A stretch of DNA of 64,000 bases, from the NCBI GenBank assembly GCA_041674105.1, contig JBAYWK010000002.1, forward strand, positions 79,411-143,410, given 5' to 3'. The DNA comes from Minisyncoccota bacterium (GTDB lineage: Bacteria > Patescibacteriota > Minisyncoccia > Phycocordibacterales > DATDWN01). Of this stretch, positions 1 to 64,000 are shown one piece after another. Numbering within the stretch: the stretch's first letter is position 1; each line of letters opens with the position of its first letter. The position numbers and the translations under genes are program-made. Under the pieces are notes generated by a model. The model did no database searches. It saw nothing but the letters and a program-made list of their open reading frames with translations, and was not told the origin of the DNA.

Positions 1-249
1 TCATCTTCAGAGTAACTACCGAAATCATTTATAAAATCCTCTTTGTTTGTCTTTAAAAAATCTGCCATCTCCGTATATTTACCTTCTGGAATATCTGGAT
101 ATGACAAATCAAATTCTATATAATCTGTATCATTCTTTTCTTCTATAACAGGTAAAACAGATACTACTGGAGCCAGAGTTGTTCTCTTAAAAAGGAAAAA
201 AACAAAAGCTAAAAACAAAACCAGCAAAATTACAATTAATATCTTTTTC
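1..249 (-). CDS. hypothetical membrane-anchored protein, N-terminal part only (gene runs out of window)
   Basis: ATG (minus) at 249-247 followed by hydrophobic N-terminus MKKILIVILLVLFLAFVFFLF...; frame stays open to window edge. Confidence 0.35.
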
Positions 250-258
250 ATAATATTT

Positions 259-2970
259 TTATGATATTTTAATAGATCCTTCTATTATACCACCATTTTT
301 TGAGAACGCGGCCACTAAAGCTTTCCTGAGCTCTTCTACTAAAACAATAGATAAGCTAACAACTATAATCAAAATCCAGTCATTTAAACTAAGAGCTGTT
401 GTTTTCAAGATTGACTGCAAAGGACCAAAATAAACGGCCAATACCTGAAGTGAAATAATAATCAAAAGAGACCCCCAAACATACAGATTACTAAATATTT
501 CTTTACTAAATATAGTTTTATTTTCAAATCTACTATTAAAAATATTAAGCCACTGAAAAGCTGCCAAAGCCGTTAGTGTCACAGTAGAAGCTTTCAGAAA
601 CCCTTCTTCTGCATAATAAAGATCAAACAAAAACAGAGAGCCTATCATCATGGTCAAACCCATAATGATTATTCTCTGCATCATAATACTATCTACAAGC
701 TTATAGGACTTTCTTCTACCAATAGAAAGCAAATCCTTTTCTTTTGGCTCCATAGACAAAGCGGTAACCAAAAAACCATCTGTGACAAAATTCAACCAAA
801 TAATCTGACTAGCTAAAATAGGCAATGGATACCCTAACAAAATAGCCCCTACGATAGTAAAAACTTCTCCAGAACTAGTAGAAAATAAGTAAAAAATAAC
901 TTTCTTAATAGTTATATAAATATTACGACCCTCTTCTATGGCTGACAAAATACTACCAAAATTATCGTCCTGTAAAATAATATCCGAAGATTCTTTGGCA
1001 ACCTCAGTACCTATTTTACCCATAGAAACACCGAGATCCGCGGCAGCCAAAGACAATGCATCATTTACACCATCTCCTGTCATAGCAATCACTTTTTTAT
1101 CTTTGTGATAAAGTTCAATAATTTTTAATTTATCTTCCGGTGTCACTCTAGCAAAGATAGAAATACTTGGAAGCATCTCTAAGAGTTTACTCTCCTTTGA
1201 GTCAGCCATCTCTGCCCCAGTCATAACAATATCTCCTTCAGAATATATACCTGTTTCCCTGCCGATAGCTTTGGCTGTTTCTATATGATCACCAGTAATC
1301 ATAATAACCTTTACCCCAGCTTCTTTGGCAGAGGAGATCACCCCAGAAACTTCCTCTCTTATACTGTCACTTATACCAACAAAACCAACAAAACATAAGT
1401 CAGGCAAAGAGGTGGGTTCATTCAAATCTGTAGAGCCCGTGTCCATTGCCAAACCAATGACTCTAAGCCCTTCTTTAGATATTGAGAGGACTGCATTGTG
1501 GATATCTTTTAAGTCGGAATTATTTATAGGAAGACATTTTCCTTCTTTCCAAATACTCTTTGACCTAGAAATAATTATTTCTGGTGCCCCAACAACCGAT
1601 ATCATCCTCCCCCCAGAGACATTGTTACCTACAGCATGATATTTCAAATGAGAATTGAAAGGTATTTCAAATATTTTACTATGTTCCCTTTCTAAATCAT
1701 TTTTATTAAAACCAATCTTTTGTGAAAAGACTGACATCGCGACTTCAGTAGGATCTCCCTTGGTCCTCTGCCACATTTTATTTTCATCAGAATAAGCCGC
1801 AGCACCACCAGAAACAAAACTTGAAACTTTACCTAAAAATAAAAGATCTAAATGATCCGCTGGAGATATGACTTCACCCAGATAAGAAACATCCCCTTTT
1901 GGTTCGTAACCATTTCCAGTAATTTCATAGCTTTTCCCCGACACATAGACCTTTTTAACCATCATCTGGTTTAAAGTGATTGTCCCCGTTTTGTCTACTG
2001 CGATTATCTCTGCTTGACCCAAAGCTTCCACTGCTTGTAATTTTCTAACCAAAGCATTCTTCTTACTCATCCTATACATTCCTGTGGCCAAAATAATAGT
2101 AACGACCACAGGCAACCCTTCTGGGATAGCAGAAACAGCCACAGCTACAGCTACAGAAAACATTTCTAGAGCAGATATACTTTTCATAACACCGACTAAG
2201 AAAATAAATGCACTAGCACCCAAGACAGAGAGAATTATCATTCTAGACAGATTTTTTATACTCTTTTTTAAAGGCATATCAGAATCTATACCAACCAATT
2301 TTTTTGATATCTTACCTATGACAGTATTTACTCCTGTAGATACTACTACTGCTCTAGCTTCACCCTCAATAACATATGTACCATTAAAAACCATATTGAT
2401 CTGGTCTGCCACAGAAAGTCCGTCTTTTTTTATCTCATAAGTATTTTTAGTTATCGGTTCAGATTCACCAGTCAAAGCAGATTCATCAACTTTAAAGTTA
2501 TTTGCAGACATAAGTCTTGCATCTGCTGGTATCTTATCACCCTCAGTCAACAAAATAATGTCACCAGGCACAAGCTCGTCTGCTAAAAATATTTTTTCTT
2601 TTTCATCACGAAGAACGGTCACATATGTTGTGACCATTTTTCTTAAAGCAGTTAAGGTATTTTGAGCTCTTCCTTCCTGAAAAGTCCCGACTATAGCGTT
2701 GACTATGAGAACCACAAAGATAATAATACTATCCGCCACATCACCCATCAAAAACACCGCTACAGCAGCTATAAGTAATACATATACTACAGGACTTCTA
2801 AACTGCCTAAAAAATATACTAAATAAAGAATCTTTCTTGATTTCAGAAAGTTTATTATAACCATACTTCTCTCTAAGGCTTAAAACCTTTTCCGAAGCTA
2901 GCCCGTGAACAGAAACTTCAAAAGAAACCAAGACATCTTCCCATTTGTGTTTATACCAATTCATATACAA
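259..2970 (-). CDS. P-type cation-transporting ATPase (type II, Ca2+/cation pump-like)
   Basis: 903 aa; phosphorylation motif DKTGTIT, TM4 motif IPEGLP, hinge motifs TGDHIETAKAIG and MTGDGVNDALSLAAADLGVSMG. Confidence 0.85.
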   Translation of the reverse strand: MYMNWYKHKWEDVLVSFEVSVHGLASEKVLSLREKYGYNKLSEIKKDSLFSIFFRQFRSPVVYVLLIAAVAVFLMGDVADSIIIFVVLIVNAIVGTFQEGRAQNTLTALRKMVTTYVTVLRDEKEKIFLADELVPGDIILLTEGDKIPADARLMSANNFKVDESALTGESEPITKNTYEIKKDGLSVADQINMVFNGTYVIEGEARAVVVSTGVNTVIGKISKKLVGIDSDMPLKKSIKNLSRMIILSVLGASAFIFLVGVMKSISALEMFSVAVAVAVSAIPEGLPVVVTIILATGMYRMSKKNALVRKLQAVEALGQAEIIAVDKTGTITLNQMMVKKVYVSGKSYEITGNGYEPKGDVSYLGEVISPADHLDLLFLGKVSSFVSGGAAAYSDENKMWQRTKGDPTEVAMSVFSQKIGFNKNDLEREHSKIFEIPFNSHLKYHAVGNNVSGGRMISVVGAPEIIISRSKSIWKEGKCLPINNSDLKDIHNAVLSISKEGLRVIGLAMDTGSTDLNEPTSLPDLCFVGFVGISDSIREEVSGVISSAKEAGVKVIMITGDHIETAKAIGRETGIYSEGDIVMTGAEMADSKESKLLEMLPSISIFARVTPEDKLKIIELYHKDKKVIAMTGDGVNDALSLAAADLGVSMGKIGTEVAKESSDIILQDDNFGSILSAIEEGRNIYITIKKVIFYLFSTSSGEVFTIVGAILLGYPLPILASQIIWLNFVTDGFLVTALSMEPKEKDLLSIGRRKSYKLVDSIMMQRIIIMGLTMMIGSLFLFDLYYAEEGFLKASTVTLTALAAFQWLNIFNSRFENKTIFSKEIFSNLYVWGSLLIIISLQVLAVYFGPLQSILKTTALSLNDWILIIVVSLSIVLVEELRKALVAAFSKNGGIIEGSIKIS

Positions 2971-3007
2971 CTTAGTATAACAAATTCAAATCAATACTAT
3001 AAAATAT

Positions 3008-3613
3008 TTATAGTAATTTAATGCTCATTAAAAATTTTTGAAAATCATCAACTATTTTATCTTGAAGGGTTATATAACTAACTCTACAATTAAAAATCTT
3101 ACCACTACTATGTTTAAAAACTATATTTTTACTAGCATATAAACCATCTGAATCATATCCATAAGCTGAGACATCCGGAATGATATTTTCTTCAGTCAAA
3201 TTCACATCTTGGGCAAAGAACAAAGTTTCAAACTCATCAGAATTTACCCACTCTTTTATAGAAATATCCTCTGGATTTTCAAAAGCTACGCAAGAAATAG
3301 AAACAGGTAACTCTCCCACTATTTCTCCACTCAAAAGAAGTCTGTTTCCTTTAGTATCTTCATACAAGTCAAAGCCTGAATATAAACTATTTGTAAAAGA
3401 ATGATCCTCTACAAAATAATTTTTAGGCATATCAAAAGAGATACCTAAAACATCGTTATAGTATTTATTTTCAGATGAAGGGTTTATTCTTCCCGTCATA
3501 AAAAATGACCCAAAAAACAGAAATAAAACTAAAATAGATAGAGAAATAATTATTATTTGTTTATTTTTTTCCATAACATAAAATATATCATTTCTTACCA
3601 AAAAGTAATACAC
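3008..3613 (-). CDS. hypothetical protein with N-terminal transmembrane anchor
   Basis: 201-aa ORF, hydrophobic segment IIIISLSILVLFLFFGSFFM near N-terminus, no recognisable catalytic motif. Confidence 0.4.
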   Translation of the reverse strand: MYYFLVRNDIFYVMEKNKQIIIISLSILVLFLFFGSFFMTGRINPSSENKYYNDVLGISFDMPKNYFVEDHSFTNSLYSGFDLYEDTKGNRLLLSGEIVGELPVSISCVAFENPEDISIKEWVNSDEFETLFFAQDVNLTEENIIPDVSAYGYDSDGLYASKNIVFKHSSGKIFNCRVSYITLQDKIVDDFQKFLMSIKLL

Positions 3614-3672
3614 AGTGAAGGTATTGTATTTTTCTTGATTAGTAATATCCTTATAAACAGGAGGGTCTGAAA

Positions 3673-4008
3673 ATGTCTCTGCTTGTACACGAAGAATGTT
3701 TTGGCGACATAACTGTCGTCAGGCTCACTTCTGTTCTATTTGGGTACAATGCTGTAATCTTTTACCACATGATAACAATGTTACGGCAATTGGGAAGGAA
3801 AACCGTTCTAGATACGACATTTCTTAGACCGGAAGATTTAAACGAGATTTCCATACAAGGGATTATATACAGTATAGTAACAATCAAACTAATGAAAATA
3901 GTCGTTTCGAAAGAAGAAGTGAGAAAACATTTGGAACAATACAAGATTCATAATCTGGTTGAAATACTGCCAGATAAAGAATCAGCCCTGAGGAGTTTCA
4001 AAAAATGA
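3673..4008 (+). CDS. hypothetical small protein
   Basis: 111-aa ORF followed by a GC hairpin terminator at 4022-4058. Confidence 0.35.
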   Translation: MSLLVHEECFGDITVVRLTSVLFGYNAVIFYHMITMLRQLGRKTVLDTTFLRPEDLNEISIQGIIYSIVTIKLMKIVVSKEEVRKHLEQYKIHNLVEILPDKESALRSFKK

Positions 4009-4021
4009 ACATATACTTATG

Positions 4022-4058
4022 AGCGCCTACTGAAAATGTACGGCGCTCATCCTTTTTG
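4022..4058 (+). terminator. rho-independent terminator
   Basis: GAGCGCC...GGCGCTC stem followed by TCCTTTTT. Confidence 0.5.
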
Positions 4059-4419
4059 GACATTAGAACACATAAATAAACTTTTGTTATAAGGTTTATA
4101 TTTCAACACATAATCAACTTATAAACAATTTCTGCACAGGATCTGCACAGATTTATTTTGACAAACTTAAAAAATACTTAGATAATTTACCTAGGTTAGC
4201 TTACTTAGGAGAGTCTCCTAAAAATACATTTTTAAAAATTTCGTTTATGTAAGACTTATGAACTTACATTAGAAATAAAATATAATAAAATGAGACATTC
4301 TCCCAATCGAGCAAAACCTGCAGAAACAATACCACTCCCCAAGAGAGTGGTATTGTCTTAATAAAAAAGTTGTAACTTATTTTAGATGTAGCATAATGTA
4401 TACATAAATAAATAAAAAG

Positions 4420-4905
4420 ATGAAACCTGCTCCAATAATATCTTTTGAAGATTTTGAAAAAATAAGAAACACTTTAGGTAAAATAGTCTGCACTTCTGGT
4501 GGTTATGACCCTATTCACCCAGGACATGTTTCTTGTATAAACGAATCAAAACAATATGGAGATGTTTTAGTGGTTATAGTAAATGGTGACTCCTTCTTAA
4601 AAAACAAGAAAGGTAAGCCTTTTATGGACTTAGAAACCAGATGTCATATCGTCTCTCATATAAAAGAAGTAGATTTTGTGATCCCTTTTGAAATAGAAGA
4701 TGATCAAACGGTCTCAGAAGCTTTAAAAAAACTAAAACCTCATGTTTTTACAAAAGGTGGAGATAGAATAGATAAACACTCAATACCCGAGTGGGATGTG
4801 TGCAAAGAACATAAAATAAAGATTATCTCAGAGGTCGGACACAAGAAGCTTTGGAGTAGCTCGGACTTTTTACATGAATGGGGTGAATTTTGGAAAGAAA
4901 AATAA
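4420..4905 (+). CDS. cytidylyltransferase-like nucleotidyltransferase (RfaE domain II / heptose-1-phosphate adenylyltransferase family)
   Basis: 161 aa; HIGH-type motif SGGYDPIHPGH near N-terminus; overall pattern matches RfaE-II/TagD-like (VNGDSFLKNKKG ... KGGDRID). Confidence 0.6.
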   Translation: MKPAPIISFEDFEKIRNTLGKIVCTSGGYDPIHPGHVSCINESKQYGDVLVVIVNGDSFLKNKKGKPFMDLETRCHIVSHIKEVDFVIPFEIEDDQTVSEALKKLKPHVFTKGGDRIDKHSIPEWDVCKEHKIKIISEVGHKKLWSSSDFLHEWGEFWKEK

Positions 4906-4914
4906 CAAAACAAA

Positions 4915-4939
4915 AAAGACAGCTTGGCTGTCTTTTTTG
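4915..4939. terminator. bidirectional rho-independent terminator between convergent genes
   Basis: AAAAAGACAGC-TTG-GCTGTCTTTTTT hairpin flanked by A and T tracts. Confidence 0.55.
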
Positions 4940-4958
4940 TTTTGAATAACCCCATCAA

Positions 4959-5213
4959 TTATGACAAATGTTTTGAAACCAACTTTGTCATTTCAAACAT
5001 ATTTACTACTGCTTTTCCTCCGAAAACTTTTTTCAAATTTTCGTCAGCAACAATATTTCTCTTGTTCTTTGGATCTTGTAAATCATGTTTCTTTATGTAG
5101 ACCCACAATTTTTTAACTACTTCAGATCTTGGCATAGGACCTTTTCCTACAACAGCCTCTAGTTCAGGGCTAACATTTAAAGGCTTCATAAACGCAGAGT
5201 TTGATTTTGGCAT
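4959..5213 (-). CDS. SWIB/MDM2 domain protein
   Basis: 84 aa; SPELEAVVGKGPMPRSEVVKKLWVYIKKHDLQDPKNKRNIVADENLKKVFG...NMFEMTKLVSKHL matches SWIB consensus throughout. Confidence 0.75.
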   Translation of the reverse strand: MPKSNSAFMKPLNVSPELEAVVGKGPMPRSEVVKKLWVYIKKHDLQDPKNKRNIVADENLKKVFGGKAVVNMFEMTKLVSKHLS

Positions 5214-5352
5214 ATTTTTAATTAAATTTTTATTAACCTAACCATTATAACACCTATATACAAAACAAGCTAGTATTTTACAAGAGAAAATAAATGAGTT
5301 TTTACACATATTAAGACCAGTAAATCCAAAAAATATGCTAATATGAAGTATT

Positions 5353-6324
5353 ATGGGAAAATTTACTATAAAACAGGGCCCTGTGGCTTTCTTGAAACAA
5401 CTTATTGTTATGGAGATAGTATTGGTAATTTTCTTTGTCTTTATATCCTTCCTCGGAAACTATGAAATGCTCTTCAAGAGAATCAGTCTAGATAACTATA
5501 TAAGATACGATATCTTCATACTCATAATTGCTTCCCTATTTCAGATATCATATATCGTAGCCATATTCTTAAATTGGTATTTTTCATATTACGAAATATC
5601 AAAAAACGAAATCATAAAAAAAACAGGTATACTCCTAAACAGGAAAAAATACATACTTTTAAACGAAATAAACTCTGTGGAAACTTACCAGTCTTTGGCC
5701 GATAGGATAACAGGTAACGGGACAATAATTTTGGAGAGAGAAAGTGGAAAACCGACCAGAATAACCGATGTCCAAGACTTTGATGAATATGTAAACATCA
5801 TAAAGTTTAATATAAAAAACTTAACCCAAAACGGTCTAAAATATGACGCCAGATCTTTGGTAAAACAAAAAGAAAATAGAAACCTAGAATTTAAAGAAAC
5901 TCTAAGGTTTGATATAAAAAAATCTGAAGTAAGCAAAGAATTGGAGAAAGTCATTGCTAAAACCATTATAGGTTTTCTAAACGCAAATGGCGGAAATCTA
6001 ATTGTGGGAGTATCTGACGAAAATGAGATAGTAGGCCTAGAAAGAGACATAAAAACTTTGCCCAGAAAAGATCTAGATGGTTTTCAAAATCATCTGACGA
6101 TGATAATAAAAACTATGATAGGGGTAAACTTTCTAAACAGTATAGATGTAAACTTTGAAAAAATGGAAGATAAAGATATTTGTATAATATCTGTATCAAA
6201 AGGTCACAAACCTGCATATTTAAAAAATTCGGACAACAAAGAAGAGTTTTTTGTTAGAGTGGGAAACTCAACTCAACCTCTCTCCATGAGTGAAGCCGAG
6301 GAGTATATAAAAGAGCACTTTTAA
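5353..6324 (+). CDS. membrane protein with bacterial PH (bPH_2-like) domain fused to AlbA_2 / Schlafen-like putative DNA-binding domain
   Basis: two N-terminal TM helices, then YcxB-like beta segment (IIKKTGILLNRKKYILLNEINSVE), then C-terminal IGFLNANGGNLIVGVSDENEIVGLERD typical of AlbA_2. Confidence 0.5.
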   Translation: MGKFTIKQGPVAFLKQLIVMEIVLVIFFVFISFLGNYEMLFKRISLDNYIRYDIFILIIASLFQISYIVAIFLNWYFSYYEISKNEIIKKTGILLNRKKYILLNEINSVETYQSLADRITGNGTIILERESGKPTRITDVQDFDEYVNIIKFNIKNLTQNGLKYDARSLVKQKENRNLEFKETLRFDIKKSEVSKELEKVIAKTIIGFLNANGGNLIVGVSDENEIVGLERDIKTLPRKDLDGFQNHLTMIIKTMIGVNFLNSIDVNFEKMEDKDICIISVSKGHKPAYLKNSDNKEEFFVRVGNSTQPLSMSEAEEYIKEHF

Positions 6325-6327
6325 TTA

Positions 6328-6642
6328 CTATGCTTTAGATTTGTCTAACTTTTGGACGCCTATTATTTTAACCCCATAGTAAACTACCAAAGCTACCACA
6401 ATAAAGTCTATAATAACTGTTATAAAATCTCCATAAAGTATCTTAGCTGATCCCAGCTCAATAGTCGCTGTTTTCAATCCATCTGTAGCGCCTAAAACCA
6501 GACTAAGTAGAGGATTTATTATATCGGTCACAAAAGAAGAAACCACTTTTGAAACAGCTCCTCCTAGTATAAAACCGATAGCCAGTCCTACTACTCCTTG
6601 TTCTCTAATAAAATCTATAAAGCCTTTCATATTATTTTTCAT
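6328..6642 (-). CDS. mscL: large-conductance mechanosensitive channel
   Basis: 104 aa; MKGFIDFIREQGVVGLAIGFILGGA N-terminus characteristic of MscL. Confidence 0.8.
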   Translation of the reverse strand: MKNNMKGFIDFIREQGVVGLAIGFILGGAVSKVVSSFVTDIINPLLSLVLGATDGLKTATIELGSAKILYGDFITVIIDFIVVALVVYYGVKIIGVQKLDKSKA

Positions 6643-7171
6643 ATATTTTGTTGTTTTTAATCAGATTTAGTAGTTCAATCTTATATCTTTTATATTATTT
6701 TTACCAACAAGAGAAAGCTTCCAATCTTTTAAATCAAAATATTTATCGATTAATTTTTTAATATCATTCATATTAGTTTCTTTTATCTGATTTATATTAT
6801 ATATCAATATTTTCTCCAACTAAATAAACTTCTGGTATGGAGCTACGGGATCTACAGATATCCCATAAGCTATAACTCCACCCAATAGTCCCGTTACAGA
6901 TAAGGATGCTAAAGCTACAAAAGCAAAAGTGCGATAGGAAAATGCACGAACAATGGATGAACATTATATAACATATAATTTTTATTAATTTAAATAAACA
7001 GGAAACTTCTCGCTTATCTGAAAACTATTTACTTTTTTTAGCTGAAAGTTTCAATTTCTTTACAGCCAATCTTTTCTTTGTTTTCTTTGAACGAGATGTT
7101 TTATTTTTTGTGTTTGTAGCTAATCTTTTTGCCATATAAAGAGATTATACACTAAATAATAAAAAAGTGAA

Positions 7172-7879
7172 TTAAATGCCAGCATAAGTAACGGCAAAAT
7201 AAATCACAGAGATACCCAAGATGGTAGAGATGGTTGTCCAAATTGTTGGATGATTATGATGACTTTCTGGCAAGAGATCACTAGCTCCTATGTACAAAAA
7301 GAATCCTGCAAACAAGGCTAAGACCAGTCCGACTAAAGATTCTGAAATAGTAAAAAATAAAGTAGAGAGCACACCAAGAACAGGAGCTATTGCATCAAGT
7401 AAAACCCACTTCAAAGCTTCAGATTTTTTACCTCCGTGTTTCATTATCATACTAGCGGTATTTATGCCATCAGAAAAATCATGAGCAAGCACAGCTGTAG
7501 CTACTACTAACCCAGTAACATTAGAAACACCAAAAGCTATACCTATAGCGATACCATCTATAAAACTATGAAAAGAAAAACTTCCTGCGCCAAAACGACC
7601 TCTATGGTGGTGATCATCTTCGTGACAGTTTAGCAAAAGTATTCTGTCTAAAACCATATACAAAACAAAACCGATAGCTATTACAAGCATCACTGTAGAA
7701 ACATCCCAAAAATTGTCAGCGATTTTTATTGATTCGGGTATTAGATCAAACAGGGCTACCCCAACTACAGCTCCAGCACTGAAACCCAGAACGAGATGTA
7801 ATTTATCTTTAAAACGAATAGCAAAAAGACCCCCTAAAAAAGTCATCACAAAGGCACCGAATGTAACGAGGATTATCAT
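7172..7879 (-). CDS. zupT: ZIP family zinc transporter
   Basis: 235 aa multi-TM; HSFIDGIAIG and His-rich loop HEDDHHHRGR; C-terminal HNHP motif. Confidence 0.7.
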   Translation of the reverse strand: MIILVTFGAFVMTFLGGLFAIRFKDKLHLVLGFSAGAVVGVALFDLIPESIKIADNFWDVSTVMLVIAIGFVLYMVLDRILLLNCHEDDHHHRGRFGAGSFSFHSFIDGIAIGIAFGVSNVTGLVVATAVLAHDFSDGINTASMIMKHGGKKSEALKWVLLDAIAPVLGVLSTLFFTISESLVGLVLALFAGFFLYIGASDLLPESHHNHPTIWTTISTILGISVIYFAVTYAGI

Positions 7880-8406
7880 AGTTTTATTACTTAAAGTAAT
7901 ACTAGCACCAAATTTATATATCTACAAAATGGCTGAGATAAAAGAAAAGGTCGACGATAGGTTACATCGCGCCTTATTCAAGACACTCTTAATTCAGTAA
8001 ATCAACTCTAGAGTTTAATCTTGTGAAAATAGGGTTCAAAAAGCTCGCCTCAACACAGTGATTTTGTTAAAGGGTTATTGTCAAGATACCCAAAATATTG
8101 CCCTATTTAATTAAGCCTTTTATAGTACACTCCTCTTGAGTCTAAGCTAATGAACAGTCGTCTACAGATTGTCGTCGCCCAACTCTTTCTCTTTTGAGAA
8201 ATCAGCCAGAATTTTTTTGATTACGATTAAAAAGAGTGTGTTGTGATGAGGAGATACTGCTTGCCTTTGTTCAAAGCGAACCACTGAGCCTACTTTGTAC
8301 CATGCCAGATTAGTGAATCTCCATAATTTCCCTGGAAACGGTAAAAATCAACTCTATTATCTCTGTATTTTTCTAAAAATTTCCTTAGATTAACCTCTTC
8401 CATATT

Positions 8407-9426
8407 CTATTTGAATTCACAAACAATTATCTTAGGTCTTAGATATGCATCTACATTGGTAATAAATTTTAACTGCAATGATTGAACTACCTTGAATTTA
8501 GATTTAAGTAGAATTGGTTCAATAATTTCATACTCACTGGTGTATATAACCAATCTACCAGTGGTATTTAATACACCTTCACAATATTGAATAAAAGTTT
8601 CATATAGCTTCTCTAGGTTTTCACCTTTTGAAATTGACATACCAAAAGGTAAATCAGAAACAATGACATCAAACTTACCTAGATCTGGCTTATCAAAAAT
8701 ATCAAACTCTTTTACTTGAACCTTTTCTATAAGACCCGCTTTTTTGATATTTTGGATAGACAAGGATAGGTGCTTCTTTTCATTATCAAATCCAATTAAT
8801 TTATTCAAATTCGGATAACATTGTCCTGCCTCAATTAGCAATGTCGCACTACCTGAAAATATATTCAAATACGAATGAGCTGACTCAAGATTACAAAAAG
8901 AATTTGCCGCATACGCTATTGTCGGATCCATAGCTCCACTCATATTAACAACTCTATAATCTCTGACAGAAAGAGGGCGTGGAGTTATCTGTACACCCAT
9001 CTCCCAGATATCATCTGTTTTTATAATATGTATTTTTAAATCTGCTTCTTCACTTTCTTGTAGTTCATAGGTATCTTTTATATATTTTGCAGTATCTCTA
9101 ACTTCTGGTGAATCTGACCCAGCACAACTAATTTTGAATGTGTTGAAACTATCATATTTAACAACAATATCAATAAGGTTACCTAAAACAGACTTATGGT
9201 TTGAAATATATGTTGGATGATAAACACTGTCTTGTGCTACTAGATATGCACGAGCAACACTCCTTAGCTTTTTTACTTCTTGTATATTATTTTCAGAAAA
9301 TTCTATGAATACAGAATCTACATCTTCACTGATTATTTCAAAATTAAATTTCTTCAATTCATCCAAAACAACCGGTTTTAAACCTGTTGTGTATGATAAT
9401 TTTATTTTCATTTCTAAATCGTTCAT
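8407..9426 (-). CDS. THUMP-domain RNA methyltransferase (putative tRNA/rRNA guanine-N2 methyltransferase family)
   Basis: 339 aa; SAM-MTase core with VSDLPFG (DPPFG-type) motif, N-terminal THUMP-like region. Confidence 0.6.
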   Translation of the reverse strand: MNDLEMKIKLSYTTGLKPVVLDELKKFNFEIISEDVDSVFIEFSENNIQEVKKLRSVARAYLVAQDSVYHPTYISNHKSVLGNLIDIVVKYDSFNTFKISCAGSDSPEVRDTAKYIKDTYELQESEEADLKIHIIKTDDIWEMGVQITPRPLSVRDYRVVNMSGAMDPTIAYAANSFCNLESAHSYLNIFSGSATLLIEAGQCYPNLNKLIGFDNEKKHLSLSIQNIKKAGLIEKVQVKEFDIFDKPDLGKFDVIVSDLPFGMSISKGENLEKLYETFIQYCEGVLNTTGRLVIYTSEYEIIEPILLKSKFKVVQSLQLKFITNVDAYLRPKIIVCEFK

Positions 9427-9659
9427 GTGTTTATTTTGATTCTATCCAAAACACCAGAAACTCTGATCCTACCCATACAAAACTCCTCACAACAACTTAT
9501 CTCTTCTTCTCTACTTCTATGAGAACAAAGTTTATGGCGATCTTTATCATATATGGATACCACATTTTTTGATAAATGTAAATATTTAGGGTTAGTTGCG
9601 CCAAATATAATAAATGATTTCTTGTCGAAACTTTGCGCAATTACAATATGTTTTTTCAT
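9423..9659 (-). CDS. hypothetical Cys-rich small protein
   Basis: 78 aa, 4-bp ATGA overlap with downstream methyltransferase; cysteine cluster CSHRSREEEISCCEEFC. Confidence 0.3.
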   Translation of the reverse strand: MKKHIVIAQSFDKKSFIIFGATNPKYLHLSKNVVSIYDKDRHKLCSHRSREEEISCCEEFCMGRIRVSGVLDRIKINT

Positions 9660-9664
9660 TTTTT

Positions 9665-10168
9665 TTAATTAATTTGGTTGTGTTTACTCAGTATATCCAA
9701 AGCTCGTTTGACAATATGATCTCCAATTTCACCCCATTTCACATATTGTCCATAATCTTTAGGGTCAACTAATTTAATTTCTGTAATATCTACATCTGGA
9801 TCAGAAACAAAATCTCCGTATGGCTCAACGATACAGAGTGACCTGGTTTGTCGTATAATTCTATCTTTTTCGTACACATCTATATAACCGATCAATTCTT
9901 GATGTAATACTTTCATATTTGATTCTTCTTTTACTTCTCGAACTGTAGCTTCTTGCCATGTTTCTCCTGGTTCTATTGCTCCACCAGGAAATGTCCAGTA
10001 TCCTTTATCGTTTGCATAGACTACCACCAACTTATTTCCATAAAAACAAAAACCGTGAACAGCTTGAAGGATTTTGTCTCCCAATCCCTCCATTGGATCA
10101 AATCCCTCCCTGTATACATAATCAACCATTCCGCCAGTCCGTGATTTAAATTGTGATTTTATTTCCAT
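9665..10168 (-). CDS. NUDIX hydrolase (paralog 1)
   Basis: Nudix box GGAIEPGETWQEATVREVKEESNM. Confidence 0.8.
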   Translation of the reverse strand: MEIKSQFKSRTGGMVDYVYREGFDPMEGLGDKILQAVHGFCFYGNKLVVVYANDKGYWTFPGGAIEPGETWQEATVREVKEESNMKVLHQELIGYIDVYEKDRIIRQTRSLCIVEPYGDFVSDPDVDITEIKLVDPKDYGQYVKWGEIGDHIVKRALDILSKHNQIN

Positions 10169-10173
10169 ATTTA

Positions 10174-10668
10174 TTAAATTATTTTTCCCCTTAACTCCAG
10201 TGCTCTTTCTATTATCCTATCTCCAATCTCACCCCAATCGAAATATTGTTTGTAATCTTTCGGATCTATTAGTTTTATTTCGGTAATACTTCCATCTGGG
10301 TCAGAAATGAAATCTCCATAAGGTTCCACTATGCAAACATAACGTAGTTGATTAAATATCTTTCCGTCAAAATGAACCTCTTGATATCCAATTGGTGCGA
10401 ATGAAAGAACTCTCATATTCGATTCTTCCTGAATTTCTCTTTTTAGACACTCTTCAAAAGTTTCTCCCTCTTCAATACTCCCGCCTGGTAAAATCCAGTG
10501 ACCACCGCCCTTGATACTGTAGACGACTACAATTTTATCACCAACAAAACAGACCCCGTATGTTTGCGTTACTTTTTTATCTAGAAGGTGGTCAAACGAA
10601 TCAGCGTCTTCATAGATTACTTCTGCTAACTTACCTTCTTTATCTGTAAATTGTGATTTTATTTGCAT
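10174..10668 (-). CDS. NUDIX hydrolase (paralog 2, tandem duplicate)
   Basis: Nudix box GGSIEEGETFEECLKREIQEESNM; N- and C-termini co-linear with paralog 1 (MxIKSQF..., ...EIKLxDPKDYxQYxxWGEIGD). Confidence 0.8.
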   Translation of the reverse strand: MQIKSQFTDKEGKLAEVIYEDADSFDHLLDKKVTQTYGVCFVGDKIVVVYSIKGGGHWILPGGSIEEGETFEECLKREIQEESNMRVLSFAPIGYQEVHFDGKIFNQLRYVCIVEPYGDFISDPDGSITEIKLIDPKDYKQYFDWGEIGDRIIERALELRGKII

Positions 10669-10721
10669 AAGTAATTATTTAAACTATACCAGTTTTGGTT
10701 CGATTTTTAAAGACAAAGAAA

Positions 10722-10750
10722 AAGCACCTGATTCAGGTGCTTTTTCTTTC
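10722..10750 (-). terminator. rho-independent terminator
   Basis: AAAAAGCACCTGA-TTC-AGGTGCTTTTTC perfect hairpin with flanking A/T tracts. Confidence 0.55.
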
Positions 10751-10826
10751 TTGAATACTGCTCTCAGCAGGTATGCAATGGTGGAATAGGTACTTGAGCC
10801 ATTTCGAGTCTCCTCGGAGTCCGAAA

Positions 10827-10865
10827 CTATCTCAAGCTAGCTGGACGTCATGGACAATATCCGAA
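10827..10865 (+). repeat. 36-bp direct repeat, copy 1 (left boundary of Mrr islet)
   Basis: TCTCCTCGGAGTCCGAAACTATCTCAAGCT(A)GCTG; 30 of 30 core identity to copy at 14343-14380. Confidence 0.8.
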
Positions 10866-10931
10866 TGATTTTAATATAGAAAAAGACTAATCTTAAAAGA
10901 CAGTCTTTTTCCTTAAAAACTAGATTACTAA

Positions 10932-11210
10932 CTAAATATTAGACGACATCCAATCTGTTACTTCTTTTGAAATACCTATTGTTGCCCAATCCAAAACATT
11001 TATATCTAGAATCAAAATACCATCATTTTGATCTATAATAGCTTTAATCTCATTTCTTATAACCTCAGTACTCTTGTCTGTTTTAACAAACCAAAGAGAT
11101 TTTAAGGGTTTAGACCAGTAATAAAAGCTTTTTATATAGTTTATAATCCTATTATAATCAGAAGGAGTTTCAGGAACTCTTAGATCATAAGATATTAAAA
11201 CTGTATTCAT
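10932..11210 (-). CDS. hypothetical small protein
   Basis: 92-aa ORF inside the repeat-bounded islet; no confident family assignment. Confidence 0.35.
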   Translation of the reverse strand: MNTVLISYDLRVPETPSDYNRIINYIKSFYYWSKPLKSLWFVKTDKSTEVIRNEIKAIIDQNDGILILDINVLDWATIGISKEVTDWMSSNI

Positions 11211-11672
11211 ATTTATGCTGTTGTGTGGAACTTATCCACATTTTTTTTTGAGTTATCCAATAGTATTTAGTAAACTAAATACTATTGAAACCTTTCGACC
11301 AGATAAATACATCTTGTTGAAGGATTTTTAATAAATTTTTCTTGAAAAAGGTTGGGACCAAAAGGTCTTAGCCTTTTTCATTACCTATTTTACTCTAAAA
11401 CTTTACGAAAAAACTGTGGATAACATTCATTTCAAACTTCATGGAATAAATTCTTTAAAGTGTAAAGATTGGACAGAGAAAAGTTAAGTAATGGTCTCAT
11501 TTTAAAGTTATTTTTTTGTAAAAATAACTTTATCTCCAATTTTTATTCTAAATTTATAATTTATAACCAAATAAAGCATGTACAGACATCCTGTCCGCTG
11601 CTCGCCCTACGGAGCTTCATATTCACAATGAAATATGTGGATATGAAGGGGCGAAGGATGTCCTGTACATGC

Positions 11673-12164
11673 TTATATTAAATTAGATATTGTTTCTTTT
11701 ACGGCCTCCTCGAAACTATCCCCTACTTTTATAAACTCAAGTGGTAGATTTGCTTCTTTAAACATTTGTTCTATTTGTGTATCTCTTTCAATACGATCTG
11801 GTCTATTATGAGATCCCCCATTTATTTCTAGAGCCAATACAGGATTAAAATACTTATCACATACCAGAAAATCAACATGCTTTGGTAAAATCTTATTTCT
11901 CATTTTGTAATAATCATGCCCATTCGGTACATCCAAAATATCAGCTATACGCATCTTTGGAAAAATATAATAATCTTCTGGTAATTGTTTTTTAAGTTCA
12001 AAGAAAAAAGCAGATTCACTCTGATTCATTACACTATATTTTTTCTTATAACTAGGACCTTTAGAAATACCTTCTGTTTTAATTTTCTTAAACCAGTTTA
12101 GATCTTTCAACAAACCTATACCGAGAAGTATTCCTATAAAAATGAAAATTGGTAGTATGTTCAT
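11673..12164 (-). CDS. DUF2726-like protein with N-terminal TM anchor (restriction-endonuclease-like fold)
   Basis: 163 aa; VDFLVCDKYFNPVLALEINGGSHNRPDRIERD matches DUF2726 core; 2-nt gap to upstream mrr. Confidence 0.55.
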   Translation of the reverse strand: MNILPIFIFIGILLGIGLLKDLNWFKKIKTEGISKGPSYKKKYSVMNQSESAFFFELKKQLPEDYYIFPKMRIADILDVPNGHDYYKMRNKILPKHVDFLVCDKYFNPVLALEINGGSHNRPDRIERDTQIEQMFKEANLPLEFIKVGDSFEEAVKETISNLI

Positions 12165-12166
12165 AA

Positions 12167-13060
12167 TTAGATTTCTTCAAAAAAATCTGTATCTATTTCT
12201 TTAAGTTCGTATAGGTTAGCACTTTGAATTCCAACATTGTACTTGATCATAAGATCAGTAAGTTGTTCTCCGTCAATAAGAACAATCTTGTGACTTGCAC
12301 CTTTTGCTTTTTTAATAGCAGAATCATCAAAAGATGAAGTTGTTACAAAAATTCCTTTACTAGCGTCTGAACTCATTGCTCCTATAAAATTTCTTATTTC
12401 CGGCTCTCTAACTTTGTGAGTATCAGCAAATCTTTTAGCTTGAATATAAATTTTTTCTAATCCTAGGCTATCCTGACTTATAACACCATCTACACCGCCA
12501 TCACCGGATTTTGGAGTTTCTTGAAAATCTCCGTACCCCATTTTTTGAAATAAAATCAGAGCAACACGTTCAAAGAAATAAGGATTACTTCCTTGTAATT
12601 TTTCTAATAAGTCACTTTTTAAAGCATCAGAAAATCTCTTAAAACCCTGATCTATCATGTCTTGAGGAGAAAACTTTTCAGATAAAACATTATTAACTTC
12701 TTCAGCGGTTTTTTTATTTCCTTCTGAAAAGAAAATGAAGGAAGGGTACTTTTTTAGAAAATTGACATCTATTTTCTTTACACCAGAAGATAGAACATTT
12801 AGTCCCTCTTCTGTTATTTTAAGATCTGAACCTTTTGATTCTTGTGAAATCAAACCGGCTTTTTTTAGATATGTCCTGCCCCAAGAAACACGATCAAAAA
12901 ATCTAGAATAACCATTCGAGACAGTTTCTTTTTTCTCTTCTTCGGTAAGATTATATTCTTTCTCTAAAATCTCACTAACATCTCTAATTTGGCGAGATTT
13001 TTTGTCGCCTAAAACATTTAGAATTGGAAACATTAATTCATCAAATTTGGGCATGGACAT
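12167..13060 (-). CDS. mrr: Mrr-type restriction endonuclease (modification-dependent)
   Basis: 297 aa; N-terminal winged-helix-like region, C-terminal Mrr_cat motifs GDGGVDGVI ... IYIQAKR. Confidence 0.75.
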   Translation of the reverse strand: MSMPKFDELMFPILNVLGDKKSRQIRDVSEILEKEYNLTEEEKKETVSNGYSRFFDRVSWGRTYLKKAGLISQESKGSDLKITEEGLNVLSSGVKKIDVNFLKKYPSFIFFSEGNKKTAEEVNNVLSEKFSPQDMIDQGFKRFSDALKSDLLEKLQGSNPYFFERVALILFQKMGYGDFQETPKSGDGGVDGVISQDSLGLEKIYIQAKRFADTHKVREPEIRNFIGAMSSDASKGIFVTTSSFDDSAIKKAKGASHKIVLIDGEQLTDLMIKYNVGIQSANLYELKEIDTDFFEEI

Positions 13061-13095
13061 ATATTTACATTACTTTTACGGATTATTTCACTTTT

Positions 13096-13389
13096 TTAAC
13101 CATTTGTCCACCAAGCACCTATTCTAGAACTAATTACTGTAAAAAATCCAATGACCAATAAAGACAAACCGAATCCAACAGATTTACCTAGGACAAAAAG
13201 ACCTAGAACAGTTAATCCTACACCCCACAGATACTGTCTTTTCCATTTTTTGTTTGTCCTTTCTATTTCTACTTTTTTTGTAATAACTTGAGATTCTATT
13301 CTAGAACTCATAGGATTACCACAATGAGGACAAGATTCTGCTTTATCTGAGATTTCCCTTTCACACTCACTACACTTTATTAGAGCCAT
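13096..13389 (-). CDS. zinc-ribbon domain membrane protein
   Basis: CxxC...CxxC (CSECE...CPHCG) followed by two hydrophobic helices. Confidence 0.45.
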   Translation of the reverse strand: MALIKCSECEREISDKAESCPHCGNPMSSRIESQVITKKVEIERTNKKWKRQYLWGVGLTVLGLFVLGKSVGFGLSLLVIGFFTVISSRIGAWWTNG

Positions 13390-13520
13390 AAATTTAAATA
13401 AAACTTATAATTTATGTGCTAACTATAGTATGTAGAATCAAAGTTGGCAATTATAATATACACACTGAATGAAATCTTTCTGTAATCAAAATTCTATCTT
13501 TTACTAACCTCTTCGGACAT

Positions 13521-14069
13521 CTAACGAGCAACGATTTCAAGCACCCTTTCCTTGGGGACTGTAATTGAACTACAAATAGTTTCTTTTTCAACAATATAAT
13601 TAGTAATTATTTTCTTTCCGTCTGGCCCTGTATCATAATTATAACCAACTTCTCTTTGTAATTTGCATTTATTACCTGGATCTAAGTAAAGATAGTCTTT
13701 ACCGTCTAAAATTAGTGTATATAGCCCGAAACAAACATTCTCCTTGTCACAAGTATCTTGCGGCGCAAGAGCAGGCCCATTGTAAATGATAGTTGCTGGT
13801 ACCGAATTAGTGATTACTCGATAACTTAAACCTTGCTTTGCTGAATCAAAGGCAGCCCAACGAGGAAGAAAGAATGCAATAAACACAAATGCCGTCACAA
13901 TCAATATGGTTCTAAAGATGTTTCTGTATATAACTATCTTTAAACATATTTGGAAGTATTTGCCATTTATTTTAGATAAAATATTCCAATATTTTGAAAA
14001 CTCCTTATATAAAAATTTAGAAACAACGAATATGAACGAAAGTGTAAATGAATAAACTATAAAGTCCAA
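13521..14069 (-). CDS. multi-pass membrane protein, apparently 5'-truncated (reading frame open upstream to 14363 without a start codon)
   Basis: frame continues as ...FLTKWAPLLIFFVIILYWEGYVFLSYYFYSKYG... up to a stop inside the 36-bp repeat at 14364-14366; no ATG/GTG/TTG in that stretch. Confidence 0.4.
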   Translation of the reverse strand: MDFIVYSFTLSFIFVVSKFLYKEFSKYWNILSKINGKYFQICLKIVIYRNIFRTILIVTAFVFIAFFLPRWAAFDSAKQGLSYRVITNSVPATIIYNGPALAPQDTCDKENVCFGLYTLILDGKDYLYLDPGNKCKLQREVGYNYDTGPDGKKIITNYIVEKETICSSITVPKERVLEIVAR

Positions 14070-14342
14070 AAATAGTTGTCTTGATTCAGAACCAAGAAAC
14101 CATCCTTTAAAAAAATCAAATATTGTGAGCTGCTTTGCAAACCATGTTAGTGCGACCAGGAAAGTATTAACCCCTGATAGTAAAATTTCCTGAAATAAAA
14201 AATCACCTAGATTAACTGGGACACCATATTTGCTATAAAAATAATAGGATAAGAATACATAGCCTTCCCAATAAAGAATAATGACGAAGAAAATAAGGAG
14301 TGGAGCCCATTTGGTGAGAAAGTCTGTAAGGTTATTTTCTTT

Positions 14343-14380
14343 GACTCTCCTCGGAGTCCGAAACTATCTCAAGCTGGCTG
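14343..14380 (+). repeat. 36-bp direct repeat, copy 2 (right boundary of Mrr islet)
   Basis: same sequence as 10827-10865. Confidence 0.8.
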
Positions 14381-14395
14381 CCCGACAAGGATCGT
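14377..14395 (-). repeat. displaced partial copy of tRNA-Gln 3' end
   Basis: minus-strand GATCCTTGTCGGGCAGCC vs tRNA-Gln 3' end GAGTCCTTGTCGGGCAG. Confidence 0.7.
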
Positions 14396-14560
14396 GATTA
14401 CACTTCTCTCCCTCGCCTCTCAAGTTTGCCGTCGCAAACTTTCGGGCTGGGCACCGACTCACGTCTTGGTTTTGCTAAAGCAAGAATCGCTCCGTCGTTC
14501 GAGTCCTTGTCGCAAAACATGTTTTGCTTCGGACATCAAAAACAGCTTCGCTGTTTTTTG
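14396..14560 (-). repeat. tRNA-trailing structured mini-element (family B-like) downstream of tRNA-Gln
   Basis: contains hairpin AAGTTTG-CGACGG-CAAACTT and an inverted copy of the tRNA T-arm (GCGACAAGGACTCGAACG). Confidence 0.55.
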
Positions 14561-14631
14561 CTGCCCGACAAGGACTCGAACCTCGATACCTTGGACCAAA
14601 ACCAAGTGTCCTACCATTAGACGATCGGGCA
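14561..14631 (-). tRNA. tRNA-Gln (anticodon TTG)
   Basis: UGCCCGA acceptor with U1-A72, D-arm CGTCTAATGGTAGGAC, anticodon loop TTTTGGT, T-arm GAGGTTCGAGTCCTTG. Confidence 0.8.
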
Positions 14632-14922
14632 ATACATATTTATTTTTACTACATTTATTTTTATTCTAAAGGTATCGATACCTTGGACGCTTTTGGACTA
14701 TTTGCCAAGTGTCCTACTACAGCTCCGCAAAGCTACGCTGCACTGCGATTTCAAGAGATTGAGTACAATCTAAGAAATCGGGAGCATTAGACCTGTTTGC
14801 GCAAGCAAACGATCGGGCAATATTTAAAATAAATGACAAGAGCAGTATAGCAGATTATAAAAATTTTTTCTATTCCAAAAAAAACTGTTATAATCAATAT
14901 CTTATTTTTAACAAACTTAGAT

Positions 14923-16665
14923 ATGAAATTGCTTTTCTCTTATATAAAAAAACAGAAAAAGGTTTTGTCCCTAGCCCTCATACTCGCCGTCATAAACCAA
15001 GTCTTTTCACTTCTTGACCCTCAAATATTCCGGATGATAGTGGACAACTATGCTACCAAGATCGCTTCCTTATCTACTGCGGAATTTGTGCAGGGAATAA
15101 TATTGCTTCTACTTTTGTCTATGGGTGTAGCTTTAGTTTCTAGAATAGCCAAAAGCTTTCAAGACTACTACGTAAGTACGGTTACCCAGAGAGTTGGGGC
15201 CGACCTGTATTCACACAGTATCACTCACTCTTTTTCTCTCCCCTACGCAGCTTTTGAAGACCAGAGGTCTGGAGAGTTGTTAATGAAATTGCAGAAAGCT
15301 AGAACCGATGTTCAAGGTTTGATTACAAGTTTTGTTGGTGTAATTTTCCTAACATCTGTTGGAATGATATTTGTGGTTACTTATGCTTTTTTAGTTAACT
15401 GGATTATAGGATTAGTTTATCTTCTCATTATACCAACAGTCGGTTCAGCTCAGTTTTTTCTTTCAAAAAGAATTAAAGCTACTCAAAAACAAATTGTTAC
15501 AGAAACAGCTTCTTTAGCTGGGTCTACAACCGAGACAATGCGAAATGTAGAACTAGTCAAAAGCCTAGGTCTTGAAGAACAGGAAACAGAAAGATTGAAT
15601 AATGTTAATGAACAAATCCTCTCACTAGAATTAAAGAAAATTAAGTTAATTCGTATGTTGTCTTTTGTACAAGGAACAATGATAAATGCTGTCCGTTCTG
15701 CATTGTTGTTTTTGATGATGTGGCTCATATTTGAAAGAGCTATTACCTTTGGTCAATTTTTTAGTTTGTACATATATCTATTCTTTATATTTGGACCATT
15801 GGCAGAACTTGGGTCAATAGCAAACTCATATCAGGAAACAAAAGCTAGTATGGAAAAACTTCAAGAAATCTTGGAGATAAAACCACAAGAGAAACCAAAA
15901 AATCCGATAAAAATAGGTGTTATTGATTCTATAAAATTTGAAGATATAAAATTTACATACACAGAAGGTAGAGAGCCTTCTGTAGAAAATATCTCTCTAA
16001 ATATTTTTAAAGGTGAGACTGTGGCTTTTGTTGGACCTTCTGGAGCTGGTAAAACGACTATGGTCAAACTGCTTTTGGGTCTCTATGAGCCCTTAGATGG
16101 AAAAATTCTAATTAGTGGAACAGATTCAAAAGAAATTGATTATGATGAGGTACGAAGACGCATTGGATATGTGTCCCAAGATACACAACTTTTTGCCGGG
16201 ACGATTAGGGAGAACTTGTTGTTCGTAAACCCAGAGGCCACAGACGAAGAATGTCTTCTGGCCCTAAGAAACTCTTCTGCTATGCCAATAATAGACAAGG
16301 AAGGCAAAGGGCTGGATACAAAAATTGGTGAGGGAGGTGTTAGAATTTCTGGAGGAGAAAAACAAAGACTTGCCATAGCTCGTGCCCTACTCAGAAAACC
16401 AGACCTAATTATTTTTGATGAAGCTACTTCTAGCCTTGATTCAATAACAGAAAAAGAAATTACTAAAACAATAAAAGAGATTACCAAACTTCATCCAGAA
16501 TTGATCACCGTTATGATCGCTCACAGACTTTCTACAATATCTCACTCAGATAAAATATTTGTTATGGAAAAAGGTAAATTGAGCGAAGAAGGAAAACACC
16601 AAGAACTTTTGGAAAAAAGAGGTCTTTATGCTGCCCTGTGGAGAGAACAAGAAGCCTCCCTTTAA
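14923..16665 (+). CDS. ABC transporter, fused permease/ATP-binding protein (MsbA-like exporter)
   Basis: 6-TM N-terminal half; Walker A GPSGAGKTT, signature ISGGEKQRLAIARALL, Walker B IIFDEATSSLD. Confidence 0.85.
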   Translation: MKLLFSYIKKQKKVLSLALILAVINQVFSLLDPQIFRMIVDNYATKIASLSTAEFVQGIILLLLLSMGVALVSRIAKSFQDYYVSTVTQRVGADLYSHSITHSFSLPYAAFEDQRSGELLMKLQKARTDVQGLITSFVGVIFLTSVGMIFVVTYAFLVNWIIGLVYLLIIPTVGSAQFFLSKRIKATQKQIVTETASLAGSTTETMRNVELVKSLGLEEQETERLNNVNEQILSLELKKIKLIRMLSFVQGTMINAVRSALLFLMMWLIFERAITFGQFFSLYIYLFFIFGPLAELGSIANSYQETKASMEKLQEILEIKPQEKPKNPIKIGVIDSIKFEDIKFTYTEGREPSVENISLNIFKGETVAFVGPSGAGKTTMVKLLLGLYEPLDGKILISGTDSKEIDYDEVRRRIGYVSQDTQLFAGTIRENLLFVNPEATDEECLLALRNSSAMPIIDKEGKGLDTKIGEGGVRISGGEKQRLAIARALLRKPDLIIFDEATSSLDSITEKEITKTIKEITKLHPELITVMIAHRLSTISHSDKIFVMEKGKLSEEGKHQELLEKRGLYAALWREQEASL

Positions 16666-16673
16666 AAAAAGAC

Positions 16674-17711
16674 TTATGTCTTTTTTATTATGTTTATTAA
16701 AGCAATTTCTAGAGGAAGTGATGGTATGTAAGCTCCCTTTGTATTTTCGTAGGCAGTTAAAAGCTCTACTAAAACACTAGATGTAAACTTGTCTTTTGAT
16801 TTTGACATTTCTTTTGCAAAATCAAATTGGTTTTGACTGATTTCATTTTTTACTACGTTTTCTTCACCAAAAGAAAGAAGCATAACAGCTCTAGTTATAT
16901 GTAAAATTAATTTTAGAAAAACAGAAATATCTATATTTTGAGAAACAGCCTCTTTGACTACAGAAAGGGCAGAAGAAAGATCTGCCTTTGCTATAGCAGA
17001 AACTACTCCGTTTACAAGTTCTATAGCTGGAGCACCTGTCACAAGCCTGACTTCGTCTTCTGAAATATTTTTATCTTTTGAAAAAGAAATTATTTTTTGG
17101 ACAATACCTAAAGTATCTCTAAAAGAACCATCACCTAAGAGAGAGACGAGCTCTGCAGAAGAATCTTCTATTTTAAATCCCTCTTTTTTGCAAATATTTT
17201 GAACAGTTTTTTTTAAGACTTCTTGAGTGGGTTTTTTAAAAGTATAAACCTGACAACGGGACAAAACTGTCTCTGGAATTTTGTGAGTCTCTGTAGTGGC
17301 CAATATGAAAATAACATGAGCTGGAGGCTCTTCTAGGGTCTTAAGGAGGGCGTTCCCGGCCTGTTTTGAAAGCATATGAGCTTCATCCAAAATATATACT
17401 TTATATTTTGAATCAAAAGGAAGCGAATGAACTGACTCGTTTATTTCACGAATATCATCTACTCCAGTATGAGAAGCAGCATCTATTTCATAAATATCGT
17501 TTGAGGTTGTACCTATTTCATTTGCAAAAATACGAGCCACACTTGTTTTGCCTATGCCACGAGTGCCGGCAAAAACATAAGCATGAGAAACATCGAGAGA
17601 CTTTACTTGAGCTTCTAAAACCTTGACCACATGGTCTTGACCAATAACATCTTCAAATTTTTTAGGTCTGTATTTTCTATATAGTACTTCGGACATAGAG
17701 AGATTATACAA
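16674..17711 (-). CDS. dnaX: DNA polymerase III subunit gamma/tau (short form)
   Basis: AAA+ motif GTRGIGKTSVARIFA, SRC motif LSRC in VLSRCQVYTF, Walker B ILDEAHML. Confidence 0.85.
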   Translation of the reverse strand: MYNLSMSEVLYRKYRPKKFEDVIGQDHVVKVLEAQVKSLDVSHAYVFAGTRGIGKTSVARIFANEIGTTSNDIYEIDAASHTGVDDIREINESVHSLPFDSKYKVYILDEAHMLSKQAGNALLKTLEEPPAHVIFILATTETHKIPETVLSRCQVYTFKKPTQEVLKKTVQNICKKEGFKIEDSSAELVSLLGDGSFRDTLGIVQKIISFSKDKNISEDEVRLVTGAPAIELVNGVVSAIAKADLSSALSVVKEAVSQNIDISVFLKLILHITRAVMLLSFGEENVVKNEISQNQFDFAKEMSKSKDKFTSSVLVELLTAYENTKGAYIPSLPLEIALINIIKKT

Positions 17712-17721
17712 AAATTTTGAT

Positions 17722-17756
17722 AATAAAAAAAGGGACCAGCTATAAATAGTGGTCCC
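17722..17756 (-). terminator. rho-independent terminator immediately upstream of dnaX
   Basis: minus strand GGGACCACTATTTATAGCTGGTCCC followed by TTTTTTTATTAT. Confidence 0.6.
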
Positions 17757-17891
17757 AAATGTGGGAGGTCGGCTGAGCTACCCTGAAATTAAAATGACGA
17801 AACTGGATCACCTCCTTCCCTCCTAAGGAGAACTCGGATAGCTTCTAAATAAATAGTACTCCCCCTCGACTATAGAGTCAAATGGTTATCC
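17757..17891 (-). ncRNA. candidate small structured ncRNA (SRP RNA/ffs suspected from position upstream of dnaX; not confirmed)
   Basis: 135-nt GC-enriched non-coding stretch bracketed by two minus-strand intrinsic terminators; contains GGGAAGGAGG and GGGGGAG...CTCCC segments that can pair. Confidence 0.3.
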
Positions 17892-17929
17892 ACAATATAA
17901 AAGGGGCCGCACAAAATAAGTACGGCCCC
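17892..17929 (-). terminator. rho-independent terminator downstream of dusB
   Basis: minus strand GGGGCCGTACTTATTTTGTGCGGCCCC followed by TTTTATATT. Confidence 0.6.
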
Positions 17930-18026
17930 TATACGCTCAGTAGAGAAGAGATTCTTGGTGGACTTGTTGCCACCATCCTCCTTTCCTGAAATCTACTATA
18001 CAAATTATAATTTTTAAAAAGTAATG

Positions 18027-18998
18027 TCAAGTTGATTTTAAATATTTATTTATTATTTCCTCTACCTCAAAAGCATCCTTGGTTTCCATAAGTTCCATTC
18101 TCAGCTCTTTTGCTCCATCAAAGCCTGTCACATAAGCTTTGTAATGTTTTTTCATAATAGCAAAACTTTTGTGAGGTAAAAGTTCTTCGTAAAGTTTAGT
18201 GTGCTCTACCAAAACTTTTAGCTTTTCTTCTATAGAAACATCTTCTACTTTTATACTTCTATTAAAACACCAAGGATTTCCAAAAATAGCCCTGCCAAGC
18301 ATTACACCATCACAACCAGTATCTTTTGCTTTTTGTTCTGCATCTTTTATATCCAAAACATCACCATTACCAAAAATTAAAGTTTTACTTTTCATATTAT
18401 CTCTTATCTCCACCGCTCTTTTTATAGTTTCCCACCTTGCTGGAACTTTTGACATCTCTTTTCTAGTACGAGCATGAATTATAATAACAGATGGTTCTGC
18501 TTCTAAAAGAGCGGGGAGCCAAGTTTCCAGCTCATCTTTATTGTAACCAATACGGGTTTTGACTGACACAGGCAAATCTCCTGCTCCCTCTTTCGCAGCT
18601 AAAATCAATTCTTTGGCTAAACTAGGATTTTTAATAAGATTTGCTCCTGCACCTTGTTTTTCAACACTTTTATCTGGGCATCCCATATTTATATCTATTC
18701 CGTCAAAGCCTAGCTCTTGTGCTAGCTCTGCTGACTTTTTCATCATATCTGGATTTGCAGTAAAAAATTGTGCTACGATAGGCCTCTCCTCTTTAGCAAA
18801 AGCTAAGTCTTTTATCAAAGCCTCCCTGCCACCTAAAAAAAGTCCGTCAGCAGAAACAAACTCGGTCCACATTACATCTGGTTTTCCATACTTGGAAATG
18901 ATACGACGAAAAGCTGGGTCTGTAACATCAGCCATTGGAGCCAATACCAAAATTGGCTTATCTTTTTTTTCTTTTTTTAATTCCTGCCAAAAATTCAT
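18027..18998 (-). CDS. dusB: tRNA-dihydrouridine synthase
   Basis: LAPMADVTDPAFRRI N-terminal FMN-binding signature, TIM-barrel Dus family throughout. Confidence 0.85.
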   Translation of the reverse strand: MNFWQELKKEKKDKPILVLAPMADVTDPAFRRIISKYGKPDVMWTEFVSADGLFLGGREALIKDLAFAKEERPIVAQFFTANPDMMKKSAELAQELGFDGIDINMGCPDKSVEKQGAGANLIKNPSLAKELILAAKEGAGDLPVSVKTRIGYNKDELETWLPALLEAEPSVIIIHARTRKEMSKVPARWETIKRAVEIRDNMKSKTLIFGNGDVLDIKDAEQKAKDTGCDGVMLGRAIFGNPWCFNRSIKVEDVSIEEKLKVLVEHTKLYEELLPHKSFAIMKKHYKAYVTGFDGAKELRMELMETKDAFEVEEIINKYLKST

Positions 18999-19017
18999 AC
19001 TAAATAATAGTCTAGAC

Positions 19018-19899
19018 CTACTCGTCTTTTAAATTATATACAGAATCATCATTATTACTAGATTTCAGTTTATAAAACAATTTATTTCCATATCTTAAAT
19101 CTATATAATCCAAATTTGAAAAATCCGTTGTACTAGCAAAAGTAGATGATTTCAATAATGCTTCTAAATTGAATGCAACCGAATCTAAAGTAATTTGTGT
19201 GTTAAATAATATTTTTCCTCCGGCAAGTAAAACAATATCATATTCTCCTTCATTTGTAGCCAGCATATAATAAGGATTTAATCCTAATTTTTCTATATGT
19301 TTTATAAACAGACCTAGGGATAAAAACCACTGTTCATCTTGAATATATTTTTTACCAATAGGGTCCTCTGAATCAATAAGGCCATAATATTTAAAATATG
19401 CATCACCGGAAAATCTTGGGGCTTTTGAATAGATTATTCCGGACTTATCCATAAAATAACAATCTTCTGGTTGAACCCCCTCTTCAGAAGTTTCTATTCT
19501 TGTACACCACAGAGCGTAAGGCAATCTTTCTTGTATGTTTACAAGTAAAGAATTCCCGTCGCCAAGTCTAATAGAGACCTGATCTATTCTGGAAAAATTC
19601 TCTTCTAAATAAGTATGAAGGTCCTTTTTTTTATATATGAAAATATTATTTTTAGGAAAAACCCAAAGATAATAACCATCCAAAAAATCCAAAGACTTCT
19701 TTGAAACATCAAATGGCTCTATCAAGGTTGTTCCAGTTACAACCACATCATGAATCCGAAACTTATCTAGACGAGAAATATAGACAACTAAACCAGCTAA
19801 AATAAAAGAAGTAAATAGTATAAGATATAAAATCCTCAAGTATCTTGATCTTCTCCTTTTAAGATACTCCCCTTGGCGAACCGGGCTTCTAAATGACAT
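19018..19899 (-). CDS. ftsQ: cell division protein FtsQ/DivIB-like (POTRA domain)
   Basis: cytoplasmic basic N-terminus, one TM, then FRIHDVVVTGTTLIEPFDV...LVNIQERLPYALW matching FtsQ POTRA pattern. Confidence 0.55.
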   Translation of the reverse strand: MSFRSPVRQGEYLKRRRSRYLRILYLILFTSFILAGLVVYISRLDKFRIHDVVVTGTTLIEPFDVSKKSLDFLDGYYLWVFPKNNIFIYKKKDLHTYLEENFSRIDQVSIRLGDGNSLLVNIQERLPYALWCTRIETSEEGVQPEDCYFMDKSGIIYSKAPRFSGDAYFKYYGLIDSEDPIGKKYIQDEQWFLSLGLFIKHIEKLGLNPYYMLATNEGEYDIVLLAGGKILFNTQITLDSVAFNLEALLKSSTFASTTDFSNLDYIDLRYGNKLFYKLKSSNNDDSVYNLKDE

Positions 19900-19902
19900 A
19901 GT

Positions 19903-21174
19903 TTATGATTTATTTATGGAAGACTGACCTCCCATATAAGGACGCAAAACTTCGGGTATAATGATACTACCATCAGCTTGCTGATAATTTTCTATTATAG
20001 CTATCATTGGCCTACCAGATAATGCGGTATTGTTTAAAGAATGGACAAATTTCATTTTTCCATCATCATCTCTATATCTAATATTTAGACGACGAGTTTG
20101 AAAATCATGAAAATATGAAGCGGAATGAGTTTCTCTGTACTTATTTTCACTAGGTATAAAAGCCTCTATATCATATTTCTTGACTTGTCCTAAACCTAAA
20201 TCCCCTCCACAATTTACCACAACATGATAAGGCAGACCGAGTGACTGCATTATTTCTTCAGCATTTTTTGTAATTTCTTCATGTAATTCGACAGAAATAG
20301 AGTGACTAGCTTCACACAAAACGACTTGTTCAAATTTGTAAAACTCATGGACTCTCATAAGACCTTTTGTATCTTTACCATGACTACCGGCTTCCCTACG
20401 AAAAGCTGGAGAAAATGACAACATTTTTATTGGTAAATCTTTTTTATCTAAAACTTCATCCATATAAAAACCCATAGTAGCCACTTCGGCTGTACCGGAA
20501 AGATAATCACCATCTTGAGTCTTGTATAAATCTTCTTCACTTTGAGGCAAATAACCGGTACCCATAAAAGGTTCTCTCCTAACTAGAGAAGGCACAATCA
20601 TTGGAACGAAACCTCCCTTCTTCTGGAAAAAATCATTGGCGTATTGCCACAAAGCAAACTGAAGTCTTGCCCCGTCACCCAAAAGAAAATATCCACGAAA
20701 ACCAGAAACTTTTGTTCCTCTTTCCAGATCCAACATCTTCAAGTCCGTCATAAGTTCAATGTGATTTTTTGGTTCAAAATCAAATTTCGGAATCTCTCCC
20801 CAAACTCTTATTTCTTTATTTTGAGAATCATCATCACCTTCTGGTACGGACATATCCGGCACATTTGGGACACTGACCATCATCTTTTGCCAATCAAGCA
20901 TTACAGATTTTAATTCTTCTTCATCTTTTTGAAGTTCGTTTTTTACTAATTTCATTTCAGAGATAAGACTAGACTTCATATTTGGATCCTCTGTTTTGAC
21001 AATCTTATCACTCATAGCATTTTGCTCGGCCCTCCTTTCTTCTATACGACTCATAAGTTCTTTTCTTTTGTCATCTACAGAAATCAGAGCATCTACATCA
21101 AAATCCATATGTTTTTTCTTGGCCCCTAAAGCGACAATGTCTTTATTTTCCTTTATAAATTTTATATCCAACAT
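19903..21174 (-). CDS. serS: seryl-tRNA synthetase
   Basis: N-terminal coiled-coil arm plus class II core; full-length co-linearity with SerS (423 aa). Confidence 0.9.
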   Translation of the reverse strand: MLDIKFIKENKDIVALGAKKKHMDFDVDALISVDDKRKELMSRIEERRAEQNAMSDKIVKTEDPNMKSSLISEMKLVKNELQKDEEELKSVMLDWQKMMVSVPNVPDMSVPEGDDDSQNKEIRVWGEIPKFDFEPKNHIELMTDLKMLDLERGTKVSGFRGYFLLGDGARLQFALWQYANDFFQKKGGFVPMIVPSLVRREPFMGTGYLPQSEEDLYKTQDGDYLSGTAEVATMGFYMDEVLDKKDLPIKMLSFSPAFRREAGSHGKDTKGLMRVHEFYKFEQVVLCEASHSISVELHEEITKNAEEIMQSLGLPYHVVVNCGGDLGLGQVKKYDIEAFIPSENKYRETHSASYFHDFQTRRLNIRYRDDDGKMKFVHSLNNTALSGRPMIAIIENYQQADGSIIIPEVLRPYMGGQSSINKS

Positions 21175-21289
21175 ATTATGTATAGTCTAACATAAAGACA
21201 CAATAAAAAGAAAAAGTCTTCTGCCCAATACTTACAATAAATATCTGCCCATTTTTGATATAATAATTACTAATCCCTATATAAAAAAT

Positions 21290-22144
21290 ATGGAAATTAG
21301 AGATTTAAATAAAAAAGACTTTCCAAAACTCTTAAAAGAAATTCCTGATCCTCCAAAAAAGATGAGAATCGTTGGAGACTTTCCAAAGACAGAAAAATAT
21401 CTCTGTATTGTTGGTTCAAGAAAATACAGCGAGTATGGAAAATCTGTTTGTGAAAAACTCATAGAAGGTTTGAGGGGATATCCTATCACCATAGTTTCTG
21501 GCTTGGCTATAGGAGTAGACTCTATAGCTCACACATCTGCTATAAAAAATAATATAAAAACAATCGCTGTACCAGGATCTGGTCTTTCAGAAAATGTTTT
21601 GTACCCTTCTACAAATAAATATTTAGCTCACAAGATTGTAGACGAAGGGGGCGCACTTATTTCAGAATTTGAAGATGATTTTATTGCAACCCCTTGGAGC
21701 TTCCCACAGAGAAACAGAATAATGGCTGGAATGTCTCACGCCACCTTAATAATAGAAGCAGAATTAAAATCTGGAACGCTTATAACTTCAAAATATGCCA
21801 TAGATTACAACAGAGATGTTTTCACTATCCCCCATTCTATCTTTTCTAAAACTTCTGAGGGACCGCATATGTTACTTAGACTCGGAGCCACACCAATAAC
21901 AAGATCCTCTGATATAATAACTGCACTAGGATTGCGTGAACTAGAAAAAATTTATAGTGAAAAAGATTATTCAAAATGTTCAACTGATGAAAAAGAACTA
22001 ATAGATGTAATAAGAGAGCCAATGACTCGCGATGAAATAATAAGAGCTCTTGGAAAACCTGTTTATATAACTCAGACTATACTAGCAACAATGGAAATAA
22101 AAGGTCTAATAAAAGAAGAAATGGGACAGATACGTTTAGTCTAA
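21290..22144 (+). CDS. dprA: DNA processing protein DprA (Smf)
   Basis: CIVGSRKYSEYGKSVCEKL...VSGLAIGVDSIAHTSA Rossmann-like DprA core, C-terminal wHTH. Confidence 0.8.
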   Translation: MEIRDLNKKDFPKLLKEIPDPPKKMRIVGDFPKTEKYLCIVGSRKYSEYGKSVCEKLIEGLRGYPITIVSGLAIGVDSIAHTSAIKNNIKTIAVPGSGLSENVLYPSTNKYLAHKIVDEGGALISEFEDDFIATPWSFPQRNRIMAGMSHATLIIEAELKSGTLITSKYAIDYNRDVFTIPHSIFSKTSEGPHMLLRLGATPITRSSDIITALGLRELEKIYSEKDYSKCSTDEKELIDVIREPMTRDEIIRALGKPVYITQTILATMEIKGLIKEEMGQIRLV

Positions 22145-22181
22145 ATTTGCCAAAAGATTTTTTTATGGTAATAATCAAGAA

Positions 22182-24374
22182 ATGAAACTTTTAATCGTCG
22201 AGTCGCCTTCAAAAGCAAAAACAATTTCAAAGTACTTAGATAATGCCTACAAAGTAGTTGCTTCTGTCGGGCATGTTCGTGATTTACCAAAGTCAAACAA
22301 GAAAGCTATCGACATAGAAGGAGGATTTATTCCTCACTATGAAATATCAAAAGGTAAAGAAAAAATTGTAGATGAGATAAGAAGTTTAGCTAAAAAATCA
22401 AGTGAAGTACTTTTGGCCACTGACCCCGACCGAGAAGGGGAAGCTATTGCTTGGCATATAGCCGAAGCGGCGGGCTTAAAAAAACCAAAGAGAGTTGTAT
22501 TCCACGAGATCACAAAAGAGGCTGTCGTAGAAGCAATAAAGCATCCGAGGAACATAGATATGAATCTAAAAGAAGCTCAGGAAGCTCGTCGTATATTGGA
22601 CAGACTTGTAGGGTATGACCTATCTGGACTTATTTGGAAGAAAGTTCGTTATGGCCTTTCTGCCGGTAGAGTTCAATCTCCTGCCCTCAGAATCATTATG
22701 GAAAGAGAAAGAGAAATAAGAAGTTTTATTTCTCACGCGTATTGGGTTGTGTCAGCTGATTTAGAAAATAAAAATAAAGACAATTTTACAGTTATTTGTG
22801 AAGAAGAACCGGCAGATAAAGAAACTGTAGATAAAATAATCAAAGCAGGTAAAGAAGGTGTCTGGAAAATTAAAGAGGTAAAAGAGACCTCTGTTAAAAA
22901 ATCTCCACGAGCTCCTTTTATAACTTCTACTCTACAACAAACAGCCAGCTCTAGACTAGGTTTTTCACCTTCCAGGACTATGGGAATAGCTCAAAAACTA
23001 TATGAAGCCGGACTCATAACATATATGAGAACAGATTCCACAAACCTATCGGTTACTGCCATAGAACAAGTAACAAAAACTATAGAAAAGAAATTTGGAA
23101 AAGAGATGATCCAAGTTAGAAAATATGCTACAAAAAGTAAAAATGCTCAAGAAGCTCACGAAGCTATTAGACCAACAAATATGTCTTTAGAAAATTCTGG
23201 TAGTAATGAAGAACAAAAAAAGTTGTACTCCCTTATTTGGCATAGGACAATCTCCTCTCAGATGGTAGATGCAAATACTTTGCGCACAAAAATAATAACT
23301 GAAATAGAGAACAAAAATGTTCCAAATTTTTCTATAACAGGATCTAGGGTAGTTTATCCAGGATGGCTTTTAGGAGACCCTGCTTCTAGAGGTGAAGATG
23401 TGGAATTACCAAAAGTAAAAGAAGGAGAAAATGTAAATCTAAAATCTATAAACTCAGAAGAAAAACAAACTGAACCTCCAACTAGATATTCAGAAGCTGG
23501 ACTGATTAAAGAATTAGAGAAAAGAGGTATAGGACGACCTTCTACTTATGCTTCAATCATAAAAACAATTGAAGATAGAGGTTATGTAGAAAAAATAAAC
23601 AAATCACTTATTCCAACAGATACAGGAGATGTGGTTTCTACATTTTTAGAAAGTTATTTTGGTGAATATATAAGTGACAACTTTACGGCTGAAATGGAAG
23701 ATAAGCTAGACAACATAGCGGACGGAAAAGAAAAACTTGTAAAAATGTTGACCAAGTTTTATAAACCATTTTTGAAAGATATAAAGAGTAAAGAAAAAAT
23801 AGATAAAATAACAAACTTAGGATTAGCACCTTCAGAATTTAAATGTCCTATTTGTGGAAGCTCTATGATTGTAAAACTTGGAAGAGGTGGAAAATTTTTA
23901 TCTTGTGCAACTTATCCAGAATGTGATGGAGCACTAACTATGGATGGTAAAGAAATTAAAAAAGCTGAACCTCTAGGAAACCATCCCGATACAGGAGAAC
24001 CTATTTTTGTGATGATTGGTAAATACGGTCCTTATGTTCAACTTGGCGAAATGAAAAAAGAAAAAGCCAAAAGAGGACAGAAGAAAATAAAACCAAAAAT
24101 GTCTAGTATTCCGAAAAATAAAGATTTAGATAGTGTAACACTAAAAGATGCTTTAGTTTATCTTTCACTACCTAGAGCTTTGGGTGCTCATCCTGACACA
24201 GGAGAAATTATTACTGCAAATGTCGGACGATTTGGACCTTATATCGTTCACCAAAAAGATTTCAGATCTCTAAAAGAAGATGATGTTTACACAATAGAAC
24301 TTCCACGCGCTCTTGAAATATTTGCTCAAGAGAAAAAGAAAAGAGGTTTTACTAAAAAGGAAAAACCTGAGTAA
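22182..24374 (+). CDS. topA: DNA topoisomerase I
   Basis: TOPRIM N-terminus MKLLIVESPSKAKTISKYL, active-site region, C-terminal Zn-ribbon CPICGS...C..YPECD. Confidence 0.9.
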   Translation: MKLLIVESPSKAKTISKYLDNAYKVVASVGHVRDLPKSNKKAIDIEGGFIPHYEISKGKEKIVDEIRSLAKKSSEVLLATDPDREGEAIAWHIAEAAGLKKPKRVVFHEITKEAVVEAIKHPRNIDMNLKEAQEARRILDRLVGYDLSGLIWKKVRYGLSAGRVQSPALRIIMEREREIRSFISHAYWVVSADLENKNKDNFTVICEEEPADKETVDKIIKAGKEGVWKIKEVKETSVKKSPRAPFITSTLQQTASSRLGFSPSRTMGIAQKLYEAGLITYMRTDSTNLSVTAIEQVTKTIEKKFGKEMIQVRKYATKSKNAQEAHEAIRPTNMSLENSGSNEEQKKLYSLIWHRTISSQMVDANTLRTKIITEIENKNVPNFSITGSRVVYPGWLLGDPASRGEDVELPKVKEGENVNLKSINSEEKQTEPPTRYSEAGLIKELEKRGIGRPSTYASIIKTIEDRGYVEKINKSLIPTDTGDVVSTFLESYFGEYISDNFTAEMEDKLDNIADGKEKLVKMLTKFYKPFLKDIKSKEKIDKITNLGLAPSEFKCPICGSSMIVKLGRGGKFLSCATYPECDGALTMDGKEIKKAEPLGNHPDTGEPIFVMIGKYGPYVQLGEMKKEKAKRGQKKIKPKMSSIPKNKDLDSVTLKDALVYLSLPRALGAHPDTGEIITANVGRFGPYIVHQKDFRSLKEDDVYTIELPRALEIFAQEKKKRGFTKKEKPE

Positions 24375-24377
24375 AAT

Positions 24378-24403
24378 AAAAAGTCTCTGACGGAGACTTT
24401 TTT
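24378..24403 (+). terminator. rho-independent terminator after topA
   Basis: AAAAGTCTC-TGACG-GAGACTTTTTT. Confidence 0.55.
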
Positions 24404-24514
24404 CAACTGATTTCAACTGAAAACTTGTCACCTTATATTATACCATATATCATACGATATAGTCAAATGAATAAAATATGTTGTATTGTGAGCTTTTTTG
24501 ACTACAATTAATAT

Positions 24515-26032
24515 ATGAATGATATAAAGTCTATATTTAAGGAATTGGATAATCTCTCAGAAAAAGATAAAGAGCTTATACAAAAAGCCTATGATTTTGC
24601 CGAGGAAGCCCACAAGAACCAAAAAAGAAACAGCAACGAACCGTACTTCAATCACCTCTTTGCTACCGCTCTAAACATAGCCCAACTAAAAATGTCTGCT
24701 ACAACAATATCAGCTGGTTTTTTACATGACGCCATAGAAGACACAGAGAAAACTGGCGAGGATCTAGAAAAAGAGTTTGGAGGTGAAATAAGATTTTTAG
24801 TCGAAGGAGTAACCAAACTTGGAAAAATAAAATACCAAGGAACATCCAGACACAATGAGAGTCTTAGAAAACTTTTTGTAGCTATGTCACAAGATATAAG
24901 AGTCTTGATAATCAAACTATGTGACAGACTTCACAACATACAAACATTAAACTTTGTACCCGAAGCAAAAAGACTTCGTATCGCTACTGAAACATTAGAA
25001 ATATATGCCCCAATCGCCTATAGACTGGGTATAAGAAAAGTTCATCGTGAGCTTGAAGACATAGCTTTTTCTTATGTCTATCCAAAAGAATATGCTGAGG
25101 TTTCCAAATTAGTAAAGCAAAAACAAGGTATAGAAATAGAAGCTCTAGAAAAATTCAGTAAGTCTTTGAAAAAAGAATTGGCAAAAGGAGGTATGACAGA
25201 TTTTAAAATGGACCACAGAATAAAAGGTTTATACAGTCTGTACAAAAAACTAGAAAGGTACGATATGGATATAGAAAAGGTTCATGACCTAGCCGCTATG
25301 AGAGTTTTGGTACCTTCTGTGACGGACTGCTACAGCGTTCTAGGTCTAATACATAGCAACTGGATGCCACTACCTGGAAAAATAAAAGACTACATTGCCT
25401 TTCCAAAACCAAATGGATACAAATCCTTGCACACAACAATATTTACAGGTGATGGAAGTATCGTAGAAATCCAAATAAAGACAAACGAAATGTACCAAGA
25501 AGCTGAATATGGTATTGCTTCTCATATTTCATATAAACAAGGTTTAAATAAGAAAATCACAAACCCAAATTTATTATGGCTTAGAAAAATACTACCGGCC
25601 CAAAAAAAGTGGGCAGGTGAAAAGGATGCGAAAGTAGATGATAAAGTATCATCTGATATTCCTCATTGGGTCAAAGACTTAGTAAAATACCAAGGTGAGG
25701 CTGGTGAAGAGGATTTTATTGACGATATAAAAACAGATTTCTTTGAAGAAAGAATTTTTGTTTTCACTCCCATAGGAGATGTTATTGATTTACCAAAAAA
25801 ATCATCCGTTGTAGATTTTGCATATAGCATTCATTCAGATATAGGAAACCACATCTCTGGAGCAAAAGTAAATGGAAAATTTGTAGCGATAAATACAATA
25901 CTAAACAATGGAGACAGAGTCCAAATAGAAACAAAAAAGACATCTAAGCCTAGCCGAAAATGGCTAGAGTATTGTAAAACTACAATGGCTAAAAGACATA
26001 TACGGATGTTTCTAGAAGAAAATATAAAATAA
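24515..26032 (+). CDS. (p)ppGpp synthetase/hydrolase, RelA/SpoT family (short, HD + synthetase + TGS)
   Basis: HD motif HDAIEDT, RelA_SpoT synthetase region (YKSLHTTI), C-terminal TGS-like segment. Confidence 0.85.
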   Translation: MNDIKSIFKELDNLSEKDKELIQKAYDFAEEAHKNQKRNSNEPYFNHLFATALNIAQLKMSATTISAGFLHDAIEDTEKTGEDLEKEFGGEIRFLVEGVTKLGKIKYQGTSRHNESLRKLFVAMSQDIRVLIIKLCDRLHNIQTLNFVPEAKRLRIATETLEIYAPIAYRLGIRKVHRELEDIAFSYVYPKEYAEVSKLVKQKQGIEIEALEKFSKSLKKELAKGGMTDFKMDHRIKGLYSLYKKLERYDMDIEKVHDLAAMRVLVPSVTDCYSVLGLIHSNWMPLPGKIKDYIAFPKPNGYKSLHTTIFTGDGSIVEIQIKTNEMYQEAEYGIASHISYKQGLNKKITNPNLLWLRKILPAQKKWAGEKDAKVDDKVSSDIPHWVKDLVKYQGEAGEEDFIDDIKTDFFEERIFVFTPIGDVIDLPKKSSVVDFAYSIHSDIGNHISGAKVNGKFVAINTILNNGDRVQIETKKTSKPSRKWLEYCKTTMAKRHIRMFLEENIK

Positions 26033-27088
26033 CTAAATACTAAAGTTTTTTATAGAATATAAATCTTCATCTGGATTAGAATCTTCTGCTTCTTTTTTCT
26101 GCTCTGGAGTTCGGTCGTCTAAGTCTAGAAAATCTTCTTCCCCATTCATTATTTTATCTAGATCAGGATTATGAACATATTCTGGAATATTGTAATTCTT
26201 TGGAGGTTCTGGATTTTCTTGTATGTGTTTATCTAACATCTCCGTAGGAGATTTAGTTTTATTTGCTTTTATCAATTCCAAAATATTTTTTAGATCTTCA
26301 TTAGAGAAAAAGTCTATGGTCAATTTTCCTCCATTTTCTTTCTTTTCAATAGAAACTCTCGTGCCTAGTGTTTCAGTCAGTCTCTCTTCTATTTCTTGAG
26401 TTTCAGGATCTAAAAGATATTCTTTCTTTCGAATTTTTTCATAAGCTATTTTACGAGCAATAGCTTCTGCTTCTCTAACGGTCAACCTCTTAAAAAGTAT
26501 TTCTTTAAAAAGAGTTGACTGCTCCTCGGGTCTATCATTTAGAGTCATCAAAGGTCTAGCATGACCCTCTGATATTTTGCCTTGAGATAAAGCGTCCAAT
26601 ATGTCAGACGGTAAAGAAAGAAGCCTTAATGTGTTTGAAACATATTCCCTACTCTTTCCTACTTTATCCCCTATTACACCGTGTTTAAAACCAAACTCTT
26701 CTACCAGTCTCTGAAAAGCCTTGGCTCTATCTACAGGATTTAGATCCTCTCTTTGTATATTTTCAATAATAGCCAACTCTAGTTTCATCAAATCATTTCC
26801 CTCGTCACCGACTTTTATCAAAACAGGCACCTGGGAAAGTCCAGCTAGTTTTGAAGCTCTCAGACGTCTCTCACCAGCTATTAGCTCATATTCTACAGCC
26901 AATCCGCCATCTTCTTTAGTAAATTCTTTTCTAGTCACAACCAAGGCCTGTAGAACACCGTATTGGCGTATAGAATCAGCCAAAGACTTCAGTTGAGCTT
27001 CGTCAAACTCCCTTCTAGGCTGAAAAGGGTTAGGTTTTATTTTTTCGACATCAATCCAAAATATAGAATCATTGTAAAACTGTGACAT
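26033..27088 (-). CDS. parB: ParB/Spo0J-family partition protein with acidic C-terminal extension
   Basis: ParB box GERRLRASKLAGL, HTH region, long D/E-rich tail. Confidence 0.8.
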   Translation of the reverse strand: MSQFYNDSIFWIDVEKIKPNPFQPRREFDEAQLKSLADSIRQYGVLQALVVTRKEFTKEDGGLAVEYELIAGERRLRASKLAGLSQVPVLIKVGDEGNDLMKLELAIIENIQREDLNPVDRAKAFQRLVEEFGFKHGVIGDKVGKSREYVSNTLRLLSLPSDILDALSQGKISEGHARPLMTLNDRPEEQSTLFKEILFKRLTVREAEAIARKIAYEKIRKKEYLLDPETQEIEERLTETLGTRVSIEKKENGGKLTIDFFSNEDLKNILELIKANKTKSPTEMLDKHIQENPEPPKNYNIPEYVHNPDLDKIMNGEEDFLDLDDRTPEQKKEAEDSNPDEDLYSIKNFSI

Positions 27089-27170
27089 AAAAATTAAATT
27101 ACTTTATTAAGAATAATTTTATCATAAAATTGATTTTTTTGAAAAATCAATATAGACTTAAAAAGTTCCT

Positions 27171-27252
27171 GCCGGGATGGCGGAATTGGTAGACGCGCAC
27201 GACTCAAAATCGTGTGTCGAAAGACATGGGAGTTCGATTCTCCCTCCCGGCA
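27171..27252 (+). tRNA. tRNA-Leu (anticodon CAA)
   Basis: GCCGGGA acceptor, long variable arm, anticodon loop CTCAAAA, T-arm GGGAGTTCGATTCTCCC. Confidence 0.85.
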
Positions 27253-27256
27253 CATT

Positions 27257-27406
27257 AAAACGAAGTTTTTATACGCTGGATAGGAGCAAGAGTGCCTGTG
27301 CACTCTTGCGAGAGAATCGAACTGACCGGAGCCATGTTTTGCTAGCAAGCAAAACGGGCGAGGTGAGGCCAACAGAAATTTCTGAGCGACGGTGAGGAAA
27401 TTATCT
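27257..27406 (+). repeat. tRNA-trailing structured mini-element (family A-like) downstream of tRNA-Leu(CAA)
   Basis: contains inverted T-arm copy GAGAATCGAACTGACCGG and hairpin AATTTC-TGAGCGACGGTGAG-GAAATT. Confidence 0.55.
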
Positions 27407-27434
27407 GGGTTTCGATTCTCCCTCCCGGCACATT
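27407..27434 (+). repeat. displaced direct copy of tRNA-Leu(CAA) 3' end
   Basis: TTCGATTCTCCCTCCCGGCACATT identical over 24 nt to 27233-27256. Confidence 0.85.
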
Positions 27435-27439
27435 GATCT

Positions 27440-28330
27440 ATGAACAAAATACTGGTAATCCTAGGGCCAACAGCTACAGGTAAATCTGATTTAGCTGTAA
27501 AAGTGGCTAAAAAATACAATGGAGAAATAATCTCTGCTGATTCTAGACAAGTCTACAAAGGACTTGATATTGGTAGTGGTAAAATAACAAAAAGAGAAAT
27601 GTCGGGTGTAAGACACCATATGCTAGATGTCATCTCACCTAAAAAAACCTATTCTGTTGTAGATTGGCAAAAAGAAACAAAAAAAGTAATCAAAGATATT
27701 TTAGAAAGAAAAAAACTACCTATAATATGTGGAGGAACAGGATTCTATGTTCAATCTATTGTCCAAAACTTTACATTGCCAGAAGTTAAAGTAGATAAAA
27801 AACTAAGAAAAGAATTGGTGAATGAAAATTTAGATAAATTACTAAAAATATTAAAAAAAATGGATCTCGAGAGATTTAAAAAAATAGATCAAAAAAATAA
27901 GGTCCGTGTTATAAGAGCTATAGAAATAGCGAAAGCTTTAGGAAAAGTACCCGAAATAAAAAAAGATAAAAACCCTTACGATATTTTCCAAATAGGACTT
28001 ATTCTCTCAAAAGAAGATTTGGAACAAAAAATAAAAGAAAGACTCCAAAAAAGAATTGAAAAGGGAATGATAAAAGAAGGAGAAAAACTTCACAAAGAAG
28101 GTTTGGCTTGGAAAAGAATGCGAGAGCTTGGTCTAGAATATAAATACTTGGCAAATTTTCTGATGGGGAAAATAGACAAAAATAAAATGATAAGCGACCT
28201 CGTAAAAGAAATAATCCAATATTCCAAACGACAAATGACTTGGTTTAAAAGAGATAAGAATATAAAATGGTTTAAACCTACGGACTTTAAAACTATAAAT
28301 AAAGAGATAAAGTCGTTTCTAAATAATTAA
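27440..28330 (+). CDS. miaA: tRNA dimethylallyltransferase
   Basis: P-loop GPTATGKSDLAV and MiaA-wide co-linearity. Confidence 0.85.
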   Translation: MNKILVILGPTATGKSDLAVKVAKKYNGEIISADSRQVYKGLDIGSGKITKREMSGVRHHMLDVISPKKTYSVVDWQKETKKVIKDILERKKLPIICGGTGFYVQSIVQNFTLPEVKVDKKLRKELVNENLDKLLKILKKMDLERFKKIDQKNKVRVIRAIEIAKALGKVPEIKKDKNPYDIFQIGLILSKEDLEQKIKERLQKRIEKGMIKEGEKLHKEGLAWKRMRELGLEYKYLANFLMGKIDKNKMISDLVKEIIQYSKRQMTWFKRDKNIKWFKPTDFKTINKEIKSFLNN

Positions 28331-28346
28331 ATATTGTGATATAGTT

Positions 28347-28427
28347 TTCTTGCTTGGGCCTATAGTTTCAATGGTAAAACGTCGGTCTCCAAAACCGTTG
28401 TTCCCCGTTCGAGTCGGGGTGGGCCCG
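28347..28427 (+). tRNA. tRNA-Trp (anticodon CCA)
   Basis: GGGCCTA acceptor, anticodon loop CTCCAAA, T-arm CCCCGTTCGAGTCGGGG. Confidence 0.8.
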
Positions 28428-28429
28428 CA

Positions 28430-28549
28430 TAAAGAGAATCTTTGTGGCCCGATGAGAACAGTTTGTCGGTCTACGAGCCTAGCAAGGCTTGTCGACAAAC
28501 TGGTGACCAGAAAAATCACTTGCGACGGCAAGTGATTTTTCGAGGGAGA
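28430..28549 (+). repeat. tRNA-trailing structured mini-element (family B) downstream of tRNA-Trp
   Basis: GAACAGTTTGTCGGTCTACGAGCCTAGCAAGGCTTGTCGACAAACTGG core plus hairpin AAAATCACTTG-CGACGG-CAAGTGATTTT; near-identical copy at 38951-39083. Confidence 0.7.
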
Positions 28550-28568
28550 GATTCGGGGTGGGCCCGCA
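28550..28568 (+). repeat. displaced direct copy of tRNA-Trp 3' end
   Basis: GATTCGGGGTGGGCCCGCA vs tRNA GAGTCGGGGTGGGCCCGCA. Confidence 0.8.
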
Positions 28569-28595
28569 ATAAAGCGAAGCTTTTTGCTCAAAAAT

Positions 28596-28616
28596 AAAAC
28601 CGCCTTTAGCGGTTTT
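28596..28616. terminator. bidirectional rho-independent terminator
   Basis: AAAACCGC-CTTTA-GCGGTTTT. Confidence 0.55.
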
Positions 28617-28619
28617 ATT

Positions 28620-28775
28620 CTATTTCTTAGCCTCCTTGAATACAACTCTCTTTTTCAGTTTTTTACTAAACTTTTTGAGTTCTATTTTTCTTTCTACTTT
28701 CTTTTTATTCTTAGAAGTCCAGTAAACCTCTCCTGTTTGCTTGTTTCTAAGTGGTATTAATCTATCTTGTGACAT
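28620..28775 (-). CDS. rpmG: 50S ribosomal protein L33 (unannotated small ORF)
   Basis: 51 aa MSQDRLIPLRNKQTGEVYWTSKNKKKVERKIELKKFSKKLKKRVVFKEAKK; Y.T.KNK....KLELKK[FY] pattern of bL33. Confidence 0.6.
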   Translation of the reverse strand: MSQDRLIPLRNKQTGEVYWTSKNKKKVERKIELKKFSKKLKKRVVFKEAKK

Positions 28776-28836
28776 ATTTTTATATACTTAAGTACAAACG
28801 ATCATAACACAAAAAGAGCTAAAAAAGCAAGCTTTT

Positions 28837-29673
28837 TTAGCTCTCTGTAAAGATACGGAACTCTTCCATCAACTTTTTAGTAATTTCACCTATTTTGCCA
28901 GTCCCAATTTGTTTATCTCCTACAAAAACAATTGGCACAATATCCTTAAAACTTGAGGTTAGAAAACATTCGTCAGCTTCATAAAGTTCGACCAAAGTGA
29001 CTTCCCTATTTTCAATTTTTAAACCAATCCTGTGTGCTAAATCTATAGCAACTTTCCTTGTAATACCTTTTAGTATATTTTCTTCTGGTGTAGCCAAAAC
29101 ACCATCTTTCACAATAAAAATATTGCTAGTAGAAAACTCTAGTACAAAACCATTTTTAAAATAAAGAGTTTCTAAAAAATTATTCTGTTTTATTTTATTA
29201 TAGATTTTACTATAGGCTCTTACAGCTGTTATATAATTGGTTGTTTTATATTCTGGGTACTGTCTCAGATTTTCTAAAATATCGACTCTGGCTCCCTCTG
29301 TATAATTTCTTTCTTCTATAGGCTTCCATTCTTCAACTAATATATAAAATGTCGGTTTTTGCCTGTCGTATAAAATCCCTTCCATAGCTTCTCCTCCGGT
29401 TAAGATAAACTTTATATTGGCTCTTTTAAAACCATTTTTATTTATGAGTTCGTAACACACTTTTTGGATCTCTGCATCGCTTATAGGAATCTCTATGTCT
29501 AAAAAATCGGCAGTTCTTCTAAATCTTTCCAGATGCTCTTGCCACATAAAAATATTTGAGCCAAAAGAAGTCATGGCCTCATAGACACCAAAACCTCGCA
29601 TCATTCCTATATCAAAAATGCTGACTTTGGCGTCGCTGACCTTTAAGATTCGTCCATTCAAATAGCAATACAT
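28837..29673 (-). CDS. class IV (branched-chain/D-amino acid) aminotransferase
   Basis: 278 aa fold-type IV PLP enzyme pattern (…FGVYEAM…, …GITRK… region). Confidence 0.7.
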   Translation of the reverse strand: MYCYLNGRILKVSDAKVSIFDIGMMRGFGVYEAMTSFGSNIFMWQEHLERFRRTADFLDIEIPISDAEIQKVCYELINKNGFKRANIKFILTGGEAMEGILYDRQKPTFYILVEEWKPIEERNYTEGARVDILENLRQYPEYKTTNYITAVRAYSKIYNKIKQNNFLETLYFKNGFVLEFSTSNIFIVKDGVLATPEENILKGITRKVAIDLAHRIGLKIENREVTLVELYEADECFLTSSFKDIVPIVFVGDKQIGTGKIGEITKKLMEEFRIFTES

Positions 29674-29735
29674 CTTTACATATTATCACCAGTTCAAATA
29701 AAAGAAAAAGGATCCCAGGCATAAGCCCAGAATCC

Positions 29736-30002
29736 TCATATAAAATCCTCTTCACGAGGAGGAACCACTTCCACAAGCTCTCCTGGCGCCACAAACCCAA
29801 GTGTGCCCCGGTTTATACCAAGATTTACAAAATTAACCTTGTAATAATCATTTGCACCCAAAACAATTACAGATCCTCTACACAAGAACTCGCTAATCTT
29901 CATACAAACGAGAACCCCATATCTAAACTTGGCTCCCATAGGAACCTCTACAAATGGCACCCTGGTCTCTTTTTGAGAACGAGAAAAAGGAATTATAGAC
30001 AT
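29736..30002 (-). CDS. hypothetical protein
   Basis: 88-aa ORF, no recognisable family. Confidence 0.3.
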   Translation of the reverse strand: MSIIPFSRSQKETRVPFVEVPMGAKFRYGVLVCMKISEFLCRGSVIVLGANDYYKVNFVNLGINRGTLGFVAPGELVEVVPPREEDFI

Positions 30003-30068
30003 AAAGAACCTCCTTTTAGTAATTTAATTAAAAATGCATAACAAGTCAAATGGAAAACCTCGCAATGT

Positions 30069-30410
30069 CTAAGCATCACGAGGTTTTATAAAATATTTCA
30101 AATAGGGCACAACACCTACTGTAAAAAGAACAATCGTACAGACTAACGGAAAAAGTCTTTGTTCCACTGACCAATTAGCTCCTCCAACAACCGACATGAA
30201 AGCAGCTAAACTATTCAGAAAATAAAGAAGTTTTGGCATGAGTTTTGGATATAGCCAAGCATCTTTAATCTGTGGGATAAATGCTAATCCCACTCCCAGA
30301 CTAAATATAATAGTTGCTAATCCTGGTAAAAGATACCAAACACCCAAGCAAGCACATACTACACAAAAAAAGAATGTCTCAGTCTTTCCCCACCATGCAG
30401 ATCTCTTCAC
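30069..30410 (-). CDS. hypothetical integral membrane protein
   Basis: 113 aa, 3-4 predicted TM helices. Confidence 0.4.
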   Translation of the reverse strand: MKRSAWWGKTETFFFCVVCACLGVWYLLPGLATIIFSLGVGLAFIPQIKDAWLYPKLMPKLLYFLNSLAAFMSVVGGANWSVEQRLFPLVCTIVLFTVGVVPYLKYFIKPRDA

Positions 30411-30705
30411 TTTTATAATAGACCCAACTACTAATGCACACCCGACTGAATAAGATGCCGGAAGGTACCAATTACCATCACTTTCTTCTGAGTACAGAGA
30501 AGTTATACAGGATTACGCCACAAAATGTGGTGGAACAATGGTTAACAACTCGAAGATTAAACAAACTCTGCTTAACTACGCCCTACTTAGATACATGGGA
30601 AATGCAGGGCAAAACATAAGATGGGATAATCCAGTTCCAAAAACAAATTAATTAAAAAATTTGACCAATAAAACAAAAACCCCCTTAAGAAGGGGGTTTT
30701 CTTTT

Positions 30706-30723
30706 TGTGCGCCGGGAAGGATT
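30706..30723 (-). repeat. displaced direct copy of tRNA-Tyr 3' end
   Basis: TGTGCGCCGGGAAGGATT identical to 30888-30905. Confidence 0.85.
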
Positions 30724-30887
30724 ATTCCGCGAGTAAAATTTTGCCGTCGCAAAATTTTCTCGTGTCCGCAGCTCGCGACCCAGTCTGCTGACTGGGTACC
30801 CCGCTCCGCTTTTCGAATCCTTACGTAAACCTCTCCCAGAGGTTTACTCCCAGCGCAAAAGCAAAAATCCTCTTACGAGGATTTTTC
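30724..30887 (-). repeat. tRNA-trailing structured mini-element (family A) downstream of tRNA-Tyr
   Basis: reverse complement reads GGATTCGAAAAGCGGAGCGGGGTACCCAGTC-TGCTGA-GACTGGGTCGCGAGCTGCGGACACGAG...AAAATTTTG-CGACGG-CAAAATTTT, co-linear with 38713-38874 and 62099-62264. Confidence 0.7.
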
Positions 30888-30889
30888 TG

Positions 30890-30972
30890 TGCGCCGGGAA
30901 GGATTCGAACCTTCGTAGGCCGAAGCCGACAGATTTACAGTCTGTTGTAATTGACCACTCTACCACCGACGC
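30890..30972 (-). tRNA. tRNA-Tyr (anticodon GTA)
   Basis: GCGTCGG acceptor, anticodon loop CTGTAAA, long variable arm CGGCTTCGGCC, T-arm GAAGGTTCGAATCCTTC. Confidence 0.8.
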
Positions 30973-30979
30973 AATAATA

Positions 30980-31219
30980 TTATTCTAAAAGTTTTTTGAA
31001 AGCATTGCCACCTTTATAACTTTTAATTTTTTTCTCCCTAATAAAAGCCTCTTTACTATTTGAGTATTCTTCAAAGTAAACTAGTTCCAATGGAAATCTT
31101 AGCTTAGTTGAAAAATTATACCCTAAATTATGTTCTTTTATTCTGCGTTCTAAATTGTTAGTACAACCGATGTAATATTTATTATCTACCAAGCTTTTAA
31201 GTATATAAACATACCACAT
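30980..31219 (-). CDS. small stand-alone GIY-YIG nuclease domain protein
   Basis: 79 aa MWYVYILKSLVDNKYYIGCTNNLERRIKEHN: GIY...YIG motif followed by R and EHN. Confidence 0.7.
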   Translation of the reverse strand: MWYVYILKSLVDNKYYIGCTNNLERRIKEHNLGYNFSTKLRFPLELVYFEEYSNSKEAFIREKKIKSYKGGNAFKKLLE

Positions 31220-31248
31220 ATATTGTAATTGACTTCACCCCGCCTCGG

Positions 31249-31265
31249 CGGGGCAAGCTCTACCA
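31249..31265 (-). repeat. displaced copy of tRNA-Tyr 5' end (followed on minus strand by GC hairpin CCCCGCCGAGGCGGGG)
   Basis: minus strand GCGTCGGTGGTAGAGC equals tRNA-Tyr positions 1-15. Confidence 0.75.
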
Positions 31266-31325
31266 CCGACGCATTAAAAATAATATAGCACATTTTTCAA
31301 TATACCACATTATTTTTGGACTATC

Positions 31326-34001
31326 CTATGCTAACACACTCTTCTCCACAAAACTATCTCTTGCAAAAGATCCTTTTTTACCTTTCTTGATGTCAAAAAC
31401 ATACTCGTTATTCTTTATATCAACATCTATTGTTCCCCCTTTCATTATTTTCTTACCTATTATAAGTCCAGCCACTGGATTTAATATTTTAGTCTGAATC
31501 AATCTCTTCAAAGGTCTAGCGCCATATTGTGAGCTATACCCTTCTTTTGCTAAGTGTTTGTAAACCCCCTCAGATAATAGAATGCTTATTTCTTTTTGTT
31601 TCAATCTTTCTGTAATTATTTTTACTTGAAGTTTTACAATCTCCTCTATAGCCTCTTTGCTCAAAATATCAAACACCACTATTTCATCTAAACGGTTTAG
31701 AAACTCTGGTCTAAAGTAATCTTTCAAAGCAGTCATAACTTTTGTTTTAGCTTCCTCATAGCTAGCTTTCTCTGTTTTATCGTAAGCAAAACCGATCTTT
31801 TCCATTTTATCTATATATTGAGAACCAATATTTGAAGTCAAGATAATTACAGAGTTTCTAAAATTTACCACTCTACCTTTGGCGTCTGTTAGTTTTCCAT
31901 TGTCCAAAACCTGCAAAAGAATATTGAAAACTTCAGGATGAGCTTTCTCTATTTCATCAAACAAAATAACAGAATAAGGTCTATGACGAATCTGTTCCGT
32001 AATACTTCCACCTTCCTCGTGACCAACATAGCCCGGAGGAGCTCCTATAAGCTTTGAAATGCTGTGTTTTTCCATAAACTCAGACATATCTACCCTTATC
32101 AAAGCATTATCATCATTAAACATAAATTCAGCCAAAGCTTTTGTGAGCTCTGTTTTACCAACACCTGTAGGACCCAGGAAGAGAAAAGATCCTATTGGTC
32201 TATTTGGATCAGAGATTCCAGCCCTAGATCTTTTTATTGTTTCAGCAATTTTGTTGACTGCTTCATTTTGTCCGACAATCCTACCCTTCAAGACTTCTTC
32301 CATTCTATTTAATTTTTCAGCTTCTTCCTCTAACATTCTATAAACAGGAATACCTGTCCATTTTGAAACAATAGAAGCAATATCATTTTCTGTTATTTCT
32401 TCCTTCAAAATTCTACGAGAACTTTGAAGTTTTTTCAGTCTCTTTGATTTTGTATCCAACTCCTTTTCCAAAGCTGGAATTTTTCCATACCTAATTTCAG
32501 CAGCTTTAGACAAATCCGCTTTAGCTTCAGCTGTTTCAGCTTCTCTGCGAATTTCTTCCAGTTCCTTTTTTATAGACTTTATATCTGTGACAGTTTCTTT
32601 TTCATTTTTCCATTTAAGCTCTAGCTCACTTGTTTCCTCTTTTAGATCAGCAATCTTTTTTTCTATTTCTTTTGTTCTATTTTTTGATTTTGCATCTGAC
32701 TCTTTTTTTAAAGCTTCTTTTTCAATCTCCAACTTTACAATTTTAGAACGAGCATCTTCCAAGATAGGAGGCATATTTTCCAAAGCAATTTTTAAATATG
32801 AAGCTGACTCGTCCATTAGGTCAACTGCTTTGTCTGGTAAAAATCTATCAGTAATATATCTACTGCTTAAGTTTACAGCAGCAATAATAGCTTCATCTGT
32901 AATACGAACTCCATGATAAAGCTCGTATTTTTCTTTAAGTCCTCTTAAAATAGTTATTGCATCTTCTACACTAGGCTCATTTACAGATACAGGTTGAAAT
33001 CTACGAGTTAAAGCCGGATCTTTTTCTATATATTTTTGATATTCTTTTAGAGTCGTTGCACCAATAGCTCTAAGTTCTCCTCTAGCTAAAGCTGGTTTAA
33101 GCATATTTGAAGCGTCCATTGAGCCTTCGGCTGAACCTGCGCCAACAATAGTGTGAATTTCGTCTATAAAAAGAACAATCTTACCGTCAGACTTCTCTAT
33201 TTCTTTTAAAATGTTCTTCAATCTTTCTTCAAACTCACCTCTATATTTTGTTCCGGCAATCAAAAGACCTAGATCAAGAGAAATAAGTTCTTTGTCTTTC
33301 AAAGATTCTGGTACATCTCCCATAGACATTTTTATAGCCAAACCTTCTACTATAGCTGTTTTACCGACACCAGCTTCGCCAATAAGAATAGGATTGTTTT
33401 TTGTACGACGAGAAAGTATTTGTACTATACGAGATATTTCTGTATCTCTACCAATAACAGGATCAAGTTTATTTTGTAAGGCAAGTTTTGTTAAATTTCT
33501 AGTATACTTTGAAAGAGTTTTGAATTTTTTTGGAGTGTCTTTCAAAGTTTCTTTTGTATTTTTAAGTTCACTTAAAACTCTTATTATATTTTCTTTATCT
33601 ATTTTAAATTTCATCAAAAGATCTCTAGCCAAAGATGGTACTGAAATAACAGACAAAAATAAGTGTTCGGTAGAAATAAAATCATCCGAAAGAGCCTCGG
33701 CTTCTTTCGCCGAATTATCCAAGGTTGCTGCCAATTCTGGAGTTAAATACATTTGATAAGACGCAGATAGAGTCTGTCCGATTTCATTTCCTTCTATGGC
33801 CTCCGACAAAGAATCTGAAAGTAAGACAGTATCAACTTCCAATCTGTCCAATATAGAGGTGACTATACTATCTTCTTGCAACACTAAAGCTGCCAACAAG
33901 TGAAGTGGGTTTACATGATTTTGACCACGCTCAATAGCCAGTTCATGAGCTTTTCTAATAGCCTCTTTAGCTTTTGTTGTAAATTGGTTAAATGGTGGCA
34001 T
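31326..34001 (-). CDS. clpB: ATP-dependent chaperone ClpB
   Basis: 891 aa; two AAA+ modules ([15 protein letters not shown]; [15 protein letters not shown]) separated by long coiled-coil M domain. Confidence 0.9.
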
Positions 34002-34068
34002 ATATAATATAAATTAGTTTACATGTAAACTATATATCCAAAAACATGGAGAGTCAAATATAAATTTA

Positions 34069-34884
34069 CTATTTAGATATAGTAGATAATTCTTCTTTCA
34101 AAATGGTAACTGGCGTAAAAGCACTAGAGCTAAGACCAGAAAGTTTCATTCCTACCACTTCCCCGGAAAGATTAAAAAATGGACTGCCTACAACTAGATC
34201 TTTTGATGAAATATCATTTTCTACACCAGAAACAAATTTTACAGTAGATGTGCCTGTTCCAGATTCTTTCATTATAAATGAGGATACTCTACCTACAGCA
34301 ATAGAATTTTGGCTAGTTCCCCCTAATCCAATAAGAGTCTGTCCTAAACTTGGTTCTATAGAAGCTAGTTTAGCTGGAACAAATGTATAATTTACACCTT
34401 CAGGTACAGCAGCTTTAAATATTATGAAATTTGTATTTTTATCTAAACCAATAGGTGTCAAAACTAAATCTTGGCCATCTTCAGTGGTTATGGTGTATTT
34501 ATACTGATAAGAGATATTTTTTCTGGCAGTGGCTATCTGACCATCTTTACTTGTTATTACACCCATCCCATAGAGGGATACGACACCATTATTTAAGTCC
34601 TTTTCATTTATACGGACTACACTTTTTAGATTGTTCTGTATGGCTTCCATTATCAAATCTTCTTCTTTGACTACAACCGTTACAACTTCTTTTTCTTTTG
34701 AGATTATTGGGTCCGAAGGAATAACTGTCTCAATAGTTTTTTCTACTATCCTATTTATATTCCTAGTAACCTCAACCGGTGCCTCCTGCAAAAGAGATAC
34801 GGTTATTATTCCAGTAGCAATAGAAGTAACAAAACTAACAAGAAGGGTTAATAAGATCAGTTGGTTTTGATTGAGCTCTTTCAT
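34069..34884 (-). CDS. secreted trypsin-like (HtrA/DegP-type) domain protein, probably catalytically inactive
   Basis: N-terminal TM; C-terminal segment LVVGSPFFNLSGEVVGM aligns to GNSGGPL.N..GE.IGI but catalytic Ser replaced. Confidence 0.4.
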   Translation of the reverse strand: MKELNQNQLILLTLLVSFVTSIATGIITVSLLQEAPVEVTRNINRIVEKTIETVIPSDPIISKEKEVVTVVVKEEDLIMEAIQNNLKSVVRINEKDLNNGVVSLYGMGVITSKDGQIATARKNISYQYKYTITTEDGQDLVLTPIGLDKNTNFIIFKAAVPEGVNYTFVPAKLASIEPSLGQTLIGLGGTSQNSIAVGRVSSFIMKESGTGTSTVKFVSGVENDISSKDLVVGSPFFNLSGEVVGMKLSGLSSSAFTPVTILKEELSTISK

Positions 34885-34923
34885 ACTTAATATAATATCA
34901 CTAGTTTATAAAGCAGTAAATAT

Positions 34924-36102
34924 TTATTTTATTATTTCTTTAAGTTTTTCTACTAAATAATCCAGATCATTTTTTTTTGTTTCTCTGCCTAAAGTAATTC
35001 TAAGGCTACTAGAAGGGCATTCCTTTTTACCCAAAGCGGAAATAACATATGACGAAGAGTCTTCTTTCAAGGTTCGACAAGAAGAAGAATAGGAAACTGA
35101 AATTCCAACCACATCTAAAGCTATGACCAAAAATTCCGCATCCTGATCTTCAAAACAAATACTTATGTTATTTGGAAGCCTGTTTTTAGCAGAACCATTC
35201 AGAGATGAACCTTTGAAGGTTTTCAAAATATTTTCTATAGCATAATCTCTAATGGAAGTAAGTCTTTGTGTCTCTTTTTCTCTATGTATATTTGCTATTT
35301 CCATAGCAAAAGCCATACCCGAAATAGAAGAGACATCTTCTGTACCACTCCTTAAGCCGTTTTGTTGTCCTCCACCATAAATCACAGGCTGAAGTTTAAT
35401 TCCTTTTTTAACAAATAGAATTCCAGTATTTCTAGGTCCATACATCTTTAGACCATCTAAAGTCATCATATCTACACCAATTTTAGAAACATCTGTGGAT
35501 AAATAAAGTACTGCCTGACAAGCATCTGTATGAAAATATGGCAAAGAAGTTTTTTCTTCACTCTGCCATTTTTTTATAATTTTAGAGATCTCTTTTATTG
35601 GCTGTATTGTACCAATCTCATTGTTGGCATACATAACTGAAACCAAGATAGTTTCTTTCTTTATAGCTTTTGAAACATCCTCCGCAGAAACAAGGCCCTC
35701 ATCTGAGACTTCCAAATAAGTCACTTCACCTCCCCTCTTTTCTATCTCTCTACAAACCTCTAAAACAGAAGGGTGTTCTATGTTTGTAGTGATAATATGT
35801 GGCTTAAAGTCTTTTTTTTTAAAAGATTCAAATAAACCTAAAATAGCTAAATTGTTTGATTCGGTTCCACCGCTTGTAAAAATGATTTCATCCGGATTAC
35901 AAGATATAAGTCCTGCACAATCTCTCTTGGCAATATCTATTTCTTCTTTAGAAGCCAAAGCGTCCGAGTAAATAGCAGACGGGTTTGCAAAATATTTTCT
36001 ATTATAAGATTCCATCTTGTCTAAAACCCCTTTATCTATAGGAGTGCTAGAAGCGAAATCCAAAAAAACTTTCTTAGAGTTGTTTTTACTACTCAGAAAC
36101 AT
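34924..36102 (-). CDS. cysteine desulfurase (NifS/IscS family, class V aminotransferase)
   Basis: SGGTESNNLAI motif, PLP-lysine region DGLKMYGP, Cys-containing C-terminal loop SYSSSCRT. Confidence 0.7.
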   Translation of the reverse strand: MFLSSKNNSKKVFLDFASSTPIDKGVLDKMESYNRKYFANPSAIYSDALASKEEIDIAKRDCAGLISCNPDEIIFTSGGTESNNLAILGLFESFKKKDFKPHIITTNIEHPSVLEVCREIEKRGGEVTYLEVSDEGLVSAEDVSKAIKKETILVSVMYANNEIGTIQPIKEISKIIKKWQSEEKTSLPYFHTDACQAVLYLSTDVSKIGVDMMTLDGLKMYGPRNTGILFVKKGIKLQPVIYGGGQQNGLRSGTEDVSSISGMAFAMEIANIHREKETQRLTSIRDYAIENILKTFKGSSLNGSAKNRLPNNISICFEDQDAEFLVIALDVVGISVSYSSSCRTLKEDSSSYVISALGKKECPSSSLRITLGRETKKNDLDYLVEKLKEIIK

Positions 36103-36170
36103 AATGATTAAACATTATCACTCCACAATATTTTTTGCAAAATGCTAGTTTTTATGTATAATTCACACCA

Positions 36171-36644
36171 ATGGTCATTGATCCACTATTTATCGCATAT
36201 ATTGCTGGAGGAGTAAGCCTTTTGCTTTTTATTTGGATTATCCGTCTTGAAATGAAATTGCGAAAATTTATGTCCGGCAAATCCGCGAAATCTTTAGAGG
36301 ATACAATTATCTTAATGAAAAAAGAAATTACAGACCTAAAAAGATTTGAAGAAGAATCCATCTCTTACTTCAAAAATGTTGAAATGAGATTACATAGAAG
36401 TATCCAGGGTATAAAAACTATCAGATTTAATCCCTTCAAAGGAACTGGTGATGGTGGTAACCAAAGCTTTGCGACATCATTTATAGATGAAAGTGGTGAT
36501 GGCGTAGTCATCTCTAGTCTCCACTCAAGAGACAGGGTGAGTATTTTCTCAAAACCACTTGAAAAATTTAAAAGTAATTTTGAACTAACAGACGAAGAAA
36601 AAGAAGTTATAGAAGAATCTAAAAGAACAATCGGGTCGAAATAA
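36171..36644 (+). CDS. hypothetical membrane-anchored protein
   Basis: 157 aa, single N-terminal TM, charged coiled region. Confidence 0.4.
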   Translation: MVIDPLFIAYIAGGVSLLLFIWIIRLEMKLRKFMSGKSAKSLEDTIILMKKEITDLKRFEEESISYFKNVEMRLHRSIQGIKTIRFNPFKGTGDGGNQSFATSFIDESGDGVVISSLHSRDRVSIFSKPLEKFKSNFELTDEEKEVIEESKRTIGSK

Positions 36645-36686
36645 TATTTAGATTTACCATTATGGGATTTAAAATATCAAAAATAT

Positions 36687-38186
36687 ATGAATACACAGAC
36701 AAACAAAACAGAAAGGGCTCCGGTGATTGCTATAATGGGACATATAGACCATGGTAAATCTACCCTACTATCTTTTATAAGAAAGAACCTAAAACCTCTA
36801 GATGAAGCTGGTGGTATAACTCAACATGTATCTGCTTATGAAGTTGAGCATAAAGACGGAAGCGGAAAAATCCATCAGATAACTTTTCTAGACACACCGG
36901 GCCATGAAGCTTTCTCTGGAATAAGAACAAGAGGTGCAAAAGTAGCCGATATGGCCATACTTGTCGTCTCTGCTGAAGACGGAGTAAAACTCCAAACAAT
37001 AGAAGCCTTGAAATCTATAAAAAAAGAAGAAGTGCCTTTTATTGTGGCTATAAATAAAATAGACAAACCTGGAGCCAATGTAGATATGACAAAACAAAGT
37101 CTAGCTGAGAACCAGATATATGTTGAAGGTTATGGAGGAGATATTCCTGTAGTCTTAATATCAGCAAAAACAGGACAAGGCATTCCAGATCTTTTGGATA
37201 TGATAATTTTAGTTTCTGAATTAGAAGAACTTTCTGGTGATAGAAGTCTAAATGCCAGTGGCGTAATTATTGAAAGCAACCGAGATATCAAAAAAGGGAT
37301 ATCTTCTACCTGTATAATAAAAAATGGAACATTAAAAAAGGGGATGTTTGTGGCTTCTGGAGAAAGTATGGCTCCTCTTAGGATAATAGAAGATTATCTA
37401 GAAAAACCTATAGATGAAGCTTCTTTTTCTAAACCAATAAAAATAATTGGTTGGGATACATTGCCTGAAGTCGGAGAAGCATTTGAATCTTTTCACTCTA
37501 AAAATGAAGCTCTAGAATACGTAGAAAAAAACAAAGCGAAAAATTTAAATAATAAAAGTGAGATGAAATCCAAAACAATTGAAAATACAATACCAATTGT
37601 CTTGAAAGCTGATACCGCTGGTAGTCTAGAGGCTGTTATTTACGAGATAGAAAAACTAGGTAATGAGAGAATAATACCCGAAATAGTTTTATCTGGAGTT
37701 GGGTCTATATCTGAAAATGACATAAGAATGGTTGCTGGTAGCGAGAGAACTTTAGTTATTGGTTTCAATACCAAGACAGATGCTCCAGCCAGAACCTTGG
37801 CTGAAAGAAATAATATAGAGATTCACCATTTTACGATTATCTATAAACTAAGTGAATTTATAAAAGAAATGCTAGAAAATTTAACTCCCAAAATAAAAGA
37901 AGAAGAAGTTCAAGGAAAAACAAAAGTCTTAAAATCATTTAGCAAAATAAGAGATAAACAAATAATCGGCTGCCGAGTGGAAGACGGAATTCTCTCTGTA
38001 GGGTCTACTATAAACATATTGAGAAGAGATGAAAAGATAGGCGAAGGAAAAATCAAAGGACTTGAGTGTCAAAAAAATAAAACTAACGAAGTTTCTTCTG
38101 GAAAAGAATGTGGCGTTATGCTCGAATCTAGAGTAGAAATAGTTCCTGGAGATTATATAGAAAACTTCATAATTGTAGAAAAATAA
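36687..38186 (+). CDS. infB: translation initiation factor IF-2 (N-terminally short form)
   Basis: G-domain IMGHIDHGKSTLL, DTPGHEAF, NKID; followed by rbfA as in the conserved operon. Confidence 0.9.
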   Translation: MNTQTNKTERAPVIAIMGHIDHGKSTLLSFIRKNLKPLDEAGGITQHVSAYEVEHKDGSGKIHQITFLDTPGHEAFSGIRTRGAKVADMAILVVSAEDGVKLQTIEALKSIKKEEVPFIVAINKIDKPGANVDMTKQSLAENQIYVEGYGGDIPVVLISAKTGQGIPDLLDMIILVSELEELSGDRSLNASGVIIESNRDIKKGISSTCIIKNGTLKKGMFVASGESMAPLRIIEDYLEKPIDEASFSKPIKIIGWDTLPEVGEAFESFHSKNEALEYVEKNKAKNLNNKSEMKSKTIENTIPIVLKADTAGSLEAVIYEIEKLGNERIIPEIVLSGVGSISENDIRMVAGSERTLVIGFNTKTDAPARTLAERNNIEIHHFTIIYKLSEFIKEMLENLTPKIKEEEVQGKTKVLKSFSKIRDKQIIGCRVEDGILSVGSTINILRRDEKIGEGKIKGLECQKNKTNEVSSGKECGVMLESRVEIVPGDYIENFIIVEK

Positions 38187-38187
38187 A

Positions 38188-38508
38188 ATGTCTATTAAAA
38201 ACGAAAGGACTGTAGAAGTTATAAAAGATTTGGCTGCAAAATTTCTGACCTATGAAGGCAACAAGTCTTCCTTGATAACCGTAACCAGTTTAAATATGTC
38301 AAAAGATGGTAAAAGATGTACTATCTTTTTTACTGTATTTCCTGAAACTCTACAAAAAACAGCTTTAGAATTTGCCAAAAGAAAGAGAAGTGAATTCAAA
38401 AAATATGTGCAAAATAACTCAAAATTAGGTAGAATTCCTTTTATGGATTTTGAGATAGATATGGGTGAAAAGAATAGACAAAAAATTGACGAACTCCTGA
38501 ATGGGTAA
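38188..38508 (+). CDS. rbfA: ribosome-binding factor A
   Basis: 106 aa, KH-like RbfA pattern, position directly after infB. Confidence 0.8.
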   Translation: MSIKNERTVEVIKDLAAKFLTYEGNKSSLITVTSLNMSKDGKRCTIFFTVFPETLQKTALEFAKRKRSEFKKYVQNNSKLGRIPFMDFEIDMGEKNRQKIDELLNG

Positions 38509-38516
38509 TAAAATAA

Positions 38517-38588
38517 GGCCTGGTAGCCAAGTGGTAAGGCATTCCTCTGCAAAAGGAATATACGGCGGTTCAATTCCGCCCCAGGCCT
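38517..38588 (+). tRNA. tRNA-Cys (anticodon GCA)
   Basis: GGCCTGG acceptor, anticodon loop CTGCAAA, T-arm GGCGGTTCAATTCCGCC. Confidence 0.8.
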
Positions 38589-38620
38589 CCCAAATAATTT
38601 TATTTTTGGAAAAATAATAT

Positions 38621-38705
38621 GCCCGGATGGCGGAACTGGTATACGCGCACGACTTAAAATCGTGTCTCGCAAGGGATGTGGGTTCGATTCCCACTCCGGG
38701 CACCA
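38621..38705 (+). tRNA. tRNA-Leu (anticodon TAA), CCA encoded
   Basis: GCCCGGA acceptor, anticodon loop CTTAAAA, long variable arm, T-arm GTGGGTTCGATTCCCAC. Confidence 0.85.
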
Positions 38706-38712
38706 AAAAATC

Positions 38713-38874
38713 AAATGTTGATTTTTTGATCCCAGAGAGCAAGGCAATGTTATTGCCTTGCGTTGGGAATCGAAAAGCGGAGCGGTCTACAGTCACACCA
38801 GTGACTGTCGCGAGTTGCGGACACGAGAAAAATTTTCGACGGAAAATTTTTACTCGCGGAAGATTCCCCACCAC
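38713..38874 (+). repeat. tRNA-trailing structured mini-element (family A) between tRNA-Leu(TAA) and tRNA-Lys
   Basis: hairpins AAAAAATCAA-ATG-TTGATTTTTT, GCAAGGCAAT-GTT-ATTGCCTTGC, then GGGAATCGAAAAGCGGAGCGG, ACAGTCAC-ACCA-GTGACTGT, CGCGAGTTGCGGACACGAG, AAAATTTTC-GACG-GAAAATTTT. Confidence 0.7.
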
Positions 38875-38950
38875 GCATCCATAGCTCAGTTGGTAGAGCA
38901 ACTCCCTCTTAAGGAGATGGTCGCAGGTTCAAATCCTGCTGGGTGCACCA
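38875..38950 (+). tRNA. tRNA-Lys (anticodon CTT), CCA encoded
   Basis: GCATCCA acceptor, D-arm GCTCAGTTGGTAGAGC, anticodon loop CTCTTAA, T-arm GCAGGTTCAAATCCTGC. Confidence 0.8.
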
Positions 38951-39083
38951 CAGAAAAAAGTAATCTTATTACTTTTTGTCAGGATTTGAACAGTTTGTCG
39001 GTCTACGAACCTAGCAAGGCTTGTCAACAAACTGGTGCCTAGAAAAATTACTTGCGACGGCAAGTAATTTTTTGAGGGAAAAT
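38951..39083 (+). repeat. tRNA-trailing structured mini-element (family B) downstream of tRNA-Lys
   Basis: TTGAACAGTTTGTCGGTCTACGAACCTAGCAAGGCTTGTCAACAAACTGG and hairpin AAAATTACTTG-CGACGG-CAAGTAATTTT; co-linear with 28430-28549. Confidence 0.7.
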
Positions 39084-39099
39084 TCCTGCTGGGTGCACA
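39084..39099 (+). repeat. displaced direct copy of tRNA-Lys 3' end
   Basis: TCCTGCTGGGTGCACA vs tRNA TCCTGCTGGGTGCACC. Confidence 0.8.
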
Positions 39100-39505
39100 C
39101 GATTCAAAAACAGCATGTTATGCTGTTTTTGTTTACGTGTGCAAGACGGAGCGCGACGGCGCGAGTCCAGGTCGGGAAAATTTTTAGCAAAAAATTATTC
39201 CTGACCACAAGAACTTCCAGATTTTTTCTTACATGTGCAGACTGGAGCGGGTACCAGCTCACTAGGGCTGGTCGCGAGGTCAGGGTCCGAGGAAATTTTC
39301 GAGCGACGGCGAGAAAATTATCCAGGACACATGATTCTTGAGTGACAACTAAATAAAATACCCAATTGGGGTACTAATCCTGTAAGGATCGATATCCTGC
39401 CACAATAATACTGGAGTCCAAGGAAATTTTGTTTTGACGAAAACAAAATTATCCAGGACACATGAACTAAAATTATTCCTGACCACAAGGACTGTTTCAA
39501 ATTTT
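39100..39505 (+). repeat. tandem array of further mini-elements, each ending in a progressively degenerate copy of the tRNA-Lys 3' end
   Basis: units end AAAATTATTCCTGACCACAAGAAC (39200), AAAATTATCCAGGACACATGATTC (39324), AAAATTATCCAGGACACATGAAC (39455), AAAATTATTCCTGACCACAAGGAC (39478); unit 39223-39323 is family A (GGAGCGGGTACCAGC-TCACTAGG-GCTGGTCGCGAGG...AATTTTC-GAGCGACGGCGA-GAAAATT). Confidence 0.6.
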
Positions 39506-39541
39506 TTATACTTGTGTAAAGTGCAAACCAAAGAATAAAAT

Positions 39542-39742
39542 CTACTCCTGTATCAACTTCACAGCATAAACTATTGGAGCTAGAGCTGTCCTAGTCATCA
39601 TTTTAAGCGTTTCATTATTTTCTATTACCTTGGCCATAGGAGGACTGGTTTTATAATAAGCCTCTACAAATTTTTGACCTACCTCATTGGTTAATAGTTT
39701 TTCATCTCTAAAATTCCTCAGCATCTCGACCTCTGGTTCCAT
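39542..39742 (-). CDS. hypothetical small protein
   Basis: 66-aa ORF, weak support. Confidence 0.2.
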   Translation of the reverse strand: MEPEVEMLRNFRDEKLLTNEVGQKFVEAYYKTSPPMAKVIENNETLKMMTRTALAPIVYAVKLIQE

Positions 39743-39903
39743 AGGGCTTCCATAAGCAGCTGTAGCTATAAAACATGAACTACTAGAAGTAGGAGCTACT
39801 ATTTTACATATTTTACAATCTCACCTTAGTAGCAAAACAAAGACCTCTCATTTCATTTAACCTCTTCCATTTTTTGAAAAAATAATATAAAGTATAAATC
39901 ATT

Positions 39904-39985
39904 GGGCAAGTGGCGGAATTGGTATACGCGCTAGTCTTAGGAACTAGTGCCTCACGGCTTGGGAGTTCGAGTCTCCCCTTGCCCA
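39904..39985 (+). tRNA. tRNA-Leu (anticodon TAG)
   Basis: GGGCAAG acceptor, anticodon loop CTTAGGA, long variable arm TGCCTCACGGCTT, T-arm GGGAGTTCGAGTCTCCC. Confidence 0.8.
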
Positions 39986-39990
39986 CAAAA

Positions 39991-40013
39991 CAACAAACAC
40001 CGAAAGGTGTTTT
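39991..40013 (+). terminator. rho-independent terminator after tRNA-Leu(TAG)
   Basis: AAACACCGAAAGGTGTTT + TTGTTTT; same hairpin recurs at 53862-53882. Confidence 0.5.
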
Positions 40014-40274
40014 TGTTTTGGGGCAAGGAGAAAAGTCTGGGAGACTTTTCGTGGAGACTTGAAAACCTATCACAGGTCTTTATGAACAAAGTGAAATAAA
40101 AAAACAGAACAGGTATACAGATTCTGTAAGAATCTAAATTCCTCTCTCGTCTACCAGAATGGAACTTATCGGTTTTTTAGAAACCAAAATACGGGACGGT
40201 GTGAAAGCGCATGTACGACTTTTAGAGACTTGGAGACTGTCTGAGATAGTTTTAGAGCAAAGCAAATAAAAATA

Positions 40275-40305
40275 TCCATTTGCATGGATATTTTTATATA
40301 ACTAT
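40275..40305. terminator. hairpin terminator downstream of 40325-41023 gene
   Basis: AAAAATATCCA-TTTG-CATGGATATTTTT. Confidence 0.45.
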
Positions 40306-40324
40306 AGTAATTTCCAGACCTCAA

Positions 40325-41023
40325 TTAGTTTGATGTTTGAAAAGTAGAAGGCCAAGTTATATTCTCATTGCCAGAAGCATCTCTAGCATATATTACATAA
40401 TAATATGTTGTATTTGGAACTAGTGATGAAATAACTGCTGAATGGGATGTTCTCAGATCACTGTGAACTAACATACTTGAACCCCCAATAGTAACTCCTG
40501 ATGTTGGACTTGCCTCTACCATAGCTGGAAATGAAGTGGAGTAGTAAACTATTGCTGATGCATTTCTATTAGTATTCCAATTTAGACTTACAGTATTATT
40601 TGAAGTACTAACATTTACAGACTGAATAGCTGGAGAGCTACTGTTTCCTGTAAATCCGCCCATTTTTTGATTAAGTGCAGCCATTGTAATTGGACCAACG
40701 CGTCCATAGCCAGTAGTTGCAGGTGTTCCGGAATTTACTATTCCGTTATTGGCCTGAAACCTTTCTACAGCGGCCTTTGTAAGTTGTCCAAAATACCCTG
40801 TTACTAGACCAGATGGGTAGACACTAGCGTCCAAAGCTAAATATGTTTGGAGGTCTGAAACATCTTGACCCCTTGAGCCAACTTCTAATGAACGTGTTAG
40901 TGTGGCTGCGCTAGCTGTAACAGCCAAACCAAACATAAGGATTAATGCGATAACGGTGATTGGTATTTTTAGTATACCAGCCATTGTCATTGGAGAAAAC
41001 TCTAAGATTTTTGTGTTTTTCAT
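40325..41023 (-). CDS. secreted protein with peptidoglycan-binding (PG_binding_1-like) domain and Ig/FN3-like beta domain
   Basis: signal/TM, then GQDVSDLQTYLA...GYFGQLTKAAVERFQANNGI (PG-binding consensus), then S/T/N-rich beta-rich C-terminus. Confidence 0.55.
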   Translation of the reverse strand: MKNTKILEFSPMTMAGILKIPITVIALILMFGLAVTASAATLTRSLEVGSRGQDVSDLQTYLALDASVYPSGLVTGYFGQLTKAAVERFQANNGIVNSGTPATTGYGRVGPITMAALNQKMGGFTGNSSSPAIQSVNVSTSNNTVSLNWNTNRNASAIVYYSTSFPAMVEASPTSGVTIGGSSMLVHSDLRTSHSAVISSLVPNTTYYYVIYARDASGNENITWPSTFQTSN

Positions 41024-41637
41024 ATAGTTTTTTATTTAATTATAATGATAGAACATCGCAAATAATTTCAAAGTGTTAACCTGTATACCTTTTACTACAA
41101 ATATTAGCTAGAAAACCATTGTAGTCGACTTTTTAATATCAACAAACCAGAAAGTCACTTATTAGAGACTCTTGCGACTTCTATATTATACACTTAATAT
41201 TGACAAACTAACAGTTAAATTGCTTTATAACACATATATACAAATAAACCTATAAGTTGTCAAATAGAGGATGTACTGTTATAGTCTAATGAAGAGATGC
41301 CAATAAAAATTGAAACCAAGAAGAATAAACTCCTCTATAGTAACCATTAATTAAGCGTATAATATATATTTATAACAAGTTTTTTATAAAATATCAATAC
41401 AAAAAGTTGATAACTTGTGGAAAAACTTTAAAAAGTAACCCCTACTAGGCCAATTTGATGCAAAGATACTTTTATGCTTTAAACCAAGAAATATTGCTCT
41501 GACAAACCATTTTTTGAGCAAAACTTAGCTTGACTTTTTTATTGTTTTGTGATAGAATGAATAACGGAATGAGAATTGCCTCAAAAGGTAAAACTTTTAG
41601 TCAGTTCTTTGAAAATTCAATCTTGAAAGGAGCTTAT

Positions 41638-42780
41638 ATGTGGATTCTGACAGCAGGACTGGTTTCGGTCATTTTGACCGTAGCCCTCATCGCCGTGGCA
41701 CTTTTCTCATCTTCCTCAAAAAAAGACGAGGAGGCCAAAAACAAAAATTTTTCCGAGGACTCAAGTATTTGGAGAAAGTTGGGGTTTATAGATGAAACTC
41801 CCAATTTAATAAGAGCTGTGGTAGCTGGGGACGCAGAAAGTGGTCCCATACTCTACTATACAGCCAATGTAAGAGGTAAAAAAATAGATAAAAAAGGAAG
41901 ACTAACTCATTTAGAAGATGAGGAAGACCAACAGAGTGGATTAAACCCATTCCAACTTTTTACCATACACACCTTCGGCAAAAGGTGGATAGGCCTCCCT
42001 TTTTTCCGAAATGTGAAACCGATTGATATAGATCGTGTTGTAAAAAAAGATACACAAGATGCGGATCAGGAAAAACTGAAACTCTCTGGTGTCTTAGGCG
42101 CTTCAAAAAAAACAAGTTATGGCTTGTACGCGGAGTTTCCGCGCCCAACATACCATCATGAGTTAGATACAAACGATCAGGTAAGATTCAACATAATCAG
42201 CACAGCTATTGTGGTTGTAGAGGATGCAGAACAAGCATTTACTATCTACAACGATAGTTTACTTCAAAACATTAGTGATATAATTGAGACCTTTATCTCA
42301 AATAAAGTTCTCAAAATGAATTGGGAGAACTACAAAAACGAAGGGTCAGAGAACCAGACAGGTAAGACTGGTACAGAGAAGTTTGCAAAAAGTATGGATG
42401 ATTTAAACTGCAGACTCTCTCCTTTAGGAGTTATTGTTAAACATCTCTTCATAAGCGACCCGGAAATCTCTAAGGGGGCGGAGGAGATGCAGAAAGCTCT
42501 AGAGGCAACTCGCATCGCTAAAGAAAGGGCCAACGCCAAATCAGCAGAGGCTGATGGCGAAGGTCGGGCCATAGAGAGAATTGCCACAGCGAAAGCTGAT
42601 CGTTACAGACAGCTAGTAGAGTTCTACAAAGCTCAGGGTGTATCTGCACCAGAAGCAGTGGTTATGGCAAACTCTATGGTCTCGGCGGAATTTAATGCGG
42701 AGGCTATAGGGAAACTCAATGTTTATGTGGCTGGTGGAAGCGGTGTCCAGTTGACACTTCCGGAAGGAGGAAAAAAATGA
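41638..42780 (+). CDS. SPFH/band-7 (flotillin/YqiK-like) membrane protein
   Basis: RBS AAAGGAG before ATG 41638; N-terminal TM, SPFH core, C-terminal Ala/Glu-rich coiled coil (AEEMQKALEATRIAKERANAKSAEADGEGRAIERIATAKADRYRQ). Confidence 0.65.
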   Translation: MWILTAGLVSVILTVALIAVALFSSSSKKDEEAKNKNFSEDSSIWRKLGFIDETPNLIRAVVAGDAESGPILYYTANVRGKKIDKKGRLTHLEDEEDQQSGLNPFQLFTIHTFGKRWIGLPFFRNVKPIDIDRVVKKDTQDADQEKLKLSGVLGASKKTSYGLYAEFPRPTYHHELDTNDQVRFNIISTAIVVVEDAEQAFTIYNDSLLQNISDIIETFISNKVLKMNWENYKNEGSENQTGKTGTEKFAKSMDDLNCRLSPLGVIVKHLFISDPEISKGAEEMQKALEATRIAKERANAKSAEADGEGRAIERIATAKADRYRQLVEFYKAQGVSAPEAVVMANSMVSAEFNAEAIGKLNVYVAGGSGVQLTLPEGGKK

Positions 42781-44009
42781 AGTGGTTTAAAAAGGAGACT
42801 TTTTCTACCATTAAAAAGACGGCGCTATGGACTCTCTTGATCCTAGTAATCCTAGGATTAGGAGGAGTCTTCACTTTCTATGTCTTTGGATTTGTAGCCT
42901 CAATGGTTCACAAAGCCATTGAGGCTACAAATACGGTGGAAAAAAATAATTCAATGTGGTTGCTGATTGCAGTCATTTTGACACCACCTTTCTTGGCTTT
43001 CATGTTTATCCTCCATCGCAAGGGCAAGTTAAAGAAGATAAACATGAGCCGTGCAAAAAAAACCGACTGGAAGTGGTTAAAGACACTTCTGTCATTTGTA
43101 GCCATACACATACTCCTTGCCATCTTCTTTCACGAGGAAAACTGGTACAAGAATTATGTGTGGAATGTTTGGATTGTCTTGGCGCAAGCTTCGATAATCC
43201 TAATCATATTGTTTATGAGGAAGGATGTGACCTTAAGAGGTAAAACCTCCTCACAACTGACAGGATGGGGTATGATGGCCTTGTTGATTGTCCTTACTGG
43301 GACAGTCTACAAGGTATGGTGGACTCCTAAAGGAACTTCTACCACCCAGACCCAAACCTCTTCGAGATTGAATCCGAGTGAAGAAAGTGCTTGCTCGGAT
43401 GTTATCAGCCCCCTTGGTCCTGTCCCTGGGTTCAATGCCGAAGGAAAAGCCAAGGCTGAAAAGTTTTGGCTCGAGCACGCCTCAAAAGAGGATGCAGAGA
43501 TGATGGTTTCGACAATCTTACCAAGAGAGTCGAACTTCAACCATCTCGAAGCTGACAAGACTCAAGAGCTTGTTGGAAGAGAGAACTGTTGGGATAGAGG
43601 CCTCCACCAGATCAATATGTACTGGTGGAGATTAGAGACCGAGAAATTTCCAGAAAAGGAAGTCCTCGGAAGAAAAATTTCGGAAATTGATCCTCTCAAA
43701 GAAGAGGACAATTACCTAGCCGCCCTATATCTCTATCAAAATCGAGGAGGTCTCAAACCATGGGACGCCTCAAACAAAAAAAACTTTCGGATTATTATCG
43801 CCCCTGTCGGCGAATGGTCCGAAAGAGTTCTAAATAGAAAAGGTTTGTCGTGGTCGCAATTGAGCGACTCACAACCTGTAGAAATAAAAACAGACAAAGG
43901 TTCCTTTGAAATCAAGGCCGGGGAAAGGTATGATTTCAGCGAACCAATAGCATGGATTGAGTTTAAATCCCTAGGTGACAAAGAGATTCTTTACAAAATC
44001 ATAGATTAA
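42777..44009 (+). CDS. polytopic membrane protein with C-terminal lytic transglycosylase (SLT/GH23-like) domain
   Basis: 4-5 N-terminal TM helices; C-terminal ES(N)...GRENCWDRGLHQIN...NYLAALYLYQNRGG resembles catalytic-Glu/GLMQ/AYN motifs of SLT domains; ATGA overlap with SPFH gene. Confidence 0.5.
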   Translation: MKWFKKETFSTIKKTALWTLLILVILGLGGVFTFYVFGFVASMVHKAIEATNTVEKNNSMWLLIAVILTPPFLAFMFILHRKGKLKKINMSRAKKTDWKWLKTLLSFVAIHILLAIFFHEENWYKNYVWNVWIVLAQASIILIILFMRKDVTLRGKTSSQLTGWGMMALLIVLTGTVYKVWWTPKGTSTTQTQTSSRLNPSEESACSDVISPLGPVPGFNAEGKAKAEKFWLEHASKEDAEMMVSTILPRESNFNHLEADKTQELVGRENCWDRGLHQINMYWWRLETEKFPEKEVLGRKISEIDPLKEEDNYLAALYLYQNRGGLKPWDASNKKNFRIIIAPVGEWSERVLNRKGLSWSQLSDSQPVEIKTDKGSFEIKAGERYDFSEPIAWIEFKSLGDKEILYKIID

Positions 44010-44046
44010 ACCCCGCGAGTCTATCCCTAAAATAGGGAGACTCGCG
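44003..44046 (+). terminator. strong rho-independent terminator
   Basis: CCGCGAGTCTATCCCTA-AAA-TAGGGAGACTCGCGG followed by TTTTTTTAT. Confidence 0.65.
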
Positions 44047-44126
44047 GTTTTTTTATATATTTTTCATATTTCTTACAAAACAAAAACCGCTCTTTTGAAC
44101 GATTTTTATTTTTTGTCTTATATTTG

Positions 44127-44399
44127 TTAGAGTTGTATGTATTTTACTTCTCCCGGATCTATACCGAAAGTTACCAACACGAATCTTATAAGACCATAAA
44201 CAGAAAACATTACCACCATTCCTACTATGCCCCATATCATAGAGTTTCTAGCTTCTACCTTTTTGCTGTCTCCAGCGTCCAAAGAAAGAAATCTAATGAC
44301 ACCATAACCAAAATAAACAAAAGATAAAGCAAACAAAAGATAAATAATTGGATTCAATATCAAACTATTAACTTTGTTTAGAAAAGGGACAATAGTCAT
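44127..44399 (-). CDS. small 2-TM hairpin protein, pilin-like paralog 1 (no signal peptide)
   Basis: 90 aa; core FGYGVIRF-LDAGDSKKVEARNS-MIWGIVGMVVMFSVYGLIRF shared with paralogs 2-6. Confidence 0.6.
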   Translation of the reverse strand: MTIVPFLNKVNSLILNPIIYLLFALSFVYFGYGVIRFLSLDAGDSKKVEARNSMIWGIVGMVVMFSVYGLIRFVLVTFGIDPGEVKYIQL

Positions 44400-44414
44400 A
44401 ATAAAACTTATTTA

Positions 44415-44768
44415 TTATAGACCTGGAACTTTAGGAAGAGTAGGTGCTGATCCGCCTGAGATACCAAAGGCTGTTTGTACCCACGCTATCAAACCATATA
44501 CAGAAGCCATAACTACTAGAGCTATAATACCGTAGATCATTATTGACTTACCTTCTGATGCAGCTTTTGGATCACCTGCTGACTGAATATATTTTACAAG
44601 ACCCCAGAAGAAGTAAATTATAGCTAAAGCAAACAATATTGGGATAACTAAATTGTTTAGAATATCTCCAAACTGCTGAACTAATCTTTCAAGTCCACCT
44701 AGGTTACCTTCTTGAGCAAACGCTAGCATCGGTGATAATGATAGTGCAGCATAAACGATTTTTTTCAT
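44415..44768 (-). CDS. TrbC/VirB2-like pilin-type small membrane protein, paralog 2
   Basis: signal peptide ending AFA-QE, then TM1-FFWGLVKYIQSAGDPKAASEGKS-MIYGIIALVVMASVYGL. Confidence 0.65.
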   Translation of the reverse strand: MKKIVYAALSLSPMLAFAQEGNLGGLERLVQQFGDILNNLVIPILFALAIIYFFWGLVKYIQSAGDPKAASEGKSIMIYGIIALVVMASVYGLIAWVQTAFGISGGSAPTLPKVPGL

Positions 44769-44889
44769 TATTTTTATAATATATTATAATAATTTTTATA
44801 AAAACCAACGACCACTTTTAAAATAAAGTACCTCTGTATTATAGTATAAACAAGAGTAAAAAACAAGGTCTATGTGGATAAATTGAAGA

Positions 44890-45288
44890 CTAATTACAAT
44901 CTGCGCCCAAGTTGTCGTTTACAAGACAGTCATTGCTCATCGCTCCAGAACTATTACCCCCAGAACCATTTGGGCTTATTCCTACAGTTGAACCTATAAA
45001 ACCTAAAATTCCATAAATAGAAGCCATAACAAAAAGAGCTATGATACCCCAAATCATTCTATTTCTACCCTCTGTACGAGCCTTATCTTCTCCAGAGTGG
45101 AGTATGAACTGACCTGCACCCCAAAAAAACAGTAATAAACCTAGTCCAAAGAAAACTTTTATTAAAAGATTTATAAGAGATATAGAACCTACCAGCAACC
45201 CTTTAAGTCCTTCCAAGGCAGCATAAGAAACTAAAGGAAATAAAAATAAAGAAAGTGTAGATAATATTTGTATTTTTTTTGTATTCAT
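44890..45288 (-). CDS. TrbC/VirB2-like pilin-type small membrane protein, paralog 3
   Basis: start at internal MNTKKIQ (ATG 45288); signal peptide ending SYA-ALEG; FFWGAGQFILHSGEDKARTEGRN-RMIWGIIALFVMASIYGILGFI. Confidence 0.6.
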   Translation of the reverse strand: MNTKKIQILSTLSLFLFPLVSYAALEGLKGLLVGSISLINLLIKVFFGLGLLLFFWGAGQFILHSGEDKARTEGRNRMIWGIIALFVMASIYGILGFIGSTVGISPNGSGGNSSGAMSNDCLVNDNLGADCN

Positions 45289-45295
45289 AATTTTA

Positions 45296-45688
45296 TTAAA
45301 ATTTAATCGTGCTATCCACCCACTCAATCTGCCCTCCCGTGGGCAAAAAAGGCATAGCACTGCCATCGCCACCCTTACCAAATTCTAGATCATTTACAAC
45401 AAGAGTAACTATTGTTCTATAAGAAAACAAGATAAATAAAGCTAAAATACCCCAAAGCATATAATTTTTACCTTTACTTAATTCCGCTTCATTCCCTGAA
45501 TTTATAACAAATTTAGATAATCCCCAGAAAAAAACAACTAAAGCGGCGCCGAACATAATAGGGACCATAAGATTTAGGATACTAATCACATAAGCTACTA
45601 CGCTCTTGAAAGTACCCCCTTCATTCCCAAAGGCAAAAGTAAAAAATGGAACACTATAAAAAATTATAGAACTAAAAAAATATTTCAT
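45296..45688 (-). CDS. TrbC/VirB2-like pilin-type small membrane protein, paralog 4
   Basis: signal peptide ending AFG-NEGG; FFWGLSKFVINSGNEAELSKGKN-YMLWGILALFILF. Confidence 0.6.
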   Translation of the reverse strand: MKYFFSSIIFYSVPFFTFAFGNEGGTFKSVVAYVISILNLMVPIMFGAALVVFFWGLSKFVINSGNEAELSKGKNYMLWGILALFILFSYRTIVTLVVNDLEFGKGGDGSAMPFLPTGGQIEWVDSTIKF

Positions 45689-45692
45689 ATAT

Positions 45693-46106
45693 CTAATTTA
45701 TTTCAATAAATTGACTAACTGTACTTTGTAAAACCTTAGAAATGCCCGCGGCGCCGAGCAAAATTCCCGCCCCTACAAGGGCCCAGAGCAAGTTTTCATG
45801 AGCACTTTGTATTTTAGCTGAGTTTCCTCTAGCTGTGACATACTTAAAACCAGCTAGTATAATATACATTACAGAAGCTACAGCAGCTATGGGCATAACC
45901 ACATTGTTTAGTATTGCAACCAAAAGATCAGGAAGATTATTTCCTACTGATTGTTTTAAAGGATTTGTAATCCTTATAACCTGACTACTACCACCAGGAC
46001 TTTTTGGTGGAGGAGTACTTCCATTGGCATAGGCTACATTATTTGTAAACAGCACAGGTAACAATAAAACTGATGTAATTAGTAAATGTATTAGAAATTT
46101 TTTCAT
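45693..46106 (-). CDS. TrbC/VirB2-like pilin-type small membrane protein, paralog 5
   Basis: signal peptide MKKFLIHLLITSVLLLPVLFTNNVAYA-NG; ILAGFKYVTARGNSAKIQSAHEN-LLWALVGAGILLGAAGI. Confidence 0.6.
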   Translation of the reverse strand: MKKFLIHLLITSVLLLPVLFTNNVAYANGSTPPPKSPGGSSQVIRITNPLKQSVGNNLPDLLVAILNNVVMPIAAVASVMYIILAGFKYVTARGNSAKIQSAHENLLWALVGAGILLGAAGISKVLQSTVSQFIEIN

Positions 46107-46118
46107 TTTATTTTATTT

Positions 46119-46559
46119 TTATATTGGAAAACTTTCGCTTTCACGCAAATTTTCATCCACCAAAACAGAAACTATTAAGTTGACTATAAGCCAAGCTGCC
46201 ATAACTAAAATTATACCAACAACAACTTTCCAAAGCATCTTATTTGCTTCAGCTCTTTTACCAGCATTATCTCCCGAAGTCATATAGTTGTAACCAGCAT
46301 AAGCTATGACAACTACAGAAAACATCAAAGCGATTCCTGTAGCAAAATTTACTAAACTTTTTATGGTCACGATAATATCAGAAAAATTACAAGTGTCTCC
46401 CTCGCAACTTGGAACGACTCCTGTATAACCACTACCGCTACCTTGTGTCTGTCCACTCGGTGGAGGAGTACTTCCATTGGCATAGACTACACTATTTGTA
46501 AACAACACAGGTAACAATAAAACTGATGTAATTAGTAAATGTATTAGAAATTTTTTCAT
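46119..46559 (-). CDS. TrbC/VirB2-like pilin-type small membrane protein, paralog 6
   Basis: start at MKKFLIHLL (ATG 46559); first 40 codons nearly identical in DNA to paralog 5; AYAGYNYMTSGDNAGKRAEANK-MLWKVVVGIILVMAAWLIV. Confidence 0.6.
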   Translation of the reverse strand: MKKFLIHLLITSVLLLPVLFTNSVVYANGSTPPPSGQTQGSGSGYTGVVPSCEGDTCNFSDIIVTIKSLVNFATGIALMFSVVVIAYAGYNYMTSGDNAGKRAEANKMLWKVVVGIILVMAAWLIVNLIVSVLVDENLRESESFPI

Positions 46560-46560
46560 T

Positions 46561-47859
46561 TTATTTTTTAAACAAAGAATCAATAGAATCACTGGCTTTT
46601 AAAATAGCTTCTGAAACTCTTTGCTGTCCAGATGTCACAGACTCTACCATAGTTTTAAATATTTCTGTTGTATTTACAGGAGAAGGATCCACCCAAGATT
46701 TACTTATGAGAGCCGAGTCATAAAAAACAGATCTATAAGCATCCGTTGGCTTGTCCGCTAAAAGATCTCTCCTAACTGGAGGAAGATTTGTCTTGGATTC
46801 CAAAACTTTCAAAGCATCAGGCTCAACCAAGCTTGTCACAAGCAAAAAAGCTGCTCCTATAGCCTTGGACTGTTTAACAATAGAAAGTCCATAGATATTT
46901 GCAAAGTTTGACATATTTTTTGCTGTTCTGATTTGAGGAACATAAGTGACATCAAAATTTAAGTTTGGATTTTTCTGCTGAATAGAAAACAGTTCGGAAG
47001 CAAAACCAACATAAGTAGCCAAATTTGAAGAAAGAAAAAAATTCAAGGAAGAAGGTAGTGACCTATTCCAAGTATAATAAACTGAAGTCGGATTAGAAAA
47101 CTGAGTATAAAAATTTAAAGCTGACTGACCAGGAGCAATAGTATAATTTAGCTGAGAAGATAAAACTGACTTATATCCAGCAGAATCAGTGTAAGAAACT
47201 ATAGGAGTACCAGCTTGGAGCAAAAGTAAAGAGAAAATACTTTTAGCATTAGTTACATTTTTCCATTCTCCGAGAGAAAGAGCACTTTGCATAATATTTC
47301 CAGAAGAGTCTTTACGAGTCACTTTATCTATAAGTCCATAAAATTCATCCCAATATTTTGGCGGACTTGATATGAGATTGTTTGAAAACATATCTCTGTT
47401 CCAATACATAACCATCGGATCTATTATAAAAGGAAATGCTGTAATACCTTTAGTAGTCAGGAAAATCTCACCATCTTCTATAAAGATATCTTTAAAATTT
47501 CTTTGACTGAAATTTTCATAAGGTACAACAAATATCTTGTTTCTATGAGTATAGATGGAGTCTTGTCTCAAAATAACTATATCTGGACCAACCCCGTCGG
47601 CTAAAGCTTCTATAAACTTATCATCAAAATCCGCAGAATCCTTTCTGACATAAGTAACAGCGACTTTTTTATTTTTGGCTATACTTGAAGCTTTGTAAAC
47701 ATTATTGAAAGTATCTTCAGGTATTGTGCCCCAAATCAGAAGAGAAGCAGATCCTTCACCTAGACCGCTCTTCTGGGTGGCAAACAAACCTAACCCTAAA
47801 ACAAGAGATAGAATAAAAATTATTATGAGCCCAATTTGAAAATTACTCATTTCTTTCAT
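46561..47859 (-). CDS. secreted extracellular solute-binding-protein-like (SBP family 1-like) protein, orphan (no adjacent ABC permease/ATPase)
   Basis: N-terminal TM/signal; LLIWGTIPEDTFNNVYKASSIAKNKKVAVTYVRKDSADFDDKFIEALADGVGPDIVIL matches SBP_bac_1 N-terminal lobe pattern. Confidence 0.5.
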   Translation of the reverse strand: MKEMSNFQIGLIIIFILSLVLGLGLFATQKSGLGEGSASLLIWGTIPEDTFNNVYKASSIAKNKKVAVTYVRKDSADFDDKFIEALADGVGPDIVILRQDSIYTHRNKIFVVPYENFSQRNFKDIFIEDGEIFLTTKGITAFPFIIDPMVMYWNRDMFSNNLISSPPKYWDEFYGLIDKVTRKDSSGNIMQSALSLGEWKNVTNAKSIFSLLLLQAGTPIVSYTDSAGYKSVLSSQLNYTIAPGQSALNFYTQFSNPTSVYYTWNRSLPSSLNFFLSSNLATYVGFASELFSIQQKNPNLNFDVTYVPQIRTAKNMSNFANIYGLSIVKQSKAIGAAFLLVTSLVEPDALKVLESKTNLPPVRRDLLADKPTDAYRSVFYDSALISKSWVDPSPVNTTEIFKTMVESVTSGQQRVSEAILKASDSIDSLFKK

Positions 47860-48383
47860 AACTTTTTTAAAATCATACCATAATGATGAGCTCCAGCTCT
47901 TATTTCTCTATCTAAATGAAAACCACCTTCTTCAAACATTTCTAAAGCTACATTTCTCTGAACAATATCCTCTGGCCTAGGTCCTATACCGCTAAAAGAG
48001 TCCGTCCAATCTACAACTAATACACGACCACTTGGCTTAAGTATTCTTTTCACTTCTTGTATAACTCCTCTTTTATCCTCCGCCTGAAACAAAACATTGC
48101 ATATTAGAGCAAAATCTATAGAACCTTCCCTCAGGTGAGTTCCTCCAACTTTCTCTATATCGCCCCAAACAACCTCTACATTGTATAATCCTTCTTTGGA
48201 AGCGTTATTTTTTAATTTGGTCAAAAGTTCTTTTTGAGCATCCACCGCGTAGACTGTTCCTGTAGAAATCAGTGCTTTAGAGGCGGCAATAGTATAAAAC
48301 CCTGAACCGGCTCCAAGGTCAGCAATCTCCATACCAGCTTGAATACCACATTGATCTATATTTTTTTGAGGGTCAGAAAACAT
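47856..48383 (-). CDS. class I SAM-dependent methyltransferase
   Basis: motif I ADLGAGSGFYTIAASK, motif post-I VYAVD, ILKPSGRVLVVD; 4-bp overlap with downstream gene. Confidence 0.75.
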   Translation of the reverse strand: MFSDPQKNIDQCGIQAGMEIADLGAGSGFYTIAASKALISTGTVYAVDAQKELLTKLKNNASKEGLYNVEVVWGDIEKVGGTHLREGSIDFALICNVLFQAEDKRGVIQEVKRILKPSGRVLVVDWTDSFSGIGPRPEDIVQRNVALEMFEEGGFHLDREIRAGAHHYGMILKKL

Positions 48384-48518
48384 ACAACTTTATTGTACTA
48401 TGTTATTTTTTAATATCAAAGAAAGAAATACACATTTTTAATAAATACCAAAAACTTTATTGACTTATCATAATTTTGAAGAAAAACCTCATCTCACTAT
48501 ATCTTAATAAATACCAAC

Positions 48519-48657
48519 CATTTCAAACCGTCCTCGCTTTTTATAAAACAACTCGCTCGTCACTGGCCTCCCGCCAAACTCGCTTCGCTCAAACAGTGTC
48601 TCCGGCTGGCGTTCCTCATTGTTGTTTTAGCTAAAAATCTGCGAATGGTTTGAAATG
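48519..48657 (+). mobile_element. MITE-like repeat (family C) with 11-bp terminal inverted repeats, downstream of gyrA
   Basis: CATTTCAAACC...GGTTTGAAATG termini; internal sequence CCTCCCGCCAAACTCGCTTCGCTCAAACAGTGTCTCCGGCTGGCG...TTGTTTTAGCTAAAAATCTGCGAATG shared with 60060-60269. Confidence 0.6.
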
Positions 48658-48856
48658 TCTGGTATTAAAAACTAAAAGACTTGAAAAGCCTCTCGGGACA
48701 ACACATTTCTGGAGCCTCCGTAAGCCTTGAGTATGGTTTCGTCAAGGCATTCCGTTCTTGACGAAACAAGGCCAAGAACAGCTGAACAAACTCGCTGGAG
48801 CTTGTGAGGGTGCGACAGAAGTGTGTTGAGGAGGAAGAAGTTTTTGAGAAAAATAT

Positions 48857-51331
48857 TTACAAACAAATAAGTGAAGCAATGGAATCCCCTTCACGAAGCT
48901 TCATTACACGAACTCCTTGAGTTTGTCTACCTAAAACAGGGATTTCTTTTCCATCTACACGAATGACCTGAGATTTTTTAGATATAGCCACTATTTCAGC
49001 TTCTTCACTATCAAATATTTTGGCTGAAATAAGAAGTCCTGTTTTAGAAGTTACTTTTGCTGTTTTTATTCCAGAACCACTGCGTTTTTGTATTTTATAT
49101 TCGTCTACATCTGTTCTTTTTCCATACCCATTTAGAGATATAACCATAAGAGTTGGATTGTTTGATTCTTTCAAGACAACTTCCGAAGCAATAACGTAGT
49201 CACCTTTGGAAAGTTTTATACCTCTAACACCCATAGCAGTTCTTCCCATTTCTCTAATATCAGATTCTTTAAAGTGTATAGATTGTCCTTTGGCGGTCAC
49301 TATTATGTTTGTATCTCCTTTTTTAACAAAAGAAGCGGATATCAGAGCATCTCCATCATCTAGCTTTATAGCTATAATTCCAGATATTCTAACATCATGA
49401 AAACTAGCAGCAGATACTTTTTTAGCTACACCTTGTTTTGTAACCATAATAAGTGAAGAATCAGATTTCTTGATCTCCTTTGGCATAGGCAATATAGAAG
49501 TTATATTCTCTCCTTCGGCTAAAGGTAGGAAATTCATAACGGACTTACCTTTTGTTGCTCTTCTACCCTCGGGAATATCATACATTTTTGTCTGATAAGC
49601 TTTACCTTTATCTGTGAAAAACAAGAGGTCGCTGTGTGTACTTGTTATAAGCAAATCTGTCACAAAATCCTCTTCTTTTGTATCCAGATCAACCACCCCA
49701 ACACCTCCACGCTTTTGTTTTCTAAATTCATCTGGGTTTGTACGCTTTATATACCCTCCCGCTGTCAAAACAAGAGCATTTTCTTCATCTGGTATAAGAT
49801 CTTCTACAGAGAGAACCTGAACTCCACCTTTTATGATCTTTGTTCTCCTTTCATCACCATATTTTTCTTTTATTTCCTCTGATTCTTTTTTAATTATAGA
49901 AATTATCCTTTTTACACTTCCTAAAATAGATTTTAACTCTTCTATAAGCAACTGTATTGCTTTCAAATCATCTTCTATTTTTTTTCTTTCAAGGCCAGCA
50001 AGTCTCTGGAGTCTCATCTCTAAAATAGCTGTAGCTTGAATAGGGGAAAACTTAAATTCTTTTATCAAATTTTTGTGTGCTTCTTCCGTGTCTTTTGAAG
50101 ACTTGATTAGTTTTATTATTCTATCTATATGGTCTAAAGCTTTCTTTAAACCGAGTAAAATATGCTCTTTTTCCAGGGCTTTCTTTAGATCAAATTCCGT
50201 CCTACGACGAACAACATCTTTTCTGTGTATTATAAACTGCTCTAAAATATCTTTTAGAGACAAAGTCTTAGGAATACCATCTACCAAAGCCACTGTGTTG
50301 TAGTGAAAAGTCTCTTCTAGCTGTGTGTGCTTATACAAATAATTTAAAACTGTCTGTGGGTGTGCGGTCCCTTTTAAGTCAATAACAATGCGAATATCTT
50401 TTGCAGATTCATCCCTTAGACCTTTTACACCTTCTAGTTTCTTCTCTTGAACAAGCCCGGCAATTCTTTCAATAAGAGTAGCTTTGTTTACACGAAAAGG
50501 AATAGAAGTGATAACAATTTGAAATTGGCCAGATTTATTTTCTACAGCTTCAGCAACACCCCTGACTACCACACCACCTTTTCCGTTGGCATAAGCATGA
50601 GCAATATCTTTTTGATTGAAAGCTATTCCGCCAATAGGAAAATCTGGTCCTTTTATAAATTGAAGCAGATCTTCTGTAGTAGCTTCTGGGTTGTCTACCA
50701 AAAAACAAACAGCATCCATAACCTCTACTAGATTATGCGGAGGTATGTTTGTAGCCATACCCACAGCAATTCCAAGTGTTCCATTTAACAAAAGGTTTGG
50801 AACAGCTGTCGGCAAAACTCTCGGCTCTTTTTTTGTACCATCATAATTTGGAGTAAAATCTACAGTATCTTTTTCAATATCTCGCAAAAGCTCAGAAGCA
50901 AGGCGAGCCATTTTGGCTTCTGTGTACCTATAAGCAGCCGCGTTGTCACCATCAATAGAACCAAAGTTTCCTTGGCCTATAATAAGAGGGTAACGCATAG
51001 TAAAATCCTGAGCCATTTTTACCATTGAGTCATAAACAGCCACATCTCCATGCGGGTGGTAATCTCCAATAACAGAACCGACAACTGTCGCTGACTTCCT
51101 AGTCTTACTTGAAATAGTAAGACCATGCTCATTCATTGCATAAAGTATTCTCCTGTGCACAGGTTTTAGCCCATCACGAACATCCGGCAGAGCACGATCT
51201 GTGATGACAGACATAGCGTAGTCAATAAATGACCTCTTCATTTCGTCAGTGATTTCTTGAGAAATCACATTTTTTCTTTCAGGAATCATTGATTCGCCTT
51301 TGGTAGAATTGTCTGTATCTTTTTTTGCCAT
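48857..51331 (-). CDS. gyrA: DNA gyrase subunit A
   Basis: 824 aa; active-site region [11 protein letters not shown] (Tyr), [14 protein letters not shown]-like segment, C-terminal beta-pinwheel repeats. Confidence 0.9.
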
Positions 51332-51376
51332 ATTTCCTTCTATTATATCATATTAGACCAAAAATTGGTAGCGATT

Positions 51377-51817
51377 TTAATTGGAATTATTAGTATTAAT
51401 CGCTCCTTGTGTCGTTGTAGATAAGTCATTTTCCCCTTCTATTTGTATGGTACTAGAAGCCGTAGAAGATGAAGAAAGAGTGTCTTGTCCCAAAATCTCA
51501 TCAGTCTTATTTGTGGTAGAAGTTGAATAATAATAATTTTCTATATTATTACTTAAATCTGAAACTGTTTTACCAAGATTTCCATAACTTTCTTCTAAAG
51601 AACGGAATCCCTCCCACATATTACCCAAAAAAGCATTGGCTGGAGTTGGATCTTTTCTGATCTCAGCTTTTTTCTTACCCATATCTCTGACATCTGGATA
51701 AATAACAGAGAGCCATACAACAAAAATCAATCCTACCACAAGAAAAGAAACTAGAATTGAAAATCTTTTTTTATAAGAATCTGGTTTTTTCCTTAAATTA
51801 TCTAAATAATTAAACAT
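51377..51817 (-). CDS. hypothetical membrane-anchored protein with Ser/Thr-rich C-terminus
   Basis: 146 aa; TM near N-terminus; STSTTNKTD...SSSTASST low-complexity tail. Confidence 0.4.
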   Translation of the reverse strand: MFNYLDNLRKKPDSYKKRFSILVSFLVVGLIFVVWLSVIYPDVRDMGKKKAEIRKDPTPANAFLGNMWEGFRSLEESYGNLGKTVSDLSNNIENYYYSTSTTNKTDEILGQDTLSSSSTASSTIQIEGENDLSTTTQGAINTNNSN

Positions 51818-51838
51818 AATATAAGAAATTTAACATAC

Positions 51839-52480
51839 TTAAACACTGGATGTTATAATCATAATGTCTCCTCCTCTACCTTCCAAATCTTTCTTCTTTA
51901 GAGTTAGTTTGTCCATTTCCTCGGCTTTTTCAGCTCCAGCTTCTTTCAAAAAAGTTTTTAAGGCTTTATCATCCCCTATTCCTTCAAAATGACTCGGAAT
52001 AATAATTTTTGGTTCAAACTGAACAGCTATTTTACGAGCCAAAGAAGGTGACAGGACACCGTCTCCACCAATCGGAACAAAGAGAACATCCATACTATCC
52101 ATTTCTTCAGTCATCTTTTCTGGTATTTTTTCATCTAACATAGCTCCCAAAAAACACAAATTCATTCCTTCTAAGTTCACACTATATATAGTATTAATTC
52201 TTTTCTGTCCGCCATACTCAGAACTCGTAGCATAACCTTTTATAAAAATACCAGAGACTTCATACTCACCAGGACCTGAAATTATAAAAGATTCTTTATC
52301 GCCTCTAGAAGTAGCATCACTACCATTATGTTCTGGAGAATCAATAAGGGAAATAAGAGTTATATCGCTCCCAAAACGAGAGCTTTTGTACTTTGAATCT
52401 TTTGAGATAGGGTTTACAGCTAAAGTTATATCTCCAAAAGAAACCTTAAAAAAATCTACTCCATGGTGTGTAATTATCAT
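51839..52480 (-). CDS. metallo-beta-lactamase-fold hydrolase
   Basis: start at MIITHHG; His-cluster THHGVDFF and MBL fold-wide pattern. Confidence 0.6.
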   Translation of the reverse strand: MIITHHGVDFFKVSFGDITLAVNPISKDSKYKSSRFGSDITLISLIDSPEHNGSDATSRGDKESFIISGPGEYEVSGIFIKGYATSSEYGGQKRINTIYSVNLEGMNLCFLGAMLDEKIPEKMTEEMDSMDVLFVPIGGDGVLSPSLARKIAVQFEPKIIIPSHFEGIGDDKALKTFLKEAGAEKAEEMDKLTLKKKDLEGRGGDIMIITSSV

Positions 52481-52703
52481 AGTTACAAGATTATAGCACA
52501 ACCTGAAACAGATAAAAAAGAGAAAAATAAAAATTACAAAATTGCTAAAGATACAAATATATGTATAATACTTACCTGTATATTATAAGCATGCAATAAG
52601 CGCTAAACTTCTCTCACCTACCAAATGTAGACCGTGAGTCCTAATCTATCAATTATGGTAGAAAGCACTCCGAGATAAGCCGTTTATAGCAATATACAAT
52701 CTA

Positions 52704-53855
52704 ATGGCTAAAACAATAGAAGAAGAAAAAGATTTAGAAGTAGCAGAAGAGATAAAACCTAAAAAAGAAGGTTTTATGTCAAAAATGATTAACTCTACTG
52801 GCACACCACCATCTGTGGAAGATGTTATAGAGGGAGTCGTTATTGGTATTGAAAAATCATCTGTATATATAGACATACCACCTTTTGGCACAGGTATTAT
52901 ATACGGAAGAGAATTTATAAACGCTAGAGATATAATAAAAAAGATAAATGTCGGAGACTCTGTTGCCGGCAAGGTTGTCAGTATCTCAAACAAAGATGGT
53001 TATATAGAAATTTCTCTAAAAGAAGCTCGCCAGGCCCTTATTTGGGGTGAAGCAGAAGAGGCTATCAGAGAAAAAAGAATATACGAGATTCCTGTCCAAG
53101 AAGCAAACAAAGGAGGACTGCTCCTTTCATGGCAAGGTATATCTGGTTTTCTTCCAGCATCACAACTAAAGACAGAACATTATCCTAGAGTTGCCGATGG
53201 GGATAAAGACAGGATTTTAGAAGAACTTAGAAAATTGGTTGGTCAAAAAATATCAGTTTCTATAATAGGAGCTTCTCCAAAAGAAGGAAAACTTATATTC
53301 TCTGAGAAGAATCCTGAACAAAAAAGCAAAGAACATATAATAGATAGATACGAAGTTGGAGATACTGTCACAGGAGAAGTCACAGGAATGGTTGATTTTG
53401 GAGTATTTATAAAACTAGAAGAAGGCCTAGAAGGGCTTGTTCACATTTCTGAAATAGACTGGGCTTTAGTTGAAAATCCAAAACTATTGTTTAGAATCGG
53501 AGAGAAAATAAAAGTTAAAATAATAGAAATAAAAGACGGAAAAATATCACTTTCTATAAAAGCTTTGAAAGAAAATCCTTGGGGTGAAGCCGAAAAGAAA
53601 TATAAAAAAGATGATATTGTGGATGGAGTTATAATAAAATTCAATAAACATGGAGCTTTAGCTTCTATTGAAGAAGGTGTAGCTGGGCTTGTTCACATTT
53701 CAGAATTCGGTAGTGAAGAAAAAGTAAAAAGTACACTTGAACTTGGTAAAAGCTATAAGTTTAAAATAACTTTGTTTGAACCAAAAGAACAAAAAATGAC
53801 TTTATCCTATGTAGATCCTAATAAAAAAGAGGAAGCTGTAGAAGAAATAAAATAA
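52704..53855 (+). CDS. rpsA: 30S ribosomal protein S1 (four S1 domains)
   Basis: 383 aa; repeated S1 OB-fold units (GxV.G.V....GxFV.l..GleGL.HISE). Confidence 0.85.
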   Translation: MAKTIEEEKDLEVAEEIKPKKEGFMSKMINSTGTPPSVEDVIEGVVIGIEKSSVYIDIPPFGTGIIYGREFINARDIIKKINVGDSVAGKVVSISNKDGYIEISLKEARQALIWGEAEEAIREKRIYEIPVQEANKGGLLLSWQGISGFLPASQLKTEHYPRVADGDKDRILEELRKLVGQKISVSIIGASPKEGKLIFSEKNPEQKSKEHIIDRYEVGDTVTGEVTGMVDFGVFIKLEEGLEGLVHISEIDWALVENPKLLFRIGEKIKVKIIEIKDGKISLSIKALKENPWGEAEKKYKKDDIVDGVIIKFNKHGALASIEEGVAGLVHISEFGSEEKVKSTLELGKSYKFKITLFEPKEQKMTLSYVDPNKKEEAVEEIK

Positions 53856-53861
53856 AACTAA

Positions 53862-53882
53862 AAAACACCGAAAGGTGTTTTT
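53862..53882. terminator. bidirectional terminator between rpsA and pth
   Basis: AAAACACCGAAAGGTGTTTT. Confidence 0.55.
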
Positions 53883-54469
53883 TAATTAAACTCGGTCATT
53901 GTTTTTTCCAATCCAAATTCCACTAGATTCACTAAAGCTTCGGATACTTTTTTTGATTTCTTTTTTAAAACCTTAATTTCATCAGGACTAAATTTTCCTA
54001 ATATGAATTTCATTACTTTTTCTTCACCTGTTGGTTTTTTTATTTTTCCAGTTGGGGTTTTTGGAGATATTCCTATTCTAATTCTCGTAAAATTCTTTGT
54101 TTTGATTGATTTTATTATAGACTCCAGTCCTCTGTGTCCTCCTGAAGATCTATTGTGAGAAACTTTTTCTTTATCAAAAGGTAAGTCAAGGTCATCGTAA
54201 ATAACCACGAGTTTTTCTGCTTTTTTAGGATTATTCACTAAATCTTTTAGTGCTTTACCAGAATTATTCATAAAAGTATCTGGTAAAACTAAAGTCACGG
54301 GACTTTTACCTATTTTGGTTTTTGCTACCTGAGCATTTATTTTTTTATCGTAAACAAAAGAGGTTTTTTTGTCTTCAGCAAACCAGCTAAGCATCATCTT
54401 GCCTACATTATGACGAGTATTTTCATATTCTTCTCCAGGATTTCCTAGACCAACAAATATGTAAGACAT
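53882..54469 (-). CDS. pth: peptidyl-tRNA hydrolase
   Basis: MSYIFVGLGNPGEEYENTRHNVG N-terminal Pth signature. Confidence 0.85.
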   Translation of the reverse strand: MSYIFVGLGNPGEEYENTRHNVGKMMLSWFAEDKKTSFVYDKKINAQVAKTKIGKSPVTLVLPDTFMNNSGKALKDLVNNPKKAEKLVVIYDDLDLPFDKEKVSHNRSSGGHRGLESIIKSIKTKNFTRIRIGISPKTPTGKIKKPTGEEKVMKFILGKFSPDEIKVLKKKSKKVSEALVNLVEFGLEKTMTEFN

Positions 54470-54553
54470 TTGAGAAATATCATATCATAAAAAAAAATAT
54501 ATACAATGCAAAAAGATATTGTGTCAACCGAAGATTGTCTGTATACTATCTGA

Positions 54554-55159
54554 ATGAATGAAGAATTAAATACTTCTCAAAATACTCCTCTACCAAAGAA
54601 AGAAAAGATAACTCTGAAATCTATCTTAAAAGAAATCATTATCTTTTCTGTTATAGCTTTTGGAATAGTATTGCCTTTTAGATATTTCATAGCTGAACCT
54701 TATGTTGTCTCAGGTGAATCAATGAGTCCTACTTTTGAATCAGGTGACTACCTTATAGTAGAAAAAATTTCCGTAAAGAACGGCGGTCCAGAACGCGATG
54801 ATGTTATAGTTTTTAACTTCCCTGACCCAAATAATAGTATTCAAGGTGAAAGAAATTTAATAAAAAGAGTAATCGGCTTACCTGGAGAAACCCTAACTAT
54901 GGACGGAACAAAAATAACTATCAAAAATGACTCTAACCCAGATGGTTTCGTTTTACCAGAAACTTATATTGTAAACCAATCTCCTAGTAGCTTTACTGTG
55001 ACACTTGGAGCTGATGAATATTTTGTTATGGGAGATAATAGACCAAAAAGTTATGATTCTAGATCTTGGGGAACCTTAAATGAAAAAGAAATTGTAGGTA
55101 AGCCGTTGTTTAGACTCCTACCTTTTCAAAAAATCAGTTTAAAACCAGGTCACATATAA
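54554..55159 (+). CDS. lepB: signal peptidase I
   Basis: N-terminal TM, catalytic Ser box GESMSPTF, Lys box, box E GDNRPKSYDSRSWG. Confidence 0.85.
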   Translation: MNEELNTSQNTPLPKKEKITLKSILKEIIIFSVIAFGIVLPFRYFIAEPYVVSGESMSPTFESGDYLIVEKISVKNGGPERDDVIVFNFPDPNNSIQGERNLIKRVIGLPGETLTMDGTKITIKNDSNPDGFVLPETYIVNQSPSSFTVTLGADEYFVMGDNRPKSYDSRSWGTLNEKEIVGKPLFRLLPFQKISLKPGHI

Positions 55160-55171
55160 AAGTAAGAAAAT

Positions 55172-56347
55172 ATGAATAACAACAAACCGGAAAAAAAATA
55201 TCTACTTACTGAGACAGATAAGGTTGGAGAAACAGCTATTCAATATGGTTTTACAGGAATAATCCCTCCGACAATAACACCAGATATACATAAAAAAGCT
55301 AAAACTTTTAAGGAATTTGATTTTTACGGAGATTGTGAGGAAAAAATAGCTATGCTGGATTGGTATGACGAAAAAAAGCTTTATTCTGAGCAACAACCAA
55401 TAATGGTTTTTTACAAAAAACCTCTCCAAGGAAGTGGCCAAAGGAAGAAACCAAAAGAAGATTCGTACGGTCTAGAAATAATGGGTTCAAATAGAAGTAC
55501 TAGCGAGGCTTTATGTATAAAAACTGCCATTGCAATACTAAATGACTCGGGTCATAAAGATATTTATGTAGATATAAACAGTATTGGAGACAAAGAATCT
55601 ATTTCTAAATTTGAAAAAGAGCTTCATAACTATTGCAGGAAAAATGGACAAACCCTTAACTCTAAAATAAAAAATGAAGCTAAAAAAAACATTTACTCCA
55701 TAGTCAGAGAAACATGTGAGCTTCCAGAAGGACTTCCTCAATCTATAGGATCTTTATCTGAAATAGGCAGAGCCTACTTTAAAGAAACATTGGAATATCT
55801 AGAAGCTTTTGAAGTGCCATACAAAATAAGATCTCAAATCATCAGTAATAAAATGTATTCCACCCACACAGTCTTTGAGATAAGAGCATTTTCAAATAAA
55901 AAGGAAGAAGGTGAGTTGCTGGCCTACGGTTATAGATATAACTCCCTAGCTAAAAAAATAGGATTAAAAAAGGAAATACCCTGCATAGGATGCACCTTGA
56001 TACTAAAAAATAATAAAAACACAAAGAAAGTTATAATTAAAAATATTAAAAAACCTATTTTTTATCTTGTTCAACTTGGAAATACAGCAAAATTAAAAGC
56101 TTTAAATATTGTAGAATTTTTGAGAAAAAATAAAATCCCGGTTTACCATTCTTTAACAAAAGACAAGATAACCGGACAGCTCACCGGAGCAGAATATATG
56201 CACGCTACCCATGTACTAATAATAGGACAGAAAGAAGCCATAGAAGACAGCGTAGTTGTTAGAAATATATCAAACAGAGAACAAGAAACTGTAGCCGTAA
56301 AGGATTTACCTGAATTTCTGAGAAAATTAGAGAAATTGGCTAAATAA
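55172..56347 (+). CDS. histidyl-tRNA synthetase-like protein (HisRS/HisZ-type class II core + anticodon-binding domain), motif 2 degenerate
   Basis: SIGSLSEIGRAYFKETLEYLE, HTVFEIRAF, GYRYNSLAKKIGL...PCIGCTLIL align to HisRS [20 protein letters not shown] / TVFEW / GGRYDGL...PAVGFAMGLERL; HisRS motif-2 arginines absent. Confidence 0.55.
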   Translation: MNNNKPEKKYLLTETDKVGETAIQYGFTGIIPPTITPDIHKKAKTFKEFDFYGDCEEKIAMLDWYDEKKLYSEQQPIMVFYKKPLQGSGQRKKPKEDSYGLEIMGSNRSTSEALCIKTAIAILNDSGHKDIYVDINSIGDKESISKFEKELHNYCRKNGQTLNSKIKNEAKKNIYSIVRETCELPEGLPQSIGSLSEIGRAYFKETLEYLEAFEVPYKIRSQIISNKMYSTHTVFEIRAFSNKKEEGELLAYGYRYNSLAKKIGLKKEIPCIGCTLILKNNKNTKKVIIKNIKKPIFYLVQLGNTAKLKALNIVEFLRKNKIPVYHSLTKDKITGQLTGAEYMHATHVLIIGQKEAIEDSVVVRNISNREQETVAVKDLPEFLRKLEKLAK

Positions 56348-56384
56348 CTTGAATTCAATAGTTCCCTATGTTATAGTACTCCCC

Positions 56385-56630
56385 ATGACAGTAAACGTAG
56401 AAGTAACAAAAACAGGCAACGAAAACAACCTAAACCTTATCCGCAGATTCACAAAAAGAGTCCAAGGGTCAGGTGTTTTACCCCGTGTTAGAAGTATCAG
56501 ATATTCTTCTAGAAAAGCATCTGAATATGTAAAAAAGAAAAAAGCTTTGAAAGTTTTGAAAAGAAGAGAAGAAGTGGCTGAACTTATCAAACTGGGTAAA
56601 ATGACTGAATTTAGTAGAGGAAGAAAATAA
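56385..56630 (+). CDS. rpsU: 30S ribosomal protein S21
   Basis: start at MTVNVEVTK; LIRRFTKRVQGSGVLPRVRSIRYSSRKASEYVKKKKA fits bS21 pattern; ends 1 nt before ybeY start. Confidence 0.6.
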   Translation: MTVNVEVTKTGNENNLNLIRRFTKRVQGSGVLPRVRSIRYSSRKASEYVKKKKALKVLKRREEVAELIKLGKMTEFSRGRK

Positions 56631-57019
56631 TGTCCACTTTTGAGACATTTGGAATAACAAACAAAACGAAAAGCACGCCTCCTAGCGTGCCTTTTCTGGC
56701 CATAAAAAATAAAGCTTTAGGTAAAAAATATAATCTCAGTCTAGTATTTATAGGAGAGAGAAAATCCAAAACTCTAAATAAAACTTACAGACAGAAAGAT
56801 AAATCGACAAATATATTAAGTTTTACCCTAGACAAAGATGAAGGAGAAATTTTTATAACACTAAAAAAATCTGAAAGAGATGCAAAAAAATTTGACAGAA
56901 ATTTCACAAATTTTATAGCATTTTTATTTATCCACGGTTTAATGCATTTGAAAGGATTCGATCATGGTAGTACAATGGAGAAAGCAGAGGAAAAATTGCG
57001 AAAACAATTTAGTATTTAG
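56630..57019 (+). CDS. ybeY: endoribonuclease YbeY (rRNA maturation factor)
   Basis: HGLMHLKGFDH zinc-binding H..H..G.DH motif. Confidence 0.8.
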   Translation: MSTFETFGITNKTKSTPPSVPFLAIKNKALGKKYNLSLVFIGERKSKTLNKTYRQKDKSTNILSFTLDKDEGEIFITLKKSERDAKKFDRNFTNFIAFLFIHGLMHLKGFDHGSTMEKAEEKLRKQFSI

Positions 57020-57060
57020 TGATGCACTAAATAATACCCCTCTACTTTCTTTGTTTAATT

Positions 57061-58242
57061 ATGATGCACAACATTACAGTTGGTATAGATATTGGTACCT
57101 ACCAGATAAAAGTGGTGGTAGCAGAACTCGTTAAAAACGGGAACAAAAGCGTTCCGCGTATTATTGCTACTGGACTGACAGAATCAAAAGGAATGCGTCA
57201 TGGTTATATTCTAAATGTTGCTGATGTCACAGCGAGTATAAACGCAGCAGTAGCTCAAGCAGAAAAAACAGCAGGAATAAAAATCCGAAAGGCTTTTATA
57301 GCAATAGGTGGTATTGGTCTACAAGGGATTACTTCTACTGGAAATATTGTTATTAGCAGAGCAGACTTGGAGATAACAAATTTGGATATAGATAAAGTTT
57401 CAGAAATATGCGAGCAAGATATTCCTCCCACCCTAATTCAAAACCGAAAAATACTCCACGCCATTCCTCTTTCCTATAAAATAGACGGCAAATCTGTCCC
57501 AACTAAAACACCCTTAGGAATGAAAGGTGTAAAACTGGAAGTAAAAACTCTTTTTGTTACTTGCCTTGAACCTCATCTAAACGACCTAATGCAAGCACTG
57601 GACGATGCAAATATTTATGTGTCAGATGTAATGGCCTCTCCTCTCGCTGCTAGTTTTGTAACCCTAAATAAAACCCAGAAAATTGCTGGATGTGTTTTGG
57701 CAAATATAGGTGCCGAAACTATTTCCATAGTGGTTTATGAAAATAACATCCCAATATCTTTGGAAGTTTTTCCTATCGGTTCAAACGACATTACAAACGA
57801 CATTGCTTTAGGTTTAAAAATTCCTCTTGAAGAAGCTGAAAATATAAAAATCGGTAGTGTAGGAAGCCAAAACTACCCAAAAAAGAAATTGGAGGAAATT
57901 ATAAATGCTAGACTCTCCGATATGTTTGAGCTTATAGAAAACCATTTAAAAAAGATTTCTAGAAATGGACTTTTGCCAGCCGGTATCCTTATCACAGGTG
58001 GTGGTGGAAATATTGGAACAATAGAAGATTTAGCCAAAGCAGCTCTAAAAATACCCTCTCGTATTGCAAAACTAAATTTGCCCGAACAAAAAAACAGAGT
58101 CAAAGATTCTACTTGGGCTGTGGCCTATGGACTATGCGTACTAGGTTTTTCTGATGAAGGTAAAGATACTCTTGGAAACAGAGGAAAAGCTTCTGATGCT
58201 TGGGGTAAAATAGGTAAATGGCTTAAGCAATTTCTTCCATAA
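57061..58242 (+). CDS. ftsA: cell division protein FtsA
   Basis: actin-fold N-terminus GIDIGTYQIKVVVAE, adjacent to ftsZ. Confidence 0.85.
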   Translation: MMHNITVGIDIGTYQIKVVVAELVKNGNKSVPRIIATGLTESKGMRHGYILNVADVTASINAAVAQAEKTAGIKIRKAFIAIGGIGLQGITSTGNIVISRADLEITNLDIDKVSEICEQDIPPTLIQNRKILHAIPLSYKIDGKSVPTKTPLGMKGVKLEVKTLFVTCLEPHLNDLMQALDDANIYVSDVMASPLAASFVTLNKTQKIAGCVLANIGAETISIVVYENNIPISLEVFPIGSNDITNDIALGLKIPLEEAENIKIGSVGSQNYPKKKLEEIINARLSDMFELIENHLKKISRNGLLPAGILITGGGGNIGTIEDLAKAALKIPSRIAKLNLPEQKNRVKDSTWAVAYGLCVLGFSDEGKDTLGNRGKASDAWGKIGKWLKQFLP

Positions 58243-58249
58243 AAAAACC

Positions 58250-58271
58250 GGTACCCCTTCCTTGGTACCGG
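58250..58271 (+). terminator. hairpin terminator after ftsA
   Basis: AACCGGTACC-CCTTCCTT-GGTACCGGTT followed by TTTG. Confidence 0.45.
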
Positions 58272-58315
58272 TTTTGAAAAATCCCCTCTGCGAACTTAAA
58301 TTTCCTTCCCAGATT

Positions 58316-64000: not shown

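Follow-up and report, generated by a model that had tools for sequence, protein, structure and literature searches.

Tandem arrays of 2-11 genes of the PF18895 family have been published in Patescibacteria (PMC12102498, PMC10633639), and 441 VirB2-like arrays in these bacteria were reported by Quinonero-Coronel et al. (2025). Examples include the six essential VirB2-like pilins of Southlakia epibionticum ML1 (SEML1_0014-0019), which are encoded in a T4SS cluster, and the 'Sec-secreted array' of VirB2-like pilins in TM7x. In a Patescibacteria enrichment culture, T4SS-pilin genes also ranked among the most strongly expressed genes whose function is unknown. Other systems for comparison are Agrobacterium VirB2, RP4 TrbC and F TraA (PF04956), which are matured by cyclisation or N-acetylation. 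The archaeal Ced/Ted DNA-import pili, also built of VirB2-like pilins (PDB 8dft, 8dfu), are among the closest known systems.

The locus described here lies in a 64-kb stretch of DNA (the window) from a Candidatus Paceibacterota MAG, i.e. from an ultra-small (Patescibacteria) bacterium. Positions 48383-44127 of the minus strand contain a methyltransferase (MT) gene, a gene for a 432-aa protein with a solute-binding-protein (SBP) fold, and six small genes whose products have two hydrophobic helices. Rechecking of the ORF coordinates confirmed the placement of these eight ORFs in the original prediction. Genes are numbered in transcription order, with pilins 1-2 referred to as type A and pilins 3-6 as type B.

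48392-48419, minus: promoter-like site P1, TTGATA-16-TACAAT, 10/12 matches in a consensus scan
47856-48383, minus: MT, 175 aa, first gene of the operon, without a signal peptide
46561-47859, minus: SBP-fold protein, 432 aa, N-terminal hydrophobic anchor or signal sequence
46119-46559, minus: pilin 1 (type A), 146 aa; possible ORF extension to a GTG at 46592
46006-46114 and 46459-46567, minus: 109-nt direct repeat D2, 97% identity
45693-46106, minus: pilin 2 (type A), 137 aa
45296-45688, minus: pilin 3 (type B), 130 aa
44890-45288, minus: pilin 4 (type B), 132 aa from the ATG at 45288, equal in length to the gene call in relative L001; the ORF extends to 45381
44838-44881, minus: putative internal promoter in the 121-nt spacer between pilins 4 and 5
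44415-44768, minus: pilin 5 (type B), 117 aa
44127-44399, minus: pilin 6 (type B), 90 aa, without a signal peptide
42777-44009, plus: lysozyme-like membrane protein, 410 aa, C-terminal domain lysozyme-like
41530-42780, plus: SPFH/Band_7 membrane protein (Band_7 3.4e-8)

The MT and SBP genes overlap by 4 nt, in line with their proposed translational coupling, and the pilin 1 ATG is 1 nt from the SBP stop codon. MT, SBP and pilins 1-4 form a single transcription unit with near-zero gaps, and pilins 5-6 lie behind a second, putative promoter. P1, just 5' of the MT ATG, is the likely start of the operon; a conserved TTTGTTAAcAAC...TTTTTCgTACTATAAT element occurs 5-15 nt ahead of the MT ATG in many relatives. 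The spacer before pilin 5 is conserved, with a length of about 100 nt; in 36/37 six-gene arrays it measures 40 nt or more, compared with medians of 2-15 nt at the other junctions. It contains an exact TTATCCACA box (44881-44873), TTGTTT (44866-44861) and, after a 17-nt gap, TATAAT (44843-44838), and the box, -35 and -10 elements could be aligned over 26 loci. Exact TTATCCACA occurs 44 times in 1.27 Mb, with 27 of the 44 occurrences falling within the pilin 5 spacer. No RNA structure was found in this spacer (z -0.2). We infer that the conserved spacer contains an internal promoter with a putative factor-binding box.

All six small proteins matched PF18895 (T4SS_pilin, VirB2/TrbC superfamily) in Pfam, with E values from 9e-6 to 3e-12, so their similarity is not due to chance and their assignment as VirB2/TrbC-like pilins is upheld. 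Values for pilins 1-4 were 3e-12, 1.6e-6, 7.6e-7 and 1.9e-7. The curated cut-off was exceeded by five of the six; pilin 6 (9e-6) fell short with 26.1 bits, the cut-off being 26.6. PF04956 (TrbC), the family named in the original prediction, gave only sub-threshold matches, to pilin 1 (2e-4) and pilin 2 (1.2e-5), and PF04956 matches in relatives reach 7e-8. PF18895 was found in 60/60 array members of 10 loci, with TrbC additionally in 12/60. SPase-I-like N-termini were read from the translations of five pilins (VYA/N, AYA/N, AFG/N, SYA/A and AFA/Q, cleavage at the slash); five signal peptides had been predicted, and the exception is the last gene, pilin 6. Most arrays end with a gene of about 90-100 aa, as here. 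The proposed shared motif, W-G...Y-I followed by MIWGIIAL...S.YGL, is present in genes 3-6 and is recognizable only loosely in genes 1-2; the two types are 23-28% identical to each other. In pilin 1 a signal peptide is followed by a Pro/Ser/Gly-rich N-terminal extension with a C..C-NF loop and the two-helix hairpin. Pilin 5, a candidate major subunit, is the shortest secreted member and consensus-like, with its own putative promoter.

The array resembles the published Patescibacteria arrays in Pfam family, phylum, tandem divergent genes, Sec-type signals and absence of a relaxase context. As such arrays have already been published (PMC12102498, PMC10633639), the system is not a new kind, and the suggestion of a 'distinct' surface system is withdrawn. 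However, whereas the S. epibionticum ML1 array and those in the accessible part of Table S3 adjoin virB4 or virB6, the present array adjoins gyrA, with no T4SS gene closer than tens of kb. It also has an SBP-fold gene and a methyltransferase gene at its head. The texts of PMC12102498 and PMC10633639 mention neither of these in connection with pilin arrays, and no binding protein is among the matches listed for the S. epibionticum T4SS cluster in the part of the gene tables available. Positional orthology, SBP fusions and an internal promoter are not described in published accounts of Patescibacteria arrays. Besides the PF04956 matches, the present pilins share with VirB2, TrbC and TraA a small size, cleavage of a signal peptide, and a pair of hydrophobic helices joined by a short basic loop. 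Those systems have one pilin gene each, encoded with VirB3-B11, whereas the present operon has six and no adjacent machinery. It also lacks a TraF- or TraX-like maturation gene, its sole enzyme gene being the SAM methyltransferase.

The SBP matched SBP_bac_8 (5e-17) and SBP_bac_1 (9e-15), and its profile matched sugar-binding proteins in the PDB (best 4r9f, E 2e-12); structure prediction gave no usable model (pLDDT 37). Its homologues number more than 2300 and show 55-64% identity across Paceibacteria. As originally noted, the SBP has no local ABC partner: an importer permease or ATPase was found neither in a Pfam scan of the larger ORFs across the window nor beside the SBP in relatives. Among 80 species-level relatives, a pilin gene lies directly 3' of the SBP in 75/75 loci, and of the 66 loci in which sequence continues for 3 kb or more 3' of the SBP, 65 have four or more pilins. 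Other linkages are weaker (methyltransferase 68/79, gyrA 57/61, downstream genes 40/55). The operon is retained in relatives that have lost the gyrA synteny. Judged by gene neighbourhood, the SBP is an obligate upstream partner of the pilin array, and this coupling is the strongest signal. Full-length SBP::pilin-1 fusions occur in four divergent lineages (P0241, P0242, P0311, P0315), in four clusters with 46-100% identity seen in independent assemblies, and their pilin part is orthologous to pilin 1. The fusion is a three-helix membrane protein with a membrane-tethered SBP. With its N-terminal anchor kept, the fused SBP would be tethered at both ends, an arrangement that suits a membrane complex no less well than a pilus tip. 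Neither the obligatory partnership nor the fusion was found in the searchable literature, and the original prediction had missed both. PrgZ of the Enterococcus plasmid pCF10 is an extracellular receptor with an SBP fold, encoded with T4SS genes and lacking its own permease. PrgZ, a family 5 SBP, binds peptides and passes them to the chromosomal Opp permease, and is neither pilin-adjacent nor pilin-fused; the present SBP belongs to the sugar/glycerol-3-phosphate type (family 1/8).

In another relative (L070), a pilin-2-type hairpin forms the end of a 2170-aa adhesin-like protein that contains He_PIG, Big_9, cadherin, PKD and FN3 repeats; pilin 2 is 40% identical to the C-terminal 90 aa of this protein (E 1e-20). 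The N-terminus of a type-A pilin can evidently bear very large adhesin-like domains. A functional analogy only, with unrelated folds, is offered by the minor-pilin/tip-adhesin complexes of type IV pili and by VirB5 in T4SS pili: these are low-copy, fibre-priming subunits that present a binding domain and are encoded beside the major subunit. No type IV pilin class III signal (G/F...E) is present in any of the six pilins, and no VirB5 homologue was found for the present system.

The MT is a class I SAM-dependent enzyme (Methyltransf_31 4e-19, Methyltransf_11 8e-16), the nearest solved structure being the uncharacterised SAM-MTase 3dh0 (E 3e-22). Its proposed operon membership agrees with the overlap with the SBP start, but the link is the weakest: MT adjoins the SBP in the relatives counted above and is absent from one whole subclade. 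The convergent 410-aa neighbour had been proposed to be a lytic transglycosylase with a VirB1-like role. By itself it had no Pfam match; its family profile matched C-type lysozymes in the PDB (E 1.6e-6), in support of a lysozyme-like fold. Its ESNFN...DRGLHQIN..WW segment (ES...D.G..QIN motif) aligns with E35...D52 of hen lysozyme, E251, S252 and G275 are conserved, and family members gave weak matches to PF00062, PF18896 and PF01464. Homologues are convergent to the array in 33/55 relatives. This protein is possibly a cell-wall-opening partner, its membership in the pilin system being uncertain. The SPFH/Band_7 gene is co-transcribed with it, also convergent to the array, and has homologues 3' of the array in 29/55 relatives; it encodes a putative member of the system.

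The six pilins are 13-43% identical to one another. Same-position best hits were obtained for pilins 1-6 in 36/36, 36/36, 28/36, 28/36, 34/36 and 35/36 six-gene arrays, and orthologues are 38-46% identical compared with 23-45% between positions. This shows that the copies are ancient and that each is conserved in its own right. They make up non-redundant orthologue groups in a fixed order, two of type A and four of type B. The near-identical 5' ends of about 110 bp noted previously are real: repeat D2 covers the ribosome-binding region and signal peptide of pilins 2 and 1. A recent amplification of the whole array is rejected. The N-terminus common to pilins 1/2 is limited to the closest relatives (L008; weakly L026, L017, L010); recent homogenisation affected only the signal-peptide segment of genes 1-2, within this clade.

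These results bear on whether the array is a cassette for antigenic or host-range variation, in which duplication and gene conversion keep interchangeable copies of one major pilin diverse. The same has been proposed for the VirB2 paralogs in Bartonella and Anaplasma. This reading has been suggested for Patescibacteria arrays (PMC12102498), and repeat D2 and sporadic similar events in L008 (positions 1/2) and L086 (positions 4/5) fit it. However, position-specific orthologues indicate copies that are not turning over, conversion is limited to the cleaved signal peptide, and positions differ in N-terminal extensions, signal peptide (none at 6) and promoter (separate for 5-6). We consider it quite improbable and, as far as sequence comparison can tell, largely refuted by positional orthology. 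It is hardly credible that the proteins are small membrane toxins, bacteriocin/immunity pairs or holins resembling pilins. Their size, two hydrophobic helices and the adjoining lysozyme-like gene would suit such a role, but bacteriocin, immunity and holin families, named beforehand as the outcome that would speak against pilins, gave no match in Pfam, NCBIfam or PHROGs. Every member matches PF18895 instead, the lysozyme-like gene is on the opposite strand with its own membrane anchor, and the operon is conserved on the chromosome by vertical descent in hundreds of species.

An unlikely but more serious alternative is a T4SS-independent membrane machine, in which the SBP captures an extracellular small molecule (a sugar, glycerophosphodiester or cell-wall fragment) for a channel of six two-helix proteins, i.e. 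12 helices in the cytoplasmic membrane, with VirB2 homologues taking over the ABC permease role. An ordinary SBP_bac_1/8 fold without an ABC partner, absolute SBP-pilin adjacency, membrane-tethered fusions, six subunits conserved in fixed order as if by stoichiometry, and the absence of nearby T4SS genes in 80 loci are all compatible with it. However, the operon has no energising component (ATPase or ion-coupled domain), and the adhesin-like region of about 2000 aa on a pilin hairpin in one relative favours display rather than transport. Moreover, T4SSs are present in related genomes, homologous arrays of other Patescibacteria sit within T4SS clusters, and we know of no VirB2 or TrbC relative that forms a solute channel.

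The expected lack of a T4SS ATPase in the window was borne out: a Pfam scan of larger ORFs (about 120 aa and up), with precomputed Pfam tables for the right-hand end, found no VirB4, VirB6 or VirD4. Nor was a T4SS ATPase, VirB6 or VirB3 found anywhere in the window, in the few kb reached past it or, for each of the 80 relatives, within ±10 kb of the locus. The locus is accordingly not a canonical T4SS cassette, but a stronger claim, that it is not a T4SS, is unsupported, as four cassette-bearing relatives encode VirB4 elsewhere in the genome according to a literature table. In GCA_000996025.1, VirB4, TrsD and VirB3 are genes 160-162 and VirB2 is gene 409. Dependence on a T4SS is suggested by homology and by this table of four genomes.

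The reading that we favour, with a probability of roughly 0.55, is that the operon encodes a heteromeric surface structure of VirB2/TrbC-type (T4SS) pilin homologues, with the SBP fold as a ligand- or host-binding head. To our knowledge, no filament has been seen so far for any Patescibacteria VirB2 homologue. Five pilins would be exported by Sec and cleaved by signal peptidase I, and all six would adopt N-out, loop-in, C-out hairpins in the membrane. A T4SS encoded elsewhere (VirB4, TrsD, VirB3, VirB6) would extract and polymerise them. The shaft would be built from type-B pilins, chiefly pilin 5 behind its separate promoter, and pilins 1 and 2 would be low-copy subunits showing binding modules at the surface. 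The module of pilin 1 would be the SBP, joined to it covalently in the lineages with fusions and by non-covalent contact in the present one, with the methyltransferase as a loosely linked accessory. What this locus adds to the known arrays is the SBP-pilin partnership, the fusions, the positional orthology and the internal promoter, in a structure that may be used for attachment to a host cell or for uptake from it.

Eight tightly packed ORFs form an operon on the minus strand between positions 48383 and 44127, as the original prediction had described. In order of transcription they encode a SAM methyltransferase (MT), a solute-binding-fold protein (SBP) and six small proteins (pilins 1 to 6).

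Genes and promoter-like sites of the operon
Just 5' of the MT ATG, minus strand: promoter-like site TTGATA-16-TACAAT; a conserved promoter occupies this position in many relatives
47856-48383, minus strand: MT, 175 aa
46561-47859, minus strand: SBP, 432 aa; 4-nt overlap with MT
46119-46559, minus strand: pilin 1
45693-46106, minus strand: pilin 2
45296-45688, minus strand: pilin 3
44890-45288, minus strand: pilin 4
44838-44881, minus strand: candidate internal promoter (TTATCCACA, 44881-44873; TTGTTT, 44866-44861; TATAAT, 44843-44838)
44415-44768, minus strand: pilin 5
44127-44399, minus strand: pilin 6

A single nt separates the SBP stop codon from the pilin 1 ATG, and the remaining junctions measure 4 to 15 nt with the exception of the 121-nt spacer between pilins 4 and 5. 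A Sec/SPase-I-type signal peptide is readable from the translations at the start of pilins 1 to 5 and is lacking in pilin 6. This is in keeping with the earlier claim of signal peptides in five paralogs and none in one, as SPase-I-like sites occur in five of the six sequences. The 5' ends of pilins 1 and 2 carry a 109-nt repeat that is 97% identical, which accounts for the ~110 bp of near-identical DNA originally noticed in two paralogs. These were then called paralogs 5 and 6, as the genes had been numbered the other way round (paralog 6 is pilin 1). MT is a generic class I SAM enzyme whose closest solved relative, 3dh0, is uncharacterized. A promoter-like block, TTTGTTAAcAAC..(~20 nt)..TTTTTCgTACTATAAT, is conserved 5' of MT in L010, L011, L014, L015, L019, L021, L023, L024, L027, L028 and L030 (L-numbers denote loci of relatives). 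As this block ends just 5 to 15 nt ahead of the MT ATG, the 5' leader would be very short or absent.

The family membership of the small proteins was established with profile HMMs. PF18895 (T4SS_pilin) matched all six at E values of 9e-6 to 3e-12. Pilins 1 to 5 scored 46.8, 28.5, 29.6, 31.5 and 37.2 bits, respectively, all above the curated cut-off of 26.6 bits, and pilin 6 scored 26.1 bits, 0.5 under the cut-off (E 9e-6). The same family was matched by 60 of 60 array members from 10 loci at E <= 0.01. PF04956 (TrbC/VirB2) gave sub-threshold matches to pilins 1 and 2, and NCBIfam gave sub-threshold matches alone, to a Mycoplasma ICE 'pilin-like conjugal transfer protein'. Searches of Pfam and NCBIfam (E <= 0.1) and of PHROGs (E <= 0.01) matched no holin, bacteriocin or immunity family. 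The pilin-like character proposed by the original prediction is therefore upheld by the HMM searches. From sequence, modelling and predicted cleavage sites, the proteins appear to form a pair of hydrophobic helices linked through a short, charged loop, after the Sec signal peptide where one is present. An AlphaFold2 model of pilin 5 (78 sequences, pLDDT 76.8) has a signal helix followed by two long helices at residues 23-62 and 67-100. This predicted structure agrees with the PF18895 assignment, short of proving it. Neither a Foldseek search of the PDB with the pilin model nor a search of PDB sequences with a profile of 60 pilins gave a significant match. The class III signal of type IV pilins (a short basic leader ending in G, then F/M-x-x-x-E) is absent from all six N-termini, and no type IV pilin family in Pfam or NCBIfam matched the six proteins. 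Moreover, the leader of type IV pilins is cleaved and N-methylated by PilD, whereas MT is a soluble class I enzyme and not of the PilD type.

The fold of SBP was assigned by HMM (PF13416, SBP_bac_8, 5e-17; PF01547, SBP_bac_1, 9e-15). In a profile search of the PDB the nearest proteins were sugar-binding proteins (4r9f, E 2e-12), and maltose-binding proteins were matched as well. SBP has one hydrophobic segment, which is N-terminal. Its AlphaFold2 model, built from a 17-sequence alignment, had a pLDDT of 36.7, too low to read the pocket. A database SBP of 100% identity comes from a Candidatus Paceibacterota MAG, and the relatives belong to GTDB class Paceibacteria. The 64-kb window contains no importer permease or ATPase that could serve as the cognate ABC partner of SBP; the sole ABC gene there is an exporter-type fused half-transporter at 14923-16665. 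The description of SBP as an orphan thus holds within the window.

Linkage was examined in a scan for SBP relatives, with one genome per species, that returned at least 595 stretches. The best 80, with 42-74% SBP identity, were fetched and annotated by our own ORF calls and HMMs; denominators are the loci with enough sequence to tell. A pilin gene lay directly 3' of SBP in 75 of 75 loci, with a median of ~4 bp between the SBP stop and the start of pilin 1, and four or more pilins were present in 65 of the 66 loci with at least 3 kb of sequence past SBP. MT adjoined SBP in 68/79 loci, gyrA lay within 2.5 kb upstream in 57/61, and a convergent Band_7/lysozyme-like gene pair was found downstream in about two thirds (40/55). 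The SBP-pilin junction therefore outlasts any flanking synteny, and we regard the linkage of SBP to pilin 1 as obligate. In the relatives inspected, the immediate neighbours of SBP are MT and the pilins. Two loci have the MT-SBP-pilin unit in new surroundings, one with GroES/GroEL, LemA and TPM_phosphatase upstream and the other with a DNA methyltransferase upstream, indicating that the unit moves as a whole. The cassette was present in all of the best 80 loci (80 of at least 595 inspected) wherever the contig passes the SBP gene, and we conclude that it is conserved across hundreds of species.

Many of the records among L008-L087 are titled 'uncultured Candidatus Saccharibacteria bacterium', a title that is probably generic; these MAGs match genomes labelled Paceibacterota, Zambryskibacteria or Taylorbacteria in gyrA-MT-SBP synteny and have SBPs 42-74% identical to theirs, which makes the names unreliable. 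In a subclade that includes L051, L054, L056, L057, L059, L060, L062, L082, L087 and others, MT is missing and gyrA directly precedes SBP; these loci have 7-8 pilin genes, of which the two at positions 3-4 are short additions of ~90-100 aa. A different solute-binding protein, of the peptide type (SBP_bac_5, 564 aa), adjoins secG at L091:1-531, and the essential orphan SBP of S. epibionticum, SEML1_0634, likewise pairs with secG (SEML1_0635). Orphan SBPs of Patescibacteria may have a second conserved arrangement in this pairing with secG.

The pilins were compared by position. When the window pilins were searched by BLASTP against 36 other six-gene arrays, the best match fell at the same position in 36, 36, 28, 28, 34 and 35 of the 36 arrays for pilins 1 to 6, respectively, and same-position orthologues were 38-46% identical across species. 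Within a genome, type A pilins (positions 1-2) are 33% identical to each other, are TrbC-like and have long Pro/Ser/Gly-rich N-terminal extensions, type B pilins (positions 3-6) are 30-45% identical to one another, and the two types are 23-28% identical. Window pilins 2 to 6 are 11% to 43% identical to pilin 1; in a separate pairwise comparison pilins 5 and 6 were the top pair (32% identity). Median within-locus pilin identity in relatives is 23-45%, and most arrays end in a gene of ~90-100 aa without a signal peptide. From these data we conclude that the pilins fall into six ancient orthologue groups, fixed in position and of two types, and are not interchangeable copies. Pilins 1 and 2 share their 5' end in the clade of the window alone, clearly in L008 and weakly in L026, L017 and L010, and one comparable event was seen at positions 4/5 of L086. 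Judged from the sequences, the conversion was local, affected the cleaved leader and is no sign of a young array. The recent duplication originally offered alongside gene conversion therefore gives way to ancient position-specific groups, with conversion restricted to the leader.

An iterated pilin HMM reached SBPs at round 2. We considered that these matches were an artefact and rejected this explanation after tracing them to a true SBP::pilin fusion ORF in L067. In this protein of 560 aa, SBP_bac_8 (4e-16) is followed in frame by the pilin hairpin (T4SS_pilin, 1.3e-4, residues 481-539).

Fusions of SBP and pilin 1 (P-numbers denote database proteins related to SBP; identity and coverage are relative to the L067 protein)
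L067:9992-11674: SBP::pilin-1 fusion P0241, 560 aa, used as database search query
L093:3510-5216: SBP::pilin-1 fusion P0242, 568 aa, 65% identity, 99% coverage
L091:8001-9794: SBP::pilin-1 fusion P0311, 597 aa, 46% identity, 100% coverage
P0315: SBP::pilin-1 fusion, 594 aa, 46% identity, 100% coverage
P0244: fragment bearing both SBP and pilin domains

The fusion proteins (560-597 aa) have mutual identities of 46-100%. Their pilin part is the position-1 orthologue, with its best match at position 1 in 63-72 loci and 53-59% identity to free-standing pilin 1, and four more pilin genes lie 3' of each fused gene. As the same fusions occur in independent assemblies, both NCBI MAGs and Logan runs, they are real and recurrent. 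Their topology is coherent: an anchor, SBP outside, a linker, helix 1 running inward, the loop inside and helix 2 running outward. The pilin array of L070 contains a 2170-aa protein (9747-16259, plus strand) with a signal peptide and FN3, PKD, He_PIG, Big_9 and cadherin-like repeats, in a sequence that includes a short masked run (XXXX). Its last 90 residues, the hairpin, are 40% identical to window pilin 2 (E 1e-20). Pilins extended at the N-terminus by 100-300 aa are found in several other arrays. Taken together, the fusions, the L070 protein and these extensions identify the N-terminus of type A pilins as the place where binding modules are attached for display.

Of 37 six-gene arrays, 36 have a spacer of 40 nt or more between pilins 4 and 5 (median 99 nt), whereas medians at the other junctions are 2-15 nt. 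Alignment of 26 spacers gave TTATCCACA - N5-6 - cTTGtwTTT - ~17 nt - TnTAnTATAAT, ending 30-55 nt ahead of the pilin 5 ATG. The 9-mer TTATCCACA, which is the standard DnaA-box consensus, occurs exactly 44 times in 1.27 Mb of related loci, and 27 of these occurrences are in the pilin 4/5 spacer in the sense orientation, 5-6 nt 5' of the -35/-10 elements. The exact box is found in the spacers of L004, L006, L008, L010-L014, L016, L017, L019-L021, L023-L025, L027, L029, L030, L033-L035, L038, L061 and L066, and a box with at most one mismatch in ~47/67 arrays. RNA folding of the spacer gave no notable structure (z -0.2), and we therefore prefer a promoter to an attenuator or processing hairpin. 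This separate candidate promoter suggests that pilins 5 and 6 receive extra, regulated transcription, which would make pilin 5 a candidate major subunit.

Counted with at most one mismatch, TTATCCACA occurs 18 times in the window against an expected 18.8, and in view of this lack of enrichment we claim no origin of replication. The window contains no dnaA gene. An ORF-poor segment at 10669-11672, adjoining the DUF2726 and Mrr genes, has two exact copies of TTATCCACA in opposite orientation (11232, plus strand; 11415, minus strand) and a one-mismatch box at 11636; it is not called an origin because GC skew has no turning point there. Cumulative GC skew reaches its minimum at ~50000-53000, and gene orientation changes from minus to plus at ~52.6 kb, just past gyrA and the pilin operon.

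The window has a G+C content of ~34%, and its larger ORFs elsewhere encode GyrA, TopA, ClpB, IF2, SerRS, RelA, ParB, FtsZ, FtsA, a P-type ATPase, an exporter-type ABC protein and an Mrr restriction enzyme. Defence-like genes are found at 5353-6324 (Schlafen/AlbA_2 plus a bacterial PH domain), 11673-12164 (DUF2726) and 12167-13060 (Mrr-type restriction endonuclease). Four tRNA genes (Cys, Leu-taa, Lys, Leu-tag) lie at 38516-39986, between IF2/RbfA and the downstream neighbours of the cassette. A secreted 232-aa protein with PG_binding_1 and Pur_ac_phosph_N (FN3-like) domains is encoded at 40325-41023 (minus strand); in L006, L011 and L016 it is likewise found a few kb away from the cassette.

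The downstream convergent pair encodes the Band_7 protein (41530-42780, plus strand) and a 410-aa membrane protein (42777-44009, plus strand). As a single sequence the latter had no Pfam or PDB match. Its family profile matched C-type lysozymes (E 1.6e-6), with the putative lysozyme-like domain C-terminal; ESNFN...DRGLHQIN..WW aligns with the E35...D52 region of hen lysozyme and both catalytic positions are matched. E251, S252 and G275 are conserved in the family, and single members weakly match PF00062, PF18896 (SLT_3) and PF01464, all below cut-off. To our knowledge, relatives of C-type (GH22, animal-type) lysozymes are unusual in bacteria. The cell-wall-remodelling role once suggested for these neighbours is reasonable in view of the predicted lysozyme-like fold, although they lie on the opposite strand and are more loosely linked to the operon than SBP.

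VirB4, VirB6 and VirD4 genes were not found in the 64-kb window, as originally stated, and no VirB4/VirB3/VirB6 machinery was encoded with the array there or in the ~4-6 kb of housekeeping genes reached beyond it. In a search for T4SS ATPases within ±10 kb at the 80 loci, IF2 alone recurred among the Walker-A ORFs of 450 aa or more. According to the entries for these genomes in Tables S1/S3 of PMC12102498, the cassette-bearing Paceibacteria GW2011_GWA2_40_14, C7867-006, Zambryskibacteria RIFOXYC1_FULL_39_10 and Athens0714_16 are VirB4-positive. The Table S3 entries for GCA_000996025.1 (L026) place VirB4, TrsD and VirB3 at genes 160-162, one PF18895 pilin at gene 156 and a further VirB2, flagged 'not near VirB4', at gene 409. 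With our HMM, three pilin genes were detected in L026 up to the contig end, whereas the published filters seem to have picked up a single putative cassette gene (409) there; these filters probably give too low a count for the Paceibacteria cassette. These cassette-bearing organisms probably have a T4SS, which the operon may use from a distance.

The cassette belongs to a known kind, the VirB2-like pilin arrays of Patescibacteria. Quinonero-Coronel et al. (2025) searched 3,035 Patescibacteria genomes with PF18895 and PF04956 and described 441 arrays of 2-11 VirB2-like genes (mean identity 25%, maximum 54%), for which a role in adapting to host strains was suggested (PMC12102498). The six tandem low-identity VirB2-like genes of this Patescibacteria genome resemble these arrays. 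However, published arrays are often within 20 genes of virB4 (1135 of 1948 assemblies; PMC12102498), whereas no virB4 was near the cassette in the window or its 80 relatives. The T4SS cluster of Southlakia epibionticum holds six PF18895 pilins, SEML1_0014-0019, none of which is dispensable for epibiotic growth (Wang et al. 2023, PMC10633639; repeated in a 2025 T4SS review). Kuroda et al. (2024) found T4SS pilins among the top-expressed genes of unknown function in a Patescibacteria enrichment. The texts of PMC12102498 and PMC10633639 do not mention an SBP or methyltransferase with pilin arrays, and further literature searches were likewise empty. The variant described here, which lies apart from virB4, is led by an SBP (in some relatives fused to pilin 1) and has its own regulatory architecture, is thus undescribed in the literature searched.

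We favour, with a probability of roughly 0.55, a heteromeric VirB2-type surface structure in which pilins present SBP and a distant T4SS is used. Sec would export the pilins, their leaders would be cleaved and the proteins would sit in the membrane as hairpins until extracted and polymerized by the T4SS. The shaft would consist of type B pilins, mainly pilin 5, and type A pilins would be low-copy subunits presenting SBP, or adhesin domains in other lineages, with a role in host contact or uptake. The observation behind the original prediction is thus confirmed, and its interpretation as a possible surface filament or adhesion system is supported in part.

The main rival, a T4SS-independent device combining SBP with a channel, appears unlikely. 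A specific form, which we consider about as unlikely, is a self-contained envelope device in which SBP captures a host-derived molecule, the six VirB2-type subunits form a conduit replacing the ABC permease, and the DnaA-box promoter ties the main subunit to the cell cycle. Such a conduit would explain both the repeated fusion of SBP to pilin 1 and the retention of SBP at 55-64% identity without a transporter in genome-reduced Paceibacteria. Antigenic variation is largely refuted by positional orthology and is very improbable; pilins that are not interchangeable, and a separate promoter for the likely major subunit, argue instead for a defined heteromeric assembly. Toxin or holin functions find no support in Pfam, NCBIfam or PHROGs and are hardly credible.

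VirB2-like arrays are among the few envelope features shown to be essential for host-dependent growth of Patescibacteria. SBP, always before pilin 1 and sometimes fused to it, is a candidate binding partner amenable to expression and ligand screening. As the arrangement is widespread (at least 595 species-level genomes carry SBP) and detached from T4SS genes, surveys that start from virB4 will underestimate how common it is. If the structure is T4SS-independent, it would represent a new use of the conjugative pilin fold.
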